DNA from: Candidatus Caenarcanales bacterium
Lineage (GTDB): Bacteria; Cyanobacteriota; Vampirovibrionia; LMEP-6097
Direction of reading: 5' to 3'
DNA length: 64,000 nt
NCBI GenBank assembly: GCA_022447685.1
Contig: JAKVAO010000003.1
Location: forward strand, 368-64,367
Positions within the stretch are counted from its first letter, which is position 1. Every line of letters starts with the position of its first letter. The notes under the pieces were generated by a model. The model saw nothing but the letters and a program-made list of their open reading frames with translations. It had not been told where the DNA came from and ran no database searches. Made by a program: the position numbers and the translations under genes. Below, piece by piece: positions 1 to 64,000 of the stretch.

Positions 1-41
1 AGAAGTTGTATGTAATACTTATTTTGAAAAGGTTTCCAGGT

Positions 42-593
42 TTATATGGATTTAATATCTGCAAGTATTTCAGCTGCGTGCTTACTTGGATTTACATTTG
101 GGTAAAACTTAAGGATATTACCTTCTCTATCTATTAAGTAAGATATTCTTTTGATGAAAAGTCCATCAGCATCGTAGGCTTTTACAGCTACCTTCTTAGG
201 GTCTGATAATAAATCAAAAGGTAAGTTGTATTTCTTGATAAATTTTTGATGACTTTCAGGGCTATCTCCACTTATTCCAAATACTTGTACATCAAGATTT
301 TTGAATTCATTAATATTATCTCTGATAGAACATGCTTCCATGGTGCATCCAGGTGTATCATCTTTAGGATAAAAGTATATTAATACGTACTTGCCTTGAT
401 ATGAGCTTAGACTCTGTTCTTTTGAGTTTTGATCTAATAATGTAAAATCTGGTGCTATGTCGCCAACTGCTAATTCTGTTTTCATTGAAATTTTCTCCTC
501 ATTAGTTGAAGATAAACCTGGTATCCAAGATGCACATGAGCTTAAAGCAAAGCTAAAAGTGATACAAAATATTAGATACTTCAGTTTATTCAT
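42..593 (-). CDS. bcp: Bcp-type peroxiredoxin (thiol peroxidase, AhpC/TSA family), lipoprotein-like signal peptide
   Basis: ORF 42..704 carries the motif FYPKDDTPGCTMEACSIRD, typical of Bcp peroxidatic/resolving Cys. Start trimmed to ATG at 593 (MNKLKYLIFCITFSFALSSCAS, a lipobox-like signal). The upstream extension of the ORF-track model was rejected. Confidence 0.75.
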   Translation of the reverse strand: MNKLKYLIFCITFSFALSSCASWIPGLSSTNEEKISMKTELAVGDIAPDFTLLDQNSKEQSLSSYQGKYVLIYFYPKDDTPGCTMEACSIRDNINEFKNLDVQVFGISGDSPESHQKFIKKYNLPFDLLSDPKKVAVKAYDADGLFIKRISYLIDREGNILKFYPNVNPSKHAAEILADIKSI

Positions 594-603
594 ATTTAAT
601 ATA

Positions 604-1770
604 TTACCCTTCTTTAACAGCAAATCCCTCTTTATCCACACCACTATAAGAAAAACTATCTTCAACTTTGAAAATCGTTGTATCTTCTTCAGTCTGATAT
701 TCACAAATCATTTGTAATTGATCTGAACCTGTATTGTTTAGACCTAGATTCGTTTTAATTTTGATACTCGATTTAGCTGCTAGTTCTAATATTTCTGGAA
801 AGCTATAGCGAAGTTTACTGGTATCAGCAAGGCTGCAATTACTAAGGCTTATAAAGTTCGGTGACATATTCTTTATTACAGCAAACTCATCGCCAATGAC
901 TTTTAGTTTTTCTATTGCAAATAAGGCTGTATCTGCTTTAGTCGCAAATAATTTTCTTTTATCGAAGCCCTGAATGAAAAAGTAATTTTTCCCATTGGAT
1001 TCTTCTTGGAATGTATGTTTACTAATATCAATTGAATTTAAATTTTCTCTTTCAATTAAAAAAGTTTTTAGTGGGTTTTCACTGACAATATCTATACTGT
1101 CATTATATTTAGCTATATCGATATAGCAGAATTTAATAGCTTGAGATATTTTACTTTTAAAGCCTTGATCGTAATAAAATACTTCTAATGAATTTTCACC
1201 ATCTACAAGTGAATTGAAATTATTTTCGATATTAGATTTATTTAGACTGAAGTGGATATCTTCATAAGATAGCTCTTTGTTGTAATCTAGGATAAGTTTC
1301 TGTATTAATAATTTCCAGTTGTTTAGATCACTTAGTATTTGTTTACTTTCAATACCTGTATCCAAAGCTACTGGAGCGACTTTAAGTTTTTCTTTGAGGC
1401 TTATGTTTTTGGATTTTAAATAGTTGCTTTGTAATTTTATGTTTATAGTATAAGTCCCGTAAGGTAGGTCTTCTGGAGTCTCGATCTTCAGTTCATCAAA
1501 ATTGCTACTAATTATATTTAGCTGATATTGTGAATCATTATTGATGTTTTCTAATTTAACTCTATAAATTTCTGTAAGATTTGCTATGAAGCCCTTACCG
1601 GAGATTGCTAGGTCCTCCCCTGGACTAATTATCTTTGTCTTCAAATTCAATTTAGATATTGGGTTGAAGTGCTTTCTAGATTTTGCATTTAATTGTGAGC
1701 ATGTAAATATGCTTATAATTAGTAATAGTAAAAGTAATTGCTTAAGCCTTTTTAGATTTTTTCTTTTCAT
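604..1770 (-). CDS. hypothetical secreted protein
   Basis: Long ORF. Start moved to internal ATG giving MKRKNLKRLKQLLLLLLIISIFTCSQLNA, a classic signal peptide. No recognisable catalytic motif. Confidence 0.5.
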   Translation of the reverse strand: MKRKNLKRLKQLLLLLLIISIFTCSQLNAKSRKHFNPISKLNLKTKIISPGEDLAISGKGFIANLTEIYRVKLENINNDSQYQLNIISSNFDELKIETPEDLPYGTYTINIKLQSNYLKSKNISLKEKLKVAPVALDTGIESKQILSDLNNWKLLIQKLILDYNKELSYEDIHFSLNKSNIENNFNSLVDGENSLEVFYYDQGFKSKISQAIKFCYIDIAKYNDSIDIVSENPLKTFLIERENLNSIDISKHTFQEESNGKNYFFIQGFDKRKLFATKADTALFAIEKLKVIGDEFAVIKNMSPNFISLSNCSLADTSKLRYSFPEILELAAKSSIKIKTNLGLNNTGSDQLQMICEYQTEEDTTIFKVEDSFSYSGVDKEGFAVKEG

Positions 1771-3400
1771 ATTTTCTTTTCCTTTTTTTATATTCTTTTG
1801 AGAGCCAAGAACCAGTTCGTGCATCTAGATTTGCTGTTAGACTTTCATATTCAAGTATGTTTTCTATTCTTTGTTCGAAGGGATTGTCTAAGAGTTTTAA
1901 AATTAGAGCTTTTCTCTCGAAATAAATCTGATTCAATTCTGCAAGTAGGTTCTCGCGAATATTGGCTATTAGTCTAGAACTATTTACTATGTCTAAAACC
2001 TCTGGATCATAGATTAGGCGATCTAAGTGCCATGTGAATCTAAAGCCAAATTCAATTTCATCATCATTTGAATTTTGAGAATTTTCTTCAAACCTAGTTC
2101 TGATAGAGCTTTCTTTTGAGTCAAATTCATCAAAACCTTCATTGTTTAAAACTAAAGAAGAGAAACCTGACTGATCTAAGTAGCTGCTAAATTGTGGGAG
2201 TAAATTTCTTAAACGTGCAGAGCGTTTATATGCCCTGAGCTTTTTTCCAGTTGGGATGGCTGCAAACTTAAGTGCTTTACTGTAAAGTTCCTCTAGTTTA
2301 GGTTCAAGCTTAAGTCTAAGCCCTAGATCATCTTCTAGTATGTGATTTGATTCTATTTTGGATTGGTAATACTTGCTGGAACTAAGTTCTAAGTTCCTAG
2401 GTGTTCCATTTATCGAAAATTGATATTTGAAAAGTTTACCTTGATTATTACCTATGAGCATAAGTAAAGATTCTTGACTCAGTTCCTGGAAGTCTATAGC
2501 GCTAATTCCATAGCTATAGTTTTCATCTAATCTTTGTTGTTTGATATCAATTTTTTGCCAAGAACTAAGCTCTGCTTTATTTTCGAGTTTGCAGTAGTAA
2601 ATACTATTTTCTAAAGTTAGGAAAATATAGTCTTGCCATATCGATAAATCAATAATTTCTAATTGAGCTAGATTGGGGTTGAATTGACTTGAATCGCTAA
2701 TCTTGGACCAGGATTTAGATCTATAGTTTACTTGGAATATGCCGTTATCCATTGCAAGTAAGATTGAAGAGTCATTAACTTTAATGGCAAAGCTTCTATA
2801 GAGATCAAAGTCTTCATTGAACTCTAAGCCGTGATTAAATTTCTCGTAGCTTTTTTTCTTAGTATTGATTTTGAAAATACCATTTTCAGTAATGGCCAAT
2901 ATTTGTTTTTGGAATTCTACTAATAGATAGACTTTAAAATCTAAGTCTAAATACTTGCCCCACTTTTTTTCTTTAATGTCTTTTTGGTAAATTCCTTGCT
3001 CAGTTGCGAGATATAAATTTTTCTTGATCTTGATCGCATCAAAGACTGGGAACTTATCAAAGTTAATTTGCTTTTCTATGAAAAGACCTTGGCTGGATGC
3101 AAGGAATATATCATCCTCTAATTTTTTAATTCGGTAAACTCTGAAAAAATCATCAGCATTGAAATTATTTCTAAGTTCAAGTCTAGATGAATTAATAAAA
3201 ACATTACTTGCTTGTGAGTAGATAAGATAGTCGTTATCGGTGAATATTGCGTCAATGGCTTCAGCGCTAAGAGAATTAGCGCCAGCTAGATTCGATGTTT
3301 TTGCGCTTAGTTTTCCAAAATATATATAGGAAAATAAAAAAAATACTAAGCTGAGTGACAGAATTGGGTGAAATATAGTATTCTTATTATGTTCAAGTTT
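1742..3400 (-). CDS. hypothetical secreted repeat protein (possible beta-propeller-like repeats), start undetermined
   Basis: Long ORF 1742..3493, but its 5' end overlaps tRNA-Gln (3402..3476), so the true start must lie at or below 3400. No in-frame ATG near there, so probably a non-ATG start. Hydrophobic N-terminal stretch ILSLSLVFFLFSYIYF. Recurrent ..NGIF.(I/V)N.. and ..QGIYQKD.. motifs suggest a repeat/propeller fold. Confidence 0.45.
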   Translation of the reverse strand, partial: KLEHNKNTIFHPILSLSLVFFLFSYIYFGKLSAKTSNLAGANSLSAEAIDAIFTDNDYLIYSQASNVFINSSRLELRNNFNADDFFRVYRIKKLEDDIFLASSQGLFIEKQINFDKFPVFDAIKIKKNLYLATEQGIYQKDIKEKKWGKYLDLDFKVYLLVEFQKQILAITENGIFKINTKKKSYEKFNHGLEFNEDFDLYRSFAIKVNDSSILLAMDNGIFQVNYRSKSWSKISDSSQFNPNLAQLEIIDLSIWQDYIFLTLENSIYYCKLENKAELSSWQKIDIKQQRLDENYSYGISAIDFQELSQESLLMLIGNNQGKLFKYQFSINGTPRNLELSSSKYYQSKIESNHILEDDLGLRLKLEPKLEELYSKALKFAAIPTGKKLRAYKRSARLRNLLPQFSSYLDQSGFSSLVLNNEGFDEFDSKESSIRTRFEENSQNSNDDEIEFGFRFTWHLDRLIYDPEVLDIVNSSRLIANIRENLLAELNQIYFERKALILKLLDNPFEQRIENILEYESLTANLDARTGSWLSKEYKKRKRKYEKKKSKKA

Positions 3401-3401
3401 T

Positions 3402-3476
3402 TGGGGAGTCGCCAAGTGGTAAGGCAGCGGGTTTTGGTCTCGCCATTCGTGGGTTCGAATCCTACCTCCCCAGCCA
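3402..3476 (+). tRNA. tRNA-Gln (anticodon UUG)
   Basis: 75 nt cloverleaf folded by hand. Acceptor TGGGGAG/CTCCCCA, D-arm GCCA..GGCA, anticodon stem GCGGG/CTCGC with loop TTTTGGT (anticodon TTG), T-arm GTGGG-TTCGAAT-CCTAC, discriminator G plus encoded CCA. Close to E. coli tRNA-Gln. Confidence 0.85.
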
Positions 3477-3616
3477 TTATTTTTTTCTCTCAATAGTTTT
3501 TTGAAATTAATACATTGATCTCCTTTATTTCATATTAAGGCTTTTAGATTTAATATTGAAAGGGGTCATTTTTCCGCAAAAATAGAAAGCTGAAATTAAT
3601 ATAAAAATAAAAAGTT

Positions 3617-3646
3617 TTCAATGAATAAGCCTGGCTAACATATGAT
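3617..3646 (+). promoter_or_regulatory. putative sigma70-type promoter for tRNA-Lys (TTCAAT-N18-TATGAT)
   Basis: -35-like TTCAAT 3617..3622 and -10 TATGAT 3641..3646, about 17 nt upstream of the tRNA 5' end. Confidence 0.3.
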
Positions 3647-3663
3647 ATAGTAGTAATTCGTGA

Positions 3664-3738
3664 GCGCCAGTAGCTCAGGGGTAGAGCACTCGGCTTTTAA
3701 CCGATTGGTCGAAGGTTCAAATCCTTCCTGGCGCACCA
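3664..3738 (+). tRNA. tRNA-Lys (anticodon UUU)
   Basis: 75 nt. Acceptor GCGCCAG/CTGGCGC perfect, D-arm GCTC-AGGGGTA-GAGC, anticodon loop CTTTTAA (TTT), variable TGGTC, T-arm GAAGG-TTCAAAT-CCTTC, discriminator A plus CCA. Confidence 0.85.
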
Positions 3739-3747
3739 TTTATATTA

Positions 3748-3787
3748 AAAGAGGATTTGACTTTTAGTTGGATCCTCTTTTTGTTTT
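3748..3787 (+). terminator. hairpin plus T-tract after tRNA-Lys
   Basis: AAAGAGGAT ... ATCCTCTTT 9-bp stem (3748..3756 / 3772..3780) followed by TTGTTTT. Confidence 0.45.
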
Positions 3788-3806
3788 AAAGATTTAAAAA
3801 ATAAAC

Positions 3807-3833
3807 TAGAGTATTTGGACTAAGTGCCGATAA
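3807..3833 (+). promoter_or_regulatory. sigma28 (FliA)-type promoter upstream of flagellin: perfect -10 GCCGATAA
   Basis: GCCGATAA at 3826..3833 matches the sigma28 -10 consensus exactly. TAGA 15 nt upstream (3807..3810) is a 3/4 match to TAAA. About 28 nt upstream of the flagellin start, and a fliA-family sigma gene is in the window. Confidence 0.5.
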
Positions 3834-3861
3834 CTCATACTAAATAGAAGAGGGGGTGCTG

Positions 3862-4809
3862 ATGATTTCATTACATAGTAATTTAACGGGTAGTGTCGCT
3901 AGTAGAATTAATAAGACCACAGATCAAATTTCCGGAAAAATAGAAAAACTTTCTACTGGAAAACGAGTGAATAGGGCTGGAGATGATGTCGCTAGTCTTT
4001 CGATATCAGCTAAATTAGATTCAAAAATCAAGGGTCTTGGTCAAGCTAAGAAAAATATTATGGGTGCAATTGGACACTTAGATGTTGCCTCTGGCGCAAT
4101 GAATGCTACTTTGGATAATCTTCAAAGAATTAGAGAGCTTTTCGTTCAAGGTTCAAATGGAACTAATTCAGTTGATGAGCTTGATGCACTTCAAAGAGAA
4201 GTAAATGAAATTGTTAAATCTCAAGTCGATATTGCTGATAATACCACCGTTGTTGTGAAAGAAAGAGAGTGGATTCCAGGGCTCGTAGCAGATCGATCAA
4301 AAATTGTTGGGCGAGGCGAGTTTGGCTTAGTTGGATTTTTGACTGATTATCAAGTTGGCTCTGAAGATGGTCAGAGTATTACGTTTGGTACAAACACCGG
4401 AGGGTTTATGAGTATGGATCCAAGAAGAAATGGTGCAGCAATTAATGCTGGTATTGCATCAGCAGATGATTATATGGATAGGTTAAAAATAGACGGTTCG
4501 AGTATAGACTCTTACGATGGTACGTCAACATCAACCACAAATCCTTTAGAAGTAATAGATACTATGATTGGAAATGTGACCGAGTCAATATCTAGAGTTG
4601 CAGCTACATATAGCTCTATGCAAGCAAGATTTAATGCTGTAGAGGCAGAAGAACTTTCACTCAACAAAGCACTGTCTCACTTTAATGATGTTGATGTTGC
4701 TAAAACTAGTTCAAAACTTCTAAAGGAACAGATAAAACAACAAACCGCTAGTGCAGTATACTCTCAAGCTAATACTCAATCACAATTTGTATTGGGTTTA
4801 ATACCATAG
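3862..4809 (+). CDS. fliC: flagellin (short-type, N- and C-terminal flagellin domains)
   Basis: N-terminus ...KLSTGKRVNRAGDDVASLSISAKLDSKIKGLGQAKKNIMGAIGHLDVASGAMNATLDNLQRIRELFVQGSNGTNSVDELDALQREVNEI matches the flagellin_N pattern (KLSSG.RIN.A.DDAAG..I...+...I.GL.QA.RNA.DGIS..QTAEGAL.E....LQR+REL.VQ). C-terminus SMQARFNAVEAEELSLNKALSHFNDVDVAKTSSKLLKEQIKQQTASAVYSQANTQSQFVLGLI matches flagellin_C. Start set to ATG 3862 with RBS GAGGGGG 5 nt upstream; the ORF-track GTG at 3856 was rejected. Confidence 0.85.
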   Translation: MISLHSNLTGSVASRINKTTDQISGKIEKLSTGKRVNRAGDDVASLSISAKLDSKIKGLGQAKKNIMGAIGHLDVASGAMNATLDNLQRIRELFVQGSNGTNSVDELDALQREVNEIVKSQVDIADNTTVVVKEREWIPGLVADRSKIVGRGEFGLVGFLTDYQVGSEDGQSITFGTNTGGFMSMDPRRNGAAINAGIASADDYMDRLKIDGSSIDSYDGTSTSTTNPLEVIDTMIGNVTESISRVAATYSSMQARFNAVEAEELSLNKALSHFNDVDVAKTSSKLLKEQIKQQTASAVYSQANTQSQFVLGLIP

Positions 4810-4860
4810 AGTATCTTCTTAATATTTCAAAATAATCAAGAAATACTATAATAAACCAAT

Positions 4861-5853
4861 ATGAAAATAGCATTTTTTAACACTAAAGAATACGATCGTG
4901 AGTTCTTTGATAAGTATAATGAAGAATATCAATTTGAGATTGAATACTTTAAAGCCGAGCTAAACCCCAAGACTGCAAAGCTTGCTTATGGTTCTGAAGC
5001 CGTGTGTGCTTTTGTTAATGATAATTTAGGTGATGAGACTCTAACAGAATTAAGTAAGCTAGGAGTTAAGCTAGTACTATTACGTTGTGCAGGTTTTAAT
5101 AATTGTGATCTGGGTGCTGCAAAGCAGAATGGTCTTGTAATAATGAGGGTTCCTGAATACTCTCCTTTCGCAGTTGCTGAACACGCTGTGGGTTTAATAT
5201 TAAGTTTGAGTAGGAAATTCCACAAAGCCTATAATAGAACAAGAGACGCTAATTTCTCTTTAGAGGGACTAATGGGTTTTGACTTACATGCTAAGACAGT
5301 AGGCGTGATTGGCACTGGTAAAATAGGTTTAATTTTGATCAAAATTCTAAATGGCTTTGGAGTGAAAGTTCTTGCCTATGATCCATATCCTGTTCAGGAC
5401 AAGAAAGGCTTGGATTTTGAATATTGTGATCTGAAAACTTTATACGTAAGCTCAGATATTATTACTTTGCAATGTCCACTTACTAAAGACTCTTTCCACA
5501 TGGTTAACAGTGAAAGTATTAATGATATGAAAGATGGAGTAATTATCATTAATACCAGCCGTGGTGCATTGATTAACGCAAAGGATATGATACTTGGTTT
5601 GAAGAACAAGAAAGTTGGCGGACTTGCAATTGATGTCTATGAAGAGGAAAGCGAGATTTTCTTTAAAGATATGTCTTCGAAAATCATTGAGGATGATACT
5701 TTGATGCGTTTGATGAGTTTTCCTAATGTTCTAGTTACTGGTCATCAGGCTTTCTTTACAGATACTGCTATGGAAAATATTGCTAAGACTACTCTTGCTA
5801 ATGCCAAATCATTCCAAGAACAGAACTATAGTGTTGGTGGAACCATAGTATAG
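4861..5853 (+). CDS. ldhA: D-lactate dehydrogenase (D-isomer-specific 2-hydroxyacid dehydrogenase, NAD-dependent)
   Basis: Near-collinear with E. coli LdhA: MKIAFF.TKEYD...LRCAGFNNCDLGAAKQNGL..RVPEYSPFAVAEHAVGL...RTRDANFSLEGLMGF...GVIGTGKIG...NTSRGALI...VTGHQAFFT. Confidence 0.9.
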   Translation: MKIAFFNTKEYDREFFDKYNEEYQFEIEYFKAELNPKTAKLAYGSEAVCAFVNDNLGDETLTELSKLGVKLVLLRCAGFNNCDLGAAKQNGLVIMRVPEYSPFAVAEHAVGLILSLSRKFHKAYNRTRDANFSLEGLMGFDLHAKTVGVIGTGKIGLILIKILNGFGVKVLAYDPYPVQDKKGLDFEYCDLKTLYVSSDIITLQCPLTKDSFHMVNSESINDMKDGVIIINTSRGALINAKDMILGLKNKKVGGLAIDVYEEESEIFFKDMSSKIIEDDTLMRLMSFPNVLVTGHQAFFTDTAMENIAKTTLANAKSFQEQNYSVGGTIV

Positions 5854-6520
5854 CAGGATAAGCAGCAAGCCAAGTCCAAACAAATCTATTAAAACCAAAA
5901 ATAAAACTCATTCCTAGGTGAAAACAAAAAGCTAGAAGAAGAGCTATAACTAAACTTGTTTGATGAATGAGGGCTAGTGGAAATAGTAATTCGAAAAGAA
6001 TAACAGCCCAAGATAGTATCAACAATAATGTAGCTTGAGAACTTAGTTTCCTTAAAGATTCACTACTGGGATATGCAGAAAATTCAAATAAGTCTTGAAG
6101 CGCTTTTCCATTTCGCCAATCAGGATTCATGATCTTAACTGAGCCTGCGATAAAGTACGACATAAGTAATTGCAAAGCCAGATATCCAAAAGCGTAGACT
6201 TGCCATTCAAGTTCAGTTGAAAATCTTGACATGCATAGAACACTTAGAATGAGAATGCTCATACTATCGCTGCCGCCATTATAAGGACCTTGGAAGTATT
6301 TCAAAATGAAAAGCCTGTTAATAAAAAGTATTAGTAATATCCATTTGCTGAGCGTTGTAGCAGATATTAATGCTGCAACTAAAAGAGCTGTGCTGTAGAT
6401 AAATTTTGTTACAAACAAGCGTCTTTCTTGTTTGATTGAACTAAAATGCTCTATGCTCTGTTGCATGAACGCGATAGCAAGAAATATTTCAGTGAAGCGT
6501 ATACAAGATTCAAGGTTCAT
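5798..6520 (-). CDS. polytopic integral membrane protein, unknown function
   Basis: 240-aa ORF with about 6 hydrophobic segments. Its start overlaps the stop of the upstream ORF by 4 nt (ATGA), which suggests translational coupling. Confidence 0.45.
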   Translation of the reverse strand: MNLESCIRFTEIFLAIAFMQQSIEHFSSIKQERRLFVTKFIYSTALLVAALISATTLSKWILLILFINRLFILKYFQGPYNGGSDSMSILILSVLCMSRFSTELEWQVYAFGYLALQLLMSYFIAGSVKIMNPDWRNGKALQDLFEFSAYPSSESLRKLSSQATLLLILSWAVILFELLFPLALIHQTSLVIALLLAFCFHLGMSFIFGFNRFVWTWLAAYPAILWFHQHYSSVLGMIWH

Positions 6521-6930
6521 TTAGGCTTGACCTCGTGAAGCTCAGATGTGAATAAAACTTCTCTATTCAGTTCTGTTTTATCTCTGTGAACAAAAACTAA
6601 TCTAAATTGAAATTTAGATGTCTCTTTGATTTCAGCAGAATTTTGAAGTTCTCTTTCGATACGCTCTTTAATTTCCCTGTAGCAGTGTGGGCTTGGCGTG
6701 ATGATATACTTCTCAGCGCAGTTAATTAGATAAAGATACTCATTCCAGTATGCGTTATAGAATATATTTTTAATACTTTCTATAACTGAGACACTTTGAG
6801 ATCTTGGGCGAAATTCTTGCCAATTACCGTTTGAAACTATATATTCAATTCGAGGTGATGGGGCAATCTCATAAAAAAATCTCCAGGAAGGTATTAGAGC
6901 TGGTATTAAGAGCTTTAAGATTTGCAGCAT
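6517..6930 (-). CDS. hypothetical soluble protein, translationally coupled to the downstream membrane protein
   Basis: 137-aa ORF with a charged C-terminal half (YREIKERIERELQNSAEIKE...). ATGA overlap with the next gene. Confidence 0.4.
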   Translation of the reverse strand: MLQILKLLIPALIPSWRFFYEIAPSPRIEYIVSNGNWQEFRPRSQSVSVIESIKNIFYNAYWNEYLYLINCAEKYIITPSPHCYREIKERIERELQNSAEIKETSKFQFRLVFVHRDKTELNREVLFTSELHEVKPK

Positions 6931-6932
6931 GC

Positions 6933-8405
6933 TTACTTAAATTTACTAGTTTTTTTTGAATTGTTGCTTCTTCTTTTTTTAGAAAATGAGTGTTTGAAAT
7001 TCTTTCCATCTTTTGCTGGGAATTTTTTGTGTTTATTAGACTGTTTGTGGGATTTACTTTTATTGTACTTACCCATTTGTTCTTCGAAAACCATTCCTGC
7101 GTCTAATTCTTTGAATTTATTCTGTGCAATATATTTAAGCATTAGCGCAAAAACCTGCTCTTCTGTAAGATTCATGTCTTCACAAATAACAAGGAAATTC
7201 TCTAATAGCTTCTCATCTTTCTCGCTTACTCTTATTTGAGCAAGTTCATCTCTTAGTGACCTTAAATTTTTCTTTTCTAGATCTTTAATGCTCGGAACTT
7301 GAGCTTCTTCTAAACGCAGTTTCTTCATGCGTGCAGTCTTTTTCATGTTCTCTAATTCTTTTCTTGCAATAAAACTTAAGGCAAGTCCTCCTCTACCGGC
7401 TCTACCTGTTCTTCCAATTCTATGAACATAGTCCTCACCAAATCTAGGGAAGTCATAGTTAACTACAGCTTCTAAGTCATCTATGTCTATTCCTCTTGCA
7501 GCAACATCTGTTGCGATTAGGAACCTTATATTACCTTTTCTGAAAGCTGACATTACTTGTGCTCTTTTCTTTTGATCCAAGTCACCATGAAGTGCAGCTG
7601 CTGTATACTTACTGTTCATTAATTGCTCAGCAAGCTCATCTACTTTAATTTTGGTATTACAGAAAATTAAGGCTGATTCAAAGTTATAGAAAGTAATAAG
7701 CCTTTTTAGTGCTTCAAATTTACTAGCTGGACTGATTTGGTAATAGACTTGTTTGATTTGTTTACTTTGTTCTTTTTGATCCATAACATTTACATGTTTA
7801 GGATTGTTTTGAAAATCTTCCATTAAGCTCATTAACTTTTTGTTCATGGTTGCTGAGAACATAACAGTTTGTCTGTCTTCTGGAGTTTCTGAAAGTATAG
7901 TTTTCATATCTTCATAGAAGCCCATGTCTATCATTTGATCAGCTTCATCTAGAATTACTGTATTGAGGTAATCAAGTTTGATGGTACCTCTACGCTGGTG
8001 ATCCATTACTCTTCCAGGTGTGCCGACTATAATTTGTCTTTTCGCTCTCTTTAAAGCTTTTAGTTGGATACTGATATTTTGTCCACCATATATAGCTATA
8101 GTTTCTATATCTGGATGCATTTGGGTTATTTTTTTGAACTCATCTGATACTTGTATTGCAAGTTCTCTAGTTGGACATAGAACCAAAATCTGTATATCGT
8201 CGATCTCTGGAGTAATATTCTCGACAGCAGGAATAGCGAAGGCAACGGTTTTCCCTGTCCCTGTTTGTGCTTGCCCAATTATATCCTCTCCTTCAAGTAA
8301 AAGAGGTATAGCTTTAGCCTGAATAGGGGTAGCTTCATCAAATCCCATTTGCTCTAAGGCAGAGAGGGTATTTGCAGATATTTTGAATTCGTTGAATTTA
8401 GACAA
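6933..8405 (-). CDS. DEAD-box ATP-dependent RNA helicase with Lys-rich C-terminal tail
   Basis: Motifs AQTGTGKT (Walker A), PTRELA, VLDEAD, SAT, ARGIDI and HRIGRTGRAG are all present. The basic K/R-rich tail is typical of DeaD/CshA-type helicases. Confidence 0.9.
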   Translation of the reverse strand: MSKFNEFKISANTLSALEQMGFDEATPIQAKAIPLLLEGEDIIGQAQTGTGKTVAFAIPAVENITPEIDDIQILVLCPTRELAIQVSDEFKKITQMHPDIETIAIYGGQNISIQLKALKRAKRQIIVGTPGRVMDHQRRGTIKLDYLNTVILDEADQMIDMGFYEDMKTILSETPEDRQTVMFSATMNKKLMSLMEDFQNNPKHVNVMDQKEQSKQIKQVYYQISPASKFEALKRLITFYNFESALIFCNTKIKVDELAEQLMNSKYTAAALHGDLDQKKRAQVMSAFRKGNIRFLIATDVAARGIDIDDLEAVVNYDFPRFGEDYVHRIGRTGRAGRGGLALSFIARKELENMKKTARMKKLRLEEAQVPSIKDLEKKNLRSLRDELAQIRVSEKDEKLLENFLVICEDMNLTEEQVFALMLKYIAQNKFKELDAGMVFEEQMGKYNKSKSHKQSNKHKKFPAKDGKNFKHSFSKKRRSNNSKKTSKFK

Positions 8406-8553
8406 GACTGGCTAATATTAGCAGATATTCTGATAAAAAGCTTGAAATGTGAAAAAAAAATAATTGTTAACTACTGTTACATATATAATAACTATACAAT
8501 TTTAACCAAATGTTATTATTGTTCTGTTATTTTAATTTTAGTTGATCGAGAAT

Positions 8554-9774
8554 ATGAATAGGCGAGATTTTTTAAAGAATAGCTTCAAGGCGTGCTCATT
8601 TTTGGGGGCAAATTCACTTCTATCTAACTTTTTAGCTTCAAATAGTGTATATGCAAATGAATTTTCAGCTAATAACAAAGTATTGATATTTATATATTTA
8701 CCTGGTGGTTTTGATGGTTTGAATGTAACAGAACCAGATGACGCTGCTTTTAGAGAGCTTAGACCCACTTTGGCTACTGATTCTAACAATTTAATCAATT
8801 TAGACTCTTATTGGAAGCTGAACAATATCTGTGAGCCTCTAAAAGAGATCTATGATAACGGTGATTTAGCTATTTTCCCAGCTTGCGGTAACCCAAATGG
8901 TACTAGATCTCATTTTACTGCTCAAGATTTTATGAGAAGTGGTTTTTCTTCTATATCTAAGGACGGTTGGATGAATAACTCTTTACACTATAACCAGTCT
9001 GCTAATCCTTTTAGAGCTGTTAGTTTAACTGGTAAGCTGAATAGAATACTTAAAGGACCAGAATTTGCTTCTAATTTCACTTCAGTTTCTAGATCCCCTC
9101 TTCAGGATTTAGAGAATTTAGAATTTTCTCTTCTAAATAGTGTTTATGACGGCTTCGACAAGTCTAAGAATAGTTTTGGTTCTATAATCAAGAAATTTGG
9201 TTCTTATATGTTTGATACAGAAGAAGTAATGCAAAGATTAGTAGATCTAGGAGATTATCAGCCAGCTGCAAGTGCTAACTACTCTAATAGTCGTTTTGCT
9301 TCTTACTTGAAGACTTCTGCAAATTTGATTAAAAACACTTCTGTGGAGCTTCTATACATGGATTATCCTGGTGGTTTTGATACTCATCAGAATCAGAATT
9401 TAACTCGTAATTTTTCTGATATCGCAGCTTCATTAAAAAGCTTCTACAAAGATTTAGGTGAAAAGATGAATGATGTGACAGTAATAGTTGGAACTGAATT
9501 CGGGCGGACGGTGATTGAGAATTCTAATAAAGGTACTGATCATGGTTCAGCTGGTACTTGGCTTGCTATGGGTAAGAATCTTCAAGGTGGTATGCACTAT
9601 GACTTCAGACCAAGTTTTGCAAGATCTGATCTTTTCGGTAGAAATGCTTTACCGATTCAGACTAATTATGGTGATGTGGTTATTGAGGCTTTAGATAAAC
9701 ATATGGGGTATAAAAACCTTGATAAGGTATTTCCTGGTTTCAACTATCAAGGAGTTGGTGTTTTTAATTCATGA
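8554..9774 (+). CDS. DUF1501 family protein (sulfatase/alkaline-phosphatase-like fold) with twin-arginine (Tat) signal
   Basis: N-terminal MNRRDFLK... Tat motif. Conserved DUF1501 motifs DYPGGFDTHQNQ and GTDHGSAG. Start set to ATG 8554; the ORF-track TTG at 8542 was rejected. Stop overlaps the next gene start (ATGA at 9771..9774). Confidence 0.7.
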   Translation: MNRRDFLKNSFKACSFLGANSLLSNFLASNSVYANEFSANNKVLIFIYLPGGFDGLNVTEPDDAAFRELRPTLATDSNNLINLDSYWKLNNICEPLKEIYDNGDLAIFPACGNPNGTRSHFTAQDFMRSGFSSISKDGWMNNSLHYNQSANPFRAVSLTGKLNRILKGPEFASNFTSVSRSPLQDLENLEFSLLNSVYDGFDKSKNSFGSIIKKFGSYMFDTEEVMQRLVDLGDYQPAASANYSNSRFASYLKTSANLIKNTSVELLYMDYPGGFDTHQNQNLTRNFSDIAASLKSFYKDLGEKMNDVTVIVGTEFGRTVIENSNKGTDHGSAGTWLAMGKNLQGGMHYDFRPSFARSDLFGRNALPIQTNYGDVVIEALDKHMGYKNLDKVFPGFNYQGVGVFNS

Positions 9775-11540
9775 TTAAGTTAAGAATATTCATTTTAATA
9801 GCTTTATTTATATTTGCAGTTCAGGGTTCTTCTGCAAATGATGATTTGGTTTTCAATTTAAGTATACAGAGTTCTTCTGGTTCTAAAACTTTAAACCCTG
9901 GTCATAATCTGCAAATAAATTTTTCTAGCCCTAAAGATCATTTGATTAATAAAATTGCCCTCAATGGTTTTGAACTTGAAGACCTTTCCTATAGCTGCTC
10001 AGAAGATGTTTGTAATTATTCTATCTCTAGTGATTTGAATTCAACTCTTAGTGAAGGTCCTTTATTAATAAGCTTCTCTAACCTAAATACACCTGAATTC
10101 TCTAAGTATCATTTGGAAATTGAAACGGATTATAGTTTCTCGACCACTCCAGCTAATGACGATAGTCAAGACTCAGGTGATAACAATGATTCGAGTAATA
10201 ATAACGATAATAATTCCAACAATAATTCCGGTAATGATAATTCCATTACTAACGACGACAGTACTAGTGATAGCAACACTAAATCTCCAGCTGACGCCAC
10301 TATCACTGAACTTTTGACGGTTTCAAGATTTTCAACTAATACTCAAAATCCTAGAATCGCTTATGCAGGTGAGGAGTTAGTTTTCTCTTTTGTACTTAAA
10401 AACAAAAACGATGATATTGGCTTTGTGAAGATAGCATCCCTTCCGATTGCTCCAGGTCCAGGAACTCAGATTGGAGATTCAAAAGCCCATGAAATTAAAC
10501 TTGACTTATCTAAATTATCGTCTAATTTGATTAGAGGCTTGAATAATCTTCTTGCTTTTGAAATTCAGATAAATGGCAAGATCTATAAGAACACAGATTT
10601 GAATATTGAGCCAATTAAATACTTAAGCCTAGATGCAGATAAGGTTTTCTTGAATAGAGAGATATCTATAGAACAATCTACTAGACCTAATTTCTATAAT
10701 GTCAAATTTGACCTAGATAGAACGACTGCTGATGAGATTGCTGTTCAAACTGTTGTCCTGAATGATGGTCAGGCTTACTTCTTTAATAAGTCATGTGAAA
10801 GACTTATATGTTCTTATGTCTCTGATGATATTGAAATCTTGGATTATGAAAACGCCATCAAGATTATTTATCAATACCTTGGAGATAATTACAATTTCAC
10901 TTATAAATTTAAATTAAACGATAATCTTTCAGAAAATGATCTTGCTAGACTTCTTTCAATAAAATCAATTGAATTACCGTTTACAGGTGCTTTCGATAGA
11001 AAAGGTAATACTGTTATCGTTATTAATCTAACTGATTCGAGTGAAGATCTATTCGTCTCCAAGTCTATAATTTCTGATTCTAATTATGAACTTGTGAATT
11101 TGGATGAAGCTAGTAAAGAACTGAGAATTGTTTACAAGCTTGACTTGAGCTTGGTTTCAGAGAAACTTAATTTACGTACTAATGAAAATCAAACTTTAGT
11201 TATAGACAACTTTGAGTCTCAGCTTAACTCTGTGATTCCTCAAAGTCGTCAACTATTCTCAAATAATAATACGAACAAGAGAAAAACTAAAGTTAAAACT
11301 AGAATTAGAAAATTTGTTACTGATAAGAAGCAAAGACTTGCTGTTAGAGGTAGAAACTTAAATGCTTCAGCAAGATTATTTGCTCTAAATGATAAAGGTG
11401 TTTTCTCTGAAATTAGTTTAGGGAAGGTGAATAAGAAGTTTAGAAAGCAACTTTTAAGTGCGAATCAATCAGTGAGTGAAGATATTGATTATTTGATTTA
11501 CTTTACTGAAAAAGATGGAATCAGTTATATAAAGCTATAA
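9771..11540 (+). CDS. secreted hypothetical protein with N/S/D-rich low-complexity linker, paralogous to the N-terminal domain of the downstream DUF1800 protein
   Basis: Signal peptide MIKLRIFILIALFIFAVQGSSAND. Low-complexity region DDSQDSGDNNDSSNNNDNNSNNNSGNDNS. The N-terminal module (NLQINFSSPKD ... CSEDVCNYSIS) parallels the 11562 gene (NLQISFDKDFQ ... CSETECNLNLD). Confidence 0.55.
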   Translation: MIKLRIFILIALFIFAVQGSSANDDLVFNLSIQSSSGSKTLNPGHNLQINFSSPKDHLINKIALNGFELEDLSYSCSEDVCNYSISSDLNSTLSEGPLLISFSNLNTPEFSKYHLEIETDYSFSTTPANDDSQDSGDNNDSSNNNDNNSNNNSGNDNSITNDDSTSDSNTKSPADATITELLTVSRFSTNTQNPRIAYAGEELVFSFVLKNKNDDIGFVKIASLPIAPGPGTQIGDSKAHEIKLDLSKLSSNLIRGLNNLLAFEIQINGKIYKNTDLNIEPIKYLSLDADKVFLNREISIEQSTRPNFYNVKFDLDRTTADEIAVQTVVLNDGQAYFFNKSCERLICSYVSDDIEILDYENAIKIIYQYLGDNYNFTYKFKLNDNLSENDLARLLSIKSIELPFTGAFDRKGNTVIVINLTDSSEDLFVSKSIISDSNYELVNLDEASKELRIVYKLDLSLVSEKLNLRTNENQTLVIDNFESQLNSVIPQSRQLFSNNNTNKRKTKVKTRIRKFVTDKKQRLAVRGRNLNASARLFALNDKGVFSEISLGKVNKKFRKQLLSANQSVSEDIDYLIYFTEKDGISYIKL

Positions 11541-11561
11541 GGAATTTAAAGGGGAATTTTA

Positions 11562-14456
11562 ATGAGAGCGAAGATCCTAGATATGAGTAAAATTTTATGG
11601 CTAATGTTTTTAGTTGTTTGTCTTTGCTTTACAAGTCTTGCAGCTAAAGCTAATAAGTTTCCTGCACCTATTAACAGTATTTCTATAAAGTCTGCTAATG
11701 AAAATTATCCTAGGCAAGCTAAGGTAGGTGAAAGTTTTAATCTCCAGATAAGTTTTGATAAAGATTTTCAGATAGATTCTCTCAGTATTTTTGAGCATAG
11801 CCCTAGCTTAGAAGCTGTTTGCTCTGAAACAGAGTGTAACTTGAATTTAGATATAACGGTAGATGCATCAATGCTTCAGGCAGAGAAGAAATTGATTGTT
11901 AAGTATAAAAAGAATAACTTCACTAGATCACTAGTGTTTGAAAGGGTTCCATTTAGGTTGCTTACAGCAAGTGCTAGCTTTAATCAGATAGCTGGAATTA
12001 GACTTAGATCTAGTAATCCTTCATTCCAAAACTTTGCTTTTGTTGGTGACCAAATACTTTTAAGTTTCTTTTCGAAACAAGACTTTAGCTTTGAGAATAT
12101 CAGTTCATTAAAATTTGCTGGGCAAGATTTGGATATCGCTAGTCTAGAGAAAGAAAGTCTAGATCTAGATGCAATAAAAAAACTTAATGTGATTAAGGTA
12201 CCAGTGAATGAGGAAACACCTCTAGGTAAAGTGTCTTTTGAACTTAAGCTTGCAGAGCTAGTTTTCAATGAAGCCGTGAATGATGTCTATCCAGTTGTAA
12301 TTCCTAATTCTATTGTTAATAACGTCTTTGAACTATCAACTACTAATATTATTAATCCTAGAATAGTTTCATATAATGATTCTTTGTATTTGAAATTTTC
12401 ATCTTCTTTTGATTTGCAGATTACTAAGTCTGAAATTAACTCCAAAGAATACAGTCCTGAATTCACTAAGAACTGTAAAGCTTTAGTCTGTGAAAATATT
12501 TTGACTTATAAACTTGACCCAGAATTATTTTCTAAGCCCTTAGATATTAAAATTGAATATTTTGAAAATGGTTTACAGAAGACCTATGAAACTAATAACT
12601 CAATAGTTTCAATGGGAGACTATGTCAAACACCATGTTTTGAATAGAGTTAGTTTTGGTAAAGATTCTGAGAGCTTAGAGAAGATAGAAAGATCAGGCTG
12701 GCGCTCATATGTGATTGAGCAACTGAATCCAGTTTCTATAGATGATTCTGCTTTTGAAGCTATGAATAGTTTCGAGAATTTAGATACTAACCCTGATAAT
12801 AATCTAGCTTTATATTCTTTCGATAAAATGCTGTACTCGAAGAAGCAGCTATTGGAGAAAATGACTTGGTTCTGGGAAAATCACTTCAGTACATCCCTAC
12901 GTAAATGGGCGCATGTTGACTGGAGATACTTCAATAGAAAAGAAAGATATGCTGCTGATTTCGAGAGACGTTTCAGATCTGGTAACTATAGAGATTTAGG
13001 TTTCAATGAGATTAAACCATTTATTAGTAATGATTTTATTCATCATTTGAATATCAATACTGCTGACTATGACACATTGGAGCTTAAGGTGCGTTATAAC
13101 CAAAGTGACGATGAGCCACTTACTAAAATTTACTGGAAAAATCAAGAGAATGAAGAAGAGTTCTCTGAGGCTAAGTCAGTAACTTATCAACCCGTCTATG
13201 ATAGATCTACTCAGGTTTATAGTGTTGATTTATCTGCTAATTCTGAATGGCAGGGTACTTTAACTGGACTTGGGATTGAACCTTTCGTGAGAGAGCAGGA
13301 CTCTGGAATTAGATCACGTGCTTTAATTTACTATATTAAACTCAAAGACTCTAATGCAGTTAATACTGATAAATTAATTCTCTACACTAGTAGCTATGCT
13401 GAAAGATGGACTAATGATTTCTTCAGAGCAAATGCTTTTGGTAATTTTACAGATCTCTTGAAGGACAATGCTAAGAGTCCTTCTATGCTTTACTACTTGG
13501 ATAATTATTTGAATAATAAAGCTTATGCACAGGAAAACTACGCTAGAGAAGTTATGGAGTTACATGCTCTAGGAGTTGATGGTGGTTATACCGAAGAAGA
13601 TGTAAGAAGTGTTGCTGAAATGTTTACTGGACTTACTTTCGTTGCAGATAAAGTCTTCTATGATTCTGACGAGCATTTATTTAAGGACTTGGAAGTAAGT
13701 TTCCTTGATGAAGTTATTCCAGGTGGTACTAGCCAAGCAGATTTTATAAATCAAGTAGATACTTTCCTTGAGAAATTAGCTGCTCATCCATCTACAGCTA
13801 AATTTATCTGTAAGAAATTAATTGAGTACTTTGTCGATGAAAACGTGCCAAGTGCATTGCAGCTTTCTTGTCAGAATACTTTCCTTGCAAATGCTGAAGA
13901 TGCTAATCAATTGAAGAAAGTGATGGAAGTGATTTTACTGGATGACGAGTTTGTCGATTATAGTCACTATCGTAATAAGATTGCAAACCCAATGTTCCAA
14001 GCAATTCAAGTGATGAGAGCTGGTTGGGATGATAACTTGGATCAAAGATATAATGGATCAACTAAGAACACTGTATACAATCAAGCTGCAAGTCAGGAGT
14101 TTGTTCCAGGCTTTGCTGGACCACCAACAGGTTATAAAGAAATTAGTACTAGTTGGATGAATCAAGGTCAGCTAGTTAAAAGGATCGCCTATAACAAGAA
14201 AGTTTCCAAGGATTTTGCCTATAGAGAAGCTCATCTAACAGCTATTATTAATAAGTTCCAAGACAAAACTAAAGAAGACTTTTTGAGATATGTTCTGGAT
14301 ATCTTTGTTGCAGATGCTTATACTGATGAAGAGTTTAATGCTTTGCTCGCTCTTTTCCCTGAGGATTTTGCATTTAATGTAGCTTATAATAATGTCCAAA
14401 CCATGAAGCGTATTTTCTTTATTGCAGCAAGTATGCCTAGGTCTCAGCTGTTTTAA
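11562..14456 (+). CDS. large secreted protein with C-terminal DUF1800 domain and about 400-aa N-terminal extension
   Basis: RBS GGGG 7 nt upstream of ATG. Signal peptide. C-terminal half carries DUF1800 signatures WFWENHF and MELHALGVDGGYTEEDVRSVAEMFTGLTF. Confidence 0.7.
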   Translation: MRAKILDMSKILWLMFLVVCLCFTSLAAKANKFPAPINSISIKSANENYPRQAKVGESFNLQISFDKDFQIDSLSIFEHSPSLEAVCSETECNLNLDITVDASMLQAEKKLIVKYKKNNFTRSLVFERVPFRLLTASASFNQIAGIRLRSSNPSFQNFAFVGDQILLSFFSKQDFSFENISSLKFAGQDLDIASLEKESLDLDAIKKLNVIKVPVNEETPLGKVSFELKLAELVFNEAVNDVYPVVIPNSIVNNVFELSTTNIINPRIVSYNDSLYLKFSSSFDLQITKSEINSKEYSPEFTKNCKALVCENILTYKLDPELFSKPLDIKIEYFENGLQKTYETNNSIVSMGDYVKHHVLNRVSFGKDSESLEKIERSGWRSYVIEQLNPVSIDDSAFEAMNSFENLDTNPDNNLALYSFDKMLYSKKQLLEKMTWFWENHFSTSLRKWAHVDWRYFNRKERYAADFERRFRSGNYRDLGFNEIKPFISNDFIHHLNINTADYDTLELKVRYNQSDDEPLTKIYWKNQENEEEFSEAKSVTYQPVYDRSTQVYSVDLSANSEWQGTLTGLGIEPFVREQDSGIRSRALIYYIKLKDSNAVNTDKLILYTSSYAERWTNDFFRANAFGNFTDLLKDNAKSPSMLYYLDNYLNNKAYAQENYAREVMELHALGVDGGYTEEDVRSVAEMFTGLTFVADKVFYDSDEHLFKDLEVSFLDEVIPGGTSQADFINQVDTFLEKLAAHPSTAKFICKKLIEYFVDENVPSALQLSCQNTFLANAEDANQLKKVMEVILLDDEFVDYSHYRNKIANPMFQAIQVMRAGWDDNLDQRYNGSTKNTVYNQAASQEFVPGFAGPPTGYKEISTSWMNQGQLVKRIAYNKKVSKDFAYREAHLTAIINKFQDKTKEDFLRYVLDIFVADAYTDEEFNALLALFPEDFAFNVAYNNVQTMKRIFFIAASMPRSQLF

Positions 14457-14552
14457 GTATGCGCTCTATTAACTTTAATATGTAATTTCTATTTTTTGCC
14501 CTGCAATATTCTTATAAGCTTGGTTTAGACTTAAAATAGGATCGTTTTGTAT

Positions 14553-15845
14553 TTAGTTGAGAATTTTTCTTCCGTATGAATAAATTCCTGATTTGTGGTA
14601 ATTTCTCTCTTCTTTGTTTTCCTTTATAATGTTTTGAATCTCAGTTTTGTTGAATGTCCCGACTACTTCTTTAGGGTCTGTATTACCTTCTTGAGTGATA
14701 TATTTTTCAACATCTCCTGGATTAAATTCTTCGCCCTGTATCTCTTTTCTTGTCGCTTCAAAAAGAATAGTAATAATGTTCGTACTTTGTCTTCTAAGTA
14801 ATCCATTATCTTTGGCTAAGTCTCCAAGATTATCTTTGATTTTGTTTGCTTGATCTTGGTTTATTATTCCTTTCCCTTCAAGTATCTCTACATTTTGCTT
14901 GAGGCTTCTTATTTGTCCAATTTTCTCGAAGTTTAGCTCAATTCCATAATCATTGAAGCTTTTTGCTTTTACATAAAAATTAGATGCTTGATTTTCATTA
15001 ATTAAACCGTCTTCCATTAATTGCCTTACTTGAAGATTAAGAGAGAGAATTCCTTTTCTAAGCTCTGGACTAACTGTTGATAAGTCTATTCCATTATCAT
15101 TCATAGTCTCTATATAGTTAGCTGTTTCTTCACTTAATTCTATATCTCCGTTTTTACCTTCAGAAAATATAGCTGTAAGTTCTTTTATACTTTCTGGTGA
15201 TAAGTTAACTAGTGTATTTTGAAGATTTTGAATTGACTGTCTGCTAGTTTCTTGTATTTGACTTCTTTCAGCGAAAAGTGCATTACGCTCATCTGAGTCT
15301 CTTTCCGTTTTTCTATTAATTTCAGCTGCACTTAATGTTGGAATATATTCTGGGATATTTACAGTCTTAGTGTCTGAACTATCATTAAGTATAACAGTAT
15401 TGATGAATGCGAGCGTAGGAATTACTAATGCCTGGATTTTATCCCGGTCTTCTTGACTTGTTTGTTCAGGTGAAAGACCCATAAGTCCCATAATTAGGCT
15501 TGATTGATATTCTGTTCCCAATTGCATAAGGCCAATTAATACTTTATCGGTAAAAATATTTTCATCCAAGCTTATTCCTGCTTCTTGAAAGCTTCGTCTT
15601 AATGTTGCAACAGCTTGGTTTTGTAAAGTTTCAGGATCTTGCTGGGTTACTATACCATCTGTTGGAAGTATATCCTTTGGATCAACTATATCTGTGTGTA
15701 AAGCAGGATTAAGTCCAGTTTTCTCACCAGTACTTTGAACTATTTTTCCTCGATTTTCATTTACTTGTGTTGTTTTCTGAATTTCAGATTTCTTTCCACC
15801 ATCAAAAGAATTAATAATACTCATAACGAGTATTAACGTTACCAT
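14553..15845 (-). CDS. hypothetical protein (possible N-terminal signal/anchor)
   Basis: 430-aa ORF, hydrophobic N-terminus MVTLILVMSIINSF, otherwise a polar Q/N/E-rich sequence with no recognisable motif. Confidence 0.45.
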   Translation of the reverse strand: MVTLILVMSIINSFDGGKKSEIQKTTQVNENRGKIVQSTGEKTGLNPALHTDIVDPKDILPTDGIVTQQDPETLQNQAVATLRRSFQEAGISLDENIFTDKVLIGLMQLGTEYQSSLIMGLMGLSPEQTSQEDRDKIQALVIPTLAFINTVILNDSSDTKTVNIPEYIPTLSAAEINRKTERDSDERNALFAERSQIQETSRQSIQNLQNTLVNLSPESIKELTAIFSEGKNGDIELSEETANYIETMNDNGIDLSTVSPELRKGILSLNLQVRQLMEDGLINENQASNFYVKAKSFNDYGIELNFEKIGQIRSLKQNVEILEGKGIINQDQANKIKDNLGDLAKDNGLLRRQSTNIITILFEATRKEIQGEEFNPGDVEKYITQEGNTDPKEVVGTFNKTEIQNIIKENKEERNYHKSGIYSYGRKILN

Positions 15846-15918
15846 TAGGTAGTACTTTGTATTATTTTGATTATATTTTTTTATATTGTTTGTTTAAGTT
15901 GAAAGATAATTTTGATCA

Positions 15919-17241
15919 TTATGCTTTAATCTTCCCCAAACACAGATACAAAGTCAAACCTCTAACTATCATAAATATAACCATAGACAACCAAAGACCA
16001 TGGTTATCTATATACTTAGGAAGAGTTAGCATAGCAAGAGCATAAACCCCAAAAGAAATTATCATCATATTTCTCATAGACTTAGTTTCAGTAGCACCCA
16101 AGAAAATTCCATCTAACTGAAAACACCATATACTAACGAGTGGCATTAGAATCATCCAAGGTAGATACTGAAAAGCGATTGCTTTAATTTCTTCTAAGTT
16201 TGTAAGTAGTGAGATTATATTTTTGCCGAAGCAAAAGTAAGTCAAAGAGAAAAGCAGCGCAAAACAAATAGCAAAAACAGTAGTTACTTTTATTGATTTT
16301 TTGAAAGCTTTTTCTGATTTTTGTCCGTGTGCTTCACCAACTAAAGCTTCTGCTGCATTAGAAAATCCATCTAGAGCATAGCTCAAAAACCAAAATAGAT
16401 TCAATAGTACTGTATTGCTTGCTAGGATTGATTCTCCTTGTTTAGCTCCTTTAGCAGTAAACCAGGAAAAGGCTATAAAGATTAATACTGTTCTGATGAA
16501 AATATCATTGTTTAATGAAAATGTTTTTTTGAGTTTAGAGAATTCAAGTATTAGTTTCTGGGTTTCTCTGCTGACAAGATCTTTGAGCTTGGTTTTGATA
16601 AGACTTAGGCTTACTATTAGACCTATTATGCAAAAACTAATCTGTGAAACTATGGCAGCATAAGCTACTCCGTAGATATTCATTTTTAAAGCTATTACCA
16701 AATACAAAGCCAAGGCTATATTCAATAGATTCATTCCTACCCTTAGGAAAAGTGCTGTTTGTGGTTTCTGTGAACCATAGAGCCAGCCGAGAATCACATA
16801 GTTGCAGAATACTGCTGGTGCTGCCCAGATTCGGATTTTGAAATATTTAATTGCAAGTTTCTCTAGTTCTGGCTTCGAGTCTAAAAAGAAAAAAGTAATA
16901 TCACTGATAATATCTTTCAGGAGAATTATTATTAGACCAAGAAATGCAGCAATGATGAGATTGCGAATTAATATATGAATTCTTTCTTCATCTTGTTTTG
17001 CACCGTAGGCTTGGGCGGTAAGACCCGTGGTTACTTTTCTAAGAAAAGAAAAGCCCCAGTATATGAACTGTAAGGCAACAACGCCGAGTGCTACAGCAGC
17101 TATAAAGTCTTTACTCTCTAAATGTCCTAGAACCGCAATGTTGGTAGCACCAATCATAGGAATGGATACATTCGCTAAAATTATAGGCCAAGATAAATTC
17201 CATACTTTTAGATAATTGATTGAGTTTGTTTTTTCTTGCAC
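15919..17241 (-). CDS. MATE family efflux transporter (DinF/NorM-like)
   Basis: 440 aa, about 12 TM segments. The N-terminal W.LSWPIILANVSIPMIGATNIAVLGHL pattern is typical of MATE/DinF. Confidence 0.8.
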   Translation of the reverse strand: MQEKTNSINYLKVWNLSWPIILANVSIPMIGATNIAVLGHLESKDFIAAVALGVVALQFIYWGFSFLRKVTTGLTAQAYGAKQDEERIHILIRNLIIAAFLGLIIILLKDIISDITFFFLDSKPELEKLAIKYFKIRIWAAPAVFCNYVILGWLYGSQKPQTALFLRVGMNLLNIALALYLVIALKMNIYGVAYAAIVSQISFCIIGLIVSLSLIKTKLKDLVSRETQKLILEFSKLKKTFSLNNDIFIRTVLIFIAFSWFTAKGAKQGESILASNTVLLNLFWFLSYALDGFSNAAEALVGEAHGQKSEKAFKKSIKVTTVFAICFALLFSLTYFCFGKNIISLLTNLEEIKAIAFQYLPWMILMPLVSIWCFQLDGIFLGATETKSMRNMMIISFGVYALAMLTLPKYIDNHGLWLSMVIFMIVRGLTLYLCLGKIKA

Positions 17242-17308
17242 TGATTTCTAAGCTTCAATATTAATAGAATTCTCTTCTAATCTTCAAGAATAAGTTTATA
17301 AATAGATT

Positions 17309-18523
17309 ATGCTAAACTCAGCATTTATGCTCAAATCTAAAGCTATGGCTGATATTGACCCACGAATTTCTCAAGCAGAGAAATCATTAGAAGAAACTTG
17401 GAGAAATTTTGAAGAGATTAAACATTATAATCAGATCAAAGTCTTAAAAGCTTTCCAGAAAGCAGGTATCCAGAACTCTCACTATTCGTGGGTGACAGGT
17501 TATGGTTATGATGATTTAGGTAAAGATAAACTTGATGAGCTTTACGCTCATTATTTCAACACTGAAGCTGCAATTGTCAGGTTACAGTTGGTTTCAGGAA
17601 CCCATGCTATCAGCTGTGCGGTTTTGGGTAATCTGAATGCGGGTGATGAATTGGTTGCGGTTACAGGTAAGCCCTACGATACTTTACAGAGTGTTTTTAA
17701 GAAATTTGTAGGTAAATATAATATTGGTTTCAAAGAAGGTGAAGAGGAGCTGAGTTCTAACACCAAACTTGCATTTTTACAAAGATCTAGAGGCTATGAG
17801 TGGCGTGATAGCTATGGCTTAGATTATTTAAAACGTAAAATTAATCTAGTTCGTGAAAAATCTCCCAATGCTGTGATTTTTGTTGATAATTGCTACGGCG
17901 AATTTACTCAAATAGAAGAACCCACAGATATTGGTGCTGATATTATTGCTGGATCTTTGATCAAGAACCCTGGCGCAGGTATTGTTGCTGCTGGAGCTTA
18001 TATTGCAGGCAAGAAAGAATATGTTGAAAATGCAGCAGAAGTGCTTACTGCTCCTGGTATCGGTACTCATGGTGGTTGTAGCTTTGATCAAAACCGTTTG
18101 ATGATGCAAGGCTTTTTCTTGGCACCCAATATAGTCTATGAAGCACTTCGAGGTATGAGCCTAGCTTCAAGACTTTTTCAGGATTTAGGTCTTGAAACTA
18201 TACCAGCAGCAGATGCTGAAAGAAATGATATTATTCAAGCAATTAAATTTAATTCAAGGGAAAGACTCATAAAATTCTGTGAGTTGGTTCAGAAAAATAG
18301 TCCGGTAAATTCGATGTTTAGTCCTGTTCCTGATGCTATTTCTGGCTATGATGATGAAATAATTATGGCTGCAGGTGCTTTTGTTGAAGGTTCTAGTATT
18401 GAGCTTTCTGCTGATGGACCTCTGCGTGAACCTTATATCGCTTATTTGCAGGGTGGGCTTTCGTATTCACATACAAGATATGTTCTCTCAGAGATTATAA
18501 AAGCTATATCTTCGAATAGCTAA
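17309..18523 (+). CDS. PLP-dependent Cys/Met-metabolism-like enzyme of the YnbB (aluminium-resistance protein) family
   Basis: TGYGYDDLGKDKLDELYAHYFNTEAAIVRLQLVSGTHAI matches the YnbB/Met_gamma_lyase-like family signature. Three alternative in-frame ATGs at the 5' end. Confidence 0.65.
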   Translation: MLNSAFMLKSKAMADIDPRISQAEKSLEETWRNFEEIKHYNQIKVLKAFQKAGIQNSHYSWVTGYGYDDLGKDKLDELYAHYFNTEAAIVRLQLVSGTHAISCAVLGNLNAGDELVAVTGKPYDTLQSVFKKFVGKYNIGFKEGEEELSSNTKLAFLQRSRGYEWRDSYGLDYLKRKINLVREKSPNAVIFVDNCYGEFTQIEEPTDIGADIIAGSLIKNPGAGIVAAGAYIAGKKEYVENAAEVLTAPGIGTHGGCSFDQNRLMMQGFFLAPNIVYEALRGMSLASRLFQDLGLETIPAADAERNDIIQAIKFNSRERLIKFCELVQKNSPVNSMFSPVPDAISGYDDEIIMAAGAFVEGSSIELSADGPLREPYIAYLQGGLSYSHTRYVLSEIIKAISSNS

Positions 18524-18585
18524 ATTACGTTGATGAGACAATTTTTTTGATGAATCACTAATAATGTGAGAAAATGTAATTTGCT

Positions 18586-19305
18586 TTGATTATTTCCAAG
18601 AACTTATGTAAATCCTTCTATGAAGCTGAAAATAAAGAGCATGTTATCTTCAGAGGGCTCGATGTTGAAATTGCGAAACATGAATTTGTGATTATATTTG
18701 GAGCAAGTGGTTCTGGGAAATCTACTTTTTTAAATTTGGTTAGTGGTATTGATGATATCGATTCGGGTGATTTGATTATCTCTGATATTAATTTGACTAA
18801 GATTAGTGATGAGGAGAAGACTTTATTTAGAAGAAAGAATGTTGGTTTTATTTTTCAAAACTTTAATTTAATTCCGACTCTTACTGTTGAAGAAAATATA
18901 CTTTTACCTTTGGAGTTGAATGGTATGTATGAGAAGGAATACATTGATTTTGCTTTAGGGATGTTGAAAACTGTAGGGCTTATAAATAAGCGTAATAGTT
19001 TTCCTGAGAAATTATCAGGTGGAGAGCAGCAGAGAGTAGCTTTAGTAAGAGCACTTGCTCATAAACCTGCCATTGTTCTTGCTGATGAACCAACTGGAAA
19101 CCTAGATGCAGAAACTGCTGATGTGGTAATGAATCTCTTACAGACTCTTAGAGAAGAGTATTCACCTACCACTATAATTGTTAGTCACAATAGAGAGCTT
19201 GCAAAGTACGCTGATAAAGTCTTGTGTTTGAAGAATAAGAACTTTATTGTTGAAGAAAGTGGCGACACGAAAGAAGGACAAGATGCTTCCAATATCTCTC
19301 TTTAA
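18586..19305 (+). CDS. ABC transporter ATP-binding protein (LolD/MacB-partner type)
   Basis: Walker A GASGSGKST, signature LSGGEQQRVALVRAL, Walker B VLADEPTGNLD. Appears to use a TTG start (MIISKNLCKSF) with no in-frame ATG upstream. Confidence 0.85.
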   Translation: MIISKNLCKSFYEAENKEHVIFRGLDVEIAKHEFVIIFGASGSGKSTFLNLVSGIDDIDSGDLIISDINLTKISDEEKTLFRRKNVGFIFQNFNLIPTLTVEENILLPLELNGMYEKEYIDFALGMLKTVGLINKRNSFPEKLSGGEQQRVALVRALAHKPAIVLADEPTGNLDAETADVVMNLLQTLREEYSPTTIIVSHNRELAKYADKVLCLKNKNFIVEESGDTKEGQDASNISL

Positions 19306-21877
19306 GTCTAGTACTAATTTTATAAGTAAAAATATTTGGCAGTTTGTTTCTGTAATATTAGGAATAGTGCTTTCTGTAGCTATTATTACTGCAACTGATG
19401 TTGCAATACACTCGGCGAAGAAATCTTTCCAGCTTTCAACAGAGTTGATTAATGGTAAGGCTAGTCATCATTTGATTAGTAATTCTCATAAAATTCCAGA
19501 AAGTGTTTTGAAAGAACTATACGCAGATGAGCAGATTACTGTAACTCCTATTATTGAAGATTACTTATCTAAAGATGGTGAACTTCTTAAAATTATTGGC
19601 TTTGATCCTTTTTCCGATTATGAATTCAGGACTATTACTAGTGATCTGAATATCAAGAAATTTGATATTTCTCCATTTATTAATAACCTAGAAGCTTTTC
19701 TCTGCTCTAAATATACCGCGCAGAAACTCAAGATACAATCTGGAGATATATTAGAGATTCCTACTAGTAGAGGTCTATATCCACTCAAGCTATATGGCTT
19801 AATTAATAATAAGGATGAAGAACTTTATTCAAGTTTGGATAATTTCTTGTTTATGGATATATCCACTGCTCAAGAGCTTTTGCAGATGGATTCCTATATT
19901 AGCCGGATAGACTTAATAGTTCCAGACCAATATATAACTAAGTTACAAGAGAATCTAGTAAAGCTAGATAAAAGCTTAATACTTATCAGTTCTTCTGACA
20001 GAAATGAATCTAAAGAGTCTATGACTAAGTCTTTTAATACCAATTTAAGTGCTCTTAGTTTACTAGCGACTCTTGTTGGTGTTTTTCTGATTTACAATAC
20101 TATGAGCTTTTCTATACTACAGCGAAGAAAGATTTTAGCGATATTTAGATCTGTGGGAGTGAAGAAACATGAAATTTTCACTTTGGTGCTTACTGAATCT
20201 GTGATTCTAGCTGTTTTGGGAACCGCTCTTGGGCTTGTTTTAGGACTGAGTACAGCCAAAATTATTCTTGATTTAATTACTAGAACTATTAATGACTTAT
20301 ATTTTGTAATTCAAGTAAATCAAATCAATTTAAACTACTATGAGTTATTGAAACCTGCATTTATTGGCGTTTTCATATCTATTTTATCTGCACTGCTTCC
20401 TGCATATGAAGCAAGTAATATTCCTGTTGCAAATGCAATTAAAGATATCGATATAGAGGAGAAAACTAAGAACTTTATTCCTCAACTCAACTTAGTAGCC
20501 TTAGTTTGTATCTTACTTGCGTTTGTAATATTTGCTTTGTTTGAGAAGAGTATTGCTCTTTGCTTCTTTGGACTTTTTATTATGGTCTTTGGCTGTGCGC
20601 TTTTTATCCCATGCCTAGTATTTAATTCAGATATTTTCCTTAAGCTTATTTTCAAGAAATTTTTTGGGATTTCATCGATGATTTCAATCAGAAGTCTTCA
20701 GAAGAATCTTAGCCGCAATGCTATTGCTATTGCTGCTTTGAGTGTTTCCTTATCATTATATTTATCCTTGGATATAGCCATAAGTAGTTTTAGATCTACT
20801 GTTGAAGATTGGCTTAACTATTCTTTATTTGCTGATGTTTACATTTCAGCTCCTAAACTTGTTGCCAATAAAAACAATCAGAGCCTAGATAAATCTATAG
20901 TAACTTTCAGTAAAGGACTTAAAGATATTGGACAAAGTGCTATCAGTGAGTACCATTTAAGAGATATTAGAACTAGTTCGACTGAGGAAACAGTTAGGCT
21001 TGCTAGTATAAATTCACTTACGAAAGTGAAAGAGTCTTTCCGTTTCAAAAGTTTTCCAGAGGGTATTTCTAAAGATGATTTTATAAAATCAGTTTGGACT
21101 AAATTTGACTCTAAGCAAGGATTACTAGCTTCTGCGCCTTATGCTTATAAACATAAAATTAAAGTTGGAGATAAGGTTGAACTCTATACAAGTTCGGGTA
21201 TAGAATCATTTGAAATACTTGCGATTTTCAATGATTATAGTTCAGATCAAGGGCTATTAATCATGCACCAGGATTGGTACCGTGACTTATGGCAGGACTA
21301 TGAAGTTAGCTCTATTGGTATTTTCCTAAACGATGATAATAAAGCTAAATTTAAAGATCAAGATTTTATAAGTAACTTCAAATCCATAGCGCTTGAGAAG
21401 AGTATAGCTGCAGACAAATTTGAAATTCGCTCTAATCAGCAACTGAAAGATGAATCTATGGTGATTTTTGATAGGACTTTTAGAATTACTTCAGTACTCA
21501 AAATCATTGCTATAATTGTTGCTGCATTTGGTATTTTCAATGCTTTGCAAGCTCTTCTCATAGAAAGAAAAAAAGAATTTGCTTTGTTGAAAGCTATGGG
21601 TTTAAGTAATTTTGGAATATTCCAATCCAATAGTCTTCAAGCTATTAGTATGGGACTATTGTCATGGCTCTACTCTATACCTATAGGTATACTTTCTGCA
21701 TGGGTAATGATTGATGTTATTAACCATAGATCTTTTGGTTGGGATATACACTTCGGTCTCAACATAAATAATTTTCTTTTTGCATTATTGGTATCACTAG
21801 GCTGTGCTTTCCTTGCCTCGCTTTATCCTAGTTATCAACTCAAAAAAATATCAGCTGGAATTTTACTAAAGGACTAA
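19283..21877 (+). CDS. ABC transporter permease with two FtsX-like domains (YbbP/MacB-like large permease)
   Basis: About 865 aa with two blocks of 4 TM helices, each preceded by a large extracytoplasmic loop. Start set to ATG 19283 with RBS GAAGGA 6 nt upstream. Overlaps the ATPase gene by 23 nt. Confidence 0.8.
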   Translation: MLPISLFKSSTNFISKNIWQFVSVILGIVLSVAIITATDVAIHSAKKSFQLSTELINGKASHHLISNSHKIPESVLKELYADEQITVTPIIEDYLSKDGELLKIIGFDPFSDYEFRTITSDLNIKKFDISPFINNLEAFLCSKYTAQKLKIQSGDILEIPTSRGLYPLKLYGLINNKDEELYSSLDNFLFMDISTAQELLQMDSYISRIDLIVPDQYITKLQENLVKLDKSLILISSSDRNESKESMTKSFNTNLSALSLLATLVGVFLIYNTMSFSILQRRKILAIFRSVGVKKHEIFTLVLTESVILAVLGTALGLVLGLSTAKIILDLITRTINDLYFVIQVNQINLNYYELLKPAFIGVFISILSALLPAYEASNIPVANAIKDIDIEEKTKNFIPQLNLVALVCILLAFVIFALFEKSIALCFFGLFIMVFGCALFIPCLVFNSDIFLKLIFKKFFGISSMISIRSLQKNLSRNAIAIAALSVSLSLYLSLDIAISSFRSTVEDWLNYSLFADVYISAPKLVANKNNQSLDKSIVTFSKGLKDIGQSAISEYHLRDIRTSSTEETVRLASINSLTKVKESFRFKSFPEGISKDDFIKSVWTKFDSKQGLLASAPYAYKHKIKVGDKVELYTSSGIESFEILAIFNDYSSDQGLLIMHQDWYRDLWQDYEVSSIGIFLNDDNKAKFKDQDFISNFKSIALEKSIAADKFEIRSNQQLKDESMVIFDRTFRITSVLKIIAIIVAAFGIFNALQALLIERKKEFALLKAMGLSNFGIFQSNSLQAISMGLLSWLYSIPIGILSAWVMIDVINHRSFGWDIHFGLNINNFLFALLVSLGCAFLASLYPSYQLKKISAGILLKD

Positions 21878-21878
21878 T

Positions 21879-23057
21879 ATGATTAAGAACAAAAATAATC
21901 TAATACTTTTACTGCTTTTAGTTCTTTTCGCTATTGGAGCTTTCTTTTTCTTAGCTAATAAAAAATCATCTAATGATAGAGCTTTCAACTTGAAGAAGCC
22001 AAGTAAATTGATGAAGGCGGATAAAGAAAAAGACAAAAAATTCGAGAAAGCTATAGATCCTAGAGAATTTACTTTCCCTCATGATCATGGTCCCCATAAG
22101 GCTTTTAAAACTGAGTGGTGGTATTACACTGGTAATTTGGAGGATGAAGACTCGAATGAATTTGGTTATCAGATTACGATATTTCGTAATGGTTTGGAGC
22201 CAGAGAAGGATAGCCCTAAGCCTAAGAATAATAAGTGGCAGAGTAAACAAGTTTATATGGCTCATTTCGCTATTTCTGATATTCATAATAAAAAGTTTTA
22301 TTCATTTGAGAAATATTCTCGTGACTCAGTTGCTCTTGCTGGAGCTAAGGCTGAACCTCATCAAGTTTGGCTTAAGAATTGGTCTATTAAATCTTTTGAT
22401 AATAAAGAGGGAGAGACTTTCCCTGTTCTGATTACAGCTAAGGAAAAAGATATTGAGCTACAACTTGAGTTAGACCCTGTTAAGCCAATTACGCTTCAAG
22501 GACTAAATGGTTTAAGCCAAAAAACACAAGGCTTGGGTAATGCTTCTTACTATTATTCAATTTCCAAACTTGCAAGTGTTGGGAACATAAAAATAAAAGA
22601 CAAAACCTACAAAGTTAAGGGCTATAGCTGGCTTGATCGAGAATGGAGTACTAGTTCTCTTGGTGATAATCTTGTTGGTTGGGATTGGTTTGCTTTGCAA
22701 CTGTCGAATGATATCGAGATTATGTACTATAGGCTGAGAGATGGTGAAGGTGGCAGTGATCCACATAGTTCTGGGGTGATCATAGATTCTGAAGGGCAAA
22801 GCCATTCATTCTCATATAAAGATATAAAACTCAAAGAAAAAGGTTATTTCCACAGCTCATACAGCGATGCCAAATATCCAATTAATTGGTCTATGGAAAT
22901 ACCTAAAATAGATCTGAATATTAATATAAAGAGTAATTTAAAAGATCAAGAGCACAGAAATCAATACCCTTATTATGAAGGTTCAGTCAGCATCAACGGT
23001 AAGTTTGCCGATAAGAAGATTGCTGGTAAGGGTTATATGGAACTGGTGGGTTACTAA
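21879..23057 (+). CDS. AttH/CrtC-like lipocalin-domain protein (hydroxyneurosporene-synthase-like family), secreted or lipoprotein
   Basis: Signal peptide. FTFPHDHGPHKAFKTEWWYYTGNL...GYQITIFRNG matches the AttH/CrtC family N-terminal signature. This family is typically encoded after ABC ATPase plus FtsX permease genes. Confidence 0.6.
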   Translation: MIKNKNNLILLLLLVLFAIGAFFFLANKKSSNDRAFNLKKPSKLMKADKEKDKKFEKAIDPREFTFPHDHGPHKAFKTEWWYYTGNLEDEDSNEFGYQITIFRNGLEPEKDSPKPKNNKWQSKQVYMAHFAISDIHNKKFYSFEKYSRDSVALAGAKAEPHQVWLKNWSIKSFDNKEGETFPVLITAKEKDIELQLELDPVKPITLQGLNGLSQKTQGLGNASYYYSISKLASVGNIKIKDKTYKVKGYSWLDREWSTSSLGDNLVGWDWFALQLSNDIEIMYYRLRDGEGGSDPHSSGVIIDSEGQSHSFSYKDIKLKEKGYFHSSYSDAKYPINWSMEIPKIDLNINIKSNLKDQEHRNQYPYYEGSVSINGKFADKKIAGKGYMELVGY

Positions 23058-23105
23058 AGTTTTAAATTATTACTGTATATTTGAGTTTTTTTATATAATA
23101 TAGGC

Positions 23106-23513
23106 ATGGGTATGAGACTTGGAACCGATCTTTGTGATCCTAGCAGAATAGAAAAAGTTTTAAGACGCTATGGCAAAAAATTTGTGACAAGGATTCTTAC
23201 AGCAGAAGAGCAAGAACTTCTTGAATTTGGATTTAACCAACGGAGTTTTAAGCCATCTTTGAGTCATAGAATAGCTGCTAGATATGCAGCCAAAGAAGCT
23301 GTTGCTAAAGCGCTAGGGACAGGAATTGGTAAAGAAGTTGCTTTTCACGATATTTTAATTCTCAAAAAAGAAAATTGTGGCGCTCCATATATTAAACTCA
23401 CTGGTAATGCTGTAAATGTGGCTGAGAAATTGAATATCAATAAATGGGAAATTTCGATAAGCCACGAAAAAGCGATGAGTGTTGCAATAGTAATAGCTTA
23501 CAATGAAGATTAA
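23106..23513 (+). CDS. acpS: holo-[acyl-carrier-protein] synthase (4'-phosphopantetheinyl transferase)
   Basis: GTDL..., ARYAAKEAVAKALGTGIG and EISISHEK..AIVIA match the AcpS pattern. About 130 aa. Confidence 0.8.
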   Translation: MGMRLGTDLCDPSRIEKVLRRYGKKFVTRILTAEEQELLEFGFNQRSFKPSLSHRIAARYAAKEAVAKALGTGIGKEVAFHDILILKKENCGAPYIKLTGNAVNVAEKLNINKWEISISHEKAMSVAIVIAYNED

Positions 23514-24549
23514 GAAAATCCTGATTATACGCCTCAGTGCTCTTGGCGATATAGCTCACAGCTTTCCTGCATTAAAGTATTTAAACTCTGAGCTTGAGAA
23601 GAATTTAGGGTGTCAGATTGATTTTCTGGTTTATAAAAATTTTCAGGATTTGCTTTTTCACCTAAATTTCATCAACAAAGTTCATATCCTTGAAGATAAA
23701 AAGATCTCAACTATATTTAAAAAAATATTTCAATTAAAGAAAGAGAACTATGACTATATCATTGATTTCCAGGGCTTAATCAAGACTTCATTAATTAGTT
23801 TTCTCAGCAAAGGTAAGAATATTGGCTTTGCTAAACCCCGAGAATGGCTTGCTGGATTACTTTATAGATTTAAACTCAAAAACTATTCGATTATGCAGCC
23901 AGGTAAGCATGTTGTTGAACATAATTTGAGGTTAGCTAACTTTGCACTATCTACCATTGTGAATAGAGAAACTGGTGAAGCTGTTAAATCTAAGGATTTT
24001 ACTCATAAGTTAAGAGCAAGGCTATATAAAATCCAAAATCCCAAGAAAATCATTCTGATTCCTTGTACTACCTGGGAGTCTAAGTTCTGGACTATAGAGA
24101 ACTGGGTTGATTTGGTAGAAAGATTATCTAGTAAATTTCCAAGTGCGAAAATATATTTTACTGGTGTCTTGAAAGAGAAATCATATCTAGAGGAAATTCG
24201 CTATAAGTTATTACCGCAAAGCTATCAGCGCACCCAATTGGTACTTGATAAAAACTTAATTGGCTTAAGGCAGTTTTTTATGGATGCTGATTTGGTTATT
24301 GGTGTAGATACTGGTCCACTGCATTTAGCGGCTGATACTTTGTATAATTCACATACAGCTCACCTAGTAGGTATATACGGACCAACCTCTGCTTCTCGAT
24401 CTGGTCCCTATAGTTTTCATGCAGCAAGCTATGACGAAATATTCCAAAGCAATGCTAGCCATAAAAGAACTTTGAAGGCAGATGATTATTCTATGTCCAA
24501 AATTTCAGTACAAGAAGTCTTTAATAAAATTAACTCTTTATCTTGCTAG
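23503..24549 (+). CDS. glycosyltransferase family 9 (ADP-heptose:LPS heptosyltransferase-like)
   Basis: N-terminal KILIIRLSALGDIAHSFPALKYL and the GVDTGPLHLAA motif are typical of RfaF/RfaC GT9 enzymes. Overlaps the acpS stop by 11 nt. Confidence 0.75.
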   Translation: MKIKKILIIRLSALGDIAHSFPALKYLNSELEKNLGCQIDFLVYKNFQDLLFHLNFINKVHILEDKKISTIFKKIFQLKKENYDYIIDFQGLIKTSLISFLSKGKNIGFAKPREWLAGLLYRFKLKNYSIMQPGKHVVEHNLRLANFALSTIVNRETGEAVKSKDFTHKLRARLYKIQNPKKIILIPCTTWESKFWTIENWVDLVERLSSKFPSAKIYFTGVLKEKSYLEEIRYKLLPQSYQRTQLVLDKNLIGLRQFFMDADLVIGVDTGPLHLAADTLYNSHTAHLVGIYGPTSASRSGPYSFHAASYDEIFQSNASHKRTLKADDYSMSKISVQEVFNKINSLSC

Positions 24550-24559
24550 AATTTAGGTG

Positions 24560-25657
24560 ATGGATTTTATTTTTGTAATCATTAGCATACTTGTTATTAC
24601 GCTTTTGATCGTTGTTCATGAATTTGGTCATTTCCTTGCAGCCAAGCTATACGGTTTCCAAACTCCTATCTTTGGTATCGGTATGCCTTTTGGTCCTTTT
24701 ATTAAGCTTTTCAAGAAATGGGATACAGAATTTAGGTTCTATTTTGCTTTGATAGGTGGCTTTGTTGCAATACCTGAAACCAGTGACGAAACTAGTACTG
24801 AGACTATCAAAGATATGGAACTTAAGCCTTTTAGGAAGTTTCCAGTCTACCAGAGAGCTGTTGTTGCCGTTGCTGGTGTTGCTTTTAATATTCTATTTGC
24901 GCTAATAATTGCTTTTTTTATGTCGACTAGTATAGGCTTGCCGAAGTTACTTGCTAGCAATAAGATCGCTGAATTTGTGAGCGATAGTTCTCCTGCTAAG
25001 CAGGCAGGTTTAGAGTTTGGTGATTACGTGATTTCAGTTAATGGACAAAAAATCGCTTCTGGTAAGGATTTACAGCAGACTATAGATCAGTACACCGATG
25101 AAGATATTGAACTGAAAGTTAAAAGAGGCGAAGAGATTCTCAGTTACGAGGTTCACTCTGAGGGTGCTATTGGTGTCAGGCTTGGTTACTCGAAAGAGTA
25201 TATTAAGTCAGCGACTAACATCTTGGAACATATTTATAATTCTGCTAAATACACTTTAGAAACCTTGTTGATGATGGTTCTATCGATTATAACTATATTT
25301 GCTTCTCTCTTTGCGAAAATAGGAAACTTACTTGGACTTTCATCTATTAGTCCAGCAGCGAGTCTTGGAGAAGTTAAGGGTATTGTTGGTATAGTTCAGT
25401 TAATCTCTGAGGATATTCGTAATAATTTGTGGATGATTCTAGAATTTGCTTTTCTACTGAATTTGAATTTAGCAGTAATTAATTTATTACCAATTCCAGC
25501 ATTAGATGGTGGTTATTTACTATTCTTAGCTTATGAAGCCTTATTCAAAAAGAAACCTTCTATTGCTCTTCAAGAAGGACTTGTGCAGGTTGGATTTATA
25601 TTTTTACTTAGTATAATGGCTTTGACTACTATTAATGACATTAGAAACTTTTTTTAG
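24560..25657 (+). CDS. rseP: RIP site-2 metalloprotease RseP (M50 family) with PDZ domain
   Basis: HEFGHFLAAKLYG (HExxH) in the first TM segment, a central PDZ-like region and the C-terminal LLNLNLAVINLLPIPALDGG motif. Confidence 0.85.
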   Translation: MDFIFVIISILVITLLIVVHEFGHFLAAKLYGFQTPIFGIGMPFGPFIKLFKKWDTEFRFYFALIGGFVAIPETSDETSTETIKDMELKPFRKFPVYQRAVVAVAGVAFNILFALIIAFFMSTSIGLPKLLASNKIAEFVSDSSPAKQAGLEFGDYVISVNGQKIASGKDLQQTIDQYTDEDIELKVKRGEEILSYEVHSEGAIGVRLGYSKEYIKSATNILEHIYNSAKYTLETLLMMVLSIITIFASLFAKIGNLLGLSSISPAASLGEVKGIVGIVQLISEDIRNNLWMILEFAFLLNLNLAVINLLPIPALDGGYLLFLAYEALFKKKPSIALQEGLVQVGFIFLLSIMALTTINDIRNFF

Positions 25658-25672
25658 AAGTTCTATAACGTT

Positions 25673-26545
25673 TTAAACATCTACATCAAAGTCTTTCATC
25701 ATAACTCTTAGTTTTTGAAGAGATTTTTGGTGTAGTTGACTTGCTCTCGATTCAGATATATCAAGTATTGTTCCAATCTCTTTAAAGGTTAATTTTTCGT
25801 AGTGATATAGAGAGATTATTAATCTTTCTCTTTCTTTTAAGCTGTCAATTGCTTGTGCAAGCTTGTCTCTGACAAGATTTCCTTCAGCTAAGCTTTCTGT
25901 TGCTTCTGTCTGTGAAGGCATTTTATCTACTAATGCAACAGTTCCTTCATCAGATGAATTACCATTTTCTTGTGCGTCTAGTGAGAATATTACTGCACTA
26001 GATTCTTGTTTTAAAACTCTTAATTCAGCGTCATCTATAGCTAAGTGTTTTTTAATTTCATCATCACTTGCTGTGTGTCCTAGTTTTTTCTCTAGTTCAG
26101 CGAGTCTGGTGTTATATCTTTTTACTCTTTCTCTACTATTTCTTGATAAGAAATCTCTTGATCTAAGGAAGTCTAGTATTGCTCCCCGAATTCTACTAGT
26201 AGCAAAAGTTTCAAATGAACAATCTTTAGTATTATCGAATCTATCGATTGCTTCAATAAGGCCAATGGTTCCATAGCCGACTAAATCTTCTTTATCAAAA
26301 TCAGCGGTTTCAATATGTGGAAATCTTCCTGCAACCCAGTTTACGAGATGAGCGTATCTAATGATAAGTTGCTCACGCATTTCCGCCCTTCGATTTGCCT
26401 TATTATTGTATCTAGCCCACAATCTATTATTCTCCGCTTTTCTTTCAACACTTTTCAATCCCAACTGTAATGAACTTGAAAGTAAGACATGCTTCTTCTT
26501 TTCTGTATTCCCCTTGGAATCAAACTGTGTTGAACTACCTGACAT
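25673..26545 (-). CDS. fliA: RNA polymerase sigma factor, FliA/WhiG (sigma-28) family
   Basis: Region 2 (LVGYGTIGLIEAIDRFD...FETFATSRIRGAILDFLR) and region 4 HTH (ERLIISLYHYEKLTFKEIGTILDISESRASQLHQKSLQKLR) are as in sigma-28 proteins. Confidence 0.8.
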   Translation of the reverse strand: MSGSSTQFDSKGNTEKKKHVLLSSSLQLGLKSVERKAENNRLWARYNNKANRRAEMREQLIIRYAHLVNWVAGRFPHIETADFDKEDLVGYGTIGLIEAIDRFDNTKDCSFETFATSRIRGAILDFLRSRDFLSRNSRERVKRYNTRLAELEKKLGHTASDDEIKKHLAIDDAELRVLKQESSAVIFSLDAQENGNSSDEGTVALVDKMPSQTEATESLAEGNLVRDKLAQAIDSLKERERLIISLYHYEKLTFKEIGTILDISESRASQLHQKSLQKLRVMMKDFDVDV

Positions 26546-26580
26546 ATACTGATTCCTTTACCTTCATTCCGATATTTGCC

Positions 26581-26964
26581 TTAGATGTGGTGCTTTTTCT
26601 TTAGTTTTTCAGCTGGAGTCTTATCAAAGCTCTGAAGTTTTCTGTACCTCATCGCTAATTCTTCCTCGCGTCTCTGTAATCTCAGCTCTCTTTTCTTACC
26701 GAAGCTCTTAATATGAGCTTTCTGAATGTGAACAACCATTAATCTCAATGCTACAAAACATATCAATGAGACAATGACAGCAACGAAAAGAGTATCAGCT
26801 ATTACAGAACCAATATCAGCATTTTCATCAGACATAAGTCTTAAAACAAGAAGAATAGAAGTACACAGCATAAAAACAACACCCGATAGAACTGGGACTA
26901 ATCTAGTGTATTTCTCCAGTTGTACTTTAAGCGACGATTTTATTGCATCTCTACTTTCTACCAT
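26581..26964 (-). CDS. small membrane protein, unknown function
   Basis: 127 aa, two hydrophobic helices then a basic coiled tail. Lies directly upstream of fliA on the same strand. Confidence 0.4.
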   Translation of the reverse strand: MVESRDAIKSSLKVQLEKYTRLVPVLSGVVFMLCTSILLVLRLMSDENADIGSVIADTLFVAVIVSLICFVALRLMVVHIQKAHIKSFGKKRELRLQRREEELAMRYRKLQSFDKTPAEKLKKKHHI

Positions 26965-27319
26965 CTTACTGCCCGTTTTTTTGGCAAAGCTCCAAGACTT
27001 AATAAAGATATTCCATGTTTTAGCCTTTTTCTAGCTTCAGCTAAGAACATGAAAAATGATTCAAATATCAAGAAAAGGGGCCATACTTATAAAGATAATT
27101 GGTATATTTGGTTAATAATCAGTTAAATTTTTGGAAAAACTTCTTGCTATGACTAAATATTTAATCTTTTGTATGAGAAGCCTAATTATATTTAGGCTTC
27201 TCACTAAATGCTCAATGGCAAGGCTTTCAATTTTTGAAAAGGCTGAGTTGACTGCTTGTCAATGATGACTTTGAAAAATTTGAGTAACGCAGCAAGTGGG
27301 TATTTAGTGACAAGCCTAT

Positions 27320-28048
27320 TTAATGATAAAGGATAGGTGTAAGGAAACCATTCAATACAACAACGCCAATTATAACCATAGTTGAGGCTCTACTGGTTGC
27401 AAGACCGACGTCTTTCGAAGATTTTCCACAAGATAAGGCCGTACTTACAACAACTATGACCATGAAAACATTGAATATAATCGTTTTTACCAGTGGATAC
27501 AAGTATTCTTTCATGGTTGCATAGCGCCACGCTGAATCCAAAAATTCAACATACTCAAGCTTTATCGAGATATTTGCCATGAGCATACCTGCTATAGTGC
27601 TACAGAATGCAGATATTGCAAGTATGAATGGAGTTATAAGAATAATTGCAAGTAATCTTGGTGTTAATAAATAGTAAAGTGGATCTACTTTCATAATCTG
27701 TAACGCATTTATCTGATCACTAATCTTCATTGAGGCGATTTCGGCTGTGTAGGCTGTGCCACATCTTGCCATGATGGCAAAAGCAATAAATATTGGAGTT
27801 ATTTCCTGCAAGTTACTTAAAGTGATAGCAGCACCAATTAATTCACGTCCCCCATATTTCTCAAGTTCTGTTGCTGTATTTACAGTAATGATTAAACTAC
27901 TTACAGATGTTAAGACGAGTATCATCGGTAAAGATTCAAAAGCAATAAAAACTATATGTCTAACAAGTTCACCTTTATCAATTTTTCCTTGAAAGATTTT
28001 TTTCAAAGAAAAATATAAGTTATAAAGGCATAAACCAACAAAGTTCAT
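27320..28048 (-). CDS. mlaE: MlaE-family ABC transporter permease
   Basis: RELIGAAITLSNLQEITPIFIAFAIMARCGTAYTAEIASMKISDQINALQIMKVDPLYYLLTPRL is close to the MlaE/Ttg2B consensus. Its ATG overlaps the alaS stop by 1 nt. Confidence 0.8.
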   Translation of the reverse strand: MNFVGLCLYNLYFSLKKIFQGKIDKGELVRHIVFIAFESLPMILVLTSVSSLIITVNTATELEKYGGRELIGAAITLSNLQEITPIFIAFAIMARCGTAYTAEIASMKISDQINALQIMKVDPLYYLLTPRLLAIILITPFILAISAFCSTIAGMLMANISIKLEYVEFLDSAWRYATMKEYLYPLVKTIIFNVFMVIVVVSTALSCGKSSKDVGLATSRASTMVIIGVVVLNGFLTPILYH

Positions 28049-30876
28049 TAAAATACTAGGCTTTTTACTTTCTCAACGGCTTCTTTGATCTTACTTGGAT
28101 CTTTGGCTCCAGCTTGAGCGAAGTCAGGTCTTCCGCCACCGCCGCCTTTGCATATAGCTGCAGCTTCTTTTACTACTGCATTCACTCTGTATTTATCTTC
28201 TTTTGCTAAATTTTTCGAGCAAGAACCAAGTAAAACTACTTTTCCTTGGAATTCACTAATGAAAAATAGCCATGCTTCATGATTTTCTGACTCGATTTTA
28301 GTTTTGAGATCACTTGCAAGTTCTTTAATAGTATCTGCATCCAGTCCAGAATCAAAAATTTCATTCAAATGACAAATTATATATTTTCTATTTTCTTGAC
28401 TATGTGCCTTCGCTAATATTTTGTCTAAGCTTTCTCTTGCTTTGTTTAGTAATTCAGCTTTAGCTTTTTTTGCAGCTTCTTTTTCTTCTGCTTTTCTTTT
28501 TTGTTCTGCAGCCTCTGCTTCTTTTTTGGCTTGCTCTTCTTGAAGCCATTTCTCTGCCTGGCTTTGAGCAAAGAGTTTGATTCTTCTAATACCAGCAGCG
28601 ACAGATGATTCACTAGCAATCTTTACAAGTTCTATTTCTTTAGTATTGGCAACGTGAGTACCACCACAAAGTTCCATTGAGGCATTTTCAGAGTCATTGC
28701 CCATCTTGAGAACTCGAACATTACCTTCGTATTTATCTTCGAAGAAGGCAAGGGCTCCCATCTCTATAGCTGAATCAAAATCAGTTTCTACAGTACTAAC
28801 AGGCATTGCTTGTTTTACCCAGTCTTGAATTTGATTCTCTATATCTTTGATTTCTTCAGCTTTTAAAGCTCTATCAAAATTAAAATCAAATCTGGTATAT
28901 TCTGAACCAACTTGCGAACCTGCTTGTTGGACTGAATCTCCAAGAATCTTTCTTAAGGCTGATTGCAATAAGTGACAAGAACTATGATGAATTTTGCTTA
29001 GTTCTCTTTCTTCTTTATTTATTTGAGCCGTGACTTTATCACCTTTCTTAAGAATAGACTCAAGTTCAGAAGAAACAGTATCTTTAGGGACTTTAAGGCT
29101 GATGAAATGAAGGTATCTAGCTTCTTTGGCTTTTACGTTACTAACTTTTATTAACTGACTTAGGGAAAATTCAGAATTAGAGTTTTTAGACTTACTATCA
29201 AGATTTTCTTTGATAATAAATCCTTTATCAGCTAACTGACCACCTGATTCAGCGTAGAAACTGGTTTTGTCCAGTAGGACTTTGAAGGTGAAATTATAGA
29301 AATTATCTTCTGTTGAAGTTGAATTGATTAACTCAGAGATATTTATTGAATCAATTTCTTGGTTGGTGTCGTTGAAGATAGCAAGAACTTCAGCTCGATT
29401 CTCATATAGATCATAGCCAAGAAATTCAGTTTCTGGGTATTCAAGTAATGCTTTAATTAAGTCTTGTTCTGCAACAGCCGAGTTGTTGAAATTGTCTGAG
29501 CTAGAGGCTTTGGAGTGCTGTTCCTTAGCTTTATTGTAAGCTTCGTAGTCTATTCCTAAAGATTTCTCTTGAGCAATATCTTCTGTGAGTTCTAGTGGAA
29601 AGCCGTATGTCGAATATAAATCAAATACAAACGGGCCATCTAATAACTTAGTTTCTTTAGATCTTTCCATCTCTTCTAGTTTCTCATTTAATCTTGCAAG
29701 TCCTTTATCTATAGTCTTAGCGAAGGCTTCTTCTTCTTTCGCTAAGACTTCAATGATGGATTCTTGTTTTTGTTCAAGTTCAGAGTAAAACTGTGAGTAA
29801 ATATTAATAACTTTAGTCGCTAAGTGGCTTAGAAACTTACTTTCTTTAAGATTTAACTTGTATAAAAATCTTGCAGCTCTTCTGATAAGCATTCTAAGAA
29901 CATAACCTCTACTAAGGTTACTTGGTCTGACACCATCAGCAATTAGAAAACAAGAACATCTTAAATGATCGACTATGATTTTTAGATAACTTTGATTTTC
30001 TGAATTTGCAAAGTCTTGTTTGACTTTCTCGTTAATTTCTTTCTCTGTACATTTAATAATAGAAGCTAATTCATCTGTTTCAAAAGTATTATTTACATTC
30101 TGTTTAACAAGAGCGATTCTTTCAAGACCAGCTCCAGTATCTATATTCTTCTGAGCTAAAGGCTTCAAGTCACCTTCCTCAGTTTTCTCAAACTCCATGA
30201 AGACAAGGTTCCAGATTTCTATGAATCTATCCTCAAACTCTGGAGATTCGATTGCAGGCATAGGACCTTCACCTAGATCATAGTAGATTTCACTACATGG
30301 ACCACATGGACCGCTAGGACCTGGAGGACCCCAGAAATTATCCTTAGCACCAAATTTCCAAATACGCTTCTCTATTTCGTCATTAGGAAATTCATTTTTC
30401 AGTAGTTTCTGCCAATAAGAATAAGCTTCTTCATCGCAAGGTTTTTCTGAATCGCCTTCAAAGACAGATACATAGAGTTTACTTTTATCAAGCTCCAAAT
30501 GCTTAGTAACAAACTCCCAAGCCATAGCAATTGCTTCTTGTTTGAAATAATCACCAAATGAAAAATTCCCAAGCATTTCAAAAAAACTATGGTGTCTAGG
30601 TGTATAGCCAATATTTGCAAGATCACTATCTTTACCACCAACACGAGCACATTTTTGGATGCTCACAGCTCTAGGTGGTTCTGGTAGTTTGGCGGCACCA
30701 ATGAAATATGGTATGAAAGGAACCATACCAGCAGAATTAAGCAGTAAAGTTGGGTTATCAGGAACTAGTGAAGCACTTTTGAAAAATTTATGCTTTAAGT
30801 TTAAGTTATTGTTTCCAGCTTCAAAAAAGTTTATCCACTTTTGGCGAATATCATTACAGCTTAATTTATTCATCAC
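28048..30876 (-). CDS. alaS: alanine--tRNA ligase
   Basis: Class II core (HHSFFEMLGNFSFGDYFK), editing-domain HSSCHLLQSALRKILGDSVQQAGS, C-terminal DHHA1-like GGGGGRPDFAQAGAKD. 942 aa. Confidence 0.9.
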   Translation of the reverse strand: MMNKLSCNDIRQKWINFFEAGNNNLNLKHKFFKSASLVPDNPTLLLNSAGMVPFIPYFIGAAKLPEPPRAVSIQKCARVGGKDSDLANIGYTPRHHSFFEMLGNFSFGDYFKQEAIAMAWEFVTKHLELDKSKLYVSVFEGDSEKPCDEEAYSYWQKLLKNEFPNDEIEKRIWKFGAKDNFWGPPGPSGPCGPCSEIYYDLGEGPMPAIESPEFEDRFIEIWNLVFMEFEKTEEGDLKPLAQKNIDTGAGLERIALVKQNVNNTFETDELASIIKCTEKEINEKVKQDFANSENQSYLKIIVDHLRCSCFLIADGVRPSNLSRGYVLRMLIRRAARFLYKLNLKESKFLSHLATKVINIYSQFYSELEQKQESIIEVLAKEEEAFAKTIDKGLARLNEKLEEMERSKETKLLDGPFVFDLYSTYGFPLELTEDIAQEKSLGIDYEAYNKAKEQHSKASSSDNFNNSAVAEQDLIKALLEYPETEFLGYDLYENRAEVLAIFNDTNQEIDSINISELINSTSTEDNFYNFTFKVLLDKTSFYAESGGQLADKGFIIKENLDSKSKNSNSEFSLSQLIKVSNVKAKEARYLHFISLKVPKDTVSSELESILKKGDKVTAQINKEERELSKIHHSSCHLLQSALRKILGDSVQQAGSQVGSEYTRFDFNFDRALKAEEIKDIENQIQDWVKQAMPVSTVETDFDSAIEMGALAFFEDKYEGNVRVLKMGNDSENASMELCGGTHVANTKEIELVKIASESSVAAGIRRIKLFAQSQAEKWLQEEQAKKEAEAAEQKRKAEEKEAAKKAKAELLNKARESLDKILAKAHSQENRKYIICHLNEIFDSGLDADTIKELASDLKTKIESENHEAWLFFISEFQGKVVLLGSCSKNLAKEDKYRVNAVVKEAAAICKGGGGGRPDFAQAGAKDPSKIKEAVEKVKSLVF

Positions 30877-32854
30877 TTTCGCTATCTGTCCCTTCTTGTT
30901 CTTCCTCTAGGCGTAATTTTTCTCTTTCTTCTTTTCTTTTAGCTTCCTCTTCTCTTATCATCGCCTCAACTTTTTCTGGCATTCTTGAAGTCGCTATAGC
31001 TTCCATCTCAGAAAGAGAAAGGATATCATATTCACCGTTTTTGACTTGTTCGATAAGTTCAAATACTTCTTCTTTATCTAAGGTTTCTTTCTTTATAAGT
31101 TCTTGTGAAGTTCCAAGTAGAATTTCTTTTTTCTCCATAAGTAAACTTTTTACTTCGTGGTATAGACTTTCAATTAAGTTCTTGACTTCTTCATCTATTT
31201 TCATTGCGAACTCATCACTATAGTTCTGAGAGACGTGGTTTTGTCCAAGAAAAGAATTACCATCTCTATCACCATAGGCAACTATTCCAAGGTTCTGGTT
31301 CATACCATATCTTGTAATCATAGACCTTGCTATAGCCGTGCATCTCTCCATATCGTTAGAGGCTCCAGTGGTTACATTTTCCTTACCGAATATGATCTCC
31401 TCAGCAACTCTACCACCGAGTAAAACCATCATTTCAACTTTAAGATGCTTCTCTGAAGCTGATACTTTGTATTCTTCTTCTGTAGACCAAGTTAAACCAA
31501 GTGCCATACCACGAGGGATAATAGTAACTTTGTGGAATTCATTCGTAGATTCTTTATATATACTAACGAGTGTATGCCCCATTTCATGGATTGCAGTGTT
31601 TAACTGATCTTTAGGTTTGATAATCTTACTTCTTTTCTCAGGACCTATAGCAACTTTATCTATTGCTTCCTCAAGGTGTTTTTGGTTAATTTCTTTATCA
31701 TCTTCTCTAGCTGCAAGAATAGCTGCTTCATTAACTAAGTTCATCAAATCAGCTCCACTAAAGCCAGGAGTTCTTTTAGCAAATTGCTTCACATCGATAT
31801 CATCAGCCAAAGGCTTACCTCTAACGTGAACTCCCAGTATCTGCTCTCTTCCCGATAAATCAGGAGTATCTATAGATACTTTCCTATCGAATCTTCCAGG
31901 TCTAAGTAAAGCTTTATCCAAAACATCAGGTCTATTCGTTGCCGCAAGAACAATAATTCCAGAGTTTGGTTGGAAACCGTCCATTTCAACTAGTAACTGG
32001 TTTAAAGTTTGCTCTCTTTCATCGTTACCGCCACCAGACATACCGCTTCTCTGTCTACCAACAGCATCAATTTCATCGATGAAAACAATACATGGTGCGT
32101 TTTTCTTAGCTTGTTCAAATAAATCTCTAACTCTACTAGCACCAACACCAACAAACATTTCAACAAAATCAGAACCACTAATACTAAAGAATGGTGTGCC
32201 TGCTTCTCCAGCTACTGCTTTTGCAAGTAAAGTTTTACCGCAACCAGGAGGTCCTATTAGTAAAATACCTTTAGGTACTTTCGCGCCAAGTGCTTTATAT
32301 TTCTCTGTTCTTTTAAGGAAATCTACAATTTCTTCTAATTCTCTTTTGCTTTCAGCGATACCAGCAACATCATCGAAAGTGACATTGATGTCTTTCGTCA
32401 TCATCTTAGCTCTGCTTTTACCGAAAGACATAGGACCGCCGCCGCTAGCATTACGCAGCATGAATATAAATAAACCAAAAAGGGCTATAGGAACTATGAA
32501 GTTGGAGATGATATTAATCCAAAAACCTTCGTTAGGCTGGGCTTTTACATCTACGTCTATATTTTGATTTACCAATTTATCTGCAAGTTCCTGGTTTGCT
32601 CCAAGTATGCTTGCTGGAATTCTTGCGAAATAAACTTCTCCGCTTTTATCTTCTATCTTCGCGACATCGTCACCATTAGTCAGTTCGACTCTATAAACAG
32701 GTGTCGAGGAACCGTCCTCTGGAAGTGCTCGTTTGATAAAGTCACTATAACTTAAGATTCTTCTCTGGTTGTCTTGTCCCATTAAGCTAACTGCAAATAA
32801 TGTCAAGAATAGAATAAGAATAATCAGAGGTAGTGTAGCGGGTAATTTCTTCAT
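30866..32854 (-). CDS. ftsH: ATP-dependent zinc metalloprotease FtsH
   Basis: Two N-terminal TM helices, AAA module GPPGCGKTLLAKAVAGEAGTPFF, SRH, zinc motif HEMGHTLV, acidic C-terminal tail. Confidence 0.9.
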   Translation of the reverse strand: MKKLPATLPLIILILFLTLFAVSLMGQDNQRRILSYSDFIKRALPEDGSSTPVYRVELTNGDDVAKIEDKSGEVYFARIPASILGANQELADKLVNQNIDVDVKAQPNEGFWINIISNFIVPIALFGLFIFMLRNASGGGPMSFGKSRAKMMTKDINVTFDDVAGIAESKRELEEIVDFLKRTEKYKALGAKVPKGILLIGPPGCGKTLLAKAVAGEAGTPFFSISGSDFVEMFVGVGASRVRDLFEQAKKNAPCIVFIDEIDAVGRQRSGMSGGGNDEREQTLNQLLVEMDGFQPNSGIIVLAATNRPDVLDKALLRPGRFDRKVSIDTPDLSGREQILGVHVRGKPLADDIDVKQFAKRTPGFSGADLMNLVNEAAILAAREDDKEINQKHLEEAIDKVAIGPEKRSKIIKPKDQLNTAIHEMGHTLVSIYKESTNEFHKVTIIPRGMALGLTWSTEEEYKVSASEKHLKVEMMVLLGGRVAEEIIFGKENVTTGASNDMERCTAIARSMITRYGMNQNLGIVAYGDRDGNSFLGQNHVSQNYSDEFAMKIDEEVKNLIESLYHEVKSLLMEKKEILLGTSQELIKKETLDKEEVFELIEQVKNGEYDILSLSEMEAIATSRMPEKVEAMIREEEAKRKEEREKLRLEEEQEGTDSESDE

Positions 32855-32961
32855 AAAGTATCTTTTCTAATTTTAAGTGTAAATAGGCTTTAAAGTAAAC
32901 TTTTATCGTTAAGAAACTATAATTTTGTTTTCTAAGGGGGATATGTGTTAAATGCGAAGCA

Positions 32962-32990
32962 TTGACAGGTTGGTAGAAAAGGGGTATTAT
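32962..32990 (+). promoter_or_regulatory. near-consensus sigma70 promoter (TTGACA-N17-TATTAT)
   Basis: TTGACA 32962..32967, 17-nt spacer, TATTAT 32985..32990. Lies 46 nt upstream of ATG 33037, which has a GAGGAG RBS at 33023..33028. Confidence 0.55.
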
Positions 32991-33036
32991 CTTTGTTGAA
33001 TTAGTGGTAAGTCAAGCAACTTGAGGAGTAAAAATT

Positions 33037-33518
33037 ATGAAAGGTATTCAAGACAGTTTTGGACAAATAAGAAAATAGCAAGCGGAGAAGTTGGTGAAAC
33101 AATTACTACCAATGCTTATAAAGCCACACCAGGAATTATTAGAAACATAGGGCTGAAAGCTGAAAAGAAAGTCTTACGAGAATTAGCAACTCCTCCTGAT
33201 GAAGTTGCAATTCAATTTTCGTTAGAGAAAAGAAGAGAGCGTATCAATTCTGGTGAATCTGGAAAACTAAGTGATGATAATAAAATAGAGATAGCAGCGA
33301 AAGTAGATGATTTAAAACCTATTGATGAAAAAATTAATATATTAATAAATAAAATTATTGAACAAGGTAAAAGTACTGAAAAGCAACAGAATGAAATTAA
33401 AGATTTGATATTATCTAATCCTAATGAGTTAGATAAATTTGTCAAAGGACAATCTAGAGATGGTCAGACAATGGAATATGTAATACCCAATGGAAAGAAT
33501 AAAAAAATCCATTATTAG
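33037..33518 (+). pseudogene. frameshifted gene of unknown function (13-codon ATG ORF with strong RBS, continuing in -1 frame)
   Basis: ATG 33037 preceded by GAGGAG at an 8-nt spacing. That frame stops at 33076..33078 after MKGIQDSFGQIRK. The long ORF (33021..33518) continues in the -1 frame through an AAAA run (33072..33075). The downstream 150 aa has no recognisable domain. Confidence 0.4.
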
Positions 33519-33637
33519 ATATTAAAATTGTAAAAGGTCCGAATGATATAACTGTCGCAAACAATGTATCAATTGATCTTAATGGTTTCTACATAAAGCT
33601 TTAAAATACTAATTAAGCGAATAATTTTCTTAGACTC

Positions 33638-34010
33638 TTAACTATAATCAGCCGCTTTGCATAGCAATTCCATTTCCACCCGCCTATGGTCAGAACTATC
33701 AAAATCTTTGATACTATACTTTTCTACAAAAGTATCTTCTTTAGAACTTGGGGCAATAATATCGTGATGATACTGATTTTCTTTACCATAGGTTCCTTCA
33801 TTTAAAGCAAAAAAAGGCAAAAAACCCCTATCTTGCAGAATATTGAAAATTTTTTTATTCTCCCCTGGGAAAATATTGTTGAAGTCACCACCAAGTATAA
33901 CTCGATTTTTTCGCTTACCTCTAGATTTTGAATTTTGCTTTGCGACTTTCTTATCTAAAAATTCACTGAAATCATTTTCTTCGTTTATTAATTTGATGAA
34001 ATCCAATAAT
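33638..34010 (-). pseudogene. truncated remnant of an endonuclease/exonuclease/phosphatase (EEP) family gene
   Basis: Only the C-terminal EEP motifs are present (ILGGDFNN ... DSSDHRRV). The N-terminal catalytic half is absent, and the ORF-track N-terminus (MGFERGL) is actually encoded by the left inverted repeat of the adjacent IS. Confidence 0.5.
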
Positions 34011-34922
34011 AGACCTCTTTCGAAACCCATACTAATGTAGGTCTGGCCAAATGTGTAAATTCAGTTTAATTTGAATTTATGAGATATGAACAAGTATGTA
34101 ATAAAAAAGCAGAAGATTTTAGGCGTTTAACAGGTATAAAAAAAGAGACCTTCACAGAAATGCTGTTGATACTTAAAGAGGCAGAGATTCTCAAAATGAA
34201 AAAAAGGGGGCGACCTCACAAACTAAGCCTAGAAGATAGGCTGTTAATGGCATTAGAATATTTAAGAGAGTATCGTACATATTTTCATGTGGCAACAAGC
34301 TATGGAATATCAGAATCAAACTGTTATCAATCAATCCGTTGGATCGAAAATACTCTGATTAAATGCGGCAAATTTACTTTCCCAGGACGAAAGGAACTTC
34401 TGAAAAGTGATATTGAATATGAGGTGATTTTAATTGATGCAACTGAGTCACCAATTGAAAGACCTAAAAAAAACAGAAAAGATATTATTCTGGAAAAAAG
34501 AAAAGACATACTTTAAAAACACAAGTTGTAGTTGATCCTAAAACACAAAAAGTAATCTGTACAAGCTTTTCAGAGGGTAAAAAGCATGATTTTAAATTAT
34601 TTGAAAAATCTCAAATTAAAATCAAAGTAGAAACCAATGTCAAAGTAGATTCTGGCTATCAAGGTCTACAAAAAATTCATAATAATACGGATCTACCAAA
34701 GAAAAAAACAAAAAAGAACCCTCTAACTCCTGAAGATAAAGTTAGTAAGTCAAAGCTTGCTAGTGACAGGGTTTTGAATGAAAATGTCATAGGGAAACTT
34801 AAACGATTTAAAATTATCTCTGACAGATATAGAAATCGAAGAAAAAGATTTGGACTTAGATTTAATCTAATAACTGGAATTTATAACTTTGAGCTAAACA
34901 GGTAGGGTTTCGAAAGAGGTCT
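34011..34922 (+). mobile_element. IS5-family (DDE_Tnp_4 / Harbinger-type) insertion sequence, 912 bp, perfect 18-bp terminal inverted repeats, AAT direct repeats
   Basis: IRL AGACCTCTTTCGAAACCC at 34011..34028. IRR GGGTTTCGAAAGAGGTCT at 34905..34922 is its exact reverse complement. Flanked by AAT at 34008..34010 and 34923..34925. Internal transposase ORF present. Confidence 0.75.
34079..34905 (+). pseudogene. IS5-family DDE transposase interrupted by -1 frameshift at an A6G run
   Basis: Frame A (34079..34516) gives the N-terminal HTH part (KKRGRPHKLSLEDRLLMALEYLREYRTYFHVATSYGISESNCYQSIRWIENTL ... IDATESPIERPKK). Frame -1 from about 34495 gives the DDE part (KKKRHTLKTQVVVD ... SGYQGLQKIH ... 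RVLNENVIGKLKRFKIISDRYRNRRKRFGLRFNLI). The junction lies in GGAAAAAAG at 34492..34500. The stop codon sits inside IRR. Confidence 0.7.
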
Positions 34923-34961
34923 AATATTTAATTTTAAAGCCTGCTAGAATATTTAACTAGC

Positions 34962-35186
34962 ATGAGTTCCGGTCAAAGATATAAATTAGGTGAGATTTTA
35001 ATTAGGCTTGGTGTTCTTGATGAAGAAAAGCTGAACAAAGCTCTTGCCATCCAGGCAGATCAGGATCCTGCTGAGAAGTTCCCGATCGGAAGAATTTTGC
35101 TTGAAGAAGGTTATATAGAACCTAATGATTTGATTGAAGCAATCAAGATCCAGACAGGGCAAGCAGAACTCCCGGCACAGCCATAA
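34962..35186 (+). CDS. stand-alone MshEN / T2SE_Nter-like domain protein (putative c-di-GMP-binding)
   Basis: 74 aa with two tandem motifs KLGEILIRLGVLDEEKLNKALAIQ and PIGRILLEEGYIEPNDLIEAIKIQ. These fit the published MshEN motif RLGxx(L/V/I)(L/V/I)xxG(L/V/I/F)(L/V/I)xxxxLxxxLxxQ. No obvious SD sequence. Confidence 0.55.
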   Translation: MSSGQRYKLGEILIRLGVLDEEKLNKALAIQADQDPAEKFPIGRILLEEGYIEPNDLIEAIKIQTGQAELPAQP

Positions 35187-35190
35187 ATTA

Positions 35191-36576
35191 ATGATACTGA
35201 GTAATTCAGACCAAACTTTATACGATGAATTGAAAAATTCTAGTTACTTATCTCGTTCTAACACTACTGTTCATTACTCCAGATGCCCTGGAAGGATTAG
35301 TTTCAGTAAACACTGCGACTATGTAAATAACGATTTACTCTACATGGCTTCAGATTTCAGTATTATTGCAGCTTCTCAAGTTGAATTTAAATCTTTAGAC
35401 GCGATTCAAAACGAAGATCAAAGCAACAATAATAAATTTAAAATTCAAATCCATAACCTTAACACTAACTTTTTAGATTTCGAAACAGAATTTCATGAAA
35501 AACTTCTGAGCCAGCATAAAGAGCAATGGTATTTCTATATACTCAAGATTATTGAGCTTCTAAAAGCTAAATTTCCTGAAAATGTCAGCAATATCTCGAA
35601 AATACTACTAGTATTCAACAATAATCTGCCTCCAGCAGGTGGGATGAGCTCTTCTCACGCACTTATTTTATCCACACTACATAGTCTTAGTAATTCTTGC
35701 AAAATCACTAAATACAGCCAAATTCTCAACGACATAGACTCAGCTTCAGCTGAAGAAATCCAAGAGATACTTATTTTTTGTCAGGAAGTCGAACACGCCA
35801 AAGGCTTCAAATCAGGCTTAGGTGACCAAGCTGCTTTGCTCTTAGCTAAAAAATACAAATTTTGTTTCATCAAAATCTACCCTGAACTTCAGTATTCATA
35901 CATAGATTCACCTGAAAACCTTGCCTTTCTAATTCTACCAAGCTTGATCAAAGCTGAAAAAAGCAGTAAAGAATACCAGAATTCAGTAAAATACTTCGAA
36001 AAATACAATGAGTTGAATGATTTTTGGTTTCAAGAACTTACAGCGAATGATAGCTCTGCCTTCTTCCTCGGCGACCTACTCTATAGCCATAGCTCCGCAG
36101 ACTTATTAATAAGAATCAATGAAATAGAAGATGAGAAAATCCGCAATCTAAGCCTCTATGCTCTTGCTGAAGGCGCAAGACTTAAAGAACTCAAAGAAAA
36201 TTTCTCAGAAAATAAATTGTACAGTCATATTAATTTATCACATAGTGCCGAAATTATAGATACGAAGTATTATTCTAGGCAGGAAGAACTAGAACTTGAG
36301 TCAGATTTAAGTACACATGTAGGAGCCTATAGGTCTAGCACTGCTGTTAATGACGCTATAGCAATGAAAGCGATGAAAATAGATGGTATCAAGGCATGTT
36401 CGATAATGGGAGCTGGGCTGGGTGGCAATAATATCGCGTTAGTAGATTTTTCAAAAATTAATCAGATCATAGAAGATTTAATTAACATGTACAACAAGTC
36501 CTCGATTTTACCGAATATCAAGGAAAAACAGTTATTGATTAATACTAGTTCCAATGGACTAGAACAAATTATCTAA
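35191..36576 (+). CDS. GHMP kinase family protein (galactokinase-like), divergent
   Basis: Galactokinase-type N-terminal signature in degenerate form (PGRISFSKHCDY versus GRxNLIGEHxDY), GHMP ATP-binding motif NLPPAGGMSSSHALILS, C-terminal GHMP_C-like GAGLGGNNIALVD. Start at ATG 35191, 4 nt after the stop of the MshEN ORF; the 35134 start of the ORF-track model was rejected. Confidence 0.65.
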   Translation: MILSNSDQTLYDELKNSSYLSRSNTTVHYSRCPGRISFSKHCDYVNNDLLYMASDFSIIAASQVEFKSLDAIQNEDQSNNNKFKIQIHNLNTNFLDFETEFHEKLLSQHKEQWYFYILKIIELLKAKFPENVSNISKILLVFNNNLPPAGGMSSSHALILSTLHSLSNSCKITKYSQILNDIDSASAEEIQEILIFCQEVEHAKGFKSGLGDQAALLLAKKYKFCFIKIYPELQYSYIDSPENLAFLILPSLIKAEKSSKEYQNSVKYFEKYNELNDFWFQELTANDSSAFFLGDLLYSHSSADLLIRINEIEDEKIRNLSLYALAEGARLKELKENFSENKLYSHINLSHSAEIIDTKYYSRQEELELESDLSTHVGAYRSSTAVNDAIAMKAMKIDGIKACSIMGAGLGGNNIALVDFSKINQIIEDLINMYNKSSILPNIKEKQLLINTSSNGLEQII

Positions 36577-36654
36577 AAAATTTGCTTATCTTATCCTCCT
36601 CTTAACCTAGAAGGTAAATATAGTATCTGTAAAATTAAACAAGGGGGTAAACAA

Positions 36655-36981
36655 GTGAAGCACGAAGATTTCATTGTTGATACAAAATTAAATTCAAATT
36701 TATTACTAGAAAAATTTTTAGTAGATTGCCACGAATTAATAGACCAGAATCCAGACGATAGTTTATGCATTGCATATCTAGCTGATAGCATTGCAATGAT
36801 TTACTACCATAGAGAGTACGCAACTCTTGAGGAGTTTCTGGAAGAAAATAACGAGTTTATAGACGAAGATAAAAAAGAATGGGTAATTAACAACTGGTCA
36901 CACTTAGATCAAATGTCAGAATCTGAACGCGCAGAGTTAGTTATCGAATCTGTAAATCAAATCCAATTCTTAGTTTCATAA
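36655..36981 (+). CDS. small acidic hypothetical protein
   Basis: 108 aa, GTG start with RBS AAGGGGG 7 nt upstream, very acidic. No recognisable motif. Confidence 0.4.
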   Translation: MKHEDFIVDTKLNSNLLLEKFLVDCHELIDQNPDDSLCIAYLADSIAMIYYHREYATLEEFLEENNEFIDEDKKEWVINNWSHLDQMSESERAELVIESVNQIQFLVS

Positions 36982-37023
36982 GAATATTGAAAATTGATTT
37001 CATAGTCTCATAGTTAGGAAACT

Positions 37024-38121
37024 CTAACTATATTTCTCTGAGATTTTATTCAAGACAGTGGATTTGAGATCTTCGAAACCAGCCGAATCACAGTTGAAGC
37101 CAGCAGCACGCGCATGACCTCCACCATTGAGTTCTAGAGCAATTGCAGAGCAATCAATGTCACAGGCACTTCTTAAACTACCTTTGTAATTAGCATTGTC
37201 TTGCTTATCTTCTCTTAGATAGAGACACATATCAACATCCTTAATTCTCATCAGGTGATCCACGATCTCATCAGTGTCTTCATCTTTAGCATCGAGAGCT
37301 TCAAGTGTAGTCCTACTGGTGGTAGTATAAACTATGCTCAAGGATCTAGAATTAAGTTCCAGCGTAACCAATTCAACATTATCTAGAGCATCTCCGATCA
37401 CTCTAATCGTCCTATATGGCATTTGGTTAAAGAGGAGATTGTATAATTTACTGGGTTCAGCACCTAAATCCACTAGTTCTGAAGCCCAACCGAAAACGTG
37501 TGGAGTAGTATTACTATGTCTGAAACCTCCAGTATCAGTAAGCAAAGTTATATAAAGCAAACTTGCAAGATCCTTATCAATATTAAGCATAGATTTACTT
37601 GCCTTCAATTCAGCATCTGAAGCTATCAATGAATTTAGAGAGTATAGAATATCTTTCACAACTTGCCCAGTACAAGTAGCTTCAGCGTCAACCCAGTTCA
37701 GATCAGCGTATAGCGGATTCGATAAATGGTGATCAACATTCATAGTAATCTTAGCTTTATCCCATATATTGCCAGCGGAACCAAGTCTTTTTATAGAACC
37801 ACAATCACAACTAAAGCTCAAATCATACTCATCAAGTAGCTTAGCTTTATCTTCATCTTTCATAGAACATAGAACCTTCTCCTGATCAGGGAAAAACTTA
37901 TATACAGCCGGCACTTCATCGTGCATCACTCGATCAACTCTCTCTAAACCGAAATCCTCAAGAACTTTAGCTAAAGCAAGCATAGATCCCAAAGTATCTC
38001 CATCAGGATTGACGTGAGCCGTTACCACAGCTGTCTTCGCATTTTTAATAGCTTCAATAATTTCAGAAGAGGCTATAGATTTTTTTTCAATCTCTAGGTT
38101 TTGAGTATCTGTTCCTGGCAT
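37024..38121 (-). CDS. nrnA: DHH-family phosphoesterase NrnA-like (oligoribonuclease / pAp phosphatase)
   Basis: DHH motifs HVNPDGDTLGS and NVDHH. DHHA1 motif GGGHARAAGF. Confidence 0.8.
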   Translation of the reverse strand: MPGTDTQNLEIEKKSIASSEIIEAIKNAKTAVVTAHVNPDGDTLGSMLALAKVLEDFGLERVDRVMHDEVPAVYKFFPDQEKVLCSMKDEDKAKLLDEYDLSFSCDCGSIKRLGSAGNIWDKAKITMNVDHHLSNPLYADLNWVDAEATCTGQVVKDILYSLNSLIASDAELKASKSMLNIDKDLASLLYITLLTDTGGFRHSNTTPHVFGWASELVDLGAEPSKLYNLLFNQMPYRTIRVIGDALDNVELVTLELNSRSLSIVYTTTSRTTLEALDAKDEDTDEIVDHLMRIKDVDMCLYLREDKQDNANYKGSLRSACDIDCSAIALELNGGGHARAAGFNCDSAGFEDLKSTVLNKISEKYS

Positions 38122-38161
38122 TTATATGATTTTAGCAGGAAAGTTTTTAAGTAAAAAATAT

Positions 38162-39322
38162 TTAGCTCCAACCTCTTCTGTAATCAGAGTTTAATTCATC
38201 AATATTATTACCATAAATATCATATGAATTAGTCTCATAAGGGTTGTTATTAAAAATATTATTCGAACTAACAAGCGGATTATTCAAGTTAGAATATGGA
38301 TCCAGGGCAGCTTCACCATAGATAGAGTATTGGTTTCTTAGACTTGGGTTACTATAAATACCATTAACTTCTCTACGGGCACTAGCCTGCAAACCGTTAG
38401 CATAATTCGCCATAGAACTTCCAGGTATAAATCCTGAGCTGTTTAGATTAGGATTGAATTGAGAAAAAGTATCATTTTGAGTCCGGGTAGTGTAAATTGC
38501 TCCTGAATTTATGTAATTATTTCGATTAGCTGCACCAATTGCTTCAAACCTTTTCAAATCATCAGCAGATAAATCTTGTATTTTAGCAGAAATTGTATCT
38601 AAATAATCTTTTGCCTCATTACCAACATCCTTAACATACTTATATAAATTATTGTCTTTATAAACACCTTCTTCTTCAAATCTGTCATTAGCTCCTGTAA
38701 AGTAAATTCCATCAATCCTTTCAAACAGATTCTTAGTATTGGCGTTACTTTGACTGTTATTAGCAAGCTCACCTAGAATTCTCTCATCAATATTAGCAAG
38801 GGCTTCAAAACGATCCCTGTCATCTGATATATTTTTTGCATTGATAATTGTCTCAGCAGAGTTAGCACTAAGCACATCTCTAAGAGTATCTTCACCTAAA
38901 TGTTCAAACAAAGCGGCTTTTCTTGCGTCATGCAGTTCGCCATATATTTCATCAGATTTCTGGATTAGATCAGCAGGTAAAACATTAGCCTGAATAGCAC
39001 CCAGTATCATATTTTCAGCTCTTACTCTATCAAGTTTTTCTCCATTATTTACGATCTTAGAAAGACCACCGTTAAAATAACTCGCTGTAGATCTTAGTTG
39101 AGCACTTTTAAGCCTAGCCTGATCTGTTTTAGGCTCAATCAAACTACCTCCAGCTGTAGAAGCATGAGTATTTCCACTCAAAATAGCTGTATTTAGTGGT
39201 GCCGATGTCTGAATTGCTTTATGAAAAGCTTGAAGTACGTCAGTAACATCAGAGTTTACACCCACATTGGTATAAAGTTCTCCAACTTGATTAACAATAT
39301 TTACCGGATTTAAATCGTTCAT
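38162..39322 (-). CDS. hypothetical Asn/Ser-rich protein
   Basis: 386-aa ORF with N/S/Y-rich low-complexity C-terminal third. No signal peptide detected, no known motif. Co-directional with nrnA, 40 nt upstream of it. Confidence 0.45.
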   Translation of the reverse strand: MNDLNPVNIVNQVGELYTNVGVNSDVTDVLQAFHKAIQTSAPLNTAILSGNTHASTAGGSLIEPKTDQARLKSAQLRSTASYFNGGLSKIVNNGEKLDRVRAENMILGAIQANVLPADLIQKSDEIYGELHDARKAALFEHLGEDTLRDVLSANSAETIINAKNISDDRDRFEALANIDERILGELANNSQSNANTKNLFERIDGIYFTGANDRFEEEGVYKDNNLYKYVKDVGNEAKDYLDTISAKIQDLSADDLKRFEAIGAANRNNYINSGAIYTTRTQNDTFSQFNPNLNSSGFIPGSSMANYANGLQASARREVNGIYSNPSLRNQYSIYGEAALDPYSNLNNPLVSSNNIFNNNPYETNSYDIYGNNIDELNSDYRRGWS

Positions 39323-39389
39323 ATGACCCTCTTAGGGTGTATTTACCAGTAAATAGTTAATAGTAGGTTAAATCAGTAAATAAAAATGT

Positions 39390-39506
39390 CTAAGCTTCGG
39401 CAATTATACCGAAACTAGCAATCATAAGTAAACAAAGAAAGAAAACAGCATAAAAAATGATATTTTCAAAACTTACTTGTACATTATCTTTTTTCTCAGC
39501 AGCCAT
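39390..39506 (-). CDS. 38-aa single-TM micro-protein at the 3' end of the respiratory operon
   Basis: Not in the ORF track (below its size cut-off). ATG 10 nt after the stop of the MvhD-like gene with RBS GGAGAG. MAAEKKDNVQVSFENIIFYAVFFLCLLMIASFGIIAEA has one clear TM helix. Confidence 0.4.
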   Translation of the reverse strand: MAAEKKDNVQVSFENIIFYAVFFLCLLMIASFGIIAEA

Positions 39507-39516
39507 GTGTCTCTCC

Positions 39517-39981
39517 TTAATCCTCAGCAGCTTCTTTAACTAATTCATTAGCAACATGAGATTTAAATTCTTCTATACGATCTTTGAATTCATCTACTTG
39601 AACTTCAGACATCCAAAAACCTTGTAGTCTATTCTTAGGAACAGTCTTCTTAATCATAGGAGGTCTCAAACCAAGTAATCTTTCTCTACAGAATTTATTA
39701 CCTTCTCTAAAGTGGCAATCACCAATCTGACAACCCATAGCGATAACACCATCAGCTCCAGATTTGAAAGCAGATTCGATCATTCTTGGCTGAATCATAC
39801 CGCTACAAGGAACTTGAATAACATCACAGTTATCGACACCATTAAGTTTAGTTTGATCAAGTTCACCTTCTAAGTTAACACTTCTTTCACAAGCGATAAC
39901 TGCGACTCTAACCTCATCTTTAGACTTTGGTTTTTGTTCCTCAACTGTTTCTTCTTCAGCGTTTTTTACATCTTCTGCCAT
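39517..39981 (-). CDS. MvhD/FlpD-like iron-sulfur protein (methyl-viologen-reducing hydrogenase delta-subunit family)
   Basis: CDVIQVPCSGMIQPRMIESAFKSGADGVIAMGCQIGDCHFREGNKFCRERL matches the FlpD/MvhD family signature (C..C.G........AF..GADGV.+.GC..GDCH...GN). Acidic N-terminal extension. Confidence 0.55.
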   Translation of the reverse strand: MAEDVKNAEEETVEEQKPKSKDEVRVAVIACERSVNLEGELDQTKLNGVDNCDVIQVPCSGMIQPRMIESAFKSGADGVIAMGCQIGDCHFREGNKFCRERLLGLRPPMIKKTVPKNRLQGFWMSEVQVDEFKDRIEEFKSHVANELVKEAAED

Positions 39982-40022
39982 ATTTAAAATCCCTTAGTTA
40001 AATTATACTCCTAAACTTGTAA

Positions 40023-41150
40023 CTAATCTTGCAAAGCAATTCTAATATCATCCATTACTTGAGTTGATCTATAAGTAGGAAGCTCAATTGCGTCAAAGTT
40101 ACAAGCCCCAACACAAAGTCCACACTCAGCACAACGATCATTGATAACTACTGCAAGTTCTTTGTACTTACTACCATCATTTCTTGGTGCCATATAAATA
40201 GCCTCGTAAGGACAGTCGATAGAACATAATCTGCAACCTACACATGAATCTTTATTAACTGATGCTGGCTCACTATCTTCTGACTTGACGAAATTTGGAA
40301 GTAAAGTAACAACTACTAAACCAACTATCAAAGCTGCCCAAGCACCGTAGTTACCAACAAGATCTATCAGAGGAAATAACCATAAATAGAACCAATCTAC
40401 GTCCATAATAGGAATCGAAGGTAACATTGCATTGAAGTTAGCTTCTTCACCGGATAGAGCAGGAACAGCTCCGGCTATAACTAAAACAAGTCCAGCCAAT
40501 AGTGATCCAATAGCCCAGGTTACATTTACAACTGGTCTAGAGATTCTCATATAGTGAACCCATAGAAGAATTAGTAGTGCAAATGAAGTTCCGGTGTGTA
40601 AAAAGAACGACATGCTCATAGTATAGTTAGAGATTATATCTCCGTTGATAAAACCGTGAGAAAGTGTTTCACCAATGAAAGGTAATGCAGCTAAGAACTC
40701 AGCGAATTTATTAACTATAGTTAAAGATCTTTGATCCCAAACTAAAATATAACCAGAGATACCAATTACCAACATAAATAATGATAAAGCAATTCCTGAA
40801 TACCAAGCAATAATTCTATATTCTCTATATCTATCTGTGAAATAAACTCTGATAGCGTGAAGAACTACTGTTAAATACATCGCATCAGCAGCGTACCTAT
40901 GAATTCCTCTAATTACGTCACCATATGGAAGCTTTTTAGTTATATACTCAACTGACTGATAAGCCGCTTCTAGTGTAGGAGTATAATATGCAAATAGCAA
41001 TAAACCTGATAGAAAGAGCATCCACATAAAGAAGTTTGGCATTGCACCATGGTAATAAAGTATGTTTTGCTCTGATGAAAATATCTTGTTAAGTATATCT
41101 TCTAATCTTAATATTACTTTTTGTCCGCCGCGAACGATATTAGTTAACAT
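40023..41150 (-). CDS. membrane protein: cytochrome b N-terminal-like four-helix domain fused to C-terminal 2x[4Fe-4S] ferredoxin domain
   Basis: N-terminal 230 aa has cytochrome-b-like spacing of conserved His in TM helices (RGIHRY, VLHAIRVY, FFLHTG, WVHYMR) and the GYILVWDQRS motif. C-terminus has CVGCRLCSIDCP and CAECGLCVGACNF, two CxxCxxCxxxC(P) clusters. Confidence 0.65.
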   Translation of the reverse strand: MLTNIVRGGQKVILRLEDILNKIFSSEQNILYYHGAMPNFFMWMLFLSGLLLFAYYTPTLEAAYQSVEYITKKLPYGDVIRGIHRYAADAMYLTVVLHAIRVYFTDRYREYRIIAWYSGIALSLFMLVIGISGYILVWDQRSLTIVNKFAEFLAALPFIGETLSHGFINGDIISNYTMSMSFFLHTGTSFALLILLWVHYMRISRPVVNVTWAIGSLLAGLVLVIAGAVPALSGEEANFNAMLPSIPIMDVDWFYLWLFPLIDLVGNYGAWAALIVGLVVVTLLPNFVKSEDSEPASVNKDSCVGCRLCSIDCPYEAIYMAPRNDGSKYKELAVVINDRCAECGLCVGACNFDAIELPTYRSTQVMDDIRIALQD

Positions 41151-41159
41151 AAAATTTCC

Positions 41160-41513
41160 TTATTTCTTTTTAGCCTGTGTTATTTCGTAGTTCTCTAAAG
41201 GTTTTCTATTAGCGATTACAATTGCAAAGAAGGAGCTTACCAAAGCTAAACCTAAACAGATTGAGTAACCTAAAGTCGAAATTTTCTTCTGAGCTACAGG
41301 ATCTATCTCAAAACCGAGAGTACCAAGAACAGTATTAATCATTTTTAAATTATTAAATGTTCCCTCATCAAAATATGCTGGATCAGCACCTAATAATTCA
41401 AAATAGTGCATCAATGTAAACATACCACCGAAGAAGGCAAGATTTACAAGAGCGATTAGAATCGCTAACTCAACACTTATCAATCCCTGAGATTCTTTTT
41501 TACTTTCAGCCAT
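41160..41513 (-). CDS. small two-TM membrane protein (respiratory operon)
   Basis: 117 aa, two hydrophobic helices. Overlaps the upstream ORF by 8 nt. Confidence 0.45.
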   Translation of the reverse strand: MAESKKESQGLISVELAILIALVNLAFFGGMFTLMHYFELLGADPAYFDEGTFNNLKMINTVLGTLGFEIDPVAQKKISTLGYSICLGLALVSSFFAIVIANRKPLENYEITQAKKK

Positions 41514-41823
41514 TATTTAAATCCAAATCCTTTTTACTATTAGAGCGCTCTCTTAGAAACTCATAAATTTTTTCGTAAGGAGCAAATGTTGCTCTTAAAT
41601 TATCCTTGTCCTTTTCTTCAGAATAAATTTTATAAGTCATATAAAGAACTGAAGAAGCAAAAACTATAGAACTTACTATTAAAACTAAAGTAGCTTTGTA
41701 GTTTTCACCAGCTGCATAAAGCTCATCAGTACTGAAGAACTGTGACAAAGAGATAACGGATACTAGAAAAACTAACCAGTACGTTAATGATATAGGTTTA
41801 GCTTTAGTAGTATCTTTGCTCAC
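41506..41823 (-). CDS. small two-TM membrane protein (respiratory operon)
   Basis: 105 aa, two hydrophobic helices. Start overlaps the cytochrome b stop by 1 nt. Confidence 0.45.
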   Translation of the reverse strand: MSKDTTKAKPISLTYWLVFLVSVISLSQFFSTDELYAAGENYKATLVLIVSSIVFASSVLYMTYKIYSEEKDKDNLRATFAPYEKIYEFLRERSNSKKDLDLNNG

Positions 41824-43322
41824 TAAGCAGCGGTTCCTTCTTTTTTAACTAGCAATTGAGGGGTTTCAATGAACTTCTCATAGTACCAAGTAGCTACTAA
41901 TGCTAAGAATGAACCACCGTAAAATATCCACAGACGTCCCCAAGAACCATCAGCTAGGAAACTCTCACCTAAAACTCCATCTAAAGGTAAACCAAAGTAT
42001 GGAACTGTGTGAATTCTAGAAAGATAGAGGAATAGGAACAAGAAGAACATAGAAGTAAGCTTCCAGTAGTTAAATCCTCTCATCTTACAAGAGAAATATA
42101 CACCTATAGCTACAATACCAGTGCTACCAGCAATCCAATATGGAGGGTCAGTATTGATGTTTGCGATGTTAAGAATAATCAATACAGAGAAAACGATAAA
42201 GTTAATGAATCCCATTATCGAAATAGCCATAATAAGTGGTCTTTTCGTAATAGCAGTTTCTTTACCAGTATCAAAGAAAGGTAATGATAGAACTGTTACT
42301 GGAATTAGAACTGTAACAAATGTCGCTAATACTGGCTCAATATACTTATACATTTGGTAAAGAGCTAAGAAGTACCAGTCAGATAAAATCGGTAATGGAG
42401 TTACTGAAGGATTAGCTCTAGCTCCCATCTCAGCTGGGAAAATAGTTGCAGCTGCAGCGATCATTAAAATTACTAAGAAACCTTCAGTCCAAGGTACATT
42501 AAATCTTTTCTTTTTGTTGCTGTAGAAATAAAGCTCAACTACGATTAAACCAATAGTAGAAAGAGCCATATGCATAGAATAGAATCTAGTAATAGTCGCT
42601 TGACCAATCGCACTGCCACCTAAAAGGATTTGCTGCGTAGTCATACCAATATTGAAGTTGATGTATTGGTTTAAAAGCTTCATATCAAGAAGAATTCCAC
42701 CACCTTCAGATACTGGAATAGCAGGTAAGCTCGTAGGAACACCAATCTTAATCAATTGATTAACAACAGTCTCACCTAAGAATGCAAGGTTTATACCGAA
42801 TTGATCCATATAGCCAGGGAAAGTAGCAAATACTTTAGTCGCCCAAAAAGCTCTCTGGTTCCAAATTAAAAGATAACCCGATAAACCTGAATAAAAACCT
42901 AATAACATTAAGAAGAAACAGATCCATAAATTGAATTCTCTGTTTCCTTTATAGTCAGCACAGATGAACATTCTGTACATCTTTAAAGTACCAACGATGA
43001 TAAAAGCATCCGCACCATATTTGTGCATACCTCTGATCAATGCCCCAAAAGGGACATGTTCTTGGATTCTGATGATACTGTCGTATGCTTGCTCAGCAGT
43101 AGGAATATAAAAACCAACTAAAAGAGCACCTGTAGCAACAGTTACCATCCAAGTTAACCATTGAAGAGCGCCTAATTTATACCAAACATTTTCTCTTTGT
43201 TTATCAACAAAAGTCTCATCAAAAAAATCAATATTCTTAAACCTATCAAGAAAGAACTTCTTAACAGTGTCTAATGAAGGAATATATTGTGCAATATTTG
43301 AACCGATACCAGTTACTGACAT
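41823..43322 (-). CDS. cytochrome b subunit of a Rieske/cytochrome b (bc-type) complex, long unsplit form
   Basis: 499 aa. The N-terminal cytochrome b domain contains GALIRGMHKYGADAFII...KMYRMF, and the C-terminal domain contains PAEMGARANP. About 10-11 TM helices. Confidence 0.8.
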   Translation of the reverse strand: MSVTGIGSNIAQYIPSLDTVKKFFLDRFKNIDFFDETFVDKQRENVWYKLGALQWLTWMVTVATGALLVGFYIPTAEQAYDSIIRIQEHVPFGALIRGMHKYGADAFIIVGTLKMYRMFICADYKGNREFNLWICFFLMLLGFYSGLSGYLLIWNQRAFWATKVFATFPGYMDQFGINLAFLGETVVNQLIKIGVPTSLPAIPVSEGGGILLDMKLLNQYINFNIGMTTQQILLGGSAIGQATITRFYSMHMALSTIGLIVVELYFYSNKKKRFNVPWTEGFLVILMIAAAATIFPAEMGARANPSVTPLPILSDWYFLALYQMYKYIEPVLATFVTVLIPVTVLSLPFFDTGKETAITKRPLIMAISIMGFINFIVFSVLIILNIANINTDPPYWIAGSTGIVAIGVYFSCKMRGFNYWKLTSMFFLFLFLYLSRIHTVPYFGLPLDGVLGESFLADGSWGRLWIFYGGSFLALVATWYYEKFIETPQLLVKKEGTAA

Positions 43323-43324
43323 AA

Positions 43325-43942
43325 TTATGAAATACCTCCGGACTCAAGACTCTCAATAGCAAGCATTCCATCATTGACATTAAAATTAAATTTAAATGGT
43401 GAACGCGGTGCTGGACCTGAAACTACCTTCCCTCTACCTTTAGTATCTTCAAGCATAGGATCGTATACTGAAAGGTGACAAGGACAAGCAAAAACTTTTT
43501 GACCAGGATTAGGAGTGTAGTTATAACCAGCTGCAACTTCAGCTTCGTTAGGAACGAAGTTAAATACACAACCTAAATGTGGACAAACTCTACTAAAAAC
43601 TACGAACTTAGGACTACCATCAGCTTCATTTGCAGGTAAACGAACTGCCGCTCCCGGAATGGTTTTGATCTGCTGATTAATAGAAGTATATTCTCTGTTG
43701 GTTTCTTGGAACATAAAGTATTTAAAAGACCAAGGTTCAGGAAAATCATTAACATCAAACTTAATAACCTTTACAGGCTTAGGTTTATCTGGTGTTTTAA
43801 AGATCTCTAAAGTCGCTAAAGGACCAGAACTTGGTTTCAAATATCTAACAAATGGAGATAAAAGTGCGGCAGATATAGTACCAATAATAGGTACTGATAA
43901 TATTACCTTTATTAAATCTCTTTTTTCAAATTTCATGCTCAT
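43325..43942 (-). CDS. Rieske [2Fe-2S] iron-sulfur protein
   Basis: N-terminal TM anchor. Rieske boxes CPHLGC and CPCHLSVYD. Confidence 0.85.
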   Translation of the reverse strand: MSMKFEKRDLIKVILSVPIIGTISAALLSPFVRYLKPSSGPLATLEIFKTPDKPKPVKVIKFDVNDFPEPWSFKYFMFQETNREYTSINQQIKTIPGAAVRLPANEADGSPKFVVFSRVCPHLGCVFNFVPNEAEVAAGYNYTPNPGQKVFACPCHLSVYDPMLEDTKGRGKVVSGPAPRSPFKFNFNVNDGMLAIESLESGGIS

Positions 43943-43978
43943 CTCTAAATATTCCTTAAAATCTTATCTTTTAATAAT

Positions 43979-44764
43979 TTACCCTTTATTCTCAGTCTCT
44001 AATGACTTCTTATATTCTTCTAAATTCTTTCTTCCTTGATCAAGTCTATCAAGTTCTTGCGAAAAACCAAATTGACGAACGTATCTAACTAATTTCCAAA
44101 TCATTTCTTCATCAAATTTATAACCTTGATCAAAGTCAATTCTATTCTTCCATGCAGGCATAGCAGTCCATGGAATACCATGAGTTAACTCTTTGTGCAA
44201 TTTATTATCAGTTCTAGTATAAAGTCTCTCAAACATATTAAAGTTAGCAGGCATTGGCTTTAGTGCTTTATGTAAGTTACCATCACCGTGTCCTCTAGTA
44301 CCATGACATACTGCACAGTTACCACCAAAAATAGAACTCATCTTTGCAAGCTCATCAGAATTTAACTTATAATAACCAAGGATTTCAGCTCTGGTATACA
44401 TTAAAGCATCCCACATCTCATCACGACTAAGCTTATCTTTAAAACCAGGCATTCCTTTAGCATTACCATTTTTTATAACTTCATATTGTTCCTCAGGTGA
44501 TCTTGCTCTCATCATTTTTTTTGATAAGAAACCATTTTTAGGATGATCTCCATGACATTGTGCACAATTTTGTTTATAAACCCACTTACCATTTTCAATA
44601 GATGGGTCATGAGAAGGAAACTCATTAAGAGCGAGTTTCGGATCCCATGGCATTACTAAACTACTACCTAAGACTTCTTTCTCATAAGATTCAGCAGCTA
44701 AAGCTACGTTTAAAGAAACTGTGAAAACTGAGATTAGAATTATAAGCTTTATGATTTGCTTCAT
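43979..44764 (-). CDS. di-heme cytochrome c (CcoP-like soluble part or cytochrome c4-like), own signal/anchor
   Basis: Two CxxCH motifs (CAQCH, CAVCH). N-terminal MKQIIKLIILISVFTVSLNVALAA. Start set to ATG 44764; the 44818 start of the ORF-track model was rejected. Confidence 0.7.
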   Translation of the reverse strand: MKQIIKLIILISVFTVSLNVALAAESYEKEVLGSSLVMPWDPKLALNEFPSHDPSIENGKWVYKQNCAQCHGDHPKNGFLSKKMMRARSPEEQYEVIKNGNAKGMPGFKDKLSRDEMWDALMYTRAEILGYYKLNSDELAKMSSIFGGNCAVCHGTRGHGDGNLHKALKPMPANFNMFERLYTRTDNKLHKELTHGIPWTAMPAWKNRIDFDQGYKFDEEMIWKLVRYVRQFGFSQELDRLDQGRKNLEEYKKSLETENKG

Positions 44765-44783
44765 TGATTTAAATTTCTCCGTA

Positions 44784-44978
44784 TTAATATCCATAAAAAG
44801 GTATCCAGCTAATCGCACACCAAATTATTACTAATATGTACATAACGATTAAAAATAGAGGTGGCTTATTATGTCCAACTTTATATTCATTCGTAGGTTG
44901 CGCTCCATGAGGCTTTACTCCAGGTGGTAAACCTGTTGATATTGGCGACATTTCATCAAATTGATTATTATCTGTCAT
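44784..44978 (-). CDS. small membrane protein resembling the N-terminal TM segment of CcoP
   Basis: VGHNKPPLFLIVMYILVIIWCAISWIPFYGY resembles the CcoP N-terminus (GHEWDGI.E.DNPLP.WW...F...I.W...YW..YP). 64 aa, in a different frame from the downstream di-heme cytochrome c. Confidence 0.45.
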   Translation of the reverse strand: MTDNNQFDEMSPISTGLPPGVKPHGAQPTNEYKVGHNKPPLFLIVMYILVIIWCAISWIPFYGY

Positions 44979-44991
44979 AACTTAAAATCTC

Positions 44992-45207
44992 CTAGCAGTC
45001 CATCATCTCCAACTTAGCAGCTTCAATATCTTTAAACTGCCCAGTTCTAAAGCCCCAATATGCAAGAATACTTGCAATACCGAAGAAACTAATACAAAGT
45101 AAACAGAAAATGGCTATGCCTTCTTTGTTAAAAGTAGCTAAAATCCACTCTCTGAATTCTAAAAGCAGATTAGTGTCCACCATGTCCTCCTTTAGATGAT
45201 TTACCAC
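44992..45207 (-). CDS. CcoQ/FixQ-like small single-TM subunit
   Basis: 71 aa with one TM helix (GIAIFCLLCISFFGIASILAYWGF) and FixQ-like flanking sequence. An alternative ATG exists at 45183. Overlaps the ccoO 3' end. Confidence 0.4.
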   Translation of the reverse strand: MVNHLKEDMVDTNLLLEFREWILATFNKEGIAIFCLLCISFFGIASILAYWGFRTGQFKDIEAAKLEMMDC

Positions 45208-46252
45208 CTTTTTTCTTATTCTTAGCTAGTTTTTCATAATTATCAGTAATCCTTTCAGGTAAAGCAGATTGTGACTGCCAAGCTTCAGAATCAATAGTCT
45301 GATATGGTTCAATGATAGGTGATTTATCCTGAGGTAGTGTCTTCAAGAAAGCAACTAGATACCACATTTGCTCAGGCTCTAACTTAAGTTTCCATCTAGG
45401 CATCCTCGATCCTGGAACACCTTCAGCAACTCTCCAGTACCAAGTTTTATCAGAGTAAGCTTTGTAGTAAGGTCTTGAGAAGTTAGCAGGTTTTTTAGCC
45501 ATTGCTAAAGCATTCGGACCATTACCCAAACCATTCAAACCATGACACACAGCACAATTTTGTCTGAAGATACCCGCTCCAGCATTAGCAGCAGCAGCAC
45601 TATCAACATTAGGTTTGTGATGCTCAGATGCATGCCAGAAAGCCTCATCAGCTTCAGGGTAATAAGCTTCATAAATATGTCTGTTCTCAGGATCATCGAA
45701 TCTTTTTCTTCCTAAAGTCTGTAGATAAGAAACTAAATAACCTAAGTCATCATCAGACAAGTAGCTAAATGAAGGCATAATAGAACCTGGATTGTACTCT
45801 CTAGGGTTCTTCAAATGACCAATGTGCCATTCATCTGGAAGTTTGCCACCTTCATTAGATAAATCAGGACCAGTTCTAGATGTACCTAAAACATTAGGAG
45901 TTTCGTTAGCGTAGTCGCCAGCGTGAACTCTAGAACCAAAATCTCTATCCTGAGGTCTAACAAATTGTGAGTGACAATAAAAACAGCCTTCTCTTACATA
46001 GATTGCTCTACCTTTACCGGCATCATTTAATACAGGTAAGCCTTTTTTATCTCTTTTTATAGTTCCGTCTGCTTGCTTCTCAACATACTCCATCGCATAT
46101 TTACTAGGCTCAGACTTTAATGAAGGTAAATTAGGTATCGCGACGACTACTGTATAAATTATCGCAAATGAAAATGCAACAACTATAGCAGGCAGGATGT
46201 AACCTTTTGCACCTACTGATTTATTTTCGTTTGAATTCTTATCTTCTGACAT
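45170..46252 (-). CDS. ccoO: cbb3-type cytochrome c oxidase subunit II (CcoO) fused to an additional C-terminal mono-heme cytochrome c domain
   Basis: N-terminal TM, CcoO heme motif GCFYCHSQFVRP plus GPDL. A second CxxCH (CAVCHG) lies in the C-terminal 150 aa. Gly/Lys-rich tail. Confidence 0.8.
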   Translation of the reverse strand: MSEDKNSNENKSVGAKGYILPAIVVAFSFAIIYTVVVAIPNLPSLKSEPSKYAMEYVEKQADGTIKRDKKGLPVLNDAGKGRAIYVREGCFYCHSQFVRPQDRDFGSRVHAGDYANETPNVLGTSRTGPDLSNEGGKLPDEWHIGHLKNPREYNPGSIMPSFSYLSDDDLGYLVSYLQTLGRKRFDDPENRHIYEAYYPEADEAFWHASEHHKPNVDSAAAANAGAGIFRQNCAVCHGLNGLGNGPNALAMAKKPANFSRPYYKAYSDKTWYWRVAEGVPGSRMPRWKLKLEPEQMWYLVAFLKTLPQDKSPIIEPYQTIDSEAWQSQSALPERITDNYEKLAKNKKKGGKSSKGGHGGH

Positions 46253-46254
46253 TT

Positions 46255-47652
46255 TTATTTAGAATCTCCTTCAATCGGAACTGCAACTTTAATCTCTAAC
46301 TCAGATGAAATAGGCTTTTCTCTCATAGTCATATAAATATTAAATCCAAATAAACAACTACTCAAGAACATTAGAACTCCACCAATACTTCTAACAAGCC
46401 ACATAGGAGGAAGTACTAAGCCCCACTGAGCAACTGGGTAACCAAGTGCCCAACCAACAGCTTGCTGTAAACCACCAATAGTTAAACTAGAGAAGAATAA
46501 GAAGAAACCTATCAATAGTAACCAATAGTGCCACTTAACTAAACGCACACTATAAATTCTCTGACCTGTTAATCTTTGTAAACCGTAATAAATAGCACCA
46601 ATTACAAAGAAGGTGAAAGTACCTAATAGAGCTGCATGAGCGTGACCAACTACCCATTGAGTAAAGTGAATGTACCAGTTAACACCTCTAGTGGCTTGGA
46701 ATGGCCCTTGTAGGCAAGTTACTAAATACCAAAAAGCACCAGTAAGAACAAATCTTATAGGCATATTAGTAGTTAGCATCCACCAACTTCCTTTCATAGT
46801 CATATAGAAGTTAACTAATACTGAGATAACAGGAATAACTAATGCTGCTGAGAAAATTACAGCAAGAGCTTTTAGCCACTCAGGAACTGGTGACTGCAAT
46901 AAATGGTGAGTACCAGTCGGTGCATAGAAAAATGCAATAGTCCAGAAGCCAAACATAGATAAACTATGGCTCCAGATTGGTTTGCCACTCATCTTAGGAA
47001 GCATATAGTATGCAATACCAACACCTAGTACCGTAAACCACATCCCTAATATATTATGTCCGTAGAACCAATTCAGAATACCGTCATTCAAACCTTCCAT
47101 AGCAACGAAAGTTCTGTTACCTACGATAAAGATTATTGGCATCCAGAAAAAGGCACCCATAATGTACCAAACAGAAACATAAAGTTTCTTGACCGTTCTA
47201 TTTAAAAGTGTTCTAAAGAGGTTATATGAAACAGAACCGAGAGCAACAACAAAAAGAATATCAATAGGTTCTCTGTATTCAGCATATTCTCTACCTTCTG
47301 TGTATCCATTAAGAAGGGTAAGCATACCGACGAATATACCTATATTCCACAAATAACAGGAAAAATTGGCCAACTTCTCTGAGTGAAGCTTAGTTTTGCA
47401 CAATGCAGGAATGATATATAAACATGCGCCAATGCTCGCCATAGACAGCCAACCAAAAGCTACAGTGTTTACATGAACAGGTCTCAACCTCGTAAAGGAA
47501 AGCTGAGCAACTCCCTTAGTTAGATCTGGGAATGAAAACTCTAACGCACCCAGAAGACCAGCTCCCATACCGACAATGAGCCAGACTATCGCCGAAAACA
47601 TGAAAAATTTCGCTGCACTGCCATCTTCACTACTAAAAATTCTACGGATCAT
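46255..47652 (-). CDS. ccoN: cbb3-type cytochrome c oxidase subunit I (CcoN)
   Basis: 12-TM heme-copper oxidase subunit I of cbb3 type. Motifs HVNTVAFGWL and WVVGHAHAALLG, plus conserved His ligands. Confidence 0.9.
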   Translation of the reverse strand: MIRRIFSSEDGSAAKFFMFSAIVWLIVGMGAGLLGALEFSFPDLTKGVAQLSFTRLRPVHVNTVAFGWLSMASIGACLYIIPALCKTKLHSEKLANFSCYLWNIGIFVGMLTLLNGYTEGREYAEYREPIDILFVVALGSVSYNLFRTLLNRTVKKLYVSVWYIMGAFFWMPIIFIVGNRTFVAMEGLNDGILNWFYGHNILGMWFTVLGVGIAYYMLPKMSGKPIWSHSLSMFGFWTIAFFYAPTGTHHLLQSPVPEWLKALAVIFSAALVIPVISVLVNFYMTMKGSWWMLTTNMPIRFVLTGAFWYLVTCLQGPFQATRGVNWYIHFTQWVVGHAHAALLGTFTFFVIGAIYYGLQRLTGQRIYSVRLVKWHYWLLLIGFFLFFSSLTIGGLQQAVGWALGYPVAQWGLVLPPMWLVRSIGGVLMFLSSCLFGFNIYMTMREKPISSELEIKVAVPIEGDSK

Positions 47653-47800
47653 ATACCTTTACAGCTACATTCTATCAAGAGCTTTCGATCTGTCTACAAA
47701 AAAATATGAGATTTCTTAACTTTTCTGTTTTAAGTTACAGAATTGGAATCTTTAGCTTTTTACAAAGAATAATTTTATGTGCAAAACCCTAAAAGTCTTT

Positions 47801-47817
47801 TTGAGAAAGGTTCTCAA
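47801..47817. promoter_or_regulatory. TTGAGA-N5-TCTCAA perfect palindrome about 150 bp upstream of ccoN (candidate Crp/Fnr-type operator)
   Basis: Perfect 6-bp arms with a 5-bp spacer at 47801..47817, in the 350-bp divergent intergenic region. Confidence 0.3.
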
Positions 47818-48003
47818 GAAGGGTTTATCTTGTGGATTTTTTCATTGAATAAAAAGTAAGCTGCTAAAGATGATGAATAATAGCTATTAATGTATAGTTA
47901 GTTTCTAAATCATAGTTAAATAAAAATAAAATTAGTTAATAGATTCATTTAATACAATTGCGAATGGGACTATTGTATTTAGTTAAAAATAAATGGAGAA
48001 ATA

Positions 48004-49991
48004 ATGACCAAAAATAAAATTTCTTTTCCTTTACTTGTAGTTATTGCTGGGTTTTTGATGTTTAATCAAATTCCATCTTATGCTTCAACTGCGACTATTC
48101 AATGGGTAGCTAAAGAAGGTGTTCAAGTAAATGGAAATAACTTAAAAAAAATAGCATCTACAGGCTGGGGGAATGCTGGAGCAGTCTCTAATAAAGCTTT
48201 TAATGGTGATGGTGGTGTGAGTTTTACTGCTAATGAAACTAATACTTTTAGAATGATTGGTTTATCTAAATTTGGAAGTGCTGATTCAAATTATCTTACT
48301 ATTGACTATGCTATTTACCCTACTGCAAATGGAATACTTCTTATTTATGAAAATGGAAATTACATTGGTACATTTGGTACTTATGCTAGCGGTGATACTT
48401 TTAAAGTTGAGAGAAAAGGTGCTGATATCAAATATTATCGCAATGCTAATTTGATATATACTAGTGCTACTCTTACGCAAGTACCACTAGTCGCTGATGC
48501 TGCTCTGTATAGCTATAACTCTACTTTGAATAATGTTGTTTTTGTGACAAAAGCTAACACTGAATTTACTGAAAATCATGAAATCACATGGAAAGACCTA
48601 GTTGGCGTATCAGTCGGAGTTAATAACACACTTATCAAAACAGCAACAACCGGCTGGGCTAATGCTGGTAGTGCTTCAACAAAGACTATTGATGCAGATG
48701 GTGGTGTATATATTTTACTGCAACAGAGACTTCAACCTATAGAATGCTAGGTTTATCTGAGCTTAATTCTGGACAAGATGCTAATTATACAAGCATTGAC
48801 TATGCTATTTACCCTACTCTTAATGGAGTATTATACATCTATGAACGTGGAGTATATAAAGGTTACTTCGGGACCTATACCACTGGTGATGATTTTTCAA
48901 TAATCAGAACAGGTGATGTTGTTAAGTATTATAAGAATAATGCTTTAATCTACACAAGTACTATAACTTCTAGTGAAACACTATTCGTAGATACAGCTCT
49001 TTATTCATATGGTGCAACTATTGCCAATGCAGCTCTAATTATTTCAGAACCTGAACTAGATCCTAATACCGGAATTTCAATTTCGACTTGTAGTGAGCTT
49101 CAAGATATAGAAAATAATCTAACAGCAACTTATGAGTTAAGTAATAATATCAACTGCTCTGGTTTTGATTTTAAACAGATTAGAGGTACATTTACTGGTA
49201 AGTTAGATGGAAAAGGTTTTTCAATTAATGGAATCACATTAAATACCGATGTAGAAGAGACTTTTGGATCAGCTAATAACATCAGAGTAAGACCTAAAGA
49301 ATCAAATGGTTTTGCAATGTTTAATCTTTTAGACAATGCTGAAATAGTTGATATTGAATTTAACGGATTTGATATTGATCTTCGAGAATCATGGGAAGCT
49401 ATTTCTCGTTCTAGATTTGCAGCAGTTTTATCATCCATGGTCATTAATTCAACTATTGACAATGTTGATATTATAAATGCTTCAATAAATATCGAAAACA
49501 ATGTTATGAGTAGTGCTCTTTTAGCTGGATTCGTTGAGGATTCTGAGATTAGCAATTCATCAGCTTCTGGAACCATATCACAAAGATTTGGTAATGATAG
49601 TAAAGTTTCTGGCTTGATAGTGTATTTAAATTCATCAACTCTAAGAAATTGCCAAAGCTTTGGTGATATAACTTTTGACATGGTTAGTCTCTCTGGTGAA
49701 AGTGGAGGATTGATAGCTAATGTTAGGGGGAATAGTTTAGTAGAGGATTCAATTAGTAATATCGATATTAATAGTCCTAACTTTATTCCAAATTCAGGTT
49801 ACAGTGCTCCTATTGGTAAATTAATTGGTAGAGCTAACCCAGGATCCAGTACTGAACAGGTAGTAATTAGAAATAGTGAAGGTTTTGGTTCTTTACCTAT
49901 TGGCCATACTGTTATTAATATACCTCCTAGTTTCCCAATATCTGCTTCGGAACAGATTGGACTAATCTACGGTAATGTTGTTCTAGAATAA
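48004..49991 (+). pseudogene. secreted tandem-repeat surface protein split by a frameshift in a T4 run (48004..48750 plus 48744..49991)
   Basis: Signal peptide. About 160-aa repeat 1 (TGWGNAGAVS...GDGGVSFTANETNTFRMIGLS...IDYAIYPTANG...ALYSYNSTL). Repeat 2 begins in frame (TGWANAGSAS...DADGGVY), then continues only in the other frame (FTATETSTYRMLGLSE...IDYAIYPTLNG...ALYSYGATI). One extra T in TTTT at 48713..48716 would fuse the two ORFs. Confidence 0.55.
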
Positions 49992-50015
49992 TAATTTATA
50001 TGATTAATAAAAAAA

Positions 50016-50044
50016 CCACCAGACTAAACTCTGGTGGTTTTTTT
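50016..50044. terminator. bidirectional rho-independent terminator between convergent genes
   Basis: CCACCAGA-CTAAAC-TCTGGTGG: 8-bp GC-rich stem, 6-nt loop, A6 on the 5' side and T7 on the 3' side. Confidence 0.7.
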
Positions 50045-50116
50045 CATTTAAAAATCTTAATCACTAAGGACAAACATAATCAACAAAACGAAAGAAATTT
50101 GAAGAATTACAATACC

Positions 50117-50467
50117 CTAAAACCCAGCAGCCTGATTATCAGCCTTACCACCTAAAAGACGAAGGTTAGTAGCGCTAATAACAGACTTCTTCTGCTCAGC
50201 ACCAGAATTCTTATCAGTCCAAGTCTCAAAATCTATCTCACCTTCGATAGCAACTAAAGAACCTTTCTTTACATACTCTCCAGCAATCTCTGCTTGCCTA
50301 CCCCAAACTTTGATATTGAACCAATCAGTTTCTTTGTTCTTAGTAGGACGGTTAACTGCTAAAGAAAAATCAGCTACACACGAACCAGACTCAAAATATC
50401 TGATCTCAGGATCGCGGCCAGCTCTACCAGCGACGATAATATTATTAACTCTTTTTTCTTTCTGCAT
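50117..50467 (-). CDS. ssb: single-stranded DNA-binding protein (short, lacks acidic C-terminal tip)
   Basis: OB-fold signature as in Ssb, with FNIKVWGRQAEIAGEYVKKGSLVAIEGEIDFETWTDKNSG (the conserved W residues are present). 116 aa ending ...GGKADNQAAGF with no D/E-rich tip. Confidence 0.75.
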   Translation of the reverse strand: MQKEKRVNNIIVAGRAGRDPEIRYFESGSCVADFSLAVNRPTKNKETDWFNIKVWGRQAEIAGEYVKKGSLVAIEGEIDFETWTDKNSGAEQKKSVISATNLRLLGGKADNQAAGF

Positions 50468-50683
50468 TACTAACCCATATTAACAAATAATTATTTTTTT
50501 TCGCCATTAGAACTTACCCACTTGTCTAAATTCTGCGTTATCCTCGTCTTCAAATGCTCATTTACCACCAGTAAACTGCGCTTTTCATCCTCAAAAGCCT
50601 TGGCTTTAAACAAGTGAATAAGTTCTAAACCACTTATATAAGGTATGAATCTAAAAATTAGTTTTGATATAATATTTCTCGCT

Positions 50684-52618
50684 ATGGGTAATAAAATAGA
50701 CGGAAAAGTATTAGGAATAGATTTAGGAACCACTAACTCCTGCGTAGCTGTGATGGAAGGTGGACAGGGAACGGTTATCCCGAACTCAGAAGGTGCAAGA
50801 ACTACGCCTTCAGTAGTTGCTTTTGGAGATACTATAACAGTAGGTCAGATTGCTAAACGTGGTCGCGTAATGAAGCCCACAGAGACTATTTTCAGTGCTA
50901 AGCGTTTAATCGGACATAGCTGGGATGAAGTTGCTGATGTTTTAGAAGCACTTCCATACGAAACTATTAAAGGTAAAAACAATTCTGTAGATATTAAAGT
51001 AGCTGGTAAAGAATATACTCCTCAAGAAATTTCAGCTGAAGTTCTTAGAAAATTGAAAGAAGATGCTGAGTCTTACTTAGGTCAAAGTGTTAACCACGCA
51101 GTTATCACTGTTCCAGCTTACTTCAACGATTCACAAAGACAAGCTACTAAAGATGCTGGTAAGATTGCCGGACTTGAAGTTCTTAGAATTATCAACGAGC
51201 CTACAGCAGCAGCGCTTGCTTATGGTTTAGACAAGAAAGACGACTCTACTATCTTAGTATTTGACTTAGGTGGTGGTACTTTTGATGTTAGTATTCTTGA
51301 ATTAGGTGATGGTGTATTTGAAGTTAAAGCTACAGCTGGTGACTCTAGACTTGGTGGTGATGACTTCGATTCAGTAATCGTAGATTACATAGCAGAAGAT
51401 TTCAGAAATAGTAACGGTATAGATCTTAAGCAAGATTCTCAAGCATTACAAAGACTTACAGAAGCTGCTGAGAAAGTTAAAATTGAACTTTCTACTCTAA
51501 GTGAAAGTACTGTTAGCCTTCCATTTATTACAGCTGATGCTTCAGGTCCTAAACATTTAGAGACTTCTATTTCTAGAGCTAAGTTTGAATCACTTTGTGA
51601 CAAACTATTTGATAAACTGAAAGGTCCTCTTAACCAAGCAATCAAAGACGCTGACGTTAATATCTCTGAAATCGATGAAGTTGTTTTAGTTGGTGGTTCT
51701 ACTAGAATTCCAGCTGTTAAGAAAATCGTTAAAGACATCACAGGTAAAGAGCCTAACCAAGGTGTTAATCCTGACGAAGTAGTTGCTATGGGTGCTGCTA
51801 TCCAAGGTGGTGTACTTGCTGGTGATGTTAAAGATGTTGTTCTTTTAGACGTAACTCCACTTAGCCTAGGTATTGAAACTTTAGGTGGCGTAATGACTAA
51901 ACTTATCGAAAGAAACACTACAATTCCTACGAAGAAATCTGAAACTTTCAGTACAGCAGAAGATAACCAAACAAGTGTAGACATCAAAGTCTATCAGGGA
52001 GAAAGATCTAGAGCTTCTGAAAACAAATTATTAGGTGATTTCAGATTAGACGATATTCCTGGTGCTCCTAGAGGAATGCCTAAGATTGAAGTAACATTTG
52101 ACATCGATGCTAATGGTATTTTAAATGTCTCTGCTAAGGACACTAACTCAGGTAAAGAACAGAAAATATCTATCACAGCTACAACTAATCTTTCTGATGC
52201 TGATATCGACAGAATGGTAGAAGAAGCTGAAGCTAGAAAGAAAGAAGACGAAGAGTTCAAGAAATACGCTGATGAGCTTAATAAAGCTGATAGTAGTGTT
52301 TATGGTGCAGAAAAACTTCTTAGTGAGCTGAAAGACAAGCCTTACGTTGATAAAGTTAAAAACGAAGCTGATAAATTAGAAGATGTCGCTAATCAATTGC
52401 GTGACGCTGTTAAAAACAAATCACCTCTTGAAGATTTAACTCAGAAATCAGTAGATATCCAAAACGCAATGATGGAACTAAATAAAGCTATGGCTCCATT
52501 TGCTGAAAATGATCCTGCTGCTGGAGCTAGCGAAGAACCATCTGCTGCTTCTGAGTCTTCTGCAAATGACGATGACGATGTAATAGATGCTGAATTTAAA
52601 GCAAGTCAAGTTGATTAA
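50684..52618 (+). CDS. dnaK: molecular chaperone DnaK (Hsp70)
   Basis: [37 protein letters not shown] and [12 protein letters not shown] motifs are all present. Start set to ATG 50684 ([15 protein letters not shown]). Confidence 0.95.
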
Positions 52619-52663
52619 TCTTATATAATTAACTTAGGCTTGGTTTTAAATTAGGTAAATATT

Positions 52664-53404
52664 ATGCAACTATTTTTAGGGATATTAAAGTTTTTCATAA
52701 AGAAAGTAGTATCCTTTGTGATAATCATAGCCCTCGTTTATTTCCTCTGGAATCTTTTTAGTCATAGAGAAGACAAAAGAAAGTTTGTTATTAGCGTTGA
52801 TCATATTTCAGGTCTGAGTAGAGGCGCACCCGTTTATTTGGGCGGTGCAAAAGTAGGCAAGGTATTGAAAATATTTCCTGTAGCCAATTTAGACAAAGTC
52901 GCTATCGAAGGAATCATCACTCAAAAAGGCTTAGTAATCGATAAAAATGATCTGCAAGCAAGAATTATCACTGATGTAGAAGGTGGTGGTGGACAGGTAT
53001 TGGAGATTACCCAGTTCCACTTAATCAGCTCAAGTAAAAATAATAAACAAAATAGCCAGGTAGCTTATATCACTAAATATGCAAGTAGATTACTCTTAGA
53101 TACATTGCAGATGACCAAAGATTTCGCTAACGAATCTATCGCTTACCTCAACAGACAGGAAACTCTTGAATATAAACAAAAACTAGAAGAGTCAGTAGGT
53201 AACACAGTAAGAAGTATAGAATATGGCTTAATCGAAGATGACATCAAAAATAACATGCGAGACATCAATAACAAAATCAAAGATGTTGAACAGTCAAAAG
53301 AAGAAAACCCTAATCAAGTAACAGAAGCACTGGCTGATCAATTAGAAGCAATTAAGAACACATTATCTAGTTTTAATACAGTATCTGACGTTTATAAGGA
53401 CTAG
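52664..53404 (+). CDS. MCE/MlaD-like domain membrane protein
   Basis: N-terminal TM helix followed by an Mce-like segment (FVISVDHISGLSRGAPVYLGGAKVGKVLKIFPV), then a coiled-coil-like tail. Confidence 0.5.
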   Translation: MQLFLGILKFFIKKVVSFVIIIALVYFLWNLFSHREDKRKFVISVDHISGLSRGAPVYLGGAKVGKVLKIFPVANLDKVAIEGIITQKGLVIDKNDLQARIITDVEGGGGQVLEITQFHLISSSKNNKQNSQVAYITKYASRLLLDTLQMTKDFANESIAYLNRQETLEYKQKLEESVGNTVRSIEYGLIEDDIKNNMRDINNKIKDVEQSKEENPNQVTEALADQLEAIKNTLSSFNTVSDVYKD

Positions 53405-53442
53405 ATTAACCATATTTTAATAAGTCAAGCAAATAAACTGTT

Positions 53443-53464
53443 TATGAACAAAAATTTGTTCATA
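53443..53464. terminator. 22-bp perfect palindrome TATGAACAAAAATTTGTTCATA (hairpin terminator or operator)
   Basis: 10-bp arms with a 2-nt centre. As RNA it forms an 8-bp stem plus 6-nt loop followed by AUUUACAUUUCGUAUUU. Lies 38 nt after the stop of the MlaD-like gene. Confidence 0.4.
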
Positions 53465-53621
53465 ATTTACATTTCGTATTTACTGGTAATTAGTTTTTGC
53501 CTTAAAGTGAAGGCAAAGCCTAGCTGGGTAGATCCTTAGCTGCTTAAAAGAGAATTGTATTAACGCTTTACAGATAGCTGTCGATGAGAAGCTTGAAAGT
53601 CTTAATTCATCTGAAGATGTA

Positions 53622-55601
53622 TTGGAATTCAGATTAGAAATAATTGATAGAAAAAGCCTGGGGGCTAGAAATAACATCAAAGTCAGCTTGCTTGACGAAA
53701 ATGATGAAATTCAAGCTATTAGCTATATAAATTTATCATCAAATAGCAGGCGAAGAATAAAATTTGAAATAATTAAGAGTAAAGTATCACTAAATACTTT
53801 TTATAATATTCTCGTTGATTATAGAGACGGTGATATTGATGAATTTGAGTTAAGTCTTAATAGAAACCAAGAGCAAAATATCATAAACCAAGAAATAGAG
53901 CGAAATAGTAACTTTGAAAACCTCAGCATCGAGGACATTTTATTCAATAAAGTTAGTTTTGAACCGACCAGATTCGGTAATGGAATGCAAACCTTTATTT
54001 TCAAGGAAAATGATACTTTTAAAGTTAAAATCCCAATCTTTGTAAATAAAAAGAATGTCACTAGAACTAGAGTAAGAGTTAATAGGGAAGCTAAGTCAAA
54101 TATAAATAATCCAACCTTAAATACTATCGAAAATATTCAGCTAGGTTCATCAAATAATTTCGCGCAAATATCTCAAGAGGATAATACATTAATTATTAAG
54201 TCAAGTAATCCAGTTTATGAACCAATATTCATCAATAATAAACAGCAAATAGGAATTGGTGTAAGAGAACCACAAGCAAGCTTAGATATTGCAAAGCAAT
54301 CACCTAACCAAGCACATATAGTTTTAAGAGATGCCCCATTAAGTGAAAAGCCCATTAACGGAGGACTTGAGTATCATAATGGAAGATTATATTTTACAGC
54401 CAATGGACAAAGAAAAATAATTGTTGCAAACTCAACTGGTGACGCAGGAACAGTAGTGATAAATCAAACAATTACAGGATCAAGCAGTTCATCACCAACA
54501 GAAGTAGCAAACTTAAATATAGTTGATCTTCAAACAAGTACAGTAATTGACTTTACAGAAGAAAGAAACTTTTTCACGAAAGATATATCTGCAAATACAA
54601 CTTTTACATTTACAAATCTTAAAGCAGGGCATAAAGTGAGTCTAGTTCTAAAAAGTAACGCTAGCGCCTTATATAACTTAAGTTTCCCAAGCTATGTAAG
54701 CACAAATGATAATTTAAATCAAATTAATTCTGAATATAAAATAATTGATTTAGAAGTGATTAACGAAGATAGTGGTCAAGAAATAGTGATAGCAAGTAGT
54801 AAATCTCTTGGAAATAAAATTTATAATTTCAATGATGCATCTATTATATTTAGCTTGAGAAAAATTATTGATTCTTATGGTGGAAATGCAATAGATATTA
54901 GAAGAGCTAGTGATAACAGTACTTTGGAGATTGGCTTTGACGGATCTGGGAATCTTGATTCAGCTAGCATCAATACATTCTGTGCTGCTACAGACTGTTT
55001 TGTTGTAACTTGGTATAACCAGGTAGATACTTCTAATAATGCTACACAAACAAATGTTAATTTCCAACCTAAAATTTATGATTCTGTAACAGGGCTTATA
55101 ACAAACAATAGTGGCTTTCCAGCCATTCTAGGAGATAACAGTAATGATGAAATGATTTTTGACTTATCTTCGATATCAGAAAAATCATATGGTGTTTTTG
55201 TCGTTACTGAGAGATTAAGTACTGGATCAAATATGTATTTCGTTAGTGCGAATAATGATGACTTTCATCACTTCGGCTTTAGAGATGATACAACAGTGAG
55301 ATTAAGTCACTTTGGTTTTGGTAATGAATTAGATGCAACTACTACAGGCTATACAAGTGCAACAACAGAACTTTATACGTTCTTATCAAGTAGCTCAGCT
55401 GGAAAAATGATTAGAAGAAATACTATTACTCTGGGATCAAGCATTAATACAAATGGACAAAAAGCATTTGCTGGCTCGTTATTTAGATTTAGGAACTGGA
55501 ACTATAATGGTTCTATTAGTGAGGTAATAGTAATACCGAAAGATATAATTGGTGACTACGGTAATATGGAGAGCAATATTCAAACTTTTTATGGGCTATA
55601 A
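53622..55601 (+). CDS. large hypothetical protein, paralog A of a tandem pair (conserved C-terminal roughly 330-aa domain)
   Basis: 659 aa. C-terminal region aligns residue-by-residue with the next gene (FSLRKIIDSYGGNAIDIRRASDN...TDCFVVTWYNQVDT...QPKIYDSVTGLI...FGFRDD). Confidence 0.5.
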   Translation: MEFRLEIIDRKSLGARNNIKVSLLDENDEIQAISYINLSSNSRRRIKFEIIKSKVSLNTFYNILVDYRDGDIDEFELSLNRNQEQNIINQEIERNSNFENLSIEDILFNKVSFEPTRFGNGMQTFIFKENDTFKVKIPIFVNKKNVTRTRVRVNREAKSNINNPTLNTIENIQLGSSNNFAQISQEDNTLIIKSSNPVYEPIFINNKQQIGIGVREPQASLDIAKQSPNQAHIVLRDAPLSEKPINGGLEYHNGRLYFTANGQRKIIVANSTGDAGTVVINQTITGSSSSSPTEVANLNIVDLQTSTVIDFTEERNFFTKDISANTTFTFTNLKAGHKVSLVLKSNASALYNLSFPSYVSTNDNLNQINSEYKIIDLEVINEDSGQEIVIASSKSLGNKIYNFNDASIIFSLRKIIDSYGGNAIDIRRASDNSTLEIGFDGSGNLDSASINTFCAATDCFVVTWYNQVDTSNNATQTNVNFQPKIYDSVTGLITNNSGFPAILGDNSNDEMIFDLSSISEKSYGVFVVTERLSTGSNMYFVSANNDDFHHFGFRDDTTVRLSHFGFGNELDATTTGYTSATTELYTFLSSSSAGKMIRRNTITLGSSINTNGQKAFAGSLFRFRNWNYNGSISEVIVIPKDIIGDYGNMESNIQTFYGL

Positions 55602-55603
55602 AA

Positions 55604-57655
55604 ATGAATAAACTGATAATACTATTACTATTACTATCCATAAATTTTAGTTCATCAAGGGCTAATACTAATATAGATTTAGAAGAACTCATCTGCACAT
55701 CTGGTAATTGTGATATCAAAATATCACTAGATAAAAATAGCTTACTAAAAAAGGACTCTAAAATTAGGTTCGATCTATTAATAAATAGTGAAAACCTAAA
55801 TACAGAGAAGGATTTTTTTCAAATTGAGCTATCTAAGTTGAGTAGAGAAGATGAGGAGAAAATATTAAAAACCTCTATATTACTTAATAAGAGAAACTCT
55901 AAAAAAAAATATTATAAGATACCATTTGAAATTAAACAGAATCAAATCTCAGACTTCTTCCTAGTATCACTTCAAGACTCTAATACCTTGGTTACAGAAT
56001 ATATTTTAGATTCAAAGTCACTTCTTGAAATAGATGAACAAACTATAAATACAGAGAAACAAATGATAATTAATAGTAATGACTTAGCTGAGTTTATTAA
56101 TAATAAACTTGAGGTGGGAATAGAAAATAATAAAATACCGGGAATCTCAGTTAGGAAAGTCGATACAGAAAACTATAAAATCACTTTACCCAGAAATAGT
56201 ACAGAAAATATTTTAATTGGTAATTTAAATGATATTAAAAATAATGATAGATTGATTGAGGAAGATATTGAACAAAAGCAAATTGAAGAATTTATAGAAC
56301 CACTGAAGCAATTCAAGCAAAACTTAAATCCACTTAAAACTGACTCGATTATTTTAAGAGCTGATAAAAGCGGTGATGAATTAGTCGAAGGGTCTTTAGA
56401 ATTTGATGGTGAAAACCTTTATCTAGTCAAACCTTCAGGGAAAAATATCATCGCTAGTAACCTAAACGGTAAACCTAACTTTGTCCTCAATATCAATGAC
56501 CAAAGTCAAAACTCAAGTACTCCTCAAGTAAGTAACGCTATATCTAGAAAAACAAATACTGGATCAAATATTGACTTTAGTGATGAGCTAAGCTTCTTGA
56601 ACAATGATGTTAATAATGATATTAGTTTAAATTATTCAAATTATAAATTAGGGCATAAAGTGCGCCTTCAACTTAATAACAGTTCAAATAAATTTATTAG
56701 GATTAATTTTCCATCCAATTCTATAACTGATATAGATAATGAACTACCTAATTATTTTAGTAATGATCGAATAATCATAGATCTATTAGTTCTTAATGAT
56801 AATACAGGTCAGGAAGTAATTTATGTAAAAAAAATTAATGAAAGTACTAATCTTATAGATGAGGCGGACTATATATTTTCGCTTAGAAAACTTAGGGATA
56901 GTTATCAAGGACCTGCTATCTCCATAAGGAGAGCTAGTGACAACCACACTAGAGCGATTAATTTTTTAGACAATGGTGAATTAGATACAAATACAATTAA
57001 TAATTTTTGTACTGGGACTGACTGCACTGTATTTACATGGTTTAATCAAAGCGATACCTTGAAACATGCGACTCAAGCTACTGTCACAACCGAAGAGCCA
57101 AAGATTTATGATTCTGTAAGTGGATTAATCAATAATAGTTCTGGGAAAGTAGCAATATTATCAGATGGAGTTGATGATAATCTGGAATTTGATTTAGCAA
57201 ATATAGCGAATAAAAGTTTCACAGCAATAGGTGTTATAGAGAGACTTTCTGGCGTTAATGACAACTACTTTCTCACAAATAGACAAGCCTCAGCGAATAA
57301 AGGACTTCACCTAGGTTTCAGAGATTCTGATGAGATTAGATTTGGTCAATGGTTTAATGATCTTGATGCATCTATAACAGCCTTTAGTTCTGCCAATCTT
57401 GAATTACAAATATTCAGATCTAATCTTAGTATTGGCAAAGAAATATTTCGAAATTCAAATTTAGCTGCATCCAATGGAAATACAGAAGCTATAAATCCTA
57501 CAATTCTAAACCAAGGAAGAATTTTTGGAGCTGAACTAGCTAGTTTTAAGTTCGATGGAACTATTAGTGAAATAATTATCTTCTCTAAAGCTATTACAGA
57601 TAATGAAAAAAACATTTTAGAAGAAGCTATTAATAATTATTATTCTATTTACTAG
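55604..57655 (+). CDS. large hypothetical secreted protein, paralog B of the tandem pair
   Basis: 683 aa, signal peptide MNKLIILLLLLSINFSSSRANT. C-terminus FSLRKLRDSYQGPAISIRRASDN...TDCTVFTWFNQSDT...EPKIYDSVSGLI...LGFRDSD. Its stop TAG is directly abutted by the glmS stop on the other strand (TAGCTA). Confidence 0.55.
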   Translation: MNKLIILLLLLSINFSSSRANTNIDLEELICTSGNCDIKISLDKNSLLKKDSKIRFDLLINSENLNTEKDFFQIELSKLSREDEEKILKTSILLNKRNSKKKYYKIPFEIKQNQISDFFLVSLQDSNTLVTEYILDSKSLLEIDEQTINTEKQMIINSNDLAEFINNKLEVGIENNKIPGISVRKVDTENYKITLPRNSTENILIGNLNDIKNNDRLIEEDIEQKQIEEFIEPLKQFKQNLNPLKTDSIILRADKSGDELVEGSLEFDGENLYLVKPSGKNIIASNLNGKPNFVLNINDQSQNSSTPQVSNAISRKTNTGSNIDFSDELSFLNNDVNNDISLNYSNYKLGHKVRLQLNNSSNKFIRINFPSNSITDIDNELPNYFSNDRIIIDLLVLNDNTGQEVIYVKKINESTNLIDEADYIFSLRKLRDSYQGPAISIRRASDNHTRAINFLDNGELDTNTINNFCTGTDCTVFTWFNQSDTLKHATQATVTTEEPKIYDSVSGLINNSSGKVAILSDGVDDNLEFDLANIANKSFTAIGVIERLSGVNDNYFLTNRQASANKGLHLGFRDSDEIRFGQWFNDLDASITAFSSANLELQIFRSNLSIGKEIFRNSNLAASNGNTEAINPTILNQGRIFGAELASFKFDGTISEIIIFSKAITDNEKNILEEAINNYYSIY

Positions 57656-59563
57656 CTACTCGACAGTAACAGACTTAGCAAGATTACGTGGCTGATCCAC
57701 ATCCTTACCTAAATCTTCAGCAATATAATAAGCCCAGAATTGAAGTGGGATAGTTGCAAGTATTGGACTGAAAATCTGGTCTATATCAGGGATACGTACA
57801 ACTAAATCAAACTCACTTACATGATCTTGGTTAGAATCTGTGGTAAGTAAAATACTTGGAGCCTTTCTAGTCTTAGCCTCTAAAGCATTGTGAATCACTT
57901 TCTCTGCTGTAACCTGCTCATCTTCATATTTACTAGGAATCGAGATACTTATCACGGGAACATTTTCATCAAGAATCGCGATAGGACCATGTTTCAGTTC
58001 ACCGCTAGGGTAAGCTGTAGCATGAGCATAGCTAAGTTCTTTTAATTTGAGTGCACCTTCCATCGCTGTCACATGGTTGATTCCACGACTCAAGAATATA
58101 AAATCCTTATAATTAGCATAATTCAAACATTGCTCTTTATAAGCATTAGCACGGTGTAAAGTCTGCTCTATAAGCACTGGTAACATTTTCAAGTTCTGCA
58201 AAATCTCATTAAAGAACTCTTCTTCAAGTGCCTTACGCGCAACAGCAATCTGTAAGCCTAAAAGATAATGAGCAAGGATTTGTGAAGTATAGGCTTTAGT
58301 AGAAGCTACAGAAATTTCAATATCAGCTGGAGTGATATAAGTATTAACTCCACATAAATTATTAATTGCAGAAGCTGGTCTATTAGTGATAGCAAGTAAG
58401 TTTGCTCCTGTTTTTTTAGCTCTTTGAAGAGCAAGTATGGTATCAGCGGTTTCCCCAGACTGACTAATTCCTACAACTAAATCTTTCTCAGACAAAAAAT
58501 TCACCTGATAATTAAACTCGCTAGCGATAATCACTTCTACTGGAATAGCTGCCCAAGTACCGAGTATCGATTTGAGGACTTGAGCTGAATGATAAGCTGA
58601 ACCACAAGCTATGCAGTAAACCTTCTCTATATTAGTAAAATCAATTTGAAAGTCCATTAATTTGAAATTAGTAAATGATTGATCTTCAATCAATGACAGC
58701 ATTTTAGATAAAACAGTAGGCTGCTCATAAATTTCTTTAAGAAGAAAATGTTTATAACCTTTTTTATCCATGATAGAGTCATTTTGCTTCAAGACCTTAA
58801 TAACTGGCTTGATTTCATTGCCATCAAAATCTTGAATCTCAATAGTATTTTTGCTGATAACAGCAAGCTCTCTATCTGCTAAACGAACTATCTTATCCGT
58901 GAACTGTAAAACAGTATCACTATCACTTGCAGCAAAGTTTTCTTGCTCACCAATACCAATTACAAGTGGGGATTCATTTTTAGCAAGTAAAATTCTTTTC
59001 ACAGGTTTAGTTTGATCTTTTAATTCTGAGTCATTAATAATTATTGCAAGTGCATAACTACCATCTAGACGAGAGCTCAGCTCACGCAAAGCTTTGAAAT
59101 CGTCGTAAGAATTAGTACTTAATAAGTCTTTTCTTATTGAAGAAAACATATTAGCGATAACTTCAGTATCGGTATCACTCTTGAAGACAAAGCCTTTAGT
59201 CTCCAATTCTGATCTTAGACTTTGATAATTGCGAATAATCCCATTATGGACTATAGCTAAAGATGAGTCACTGTCTAGGTGAGGATGAGCATTTACATCA
59301 TTAGGCTCACCGTGCGTTGCCCAACGAGTATGCCCGATACCACAAATGCTTTGTTCAACTTCATTCTGCTCCTGCTCTGATAAAGAATAAATATTCTTCT
59401 CTAAATCTAAAATCTTACCTTTATTCTTATAAACTTTAACGGAATCATTTAATAAAGCGATACCAGAGGAATCATAGCCTCTATATTCAAGACTTTTTAG
59501 ACCTTGAAGTAGTAACCTAGCAGCTTTAGGCTCAGAACCTACATAAGAGACGATTCCACACAT
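57656..59563 (-). CDS. glmS: glutamine--fructose-6-phosphate aminotransferase (isomerizing)
   Basis: N-terminal MCGIV (Ntn Cys). Two SIS domains, the first with SQSGETADT. C-terminal ...KSVTVE. Confidence 0.9.
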   Translation of the reverse strand: MCGIVSYVGSEPKAARLLLQGLKSLEYRGYDSSGIALLNDSVKVYKNKGKILDLEKNIYSLSEQEQNEVEQSICGIGHTRWATHGEPNDVNAHPHLDSDSSLAIVHNGIIRNYQSLRSELETKGFVFKSDTDTEVIANMFSSIRKDLLSTNSYDDFKALRELSSRLDGSYALAIIINDSELKDQTKPVKRILLAKNESPLVIGIGEQENFAASDSDTVLQFTDKIVRLADRELAVISKNTIEIQDFDGNEIKPVIKVLKQNDSIMDKKGYKHFLLKEIYEQPTVLSKMLSLIEDQSFTNFKLMDFQIDFTNIEKVYCIACGSAYHSAQVLKSILGTWAAIPVEVIIASEFNYQVNFLSEKDLVVGISQSGETADTILALQRAKKTGANLLAITNRPASAINNLCGVNTYITPADIEISVASTKAYTSQILAHYLLGLQIAVARKALEEEFFNEILQNLKMLPVLIEQTLHRANAYKEQCLNYANYKDFIFLSRGINHVTAMEGALKLKELSYAHATAYPSGELKHGPIAILDENVPVISISIPSKYEDEQVTAEKVIHNALEAKTRKAPSILLTTDSNQDHVSEFDLVVRIPDIDQIFSPILATIPLQFWAYYIAEDLGKDVDQPRNLAKSVTVE

Positions 59564-59601
59564 ATTTACTTAATTATAAACCAAGCCGTAAGACTATATG
59601 A

Positions 59602-62600
59602 CTAAACTTCAAGAACCTCTAGAATAGCCCTAATAGCTTCTAATTTCTGATCAACGTCCATATACTCACTCTTAAGTAAAATATGTGACTGAGCATTCTT
59701 CATACCGCCAGCAGTTCCAGGCTTGAACATAGTCTTAGACTGAATAAACTGTGGAAGATTTTTCTGTGAACGTAACCATTTCTGTAATCTGAGATTAGCG
59801 TATATCTTAACTTCACCAGCTTCTTCAATGATATTTGCGATATTTTTGGTATTTGCAAAGAGTTTGATTTTAGAAACTTCAATCAATGACTGAGCTTCAA
59901 TTGGTAAGCGTCCAAATCTATCTGACCATTCAGCGACTATGCTATCAAGGTCTTTCTCATTATCAATAAGTGAAAGTCTCTTATATTCATTCATTCTCTG
60001 ATGCTCATCGGTAATCCAAGTCTCTGGGAAGAATGCACTTACTTTGATATCAAGTGTACATGAATTCTCAATTTCTTCGATTGCAGATTTTTCACCTTTA
60101 ACCTCAGCAATAGCATCACCAAGCATCTTGAAGTATAGACTAGCTCCAACAGCAACCATGTGACCGTGCTGCTCAGCACCAAAGACATTACCAACACCAC
60201 GAATTTCCATGTCACGGAGTGCAACCTGGTAACCTGCACCTAGATTAGTTAACTCTTTGATGGCTTTAAGACGCTGCCTTGCTGTCTCAGACAAATCAGC
60301 AGCAGAATCATAGAGTAAATAAGCGTAAGCCTGTGTACTTGATCTGCCAACACGACCTCTTAACTGATAAAGCTGCGAAAGACCAAAGGTATTTGCCCTA
60401 TTGATAACTATTGTATTTGCATCACTGATATCTAAACCTGTCTCAATGATAGTGGTACAAACAAGAACATTAAACTCATTATTCACAAAAGCAAACATAG
60501 TATCTTCTAGCTCTTGTGGTTTCATCTGACCATGAGCGACCCTGACATTCGCCTCTGGAACCAGATCCATAATACTATAAGCAATTTGTTGAATCGATTC
60601 GACTCTATTGTGAAGGAAAAAGACCTTACCACCTCTTTCAATTTCATGAAGAATAGCGTTGCGAATCACTGATTGTTTGTACTCACCTACAAATGTTTTC
60701 ACCGGCAATCTGTTAGTTGGTGCTGTTGCAATCAAGCTAATATCTTTAATTCCAGCAAGTGACATATGTAAAGTTCTTGGAATCGGGGTTGCAGACATAG
60801 ATATAACATCCAAATCTTTTCTAAGTTCTTTTAGTTTCTCTTTATGACTAACACCAAAACGCTGCTCCTCATCAATAACAAGCAAACCTAATTCTTTAAA
60901 CTGAATATCTTTCTGTAATAATCTATGAGTACCTATAACCAGGTCACATTCACCAGTTCGCAATAATTTGATAGTATCTTTCTGCTCTTTAGCTGACTTA
61001 AATCTAGATAGCAAACCCATTTTGATAGGGTAAGGTGCGTACCTATCTCTCATAACATTAAAATGCTGCTGGGCTAGAACAGTGGTAGGAACAAGAACTG
61101 CAACTTGCTTACCTTCCATGATAACTTTAAAAATAGCTCTGATAATAACTTCAGTCTTACCAAAACCTGCATCACCACAGATAAGCCTATCCATCAACTT
61201 CTGTGATTCCATATCAGATTTGACATTCATGATTGCCTTCAACTGATCTTCGGTTTCATCATAAGGAAAAGCATCTTCCATCTCCAGCTGCCAAGGCGTA
61301 TCCATCTGATAGATATAACCTTGTTGCTTTGCTCTTCTAGCATATAAAGCAACTAAATCTTGAGCAACTTTCTTAACTGATTTTCTAACTCTAGTCTTGG
61401 TACGAGTCCACTCATTACCACCAAGTTTAGACAATTTAGGTTTAGCGTCACCTGCCAAATCAAATCTAGAAAGAAGGTTCACCTGATCTACTGGGATTAA
61501 AACTCTAGCTTCTCCAGCATACTCTAGTATTAAATATTCCTGTTTACCGATACCAGTAAGTTCAACCAGTTCAGTACCCTGATACATACCTAAACCATGC
61601 TTATAGTGAATAACAAAGTCACCTGCATTCAAGTCTGCAATGTCAGTATAGGCATTCTTACGTCTCTGCTGTTCTAATTCTTTCTCTTTTTCCTGCTTCT
61701 TGTTTTTCTGCCTAGCTACAGCCTGACGACTTCTCCCAAAAAGCTCTCTATCAGTAAGAATAACAAGATCTAATTCAGGGATTTTACAACCTTCTTCAAG
61801 ACCGTCTCTTTGGATAATAACCTGCTCTCTATCTATAGCTTCAAAATCATGATTAACAGTCAAGTAAACACAATTAATATCCCATTCTTTAAGAATCCCA
61901 GAGGCTCTTTGCGGCTGTTCACTAAAAATGATTACTCGTTTTTGTTCACGAAGACTTTGTTTGATATAAGCTACAAACTCTTCCACCTTACTTGCAAAAC
62001 GCTCTGCTGGAAAAGTTCTAAGCTCAGTACTCAGATCATCACTAGAAGCATCAAGCTCCTCAACGACTTGTAAGTAAAGTCTTCTTTTATAAGATTTGAT
62101 TTTCTGAACTATCTCTGAAGATTCAAGGAATAAGTCATTTTCAATCGGTAATAACTTACCAGTATTAAGCCCGTCTTTATACTGATTCTGAATTTTATTC
62201 TGCCAATCCTGGTTATGAATAAGTAGATCTTCCCATTCATCCAAAACTAATTGCAGGTTTTCAGCCTCAGGCAAGTATTCAAACAAAGTACTATAACCCT
62301 GTCCTAGATGAGATTTGTAATATTCAACACCTTCCCAATATAAAGTTTTATTCTCAGAACTCAGATTATGAGAAAGAGACAGCTCCAAACCCTCACGAGT
62401 TTCTTCATCAAGCTTAGAACTATATTCTTTAACTAAATTAATCAACTTCTCTTCAAGTGCATCAGCATCACTTCTAATAATGGAATACCTAGGGTGAATT
62501 TCAATGGAATCGAGCTTATCTATAGATCTCTGTGAACTTATAGAAAAAGTTCTAATACTATCTACACTCTCACCGAAAAACTCTATACGCGTAGCTTCGC

Positions 62601-63156
62601 CCTGCAAAGGATAAACATCTAAAATATCCCCTCTATGACTGAACTGACCACGATTTTCAACCATGAACTGCTGTGAATAACCAAGTTCAACAAGTTTTCT
62701 AGCTATATCTAAAGGTTCGTATTCATCATTAAGCTTAATCTTCAAACCAGATTCTTCAAGCAGTTTTCTTTGTATATAAAGTTGTGAAAATGCCTTGAAT
62801 GTAATTACAGTAAGGCTTGGCTTATCTGATTGCCAAGTAGAAAAAATCTTCAATTGACTAGATGTAACTTGAACATCTGAGTTGATCTGATCATAAGGCG
62901 AAATTTCTTGACACAGAAAATTATGTACTTCTACATCCTCTCCAAGTAAATTCTTAATCTCACGATAGTAGGTCTGCGCCTCATGGTGATTATTTACAAT
63001 ATAAAGTAAATGTTTTTTCTGTTTCTTGAAGAGGTTTGCAATTACAAAACTCTTGGCAGAGTTGGTTAAACCGTGAACTATTAATTCATTTTTGGCTGTG
63101 AGCCTTTGGTAAATTGAATTAAAATTATTATCTTTGGAAATTAAATCTAAAAGCAA
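59602..63156 (-). CDS. mfd: transcription-repair coupling factor Mfd
   Basis: 1184 aa. UvrB-homology N-terminal region, RNAP-interaction domain, SF2 helicase motifs (GDAGFGKTEV, DEEQRFG, SATPIPRT, RGRVGRS) and C-terminal TRCF domain. Confidence 0.9.
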   Translation of the reverse strand: MLLDLISKDNNFNSIYQRLTAKNELIVHGLTNSAKSFVIANLFKKQKKHLLYIVNNHHEAQTYYREIKNLLGEDVEVHNFLCQEISPYDQINSDVQVTSSQLKIFSTWQSDKPSLTVITFKAFSQLYIQRKLLEESGLKIKLNDEYEPLDIARKLVELGYSQQFMVENRGQFSHRGDILDVYPLQGEATRIEFFGESVDSIRTFSISSQRSIDKLDSIEIHPRYSIIRSDADALEEKLINLVKEYSSKLDEETREGLELSLSHNLSSENKTLYWEGVEYYKSHLGQGYSTLFEYLPEAENLQLVLDEWEDLLIHNQDWQNKIQNQYKDGLNTGKLLPIENDLFLESSEIVQKIKSYKRRLYLQVVEELDASSDDLSTELRTFPAERFASKVEEFVAYIKQSLREQKRVIIFSEQPQRASGILKEWDINCVYLTVNHDFEAIDREQVIIQRDGLEEGCKIPELDLVILTDRELFGRSRQAVARQKNKKQEKEKELEQQRRKNAYTDIADLNAGDFVIHYKHGLGMYQGTELVELTGIGKQEYLILEYAGEARVLIPVDQVNLLSRFDLAGDAKPKLSKLGGNEWTRTKTRVRKSVKKVAQDLVALYARRAKQQGYIYQMDTPWQLEMEDAFPYDETEDQLKAIMNVKSDMESQKLMDRLICGDAGFGKTEVIIRAIFKVIMEGKQVAVLVPTTVLAQQHFNVMRDRYAPYPIKMGLLSRFKSAKEQKDTIKLLRTGECDLVIGTHRLLQKDIQFKELGLLVIDEEQRFGVSHKEKLKELRKDLDVISMSATPIPRTLHMSLAGIKDISLIATAPTNRLPVKTFVGEYKQSVIRNAILHEIERGGKVFFLHNRVESIQQIAYSIMDLVPEANVRVAHGQMKPQELEDTMFAFVNNEFNVLVCTTIIETGLDISDANTIVINRANTFGLSQLYQLRGRVGRSSTQAYAYLLYDSAADLSETARQRLKAIKELTNLGAGYQVALRDMEIRGVGNVFGAEQHGHMVAVGASLYFKMLGDAIAEVKGEKSAIEEIENSCTLDIKVSAFFPETWITDEHQRMNEYKRLSLIDNEKDLDSIVAEWSDRFGRLPIEAQSLIEVSKIKLFANTKNIANIIEEAGEVKIYANLRLQKWLRSQKNLPQFIQSKTMFKPGTAGGMKNAQSHILLKSEYMDVDQKLEAIRAILEVLEV

Positions 63157-63172
63157 CTAAACTTCACCTATA

Positions 63173-64000
63173 TTATATTTGACTTGCATGAACTATTAGT
63201 TCAGGTCTTTTACCTATTTGTTGTTTGATAACCTTCTCCATATGAGATCTTACGACACTCTCACACTCTTGGATAGTAGCTTCAGGCTTACCAGAATACA
63301 GAGCATCGACAGCGTCTACTATAGGTTGAGTATTGAACATACAGAAAGCTTTCCACTCTTTATTCTTCGAGAAAGTACAAGCTTTAGCAGAGAAAACAGG
63401 GCCAGCGACTATTTTTTTGTTTTTGTTGATAGATAAACTAATTATCACAACACCTTCACGTGACATCAAATCACGAGACTTAACCAAATGCTCTTCAAGC
63501 TCGTAATGATCCATCATACTGTAAAGAATTTCTTCGTATTTAAGCTGCTCAACAACACGAACTACATCATTGTCAGCAAGCTCAATTACATCTGCATTAT
63601 CAAGAATAAGAATTGAGCCTGGGTCAAAACCTGTTTCTACAGCTAGCTTCGCGTGCTTCACCAAATGCCTAGTCTCACCTAAAGCAGGTAAAAAGTACTT
63701 AGGGCGAGTTAAGTTAAACATAAACTTCAGCTCCTCAGTCAAAGCATTAGATTCAACATTCACTCCAGCATTGCGACCACCGATAATCTTCACTGATCTT
63801 AAGAAACATTGGTCAGAAATCTGAGCCATAATCCTAACAGTTCCAGGAGGCAAATCAGCACTATTAACAAGTACATCACCTTCTTTCAAATTCAATTCAA
63901 GACTCTTATCAAAAGCAATAAGTTCTAAACTTTCAAGAGCAAGATCCTCTGGAGCACCAGTCAGAATCAACAATTCAGAGTCCGCATGATCTTTAGCTTC
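63173..64000 (-). CDS. rnj: RNase J-like (metallo-beta-lactamase / beta-CASP family) protein, C-terminal part; gene continues beyond the window
   Basis: NVESNALTEELKFMFNLTRPKYFLPALGETRHLVKHAKLA aligns with the RNase J segment [33 protein letters not shown]. The C-terminal domain also resembles RNase J. The N-terminal half (zinc motifs) is outside the window. Confidence 0.65.
   Translation of the reverse strand, partial: EAKDHADSELLILTGAPEDLALESLELIAFDKSLELNLKEGDVLVNSADLPPGTVRIMAQISDQCFLRSVKIIGGRNAGVNVESNALTEELKFMFNLTRPKYFLPALGETRHLVKHAKLAVETGFDPGSILILDNADVIELADNDVVRVVEQLKYEEILYSMMDHYELEEHLVKSRDLMSREGVVIISLSINKNKKIVAGPVFSAKACTFSKNKEWKAFCMFNTQPIVDAVDALYSGKPEATIQECESVVRSHMEKVIKQQIGKRPELIVHASQI

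Follow-up and report, generated by a model that had tools for sequence, protein, structure and literature searches.

Does a free-standing protein of 74 residues, built almost entirely from two c-di-GMP-binding motifs, serve as a c-di-GMP receptor that acts on the sugar-kinase-like protein encoded directly behind it? This question is raised by a gene pair within a 64,000-nucleotide stretch of DNA from Candidatus Caenarcanales bacterium, which is referred to as the window. A preliminary description of the locus had suggested a c-di-GMP-responsive regulator paired with a GHMP sugar kinase or pseudo-enzyme. The features considered here are compiled in Table 1; the small gene is called msh74, its larger neighbour the kinase gene, and the small gene downstream of the latter p108.

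Table 1. Positions of the gene pair, its motifs and the flanking features in the window.
Feature	Position	Strand	Evidence or remark
Decayed IS5-family insertion sequence	33999..34934	+	30-nt inverted repeats 33999-34028 and 34905-34934
HTH_Tnp_4/IS5 transposase N-terminal fragment	34079-34516	+	HTH_Tnp_4 64.7 bits
TGcTAGAAT, possible extended -10 element (low confidence)	34942..34950	+	11 nt 5' of msh74 start; shared with closest relative L001
msh74, 74-aa stand-alone MshEN_N-type protein	34962..35186	+	ORF, NF053729, homologues, AF2, Foldseek
MshEN motif I KLGEILIRLGVLDEEKLNKALAIQ	34983..35054, aa 8-31 (K8-Q31)	+	
Inter-motif spacer ADQDPAEKF, 9 residues	35055..35081	+	
MshEN motif II PIGRILLEEGYIEPNDLIEAIKIQ	35082..35153, aa 41-64 (P41-Q64)	+	
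Intergenic ATTA, 4 nt, between msh74 stop and kinase ATG (35191)	35187..35190	+	
461-aa GHMP-superfamily, galactokinase-clade kinase gene	35191..36576	+	PF00288, homologues, AF2, Foldseek, profile-to-PDB search
Kinase motif I variant PGRISFSKHCDY	35287..35322	+	R35, S39, K40, H41, D43, Y44 invariant
GHMP motif II (phosphate-binding loop) PPAGGMSSSHAL	35629..35664	+	G151, S153-L158 invariant; full length
QEVEHAKGF...GLGDQ segment	35782..35829	+	E201, D212 invariant; aligns with EH...GGMDQ of yeast Gal1p
GHMP motif III GAGLGG	36409..36426	+	
p108, 108-aa acidic protein	36655..36981	+	78 nt 3' of kinase

The two tandem 24-residue MshEN motifs, which had already been recognised in the 74-aa ORF, were recovered by two approaches. 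Both copies match the relaxed 24-mer pattern [RKPN]hGxxhhxx[GAS]hhxxxxhxxxhxx[QNKRYWST], which is the one used by Wang et al. 2016 in their database searches (PMC5013675), and both are matched by the NCBIfam c-di-GMP-motif model NF053729, which scored 46.7 bits at a cut-off of 38 (E 2.1e-12). The strict consensus is matched by neither copy, as motif I carries K for R, the departure pointed out in the preliminary description, and motif II deviates by P, I, Y and I. Three matches to the relaxed pattern were obtained in the six-frame translation of the window, two of them being the msh74 tandem pair; since 100 shuffles of the window gave a mean of 0.03 matches per window, the pair lies far above chance. 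The protein ends 10 residues past motif II, with a TAA stop at 35184-35186. The anticipated membership in the MshEN/T2SE_Nter family was borne out for NF053729 and failed for Pfam PF05157 (T2SSE_N, now named MshEN), which returned no match to msh74 at E<=1. In other proteins the PF05157 matches seen here start only past the N-terminal motif repeats, suggesting that this model covers the C-terminal alpha/beta subdomain, which is absent from msh74. Because the model appears to cover a subdomain that msh74 is without, the missing match was not counted as a refutation.

Homologues of msh74 (n = 60) comprise 67-82 aa and exhibit 66-99% identity. Across 27 family members the key motif positions (h-G, G, h, Q) are invariant, and position 1 of motif I is either K or R. 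Motif II is almost invariant, its non-consensus 'x' positions R44, E48, E53, P54, N55, D56 and K62 included, and the family signature reads P[IL]G[RQ]ILLE..I.PND[LI]I[EQD]AI[KR].Q. Invariance at non-consensus positions points to a constraint beyond nucleotide binding, which may be e.g. a protein interface. The AF2 model of msh74 (pLDDT 88.9) comprises four helices at residues 9-15, 21-33, 42-49 and 54-64. Foldseek comparison of this model yielded 9gl5, 8pfa and 5htl as top matches, i.e. c-di-GMP-bound PilF GSPII-B and MshE, with top superpositions of probability 1.00 and an rmsd of 1.4-1.7 Å over 60 columns; the corresponding E-values are weak owing to the short length of the protein. The best sequence match in the PDB is PilF 301-358 (GSPII-C), in which the spacer is shorter.

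Like msh74, the MshEN_N domain of Vibrio cholerae MshE consists of two tandem 24-residue motifs that form a four-helix bundle, the bundle being predicted in the case of msh74. MshE exhibits R at position 1 of its motifs, whereas msh74 carries K (motif I) and P (motif II), and the spacer of MshE comprises 5 residues (PMC5013675) compared to 9 in msh74, which is longer than in characterised binders. Both residues at position 1 are shared with PilF: GSPII-B has K167 at this position of motif I and binds c-di-GMP with a KD of 6 nM, and GSPII-C has P335 at this position of motif II, with an affinity for c-di-GMP that was reported to be similar to that of MshEN (KD 500 nM; PMC11731258). The PilF domains sit inside an 889-aa traffic ATPase with a C-terminal subdomain, whereas msh74 has neither. 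Unlike MshE, msh74 is a natural stand-alone protein without MshEN_C subdomain and without ATPase; in this respect it resembles the isolated VcMshEN_N 1-62, a c-di-GMP binder having a KD of 0.35 uM (PMC5013675). The protein cce_1044 of Cyanothece, (MshEN_N)2, likewise exhibits the N-terminal motif module alone and likewise stems from the cyanobacterial phylum (Wang et al. 2016, supplementary table 4), but it is a tandem dimer of modules and not a single module of about 70 aa. The msh74 family signature is missing from the MshEN_N-only catalogue of Wang et al. 2016, as is any linkage to ffs, the gene of the SRP RNA, and to a GHMP kinase. The NCBIfam score, the predicted fold and the precedented deviations from the consensus thus support the assignment of msh74 as a bona fide MshEN_N-type module, which would correspond to the 53-residue c-di-GMP-binding core of MshE/PilB-type ATPases, devoid of C-terminal subdomain and output domain.

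In the kinase, GRISFSKHCDY was located at aa 34-44 and PPAGGMSSSHA at aa 147-157, exactly as quoted in the preliminary description, and its GHMP assignment agrees with the Pfam model GHMP_kinases_N (PF00288), which scored 30.3 bits at a cut-off of 22.3. GHMP_kinases_C gave a weak score of 12.9 bits, and the galactokinase equivalogs were missed by far (TIGR00131, 61.9 bits vs 226.65; PRK03817, 63.7 vs 443). An alternative start at TTG 35134 was rejected, the homologues aligning from ATG 35191. For the AF2 model (pLDDT 90.3, pTM 0.91) the best 50 Foldseek matches are all galactokinases, GalNAc kinases, Gal1p or Gal3p (E about 1e-20 to 1e-22). In common with galactokinase, N-acetylgalactosamine kinase and yeast Gal1p the protein has the predicted fold, both motif II and motif III, the catalytic Arg and Asp in the alignment and H-x-D-Y in motif I; the identity to these enzymes, however, is only 13-19%, and the length of the protein exceeds that of bacterial galactokinases by about 70-110 residues.

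The signature GRxNLIGEHxDY is not reproduced in motif I of the kinase, where R, H, D and Y are kept and an invariant Ser-Lys replaces Gly-Glu. Such departures had earlier been regarded as degenerate signatures. A total of 68 kinase homologues was collected, and in 28 kinase homologues with an overall identity of only 32-55% the elements SKHxDY, GxSSSHAL, GLGD and GAGxGG as well as R35, E201 and D212 are invariant; what appeared degenerate is instead an invariant, family-specific variant. In the profile alignment, the kinase motifs fall onto the PGRVNLIGEHIDY, GLSSSAA and GGMDQAA segments of yeast Gal1p, and R35 and D212 align with the matching segments of P. furiosus GalK, GALK2 and Gal1p; residues missing from Gal3p are retained in the family. 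K40 is aligned with the Glu of GRxNLIGEHxDY, and motif I exhibits a one-residue deletion (GRISF-SKHCDY). In galactokinases the Asp of the GGMDQ segment is the catalytic base, and in GalK crystal structures the Glu of GRxNLIGEHxDY contacts galactose. R35 and D212 are the counterparts of Arg37 and Asp186, the catalytic Arg and Asp of human GALK1. Because the motif variant is invariant and the family keeps the aligned counterparts of the catalytic Arg, Asp and Mg-Glu along with the full phosphate-binding loop and motif III, the pseudo-enzyme considered in the preliminary description is unlikely; the conservation points to a catalytically competent kinase with a changed sugar pocket. Since an invariant Ser-Lys-His replaces Gly-Glu-His in this pocket, the substrate is probably other than plain galactose.

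The distance of 4 nt between the msh74 stop and the kinase ATG, which had been reported before, was confirmed and would fit translational coupling. In 27 loci the gap between both genes varies between -11 and about 50 nt and is mostly 0-20 nt. A homologue of msh74 is located directly 5' of the kinase at 21 of the 26 evaluable genome loci (28 in total, two not evaluable) and at 13 of about 16 evaluable metagenome loci (19 in total, three not evaluable), which corresponds to adjacency in about 80% of the loci; the cassette thus has a conserved neighbourhood elsewhere. In certain genomes the msh74 homologue and the kinase occupy separate loci, and in L087 and L092 the msh74 homologue stands alone. 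Fusions of MshEN_N with a GHMP domain were absent among ten profile matches carrying an N-terminal MshEN_N. All occurrences of both families came from MAGs assigned to Vampirovibrionia, Melainabacteria or Cyanobacteriota or from MAGs that were unclassified or bore another label. Apart from MAGs of the latter kind, both genes appear to be restricted to the Vampirovibrionia (Melainabacteria), i.e. non-photosynthetic Cyanobacteriota.

The pair is part of a wider conserved array that runs from atpC via ffs and the small gene to the kinase; a gene for an M16 peptidase, with divergent transcription, is conserved in it to an equal degree. The most persistent neighbour of the small gene is the SRP RNA gene and not the kinase: in about 24 loci, those of the distant members L072 and L074 among them, ffs is located 13-160 nt 5' of the small gene. 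Where the pair is split, the small gene remains with atpC-ffs and the kinase is found elsewhere; in certain lineages, the kinase directly follows ffs without a small gene between them, and there are genomes with the order ffs, kinase, giant protein. In L072 the gene 3' of the small gene is not a kinase, with ffs kept 5', and the 1.3-kb contig of L074 is too short to judge. A c-di-GMP riboswitch or other regulatory RNA 5' of the small gene was searched for in the related loci, and the SRP RNA gene was found instead. Ancestrally, the pair was located directly 3' of atpC and ffs, and it was probably transcribed with or just after ffs.

The window itself contains none of ffs, atpC and the M16 gene, and its only RNA genes are two tRNAs. 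Here, the pair is severed from its ancestral neighbours atpC and ffs by the IS5 element, 27 nt before the msh74 start codon, in agreement with the insertion sequence noted previously as lying immediately upstream. The element exhibits 66-70% nucleotide identity to annotated IS5 transposase genes, and its remaining transposase ORFs are fragmented; the IS5 transposase NCBIfam model reached 82.4 bits and thereby missed its cut-off of 140, as of 285 residues only 3-136 are intact. Synteny with L001 starts at 34936. The short element TGcTAGAAT in this region may, with low confidence, be an extended -10 element, and a promoter and terminator scan around the cassette gave counts at chance level.

On the other side of the pair, p108 is 94% identical in L001, L007 and L008 and 69% identical in L005/L025, where its place behind the kinase is kept. 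It is represented by only 6 clusters in the protein database, matched no Pfam or NCBIfam family and has no detectable homology to a 124-aa protein encoded behind the kinase in other lineages. It is highly conserved and lineage-specific, and in Caenarcaniphilales it may constitute a third member of the unit. Among the PADLOC defence models there was no match for msh74, the kinase, p108 or the DHH protein.

With respect to the ligand, neither the window nor 615 kb of related loci yielded a canonical GGDEF or HD-GYP ORF. The sole GGDEF-like gene seen, a REC-GGDEF-like gene in L070, is degenerate (GEDKF), and the only support for c-di-GMP signalling in the class is a remark in the literature on HD-GYP in one Melainabacteria genome. 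Literature searches for GHMP and c-di-GMP, Melainabacteria and galactokinase, Vampirovibrio and diguanylate cyclase, and AbGHMP yielded nothing, and the same holds for the residues of human GALK1 that contact galactose.

The explanation we favour, tentatively and with somewhat less than even confidence, is a conserved Vampirovibrionia bicistron of a minimal MshEN_N c-di-GMP adaptor and an active galactokinase-clade kinase, which the adaptor may regulate. One c-di-GMP would be bound between the two motifs of msh74, as in isolated MshEN_N, and the ligand-bound bundle would dock on its partner via the invariant surface of helices 3-4. The most economical candidate for this partner would be the kinase from the same message, whose activity would then be tuned to the level of the second messenger. 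That msh74 regulates the kinase we infer from the gene order alone; ligand binding, the identity of the partner, the direction of regulation and the kinase substrate are proposed parts of the mechanism. Single-domain PilZ adaptors are c-di-GMP receptors without an output domain, which act by binding partner proteins. The working principle proposed for msh74, a small ligand-bound receptor docking on a target enzyme, is the same as theirs, whereas fold and binding mode are unrelated.

The proposed docking on the kinase is opposed by the identity values across lineages, which amount to 66-96% for msh74 and, in the same lineages, to only 31-54% for the kinase; because the kinase is fast-evolving, an invariant docking surface fits poorly with it as the partner. 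Also counted against a functional msh74-kinase link were the split pairs with msh74 at atpC-ffs, the ffs-kinase loci without msh74, the non-kinase neighbour in L072 and the lack of msh74-kinase fusions among the profile matches. According to a rather unlikely yet serious alternative, msh74 is a nucleotide-binding adaptor for another highly conserved component (e.g. SRP- or ATP synthase epsilon-linked) and the kinase is a frequent passenger of an ffs-started unit. Such a target would be consistent with the proximity of ffs to the small gene out to L072 and L074, with the small gene staying at atpC-ffs when the kinase is elsewhere, with its solitary occurrence in L087 and L092 and with the contrast between the invariant helix 3-4 surface and the fast-evolving kinase. 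On the other hand, the pair is spaced like translationally coupled genes in about 80% of the loci across deep divergence, the adjacency to an RNA gene may be mere promoter sharing, and the equal conservation of the M16 peptidase in the array implies that a conserved position need not mean a shared function.

The c-di-GMP part of the favoured explanation has the missing canonical GGDEF and HD-GYP genes (window and 615 kb) and the longer 9-residue spacer counted against it. It is nevertheless improbable that msh74 adopts the MshEN_N fold without binding a nucleotide and acts as a structural or protein-binding four-helix module, comparable to those N-domains of GspE/XpsE in which binding was lost. 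XpsE is a documented non-binder of c-di-GMP, and in the PilB-PilZ complex of X. citri, one of the fold matches of msh74, MshEN-like N-domains are protein-binding modules; the deviation of both copies from the strict consensus, a spacer exceeding that of known binders and the lack of an evident diguanylate cyclase in the available sequence would agree with such a role. XpsE, however, lost binding via many substitutions at key motif positions, and none of this type occurs in msh74, in which all key positions (h-G, G, h, Q) are conserved. Furthermore, both position-1 substitutions occur in proven binders, and the score of msh74 in the c-di-GMP-motif model exceeds the curated cut-off. Very unlikely, finally, is a GHMP protein that, under the control of msh74, is a pseudo-enzyme or senses a ligand in the manner of yeast Gal3p. 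Gal3p is not known to have kinase activity, and the Gal3p-Gal80p switch is a precedent for a galactokinase-fold protein in regulatory protein-protein interaction, its partners being unrelated to the pair described here. The presence of Gal3p among both the fold and the profile matches of the kinase, the departure of motif I from GRxNLIGEHxDY and equivalog scores far below the cut-offs would be in line with this notion. The phosphate loop of Gal3p, however, is shortened (GGGLSS--AF) in the profile alignment compared to the full GLSSSHAL of the kinase family, whose deviations are invariant and not decayed and whose aligned counterparts of the catalytic Arg, Asp and Mg-Glu, together with motif III, are all conserved.

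Going beyond the favoured bicistron, msh74 might found a class of single-domain MshEN_N second-messenger adaptors, co-transcribed with ffs across Vampirovibrionia and related lineages, which would couple c-di-GMP or a related dinucleotide to one of two targets: a sugar-1-kinase, acting on a negatively charged sugar that supplies the synthesis of envelope or exopolysaccharide, or the SRP/ATP-synthase neighbourhood. We regard this as a speculative proposition of low probability; if true, such a second-messenger output would be without a described counterpart among all receptor types. In c-di-GMP signalling, knowledge of the receptors is one limiting factor, and few have been recognised in some lineages. 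With its motif core and its conserved gene pair, msh74 is a reasonable candidate for a new small second-messenger adaptor; as a binder it would rank among the smallest c-di-GMP receptor modules described (about 70 residues, MshEN_N core only), and as a receptor it would carry the principle of the single-domain PilZ adaptors to a second fold. The tight pairing of msh74 with an orphan enzyme of the galactokinase clade could expose a new regulatory connection from a second messenger to the activation of sugars. The Vampirovibrionia are mostly uncultured, with little experimental biochemistry, and the gene pair provides a first functional lead for two uncharacterised families specific to these non-photosynthetic sister lineages of the cyanobacteria.

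The small gene and the kinase gene form a closely spaced pair (see table below). As the preliminary description had stated, the 74-aa ORF encodes two 24-residue MshEN motifs, its stop codon lies 4 nt before the ATG of the GHMP protein and an IS, here assigned to the IS5 family with inverted repeats reaching 34934, adjoins the cassette on the upstream side; its factual statements on ORFs, motifs, spacing and IS were all correct. A TTG at 35134, which appears as the kinase start in the ORF list, was rejected, since the alignment of the homologues begins at the ATG. With a relaxed motif (a looser 24-residue MshEN pattern) the window yielded the tandem pair and one stray match, compared to 0.03 matches on average in shuffled windows, indicating that the motif pair is no chance feature.

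Features of the cassette, its flanks and the related loci (L-numbers)
Feature	Sequence	Position	Strand	Remark
130-aa ORF	window	33638-34030	-	
IS5-family element, 30-nt inverted repeats	window	33999-34028 and 34905-34934		adjoins cassette 5' side
TGcTAGAAT element	window	34942-34950		common to window and L001
Small gene	window	34962-35186	+	ORF, 74 codons
MshEN motif copies	small protein	aa 8-31 and 41-64		24 residues each, 9-residue spacer
Small gene stop TAA	window	35184-35186	+	then ATTA, then kinase ATG at 35191
Kinase ORF	window	35191-36576	+	461 codons, ATG start
p108	window	36655-36981	+	no family assignment; only 6 protein clusters
DHH/DHHA1 phosphoesterase	window	37024-38121	-	
Respiratory gene cluster	window	39517-46252	-	
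Receiver + GGDEF-like gene	L070	878-2158		
ffs (RF00169)	L007	5310-5405		5' of small gene
ffs (RF00169)	L066	7626-7717		5' of small gene
ffs (RF00169)	L068	7682-7775		5' of small gene
ffs (RF00169)	L069	5886-5977		5' of small gene
ffs (RF00169)	L070	5829-5921		5' of small gene
ffs (RF00169)	L071	5825-5921		5' of small gene
ffs (RF00169)	L072	5879-5973		5' of small gene
ffs (RF00169)	L074	262-354		5' of small gene
ffs-kinase-giant protein	L067	7908-16023		also L026, L027, L034, L020, L003/L015

The small protein is very likely an MshEN_N module. The proposed membership in the MshEN/T2SE_Nter families was supported by NCBIfam NF053729, which matched both motif copies (46.7 bits, cut-off 38), but not by Pfam PF05157, which gave no match. 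Because PF05157 matches other proteins only after their N-terminal motif repeats, this model apparently covers the C-terminal subdomain, which 74 residues cannot contain. Among solved structures the best sequence match was Thermus PilF residues 301-358 (E 1e-6), i.e. the c-di-GMP-binding GSPII-C domain (PMC11731258). Both departures from the strict consensus have precedents in proven binders: K at position 1 of motif I corresponds to K167 of PilF GSPII-B (KD 6 nM), and P at position 1 of motif II to P335 of PilF GSPII-C, whose affinity was reported to be similar to that of MshEN, KD 500 nM (PMC11731258). Furthermore, the N-terminal 62 residues of MshE alone bind c-di-GMP with a KD of 0.35 µM, and MshEN_N-only architectures have been catalogued, e.g. 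a tandem dimer in Cyanothece (Wang et al., PMC5013675). AlphaFold2 with the family alignment gave a confident four-helix bundle (pLDDT 88.9), whose best PDB matches were c-di-GMP-bound PilF GSPII-B and MshE (rmsd 1.4-1.7 Å over 60 columns). The motif-defining positions are invariant across 27 family members, and the small protein probably binds c-di-GMP. As non-consensus positions of motif II (R44, E48, E53, P54, N55, D56, K62) are invariant in these members too, the pattern of conservation suggests a protein-binding surface.

When 1.84 billion representative proteins were searched with the family profile, 3254 relatives emerged, the majority of which were multi-repeat or ATPase-linked; only a handful were singletons of 72-83 aa, sharing the family signature. 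The Pfam models DUF4388 (PATAN) and FumaraseC_C cross-matched the MshEN_N motifs (small protein aa 9-30 and 40-67; protein hits P0148-P0279) with sub-threshold or threshold scores, as did DUF2949 in some proteins; an MshEN_N-like helical hairpin thus seems to be part of these models.

Pfam placed the kinase in the GHMP superfamily, in agreement with its earlier assignment, and galactokinase equivalog models matched far below their cut-offs. The preliminary description had regarded its signatures as degenerate, which the alignment contradicts, and had considered a pseudo-enzyme besides an enzyme, which is unlikely. In 28 homologues of 32-55% identity the motif I region (P33, R35, S37, S39, K40, H41, D43, Y44) and further residues (G151, S153-L158, E201, G209-D212, G407-G409, G411-G412) are invariant, and in a profile alignment with yeast Gal1p, GalNAc kinase and archaeal galactokinases they line up with PGRVNLIGEHIDY, GLSSSAA, EH...GGMDQAA and GAGWGG. 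In contrast to the non-catalytic paralogue Gal3p, whose phosphate loop is shortened, the family retains the full loop in this alignment. The AF2 model was confident (pLDDT 90.3, pTM 0.91), and the best 50 PDB matches of the fold search were all galactokinase, GalNAc kinase, Gal1p or Gal3p. On the basis of the invariant motif residues, the full phosphate loop and the fold matches, we read the protein as a galactokinase-clade sugar kinase that is very likely catalytically active.

Characterised members of the galactokinase clade phosphorylate the anomeric position of the sugar. The pocket of the present family shows one striking change, an invariant Lys in place of the galactokinase Glu which contacts the sugar in GalK crystal structures. 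This charge reversal argues against plain galactose as the substrate; speculatively, the Lys would be compatible with an anionic substituent. A solved, uncharacterised GHMP protein ("AbGHMP", 498 aa, PDB 9ulx/9uly) matches the family profile with E 5e-13, and a literature search found no paper on it.

Homologues of both proteins were found only in metagenome-assembled genomes (MAGs), labelled as Vampirovibrionia, Melainabacteria, Caenarcaniphilales, Cyanobacteriota, unclassified or probably mislabelled. In a kinase-centred scan with one genome per species, the small gene was located directly 5' of the kinase in 21 of 28 family loci, with five loci lacking it and two cut by contig ends. A small-gene-centred scan of metagenomes found the kinase directly 3' in 13/19 loci (three without, three too short to judge). 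The distance from stop to start varied between -11 and about 50 nt, mostly 0-20 (27 loci). The two-gene cassette of the preliminary description therefore has a conserved neighbourhood, the pair recurring in both scans. A literature search gave no paper linking GHMP kinases to c-di-GMP or describing either protein family.

Gene tables and tblastn unveiled a larger conserved block, in which the pair of small gene and kinase is preceded by a divergent M16 peptidase and then atpC. The latter codes for a genuine F1 epsilon subunit, scoring 100.9 bits with TIGR01216 (cut-off 67.25). In the ~180 nt that separate atpC from the small gene lies the SRP RNA gene ffs, 13-160 nt 5' of the small gene start, which was found by Rfam (RF00169) in 22 loci and by sequence similarity in two more (~24). 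In several loci ffs and the small gene are only 13-28 nt apart, leaving no space for a separate promoter and implying co-transcription with the stable RNA gene. Many array-bearing TPA_asm MAGs (L015-L021, L025, L026, L028, L034) bear the title "uncultured Gammaproteobacteria bacterium"; given that the array is Vampirovibrionia-specific, these titles are probably taxonomic mislabels.

That the kinase is the direct target of the small protein is possible but somewhat less likely than not, and room has to be left for another, more conserved partner. In GCA_964352085.1 and GCA_964438425.1 the small gene remains with atpC-ffs (L069 and L070, respectively), away from the kinase (L003 and L005). In another clade the kinase gene starts within 2 nt of the end of ffs and precedes a gene for a ~2200-2265-aa protein, in which Pfam recognised no domain; these loci lack the small gene. 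Moreover, ffs precedes the small gene even in the distant family members L072, whose downstream gene is unrelated, and L074, which is too short to judge this gene. Lineages with only 31-54% identity in the kinase share 66-96% identity in the small protein. These split loci, the ffs-kinase loci, L072 and the identity mismatch leave the room for a different partner.

Compared with L001 (the nearest relative) or L007, the kinase of the window shows 53-54% identity and is evolving much faster than its flanking genes: identity amounts to 96% in the small protein, 94% in p108, 84-85% in the DHH protein and about 97% in the cytochrome b genes. The acidic 108-aa protein p108 has a 100% identical counterpart in a Candidatus Caenarcaniphilales MAG, which places the window in that order. 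Caenarcaniphilales lineages whose kinases share only 54% identity have 94% in p108, and p108 is still encoded 3' of the kinase in L005/L025, although the small gene remained next to ffs there. It may act as a partner of the kinase.

At the present locus the ancestral upstream context is replaced, as the window holds no ffs, atpC or M16 gene and synteny with L001 begins only at 34936, right at the IS right end. The first 145 transposase codons are intact and the remainder is fragmented. The TGcTAGAAT element could act as an extended -10; a generic promoter scan gave counts at chance level. The 130-aa ORF, without family match, enters the left inverted repeat with its 5' end; it is probably what remains of a gene cut short by the insertion or a rearrangement. 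The respiratory cluster comprises FlpD-like, 4Fe-4S ferredoxin-fused cytochrome b, second cytochrome b, Rieske, di-haem cytochrome c and FixO-like genes, the ferredoxin-fused cytochrome b and FlpD being an unusual combination. Positions 39391-42876 (FlpD-like and cytochrome b genes) show 89% nt identity to L001, up to the extent of that locus.

The main gap of the c-di-GMP reading is that no canonical GGDEF or HD-GYP ORF was found in the window and 615 kb of related loci. HD-GYP domains are described for one Melainabacteria genome in a preprint. In GCA_964438425.1 a gene for a receiver and a GGDEF-like domain with the degenerate active-site motif GEDKF adjoins the M16/atpC-ffs-small gene array. 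An NrnA-like DHH/DHHA1 phosphoesterase gene accompanies the cassette in conserved synteny in all of Caenarcaniphilales; its product best matches the NCBIfam model of bifunctional oligoribonuclease/PAP phosphatase NrnA, below cut-off. NrnA-type enzymes are able to cleave pGpG, which arises from c-di-GMP degradation, and this tie is a thematic link only.

The best-supported account, tentative and somewhat short of even as a complete chain, is that the two genes would constitute a conserved bicistron, ancestrally 3' of ffs, in which a minimal MshEN_N-type receptor or adaptor would be encoded together with an active galactokinase-clade kinase of divergent substrate pocket.

Follow-up and report, generated by a model that had tools for sequence, protein, structure and literature searches.

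Non-photosynthetic relatives of cyanobacteria are already known to carry a combined cluster of complex III and cbb3 oxidase genes. A complex III/IV gene 'fusion' was reported in aerobic Melainabacteria (PMC6349859, citing Soo et al. 2014 and 2017). In the accessible text of that paper, the clusters of Obscuribacter phosphatis and of Melainabacteria HO7A and BJ4A have petB, petB and petC beside ccoN and ccoO, and the genes are listed as those for b6f-like subunits and for a type C oxidase (Matheus Carnevali et al. 2019, PMC6349859). Here, we analysed one stretch of 64,000 nucleotides from Candidatus Caenarcanales bacterium (GCA_022447685.1 JAKVAO010000003.1:368-64367), called the window below. 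It comes from Vampirovibrionia (Melainabacteria), order Caenarcaniphilales, the type genome of which was reported to be non-respiring (PMC4040986). The proteobacterial frame of reference used in an earlier, sequence-only reading of this DNA is therefore wrong. The literature defines the combined cluster by two petB-like genes and petC adjoining ccoN and ccoO in a Vampirovibrionia genome, and this arrangement was found in the window. The window shares both the lineage and this adjacency with the published clusters, and it is colinear with the Obscuribacter loci L043 and L048 (37-55% identity). In the accessible parts of the published melainabacterial descriptions, we found no mention of the missing heme bH ligands, the ferredoxin/MvhD wire, the CcoS gene or the micro-proteins described below.

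Several other systems resemble the locus in part. In actinobacterial bcc-aa3 (QcrCAB and CtaCDEF), the genes are also linked and a diheme cytochrome c replaces c1 and bridges straight to the oxidase, but the oxidase belongs to the A-family, the cytochrome b is a normal two-heme homodimer, and there is no cytoplasmic Fe-S module. The proteobacterial bc1-cbb3 supercomplexes (P. aeruginosa 8smr/8snh; R. capsulatus 6xkw) combine the same two enzyme families, and CcoN and CcoO of the window align to their chains. In these, the loci are separate, cytochrome b binds two hemes, c1 is mono-heme and accompanied by cytochromes c that are soluble or anchored, and both CcoP and CcoQ are of the canonical form. 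The window also has features in common with anammox Rieske/cytochrome b complexes that bear NAD(P) oxidoreductase modules on the cytoplasmic side (Kuste4569-4574, Kustd1480-1485; PMC12954380): a b6-like cytochrome b, a Rieske protein of the high-potential type (Ser/Tyr) and a cytoplasmic Fe-S chain, proposed there for the low-potential Qo electron; the likeness extends to the NAD-binding flavoprotein of a distant relative of the window, L087. In the anammox models (PMC12954380), the complexes are homodimers that contain normal bP and bN hemes, heme cN and multiheme c subunits and lack an oxidase, whereas the window has no heme cN Cys, one b subunit without bN, and a cbb3 oxidase as partner. 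In engineered cross-inactivated bc1 heterodimers, one monomer provides the Qo site and bL, the other provides the n-side half, and turnover needs bL-bL transfer (PMC7908018). Those are laboratory constructs, of which the window would be a natural, gene-encoded version. Finally, in QmoABC and the Hdr/Mvh modules, a ferredoxin-like Fe-S domain is fused or bound to a cytochrome b of the membrane and an MvhD-type [2Fe-2S] module is also present, but the cytochrome b of the window is of the PetB/b6 type, not the NarI/HdrE type, and the unit encodes no HdrA-like flavoprotein or hydrogenase.

Organization and Conservation of the Gene Cluster

The sequence-only reading had described 12 consecutive minus-strand ORFs between 47652 and 39390, and all of these co-directional ORFs were recovered there. 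In the order of transcription, the features are:

47669..47696, minus strand: putative promoter-like site (TAGACA, 16 nt, TAGAAT, TG before the -10), 17 nt upstream of the ccoN ATG; consensus match only
46255..47652, minus strand: CcoN, catalytic subunit of a C-family (cbb3-type) heme-copper O2 reductase, 465 aa (PF00115, COX1, E 8e-91)
45170..46252, minus strand: CcoO, 360 aa, carrying a mono-heme cytochrome c domain at its C-terminus; one TM helix at the N-terminus, two CxxCH (PF02433 FixO and PF13442, Cytochrome_CBB3)
44992..45207, minus strand: CcoS/FixS-like cbb3 maturation protein, 71 aa, one TM helix (PF03597, TIGR00847)
44784..44978, minus strand: conserved single-TM protein, 64 aa, C-terminal motif SW(I/V)PF(F/Y)GY (present in 65 loci)
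43979..44818, minus strand: diheme c-type cytochrome with signal peptide or anchor (two PF13442/PF00034 domains); likely mature start ATG 44764
43325..43942, minus strand: Rieske [2Fe-2S] protein, 205 aa, one N-terminal TM helix (PF00355)
41823..43322, minus strand: long cytochrome b, 499 aa, with b6-like N domain, subunit-IV-like domain and extra C-terminal TM helices (PF00033 and PF00032)
41506..41823, minus strand: conserved small two-TM subunit, 105 aa (54 loci; no Pfam family)
41160..41513, minus strand: two-TM protein, 117 aa (no Pfam family)
40023..41150, minus strand: second cytochrome b (helices A-F, four His for two b hemes) with a predicted cytoplasmic 2x[4Fe-4S] ferredoxin domain, 375 aa (PF00033 E 1e-29 and Fer4 families)
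39517..39981, minus strand: MvhD/FlpD-like [2Fe-2S] protein, 154 aa, no TM helix (PF02662 E 1e-23)
39390..39506, minus strand: single-TM micro-protein, 38 aa, last gene of the unit, C-terminus FGxxAE(A/F) (conserved after MvhD)

With the longest ORFs as the basis, the gaps between the genes are 2, -38, 13, -35, 36, 2, -1, -8, 9, 41 and 10 nt. The claimed spacing of 40 nt or less, or overlap, holds for all gaps but one, which measures 41 nt, and the description of a single, tightly packed co-directional unit (gaps from -38 to +41 nt) that combines a C-family oxidase, a Rieske/cytochrome b complex and extra redox modules is supported. The true start of the diheme cytochrome c is probably ATG 44764: a GGAG lies 13 nt before this codon, and the protein read from it has a signal peptide. 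With this start, the -35 nt overlap becomes a 19-nt gap. The site at 47669..47696 had the top score on the minus strand in a promoter scan. The search for internal signals agreed with a single unit: such a promoter-like site was seen only 5' of ccoN and nowhere inside the unit, and no internal terminator exceeded chance (shuffle) expectation. Across the window, L016 and L001, hardly any change is seen in the stretch of about 105 nt that precedes ccoN and contains both hexamers, and the distal intergenic DNA is not conserved among the three. Most likely, one promoter 5' of ccoN drives all 12 genes as a single transcription unit. It is from the gene arrangement only that we infer co-transcription and physical association of the subunits.

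All related loci for which the upstream DNA sufficed (64/64) have the same gene order, and the unit is colinear in 56/56 loci having all large genes called (45-98% identity in both counts). The full gene set recurs in Holophagaceae, and a truncated contig from Armatimonadota keeps the part from cytochrome b to the micro-ORF. The comparison of synteny thus extends the arrangement to three phyla, and it is not due to chance.

Oxidase Subunits, Diheme Cytochrome c and Rieske Protein

Pfam and HMM searches upheld the assignments of CcoN, CcoO::cytochrome c, the diheme cytochrome c, the Rieske protein, cytochrome b, the cytochrome b(N)::2[4Fe-4S] fusion and MvhD; the ccoQ-like and ccoP-N-like calls did not stand. 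CcoN scored 295 bits against TIGR00780, which is under the equivalog cutoff of 583. In the alignment to P. stutzeri 3mk7_A (E 2e-71), the six His ligands of heme b, heme b3 and CuB and the cross-linked helix-VII Tyr are kept, and Gln stands in place of Glu323; judged by these residues, the cbb3-type catalytic subunit is intact. CcoO matched PF02433 with 102 bits (cutoff 29.6) and the PDB CcoO chains at E 6e-22. Its heme motifs are CFYCH at residue 90 and CAVCH at 233, and the best NCBIfam match of the fusion was NF011054 'bifunctional subunit II/cytochrome c'.

The 71-aa ORF, taken for a ccoQ-like gene in the sequence-only reading, is CcoS/FixS-like instead. PF03597 gave 18 bits for the window copy, below the cutoff, and matched 11/11 orthologs (best E 8e-9), and the sole NCBIfam match was TIGR00847 ccoS. 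The ORF belongs with FixS, not with FixQ or CcoQ. The FixS gene lies elsewhere in the same cluster in other loci, at the end in L081 and at the start in L085. For the 64-aa ORF, no similarity to CcoP was detectable: it had no Pfam match, FixP_N included, and no CcoP match in the PDB profile search. It was found in 65 loci, also in Holophagaceae (L081; 50 aa, E 1e-9), with E31, P40, L43, S57, W58, F61 and Y64 invariant, and is presumed to be a small subunit. The ORFs of the unit include neither CcoQ nor a diheme CcoP of the canonical form with its FixP_N anchor; not all C-family heme-copper O2 reductases have them.

The diheme cytochrome c has the motifs CAQCH at residue 85 and CAVCH at 168. 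It is weakly and about equally similar to CcoP (8snh_G 2e-5, 3mk7_C 3e-4) and to actinobacterial QcrC (6hwh_M, 8ovc_O, ~4e-4), and it scored 47.7 bits against TIGR00782 (cutoff 180). Pfam and NCBIfam gave no family match to cytochrome c1 or f in the unit. CcoO-c and the diheme c each have two CxxCH motifs, and these four account for all c hemes of the unit; the diheme c takes the place of both cytochrome c1/f and CcoP. The Rieske protein scored 22.5 bits in Pfam, just over the cutoff. Its cluster boxes, CPHLGC and CPCHLSVYD, which hold the CxH...CxxH pattern and the disulfide Cys of Rieske proteins, are invariant in 73 orthologs, as is Ser158, and position 160 is Tyr in 64 of them and Phe in 9. 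Such a Ser and Tyr raise the cluster potential (PMC12954380).

Two Different Cytochromes b and the Fe-S Proteins

Judged by its conserved residues, the 499-aa cytochrome b ligates heme bL only. The bL ligands H100 and H251 are present in 75/75 orthologs, while the bH His of helix B is replaced by K114 (Lys in 25 and Arg in 50 of the 75) and that of helix D by Y265 in all 75. The phmmer alignments to cytochrome b6 place the bH substitutions in the same columns. H100 and H251 are the family's sole conserved His, with no further His, Met or Cys kept throughout; E263 and Y265 do not vary, and position 114 holds only Lys or Arg. In a representative library, the helix-B bH His was lost in every member of this clade, and all four His were kept in 107 of 150 representatives among the matches listed. 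The E-x-Y motif is retained in the distant L087 protein, and the conserved K/R-E-Y that replaces the bH ligands could form some other site. The Qo pocket is invariant: the orthologs share the motifs GYLLIWNQRAFWATK and LSDWYFL(G/A)LY, with the variants IWNQR (cd-loop W-D/N-Q) and SDWY (ef-loop PEWY) in all 75. The four His for bL and bH by which a Rieske/cytochrome b complex is recognised are thus incomplete in the 499-aa protein and complete in the ferredoxin-fused one. We found no description of a cytochrome b without bH ligands and with invariant Qo motifs in the searchable literature. The missing bH ligands are the most unusual feature of the unit and had escaped the sequence-only reading.

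In the second cytochrome b, H84, H98, H185 and H199 are invariant among 23 homologs; seven of the eight cluster Cys are also invariant, and C313 is kept in at least 90% of these homologs. Its Qo region has the variants VWD(E/Q)RS and xDWF, and no bc1-type Qi His/Asp was recognisable. Neither cytochrome b has the Cys for heme ci/cn, position 35 of b6 being Tyr or Lys/Ala. The AF2 model of the fusion has six TM helices, with pLDDT <50 in the ferredoxin domain; the six helices place this domain on the side of the N-terminus, and by this topology it is predicted to be cytoplasmic. The best match of the domain was the C-terminal ferredoxin domain of HdrA (9sfi_A, 5odc_A residues 576-646), and ExtP was the best NCBIfam match for both b proteins. 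The four-His paralog co-occurs with the 499-aa cytochrome b in every locus examined. The searchable literature yielded no mention of a paralogous cytochrome b::ferredoxin with all four His.

The MvhD-like protein scored 83.8 bits against PF02662 (cutoff 22.3) and E 1e-16 against 5odc_D, with C31, C59, C84 and C89 invariant in 71 orthologs. No partner of MvhD (HdrA-type flavoprotein, hydrogenase or NAD-binding protein) was found in the unit or the scanned rest of the window, where the neighbours of the unit are housekeeping genes. L087 has the same core with two Fe-S proteins and a NAD-binding flavoprotein, and no oxidase. Since its core carries these extra proteins, the cytoplasmic wire would be a functional redox link.

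Proposed Electron Flow

We consider it somewhat probable that the locus encodes a complex III-IV respiratory module on one transcript, which forms one quinol-oxidising, O2-reducing supercomplex without soluble cytochrome c and with a heterodimeric b core. The obligate bc:cbb3 supercomplex suggested in the sequence-only reading is plausible because there is no cytochrome c1/f and the four c hemes are membrane-associated, all of them on anchored subunits; the conserved linkage of the genes is further indirect evidence. The mono-heme cytochrome b would oxidise quinol at its Qo site, from which one electron would pass through the Rieske protein, the diheme c and the c hemes of CcoO to CcoN and O2. 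Since the 499-aa protein has no heme bH or Qi site, the other electron would leave it, passing from bL to bL' of the paralogous cytochrome b by the known bL-bL bridge and then to bH', so the two proteins would together form the heterodimeric core. In bc1, such transfer from one monomer to the other is established (PMC7908018). Beyond bH', two [4Fe-4S] clusters and the [2Fe-2S] cluster of MvhD would form a cytoplasmic wire to a soluble redox partner. A main cytochrome b short of one heme, paired with a second one wired to the cytoplasm, points to an unusual way of respiring.

Tentatively, and at a little under an even chance, we propose that the low-potential branch runs from outside to inside, as a Qo-type bifurcation in which O2 receives one electron and a cytoplasmic acceptor of low potential the other. 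A bifurcation of this type was proposed for the anammox Rieske/cytochrome b complexes (PMC12954380). The Ser and Tyr of the Rieske protein, the loss of bH and Qi in the main cytochrome b and the absence of bc1-type Qi His/Asp in the second favour this direction. The route to the Fe-S clusters would be uphill if the quinone of the organism is a high-potential one. In characterised systems, MvhD passes on electrons from a donor enzyme, which fits the opposite direction.

In that opposite case, the supercomplex and heterodimer would be the same, and the wire would be an electron entry, through which a cytoplasmic donor (reduced ferredoxin, a hydrogenase or another dehydrogenase on MvhD) feeds bH' and a quinone-reducing site. 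Flow from inside to outside would be downhill, since [4Fe-4S] and [2Fe-2S] clusters typically have lower potentials than b hemes. MvhD carries electrons from hydrogenase in Mvh-Hdr (5odc family), melainabacterial complex I lacks NuoEFG, with ferredoxin proposed as its donor in the accessible text of PMC6349859, and one Qi site per dimer suffices in cross-inactivated bc1 (PMC7908018). The module would then be a self-contained chain from donor to O2, like the n-side ferredoxin input to cytochrome b6f in cyclic electron flow. However, electron entry gives no reason for the loss of bH from the main cytochrome b in every lineage, the second cytochrome b has no recognisable bc1-type Qi residues or heme ci Cys, and no donor enzyme is encoded nearby, in the unit or the scanned window. 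We therefore regard it as rather unlikely.

The heterodimeric supercomplex has also to be weighed against readings that dispense with it. The genes might be only co-located and co-regulated, with cbb3, Rieske/b and cytochrome b::Fdx-MvhD as independent complexes linked via the quinone pool and diffusible or anchored cytochromes. Proteobacterial bc1 and cbb3 do work separately and associate only partly (supercomplex cases PDB 8smr, 6xkw), b6-like cytochromes without Rieske exist, in line with ExtP as the best match of both b proteins, and L087 has the core without an oxidase. This arrangement is improbable, since a bL-only cytochrome b alone has no outlet for the second electron, the unit encodes no c1/f and no separate soluble c, and the order and tight coupling, four micro-proteins included, persist across the sampled loci, with the full set in Holophagaceae. 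It is also conceivable that the 499-aa protein is neither mono-heme nor dead-ended, K/R114-E263-Y265 holding an unusual heme or quinone in a homodimer with a Q-cycle and b::Fdx-MvhD being accessory. The conservation of the replacing residues, with the E-x-Y motif found even in L087, agrees with such a cofactor. Yet the helix-B position is Arg in 50/75 orthologs, and Arg is not known as an axial ligand of heme; the family conserves no further His, Met or Cys that could serve as a ligand, and the di-heme paralog is present at every locus examined. We think a second cofactor at this site very improbable.

Small Membrane Proteins

The start of the 105-aa protein overlaps the cytochrome b stop (gap -1), and the protein was also found in Holophagaceae (L081; 96 aa, E 1e-5). 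By tblastn, homologs of the 117-aa protein were found only in closer, Caenarcaniphilales-like relatives (L001-L023, L031, L034); other lineages have unrelated small ORFs in its place. An ORF with the FGxxAE(A/F) C-terminus follows MvhD in 68/68 loci, and a micro-protein at this position occurs also in Holophagaceae (42 aa) and Armatimonadota (45 aa). No description of the conserved 38-aa peptide was found in the searchable literature. The genes downstream of it vary even among close relatives.

Organization of the Gene Unit

An ORF scan of the region between positions 39390 and 47652 revealed twelve consecutive ORFs, all on the minus strand, as the sequence-only reading had described.

Features of the gene unit and its flanks
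47801-47817: perfect 7-3-7 palindrome TTGAGAAAGGTTCTCAA (TTGAGAA-N3-TTCTCAA)
47696-47669: sigma-70-like site with an extended -10
39390-47652 (-): unit of twelve ORFs, from ccoN to a 38-aa ORF
41823-43322 (-): 499-aa cytochrome b
40023-41150 (-): 375-aa second cytochrome b, fused to ferredoxin
38162-39322 (-): 386-aa Asn/Ser-rich protein without a Pfam family

The gaps, in unit order, are 2, -38, 13, -35, 36, 2, -1, -8, 9, 41 and 10 nt. The packing is as tight as had been claimed, except that one gap (41 nt) exceeds the upper limit of 40 nt given there. For the diheme cytochrome c, ATG 44764 is the most likely start codon; it yields the signal peptide MKQIIKLIILISVFTVSLNVALA and has GGAG 13 nt upstream, and with it one apparent ORF overlap disappears. 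The suggested check for internal terminators agreed with a single unit, as no terminator-like site above the shuffled-sequence level was found within it. The sigma-70-like site lies immediately 5′ of ccoN. Over the ~105 nt that precede ccoN, both hexamers included, the window and its two nearest relatives are almost invariant; the remainder of the upstream intergenic DNA is not conserved among the three. The genes upstream of the unit are divergently oriented. Since the downstream genes vary even among close relatives, the unit ends at the 38-aa ORF.

The palindrome is located in the divergent intergenic region, ~150 nt 5′ of ccoN. It was rejected as a conserved operator, being present with one mismatch in L016, a related locus, and missing from L001 and all other loci; it might be an operator or a product of chance. 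The 386-aa protein is encoded directly downstream of the unit. The two nearest relatives have it elsewhere in the locus and with only 25-30% identity; it is absent from the others and is not part of the module.

Oxidase, Cytochrome c and Small Proteins

The identity of CcoN was confirmed by Pfam and NCBIfam. Its full-length alignment with the P. stutzeri protein shows all six His that ligate metals and the Tyr of helix VII to be kept, which identifies it as a C-family O2 reductase; NO reductase was ruled out because the CuB His set and this Tyr are intact. CcoO is fused with a mono-heme c domain, and the diheme c showed weak similarity to both CcoP and actinobacterial QcrC. The unit contains exactly four CxxCH motifs and no cytochrome c1 or f. 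All equivalog-level NCBIfam scores were far under their cutoffs; the proteins are divergent members of their families. The earlier domain calls for CcoN, CcoO::cytochrome c, diheme c, Rieske protein and cytochrome b were borne out, as were those for the cytochrome b(N)::ferredoxin fusion (two [4Fe-4S] motifs) and the MvhD-like protein (MvhD/FlpD match).

Two small ORFs had to be reassigned. The 71-aa ORF, previously called ccoQ-like, belongs to the CcoS/FixS maturation family (PF03597 matched 11/11 orthologs), and the CcoQ identity was dropped. For the 64-aa ORF, read as ccoP-N-like, Pfam (12 orthologs, E ≤ 10) and a PDB profile search both failed to give FixP_N or CcoP; having no detectable relation to the CcoP anchor, it is kept as a putative conserved subunit whose family is not recognised. 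In 68/68 loci MvhD is followed by a micro-ORF with the C-terminus FGxxAE(A/F), and we take the 38-aa ORF to be a genuine gene.

The Main Cytochrome b Lacks the Ligands of Heme bH

The Rieske protein has both cluster boxes invariant and carries both potential-raising hydrogen-bond donors, Ser158 and Tyr160. The 499-aa cytochrome b contains both the N and C cytochrome b domains, and its Qo-site motifs are invariant in the family, though overall identity is only ~50%. The heme bL ligands H100 and H251 are kept in 75/75 orthologs and are the only conserved His of the family. At the position of the helix-B bH ligand we found Lys (25/75) or Arg (50/75), and at that of the helix-D ligand Tyr (75/75), inside an invariant E-x-Y motif. 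Independent phmmer alignments to cytochrome b6 placed the replacing residues opposite b6 His100 and His202. The main b subunit thus does not have the four His of a canonical cytochrome b. In a search of 1.84 billion representatives, 25 proteins with E ≤ 1e-30 stood out as a clade with a sharp boundary; the helix-B bH His is absent from all 25, and all four His are present in 107 of 150 among the matches listed. This cytochrome b, which bears a conserved quinol-oxidation site, is therefore predicted to be unable to bind heme bH, and a textbook Q-cycle inside the subunit would be impossible. We found no description of the missing ligands in the searchable literature; one could still be published, for example, in Soo et al. 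2017.

The Second Cytochrome b and Its Iron-Sulfur Partners

In the second cytochrome b all four heme His are invariant. Of its eight Fe-S Cys, seven show no variation, and C313 is retained in at least 90% of sequences. No bc1-type Qi residues were recognisable, and the alignment to b6 showed no heme ci Cys. The AlphaFold2 model, usable in its membrane part, has six transmembrane helices, which would place the ferredoxin domain (pLDDT <50) in the cytoplasm. The closest likeness of this domain is to the C-terminal ferredoxin domain of HdrA. Four Cys are invariant in MvhD. The motif N-x-x-Y-Y-H-G-A (residues 29-36 of the fusion protein) is invariant in 78 orthologs. Its His34 adjoins the position of the b6 heme-ci Cys and brings to mind the anammox complexes, in which AF3 modelling led to the proposal that a His binds an additional heme on the n-side; the N-terminal alignment columns are too noisy for the two His to be called equivalent.

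Conservation and Spread of the Module

The proteins of the window were compared by tblastn with 80 genome loci. Gene order, which the sequence-only reading had proposed to check in related genomes, proved to be kept: ccoN was in place in 64/64 loci whose sequence reaches more than 7.2 kb past the ferredoxin-fused cytochrome b on its upstream side, and the order was colinear in 56/56 loci in which every large gene was called. Median intergenic gaps across the loci range from -8 to +32 nt. The homologs carry the names Candidatus Melainabacteria or Cyanobacteria, and the closest loci come from MAGs of Caenarcaniphilales; for L016 the amino-acid identity is 84-100%, reaching 90% or more in most genes. 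The comparison with Proteobacteria made earlier was the wrong frame. Apparent stand-alone copies of the ferredoxin fusion with MvhD (L029, L036, L051, L067) were discarded; these contigs stop ~0.4-1.7 kb upstream and are uninformative on independent copies.

The same module was found in Holophagaceae (Acidobacteriota), together with a FixS gene and micro-proteins of 50, 96 and 42 aa, and, with small rearrangements, in two more lineages. A truncated Armatimonadota contig carries the part from cytochrome b to the micro-ORF. GC content is 45-66% in the L081, L085 and L086 loci versus 34% in the window. Freshwater, groundwater and wastewater metagenomes contain the module in abundance, and at least three phyla carry it.

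Further module loci
L081:5524-14488: module in Holophagaceae; FixS at the end
L085:3832-12909: rearranged module; FixS at the start
L086:5278-13597: rearranged module; diheme c missing from the stretch that runs from the small ORFs to the Rieske gene; additional mono-heme c (138 aa) following the micro-ORF
L087:946-8471: core variant; Rieske, ferredoxin-fused cytochrome b, MvhD, bH-less cytochrome b, two small ORFs

The distant variant L087 has no oxidase and no c-type cytochrome in the locus, and its Rieske protein is without the Ser/Tyr donors. Its bH-less cytochrome b (686 aa) shares the E-x-Y motif and is enlarged by an insertion of ~300 residues behind helix A; the place of the 105-aa small protein is taken by an ORF of 87 aa. 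After MvhD, two genes for Fe-S proteins and one for a NAD_binding_1/DHODB_Fe-S_bind flavoprotein are inserted. This extension of the core supports the cytoplasmic wire as a real redox link.

A syntenic Vampirovibrionia-type cluster also occurs in eight public MAG loci (L004, L010, L012, L035, L039, L057, L058, L075) titled Proteobacteria, Gammaproteobacteria, Drouetiella, Oculatellaceae, Flavobacterium psychrophilum or Chloroflexota. These titles are probably binning or labelling errors.

Proposed Path and Direction of Electron Flow

To our knowledge, the only cofactor besides bH that is normally in reach of bL is the bL of the partner monomer. Since the main cytochrome b would have bL without an internal outlet, the two-heme paralog fits best as its partner in a heterodimer; the bH-less cytochrome b was always accompanied by another one that carries an Fe-S wire on the cytoplasmic side. 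Electron transfer between the bL hemes of bc1 monomers is established (PMC7908018). In the proposed scheme, quinol would be oxidized at the Qo site of the 499-aa subunit. One electron would pass from the Rieske protein through the diheme c and the two c hemes of CcoO-c to CcoN. The other would cross the heterodimeric b core from Qo/bL to bL′ and bH′, then reach two [4Fe-4S] clusters and the [2Fe-2S] cluster of MvhD, the link to the cytoplasm. Taken as a whole (a natural heterodimeric Rieske/b complex with obligatory bL-bL′ transfer, delivery to a cytoplasmic acceptor, a hard-wired cbb3 branch to O2, and a modular core spread between phyla, joined to the oxidase in Vampirovibrionia and Holophagaceae and to an NAD-binding module in L087), this reading of the sequences is tentative, and its joint correctness rather doubtful.

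Flow from quinol to a cytoplasmic acceptor, which would need a low-potential quinone, is the direction we prefer, at somewhat under even chances. It is favoured by the loss of bH in the main cytochrome b of all sampled lineages, by the lack of recognisable bc1-type Qi residues in its partner, and by the presence of both donors in the Rieske protein; the same logic was laid out for anammox complexes (PMC12954380). The reverse, in which a cytoplasmic donor feeds the b hemes and quinone, is thermodynamically easier at ordinary cofactor potentials and agrees with the known role of MvhD, and we consider it possible, though somewhat less likely.

Relation to Known Systems

The unit belongs to the complex III-IV cluster type of Melainabacteria. 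Matheus Carnevali et al. reported petB, petB and petC adjoining ccoN and ccoO in Melainabacteria (PMC6349859), and a preprint paraphrase of Soo et al. is in the same sense; the linkage itself, the headline of the sequence-only reading, is thus already known for this lineage. In the published accounts covered here, the cluster is treated as an ordinary b6f-like complex with a cbb3 oxidase. The residues described here indicate that it is not such a set, and this cluster features in arguments on when and how aerobic respiration arose beside cyanobacteria. On the high-potential side, where a diheme c forms the bridge, the unit resembles the bcc-aa3 supercomplex of Actinobacteria, but its oxidase is of the C-family. 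On the low-potential side it resembles the anammox Rieske/b complexes, for which quinol-driven bifurcation toward the cytoplasm was proposed (PMC12954380), but it has an asymmetric b pair and no heme cN. If the heterodimer is true, it would be a natural case of obligatory electron transfer between the halves of a bc-type dimer, the role of which is called unclear in the bc1 field (PMC7908018), and a second, aerobic example of the bifurcation proposed for anammox. Given the abundance of the module and its spread over three or more phyla, a biochemical answer would apply widely.

Other Features of the Window

A 145-aa ORF at 34079-34516 (+) contains HTH_Tnp_4, a helix-turn-helix of DDE transposases, without a transposase catalytic domain, and is probably a mobile-element remnant. 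Adjacent paralogous ORFs of 659 and 683 aa lie at 53622-55601 and 55604-57655 (+); their only match, weak and partial in both cases, is to the catalytic domain of alpha-L-arabinofuranosidase B. Two tRNA genes were found at 3402-3473 and 3664-3735 (+). The first is overlapped by a 583-aa mechanical ORF on the opposite strand (1742-3493), the upstream part of which is therefore probably non-coding.

Follow-up and report, generated by a model that had tools for sequence, protein, structure and literature searches.

A cytochrome b-ferredoxin fusion and an MvhD-type protein in the Rieske/cytochrome b-cbb3 operon of Melainabacteria: a candidate iron-sulfur link to the cytoplasm

To our knowledge, every bc1 or b6f complex studied to date is a symmetric dimer in which each cytochrome b holds two hemes. 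Electron hopping from heme bL to heme bL′ is known for bc1 dimers, and an input of ferredoxin at the n-side of b6f has long been debated for cyclic electron flow. Iron-sulfur clusters are also found in CcoG/FixG, a polyferredoxin that serves as cupric reductase in cbb3 assembly; it carries two cytoplasmic [4Fe-4S] clusters and is genetically tied to heme-copper oxidase genes. In the Melainabacteria, which do not photosynthesise and are the sister lineage of the Cyanobacteria, the complex III-IV operon was reportedly described by Soo et al. in Science in 2017. Closer to the subject of this work, Kao and Hunte (2014) defined a 'PDWF-FeS clade' of cytochromes b to which 4Fe-4S and MvhD (methyl-viologen-reducing hydrogenase delta) domains are attached; they gave no function for it, and its gene cluster was devoid of a Rieske protein (PMC4122944). 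Magnetospirillum magneticum AMB-1, named in that paper, is a host of the fused form. In anammox bacteria, bc-type cytochrome b is found in Rieske complexes with NAD(P) oxidoreductase subunits (PMC5600118).

Here we analyse a 64,000-nucleotide stretch of a Candidatus Caenarcanales bacterium (hereafter the window; contig JAKVAO010000003.1), in which a cytochrome b-ferredoxin fusion (cytbFd) is followed by an MvhD/FlpD-like protein and a 38-aa membrane peptide (s38). An earlier note on this DNA was aware of no characterised complex with such an architecture appended to a qcr-cco operon. As regards the architecture itself this was overstated, because the cytochrome b/4Fe-4S/MvhD fusion was present in the PDWF-FeS clade in 2014; our literature search found no functional description of the module. 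We propose that this uncharacterised module probably completes a respiratory complex and connects that complex with the cytoplasm.

Two cytochromes b in one conserved operon

All three reading frames were found on the minus strand at the coordinates given beforehand. They close a 12-gene operon that begins with ccoN, ends with s38 and contains a single Rieske protein (Table 1). The complete gene order is common to about 70 species genomes of Vampirovibrionia (Melainabacteria), spans Caenarcaniphilales and Obscuribacterales, and holds over deep divergence (46-97% identity). An orthologue of the main cytochrome b, cytb499, lies upstream of cytbFd in every locus with enough sequence (70/70), and the MvhD gene is found directly 3′ of cytbFd in 72 of 74 loci, at a distance of 41 bases in the window. 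The earlier note had described the three genes as appended to a qcr-cco operon and had suggested looking for the same block elsewhere; both the operon and the block are indeed conserved in other genomes. The small membrane proteins s105 and s117 matched no Pfam or NCBIfam family. In a promoter and terminator scan whose counts did not exceed those of shuffled sequences, a promoter-like site was seen upstream of ccoN (47696-47669) and no terminator 3′ of s38; the scan was not used to set the limits of the operon.

Table 1. Genes of the operon, in order of transcription, with their positions in the window
Feature	Position	Strand	Evidence
ccoN, CcoN, catalytic subunit of C-family (cbb3) heme-copper oxidase	46255..47652	-	Pfam COX1 8e-91, NCBIfam ccoN
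CcoO fused to an extra c-type cytochrome domain	45170..46252	-	Pfam FixO + Cytochrom_C
s71, small membrane protein, weakly FixS/CcoS-like	44992..45207	-	Pfam FixS E 0.0023, under gathering score; homologue in 66 loci
s64, small single-helix membrane protein	44784..44978	-	ORF + hydropathy; homologue in 68 loci
Diheme cytochrome c, membrane-anchored	43979..44818	-	Pfam Cytochrome_CBB3 + Cytochrom_C; two CxxCH motifs
Rieske [2Fe-2S] protein	43325..43942	-	Pfam + NCBIfam Rieske families; CPHLGC and CPCH motifs
cytb499, main cytochrome b, 499 aa, N and C domains, SDWY Qo motif	41823..43322	-	HMMER alignments to b6
s105, small membrane protein directly 3′ of main cytochrome b	41506..41823	-	ORF + hydropathy; homologue in 58 loci
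s117, two-helix small membrane protein between the two cytochrome b genes	41160..41513	-	ORF + hydropathy; homologue in 29 loci
cytbFd, 375 aa, cytochrome b + 2x[4Fe-4S] ferredoxin domain	40023..41150	-	Pfam, NCBIfam, solved b6 alignment, invariant residues, hydropathy, AF2/Foldseek
MvhD/FlpD-like protein, 154 aa	39517..39981	-	Pfam FlpD, PDB 5odc_D, conservation in 76 sequences
s38, 38-aa single-helix membrane peptide	39390..39506	-	Shine-Dalgarno, TM segment, homologues in 63/74 loci

Residues 22-203 of cytbFd match the Pfam family Cytochrome_B (PF00033) at 1e-29 (104 bits, for a cut-off of 27.2), and alignment of the protein with the b6 subunit in solved b6f structures gives an E value of 8e-28. 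Two pairs of His residues, H84/H98 in helix B and H185/H199 in helix D, each 14 residues apart, align with the heme ligands of b6, and none of the four varies in 16 close relatives or in 214 distant members of the family. The His residues are hence spaced for two b hemes, as had been claimed, and map to helices B and D. The same reading had taken the membrane part for a cytochrome b N-domain, that is, a four-helix bundle. Its likeness to cytochrome b is clear, but the protein runs on through helices E and F and carries a Qo-type 'DWF' motif (VDWF, residues 251-254), the Asp of which, D252, is kept in 211 of the 214 family members. Hydropathy yields six helices with positive-inside loop charges. 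Furthermore, an AF2 model made from the 16-sequence alignment has a pLDDT of 75-89 in its membrane part, and Foldseek matches cytbFd to bc1 cytochrome b with a probability of 1.00 over about 295 columns (helices A-F). We conclude that cytbFd is a six-helix (A-F) bc-type cytochrome b with putative sites for two b hemes. Its NCBIfam matches of the cytochrome b kind are to the b6, ExtP, SoxC and QcrB families. The CxGG motif of heme cn in b6f is not found in cytbFd, which has Y33-H34-G35-A36 at the place of C35-L-G-G. An anchor of the NarI/HdrE type was considered and rejected, the cytochrome b matches of the protein being bc-type Pfam families and a sub-threshold DUF4405.

A point missed in the earlier note concerns the other cytochrome b of the operon. 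HMMER alignments show that cytb499 keeps the heme bL ligands, H100 and H251, and that it has a Lys at the position of b6 His100 and a Tyr or Phe at that of b6 His202. Comparison of 77 cytb499 orthologues gives the same picture: the first position is Lys or Arg in 76 (with one gap), the second is Tyr or Phe in 77/77, and only two His residues are invariant. The bH-side glycine of helix C is not conserved, whereas the bL-side glycines are invariant. By these alignments, both ligands of heme bH, on the cytoplasmic side, are gone from the Rieske-adjacent cytb499, and cytbFd alone can supply this heme.

Iron-sulfur parts of the module and their relatives

The C-terminal end of cytbFd had been read as holding two ferredoxin motifs. 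Residues 291-360 match several Fer4 dicluster models in Pfam, and the two CxxCxxCxxxC motifs (C303/306/309/313 and C340/343/346/350) are invariant in the 16 close relatives, with each Cys kept in at least 209 of the 214 distant members, which bears out a 2x[4Fe-4S] domain. The AF2 model gives this domain a pLDDT below 50 and does not give its placement. The 154-aa product of the next gene matches Pfam FlpD (PF02662) at 1.3e-23 (83.8 bits, gathering cut-off 22.3) and the solved MvhD chain 5odc_D with an E value of 1e-16. Four Cys residues conserved in 76 sequences (C31, C59, C84 and C89) align with the CC(NWC), MCSG and GC..GDC positions of MvhD. The protein is thus of the predicted MvhD/FlpD type, and its four Cys presumably hold a [2Fe-2S] cluster. 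Profile searches for cytochrome b, Fer4 and FlpD, which the earlier note had recommended, therefore confirmed all three of its assignments. Moreover, both proteins are similar to solved HdrA and MvhD chains, and they have significant matches to successive stretches of HdrA2: the ferredoxin domain of cytbFd to positions 567-641, and the MvhD protein to positions 668-770.

The 38-aa micro-ORF proved to be a real, conserved gene. It has an AGGAGA Shine-Dalgarno sequence 5 bases before its ATG and 10 bases after the MvhD stop codon, and encodes one hydrophobic helix. A homologue with the motif LIASFGLIAE[AF] follows the MvhD gene in 63 of the 74 related loci.

A second point that had been missed is that the module is one of a large family, whose members are linked to heme-copper oxidases across many phyla. 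The cytbFd family comprises 295 clusters at an E value of 1e-30 or better, annotated as 'hydrogenase iron-sulfur subunit'. In homologues from SAR324, Nitrospira, Rokubacteria, Planctomycetes and archaea, a single polypeptide comprises the cytochrome b, the ferredoxin domain and FlpD. It is 30-45% identical to cytbFd, and its gene adjoins heme-copper oxidase or NO reductase genes (COX1 and CuA-type COX2 in loci L082, L085 and L089). These fused homologues have one further helix followed by a periplasmic domain of about 150 aa, and some end in a periplasmic cytochrome c. Whether s38 is a homologue of this seventh helix was considered; it is not evident by eye.

Fused homologues also help to place the iron-sulfur parts of the module, which lie on the cytoplasmic side. 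The cytochrome b topology and the positive-inside charges put the ferredoxin domain of cytbFd on this side, and the fused proteins need exactly one more helix before their periplasmic C-terminal cytochrome c.

Possible roles in the respiratory complex

cytbFd and MvhD would form one unit, since their genes are adjacent in almost all loci and make a single polypeptide in other phyla. This unit would be part of a larger assembly, since the 12-gene order is kept with a cytb499 orthologue in every locus that could be assessed, so that cytbFd, MvhD and s38 would constitute a fixed subunit set of the Rieske/cytochrome b-cbb3 supercomplex in Melainabacteria. Our tentative preference is that the module is a cytoplasm-facing iron-sulfur wire to the b hemes of this supercomplex, probably in a heterodimer with cytb499, and that it serves as an input for a low-potential donor. 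Electrons would pass from the [2Fe-2S] cluster of MvhD to the two [4Fe-4S] clusters of the ferredoxin domain, and from there, through a putative cluster-to-heme contact, to heme bH and heme bL of cytbFd; the one-helix peptide s38 would accompany the wire. A cytoplasmic donor of ferredoxin level, docked at MvhD, would thereby feed heme bH and a neighbouring Qi-type site of quinone reduction. The case for this direction is one of established redox potentials only: those of [4Fe-4S] and MvhD clusters are much lower than those of b hemes and menaquinone, hence flow toward the hemes would be downhill.

The rationale for the heterodimer is that cytb499, with its Qo site and heme bL, lacks heme bH. 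When quinol is oxidised, the second electron would hop from bL to bL′ and on to the only bH, that of cytbFd, where the membrane chain and the cytoplasmic iron-sulfur chain would meet. The Melainabacteria would then possess a heterodimeric complex III in which cytb499 provides the Qo site and bL, while cytbFd provides bH together with its attached ferredoxin domain and MvhD in the cytoplasm. On sequence grounds, the 25% identity between cytb499 and cytbFd counts against it. Furthermore, fused homologues do without a Rieske protein and without a partner cytochrome b, so the basic job of the family would not need a heterodimer.

Electron input is one of three directions or roles compatible with our data, and we favour it as the most likely use. 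Counting against it, we found no donor gene: HdrA-type flavoproteins, hydrogenases and formate dehydrogenases are absent from the window and from the 10-kb flanks of 80 loci. A hydrogenase partner, considered on account of PMC6349859, was dropped; that paper mentions neither Mvh nor Hdr.

The near-invariance of the Qo-type Asp across the family hints at a quinol site on the periplasmic side, and this fits the opposite direction of flow too. The module would then be an outlet for quinol-based bifurcation, in which the first electron from Qo goes to Rieske, cytochromes c, cbb3 and O2, and the second goes through bL, bL′, bH′ and the [4Fe-4S] clusters to MvhD and a cytoplasmic acceptor. Both hemes of cytbFd are predicted to be kept and cytb499 would be unable to recycle its own second electron, as such an outlet would have it. 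We nevertheless consider it unlikely: to move electrons from menaquinol-level b hemes to ferredoxin-type clusters against the membrane potential is uphill by those same potentials, such a reduction has no evident use in these heterotrophs, and no gene for an acceptor enzyme lies near the operon. Precedents can be seen in the redox loop of NarI/NarH and in the Rieske/cytochrome b complexes of anammox bacteria, which are documented to have oxidoreductase subunits in the cytoplasm and are proposed to reduce NAD(P) (PMC5600118).

Other neighbours of the fused homologues lead to a different proposal. SCO1/SenC lies at most three genes from the fused gene in loci L081-L086 and L089, accompanied in some by UbiA or CopD, and the protein P0174 is a SCO1 fused to a cytochrome b-ferredoxin protein. 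This constant association suggests a role in oxidase biogenesis, where the module would provide electrons for Cu(II) reduction or for reduced SCO1, and hence for copper insertion, in the manner of CcoG/FixG or of eukaryotic two-heme transmembrane metal reductases. The succession of membrane helices, 2x[4Fe-4S], one helix and a periplasmic domain of this size resembles that of CcoG, and s71 of the operon is weakly FixS/CcoS-like. However, SCO1 is absent from the Melainabacterial operon and its flanks; indeed a search of the window and of 80 loci for SCO1, for UbiA and for the small genes next to the fused homologues gave only an unrelated AhpC/TSA peroxiredoxin, encoded at 90-455 of the window. 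The periplasmic domain is missing here, and in the fused homologues it matches no Pfam family at E values up to 10, FixG_C included. Moreover, an assembly factor would not account for the loss of bH by the structural cytochrome b in every genome with the module, and in L089 the sole cytochrome c of the cluster, the only one able to feed CuA, is carried on the fused protein itself. We find a biogenesis role less likely still than an outlet.

Equally improbable is a separate, merely co-transcribed donor:quinone (or quinol:acceptor) oxidoreductase made of a cytbFd homodimer and MvhD, with cytb499 working without bH in some other way: the fused homologues without Rieske protein or partner cytochrome b and the distant paralogy of cytb499 and cytbFd would agree with it, but a Qo site and heme bL without an outlet would stall or short-circuit, and the two cytochromes b co-occur in all 70 loci in a fixed gene order.

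If the favoured input of electrons from a low-potential donor is true, the complex would oxidise this donor with O2 while retaining a Q-cycle-like proton yield, and complex III would become a ferredoxin-level donor:cytochrome c oxidoreductase. The heterodimer would be a hard-wired form of the route by which ferredoxin feeds the n-side of b6f, and the family as a whole would be a general but overlooked partner that donates electrons to heme-copper oxidases and NO reductases across many phyla. We regard this widest reading, with its heterodimeric complex III, as possible but on balance doubtful. These results bear on the injection of electrons from ferredoxin-type donors at the n-side of Rieske/cytochrome b complexes, on the assembly of aerobic respiration in the lineage next to Cyanobacteria, and on the role of a large uncharacterised family of 'hydrogenase iron-sulfur subunits'.

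Comparison with known systems

Like CcoG/FixG, cytbFd is an oxidase-linked membrane protein with two cytoplasmic [4Fe-4S] clusters, and its fused homologues lie near SCO1; in contrast, CcoG has no hemes. Membership of that family was rejected, no FixG family being among the Pfam matches of the window proteins or of the tails of the fused homologues (the latter at E values up to 10). The principle of b hemes paired across the membrane and linked to an iron-sulfur chain in the cytoplasm is shared with NarI/NarH, HdrE/HdrD, QmoC and DsrMK, but NarI/HdrE-type anchors are a separate fold family from bc-type cytochrome b. With Mvh-Hdr and HdrA2 the module shares the order of a dicluster ferredoxin domain followed by MvhD, whereas it differs in having its ferredoxin domain on a membrane cytochrome b, with no flavin-containing HdrA core, HdrBC or nearby hydrogenase. 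In the anammox complexes the partner of the bc-type cytochrome b is a large flavoprotein, and not a fused ferredoxin domain with MvhD.

The xDWF Qo-type motif (here VDWF) and the fused 4Fe-4S domain bring cytbFd closest to the PDWF-FeS clade. Nonetheless, in the window MvhD is encoded by a separate gene and not within the same polypeptide, the operon also encodes a Rieske protein and one further cytochrome b, the oxidase is of the C-family and not CuA-type, and the gene for the 38-aa peptide stands in place of a periplasmic tail. Finally, the operon resembles bc1/b6f and bc1-cbb3 systems in that it unites the cbb3 genes with those for c-type cytochromes, a Rieske protein and a cytochrome b that has a Qo motif; helices A-F of cytbFd, too, fold like bc1 cytochrome b. 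Unlike the known homodimers, with bL and bH in each cytochrome b, the operon combines a cytb499 devoid of bH ligands with a second cytochrome b that bears iron-sulfur clusters, which would be another way of building complex III.

Organization and conservation of the operon

ORF analysis of the window revealed twelve closely spaced genes on the minus strand, running from 47652 to 39390, flanked on both sides by unrelated housekeeping genes. All assignments in this operon are backed by Pfam and NCBIfam, and the window itself was assigned to the order Caenarcaniphilales of the Vampirovibrionia (Melainabacteria). No separate ccoP gene lies alongside the CcoO fusion. The small membrane ORF s71, conserved in 66 loci, bears a weak likeness to the cbb3 maturation protein FixS/CcoS (E 0.0023, under the Pfam cut-off). 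The Asn/Ser-rich protein directly downstream of the operon has no family match, shows 20-30% identity even in the closest relatives (L001, L016) and is absent elsewhere. Another ORF in the window, whose sole domain is the HTH_Tnp_4 of a DDE transposase, is probably a truncated insertion-sequence remnant.

Genes of the operon, in order of transcription, and two neighbouring features
Feature	Product	Coordinates	Strand
1	ccoN		-
2	ccoO with extra cytochrome c domain (CcoO-CcoP-like fusion)	45170-46252	-
3	s71, small membrane ORF	44992-45207	-
4	s64, small membrane ORF		-
5	diheme cytochrome c		-
6	Rieske protein		-
7	cytb499, 499-aa cytochrome b, N and C domains	41823-43322	-
8	s105, small membrane ORF		-
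9	s117, small membrane ORF		-
10	cytbFd, cytochrome b-ferredoxin fusion, 375 aa	40023-41150	-
11	MvhD-like protein, 154 aa		-
12	s38, 38-aa ORF		-
Downstream	Asn/Ser-rich protein, 386 aa	38162-39322	-
Elsewhere	transposase-related ORF, 145 aa	34079-34516	+

Relatives of cytbFd were sought in one genome per species, yielding 225 stretches. The best 80 loci belong to Vampirovibrionia MAGs (attributed partly by shared gene order), with 45-97% identity to cytbFd; the protein of a Candidatus Caenarcanales MAG (L016) is 97% identical, and the named homologues are from Melainabacteria. Comparison of the loci showed that the whole gene order is kept: MvhD lies immediately 3' of cytbFd in 72/74 loci, and a cytb499 orthologue is found upstream in all 70 loci with enough sequence. 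The three-gene block that the earlier note had suggested looking for in other genomes is thus conserved, and cytbFd, MvhD and s38 are constant components of the Melainabacterial complex III-IV operon, the outline of which has already been published (PMC6349859).

A cytochrome b with a fused ferredoxin domain

cytbFd matches Pfam Cytochrome_B over residues 22-203 (1e-29) and aligns to the solved cytochrome b6 at 8e-28. In this alignment H84/H98 and H185/H199 fall on the heme-ligand positions, with the 14-residue spacing of the bc1 type, in agreement with the two-heme histidine set read from the sequence at first. The bundle had been described as four-helical; it is indeed of cytochrome b type, but because helices E and F and a 'VDWF' variant of the PEWY Qo motif extend past the N-terminal bundle, cytbFd is a six-helix cytochrome b. 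In its AF2 model, the membrane part overlays bc1 cytochrome b across about 295 columns. Aligned to b6, cytbFd has no heme cn cysteine; His34, invariant in the Melainabacterial clade only, adjoins the position of that cysteine, and in the wider family a His often lies one residue before that of His34 (62/214).

Fourteen residues past helix F begin two complete CxxCxxCxxxC motifs, the pair of ferredoxin motifs already recognized. Cytochrome b topology, together with loop charges, predicts that both termini of cytbFd are cytoplasmic, which answers the question of which side the ferredoxin faces. Independent support comes from fused homologues in which exactly one added helix separates FlpD from a C-terminal c-type cytochrome, since this cytochrome must be periplasmic, one helix further.

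The membership of the next gene in the MvhD/FlpD family also held: its product clears the FlpD gathering score, solved MvhD chains match it, and C31, C59, C84 and C89, conserved in 76 sequences, align with MvhD cysteine positions. Furthermore, the ferredoxin domain and the MvhD-like protein give significant, consecutive matches to HdrA2 (positions 567-641 and 668-770, respectively). In Obscuribacterales (L035, L041, L069 and others) MvhD genes encode a C-terminal low-complexity tail of 40-140 residues, rich in Ala/Pro/Lys/Glu and absent in the window protein. The proposed micro-ORF s38 is a real gene, given its strong ribosome-binding site, its single helix, and the homologues, sharing a conserved motif at the C terminus, that lie 3' of MvhD in 63/74 loci.

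The oxidase-linked family and loss of the bH ligands in cytb499

HMMER alignments to b6 show that cytb499, the Rieske-adjacent cytochrome b, lacks both n-side heme ligands, with Lys in place of His100 and Tyr/Phe in place of His202, a loss that had escaped the earlier note. Among 77 orthologues, 25 have K and 51 have R where b6 has His100 (one has a gap), and at the His202 position 64 have Y and 13 have F. Of the histidines of this family, only the two bL ligands are invariant, as are the bL-side glycines, whereas the bH-side glycine in helix C varies. The Qo motif, SDWY, is intact; DWY-type motifs accompany menaquinol-using complexes (PMC4122944). With bL but no bH, a Qo site must pass its second electron elsewhere, and no bH ligands occur in the operon other than those of cytbFd.

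An exhaustive search returned 4602 relatives, 295 of them at E 1e-30 or better. Many are single polypeptides of 500-790 aa combining Cytochrome_B, two [4Fe-4S] motifs and FlpD, natural fusions which show that cytbFd and MvhD work together. Frequently they also have a seventh helix and then a ~150-aa periplasmic domain that matches no Pfam family; in some, a cytochrome c comes after it (P0201, P0248, P0329). In P0126, P0133, P0136, P0153 and P0315 this conserved domain forms the last ~150 residues and has two conserved cysteines. Members with a named source come from SAR324, Nitrospira, Deltaproteobacteria, Rokubacteria, Planctomycetes and a Euryarchaeota MAG. Across 214 members there is near-invariance of the four His, the eight Cys and the Qo-type Asp.

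Seven gene contexts of the fused form were sampled: in each it adjoins heme-copper oxidase and SCO1/SenC genes, some also contain UbiA, CopD or NirS, and a Rieske protein is absent from all seven. The oxidases of L082, L085 and L089 have a CuA-type subunit II and a small IIa-like peptide, and the only cytochrome c in the L089 cluster is that of the fused protein. In one relative SCO1 is itself fused to the cytochrome b-ferredoxin. The family is linked to terminal oxidases in general. On the Rokubacteria contig L085 (11155-17373) the fused gene and two COX1 genes stand beside a cd1 nitrite reductase gene and genes resembling those of heme d1 biosynthesis; this oxidase may be a NO reductase.

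Proposed electron flow and relation to known systems

The best-supported reading is structural: starting in the cytoplasm with [2Fe-2S], the unit would form a chain through two [4Fe-4S] clusters, heme bH and heme bL that reaches the periplasmic side, and it would belong to a bc-cbb3 supercomplex. We infer a cytb499:cytbFd heterodimer as the one arrangement that offers an outlet to the Qo site; in the bc1 dimer, transfer of electrons from one bL heme to the other is established. A low-potential cytoplasmic donor could feed the Fe-S chain, a simple, downhill process, and, with a Qi-type site on cytbFd (if present), input would make a donor:cytochrome c oxidoreductase that keeps the Q-cycle proton yield. 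Electrons might instead leave to a cytoplasmic acceptor, which would be uphill unless the acceptor potential were fairly high. The presence of SCO1 next to the fused forms suggests a CcoG-like function in copper delivery, which suits the Melainabacterial operon poorly. The ORFs, domains and ligands bear out the earlier observation as a whole; its reading as an electron-input module is borne out in part, with the domains standing and input the direction that downhill potentials would favour. The weight of the finding lies mainly in the conserved loss of bH by cytb499 and in the breadth of the oxidase-linked family.

We found nothing in the literature that describes the Melainabacterial module in its split form, its pairing with a cytochrome b lacking bH, or a link to oxidases. 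The earlier note knew of no characterized complex with this architecture appended to a qcr-cco operon. The domain set was, however, already listed in 2014, when cytochromes b with 4Fe-4S and MvhD domains from Magnetospirillum magneticum and Turneriella parva, in a cluster without a Rieske protein, were named the 'PDWF-FeS clade', although no function was proposed (Kao and Hunte 2014, PMC4122944). In anammox bacteria, bc-type cytochromes b anchor cytoplasmic oxidoreductases, and a cyanobacterial cytochrome b subfamily of obscure function has its helix-2 histidine replaced (Dibrova et al. 2017, PMC5600118). The module in the window is a variant, not described before, of a known but uncharacterized kind.
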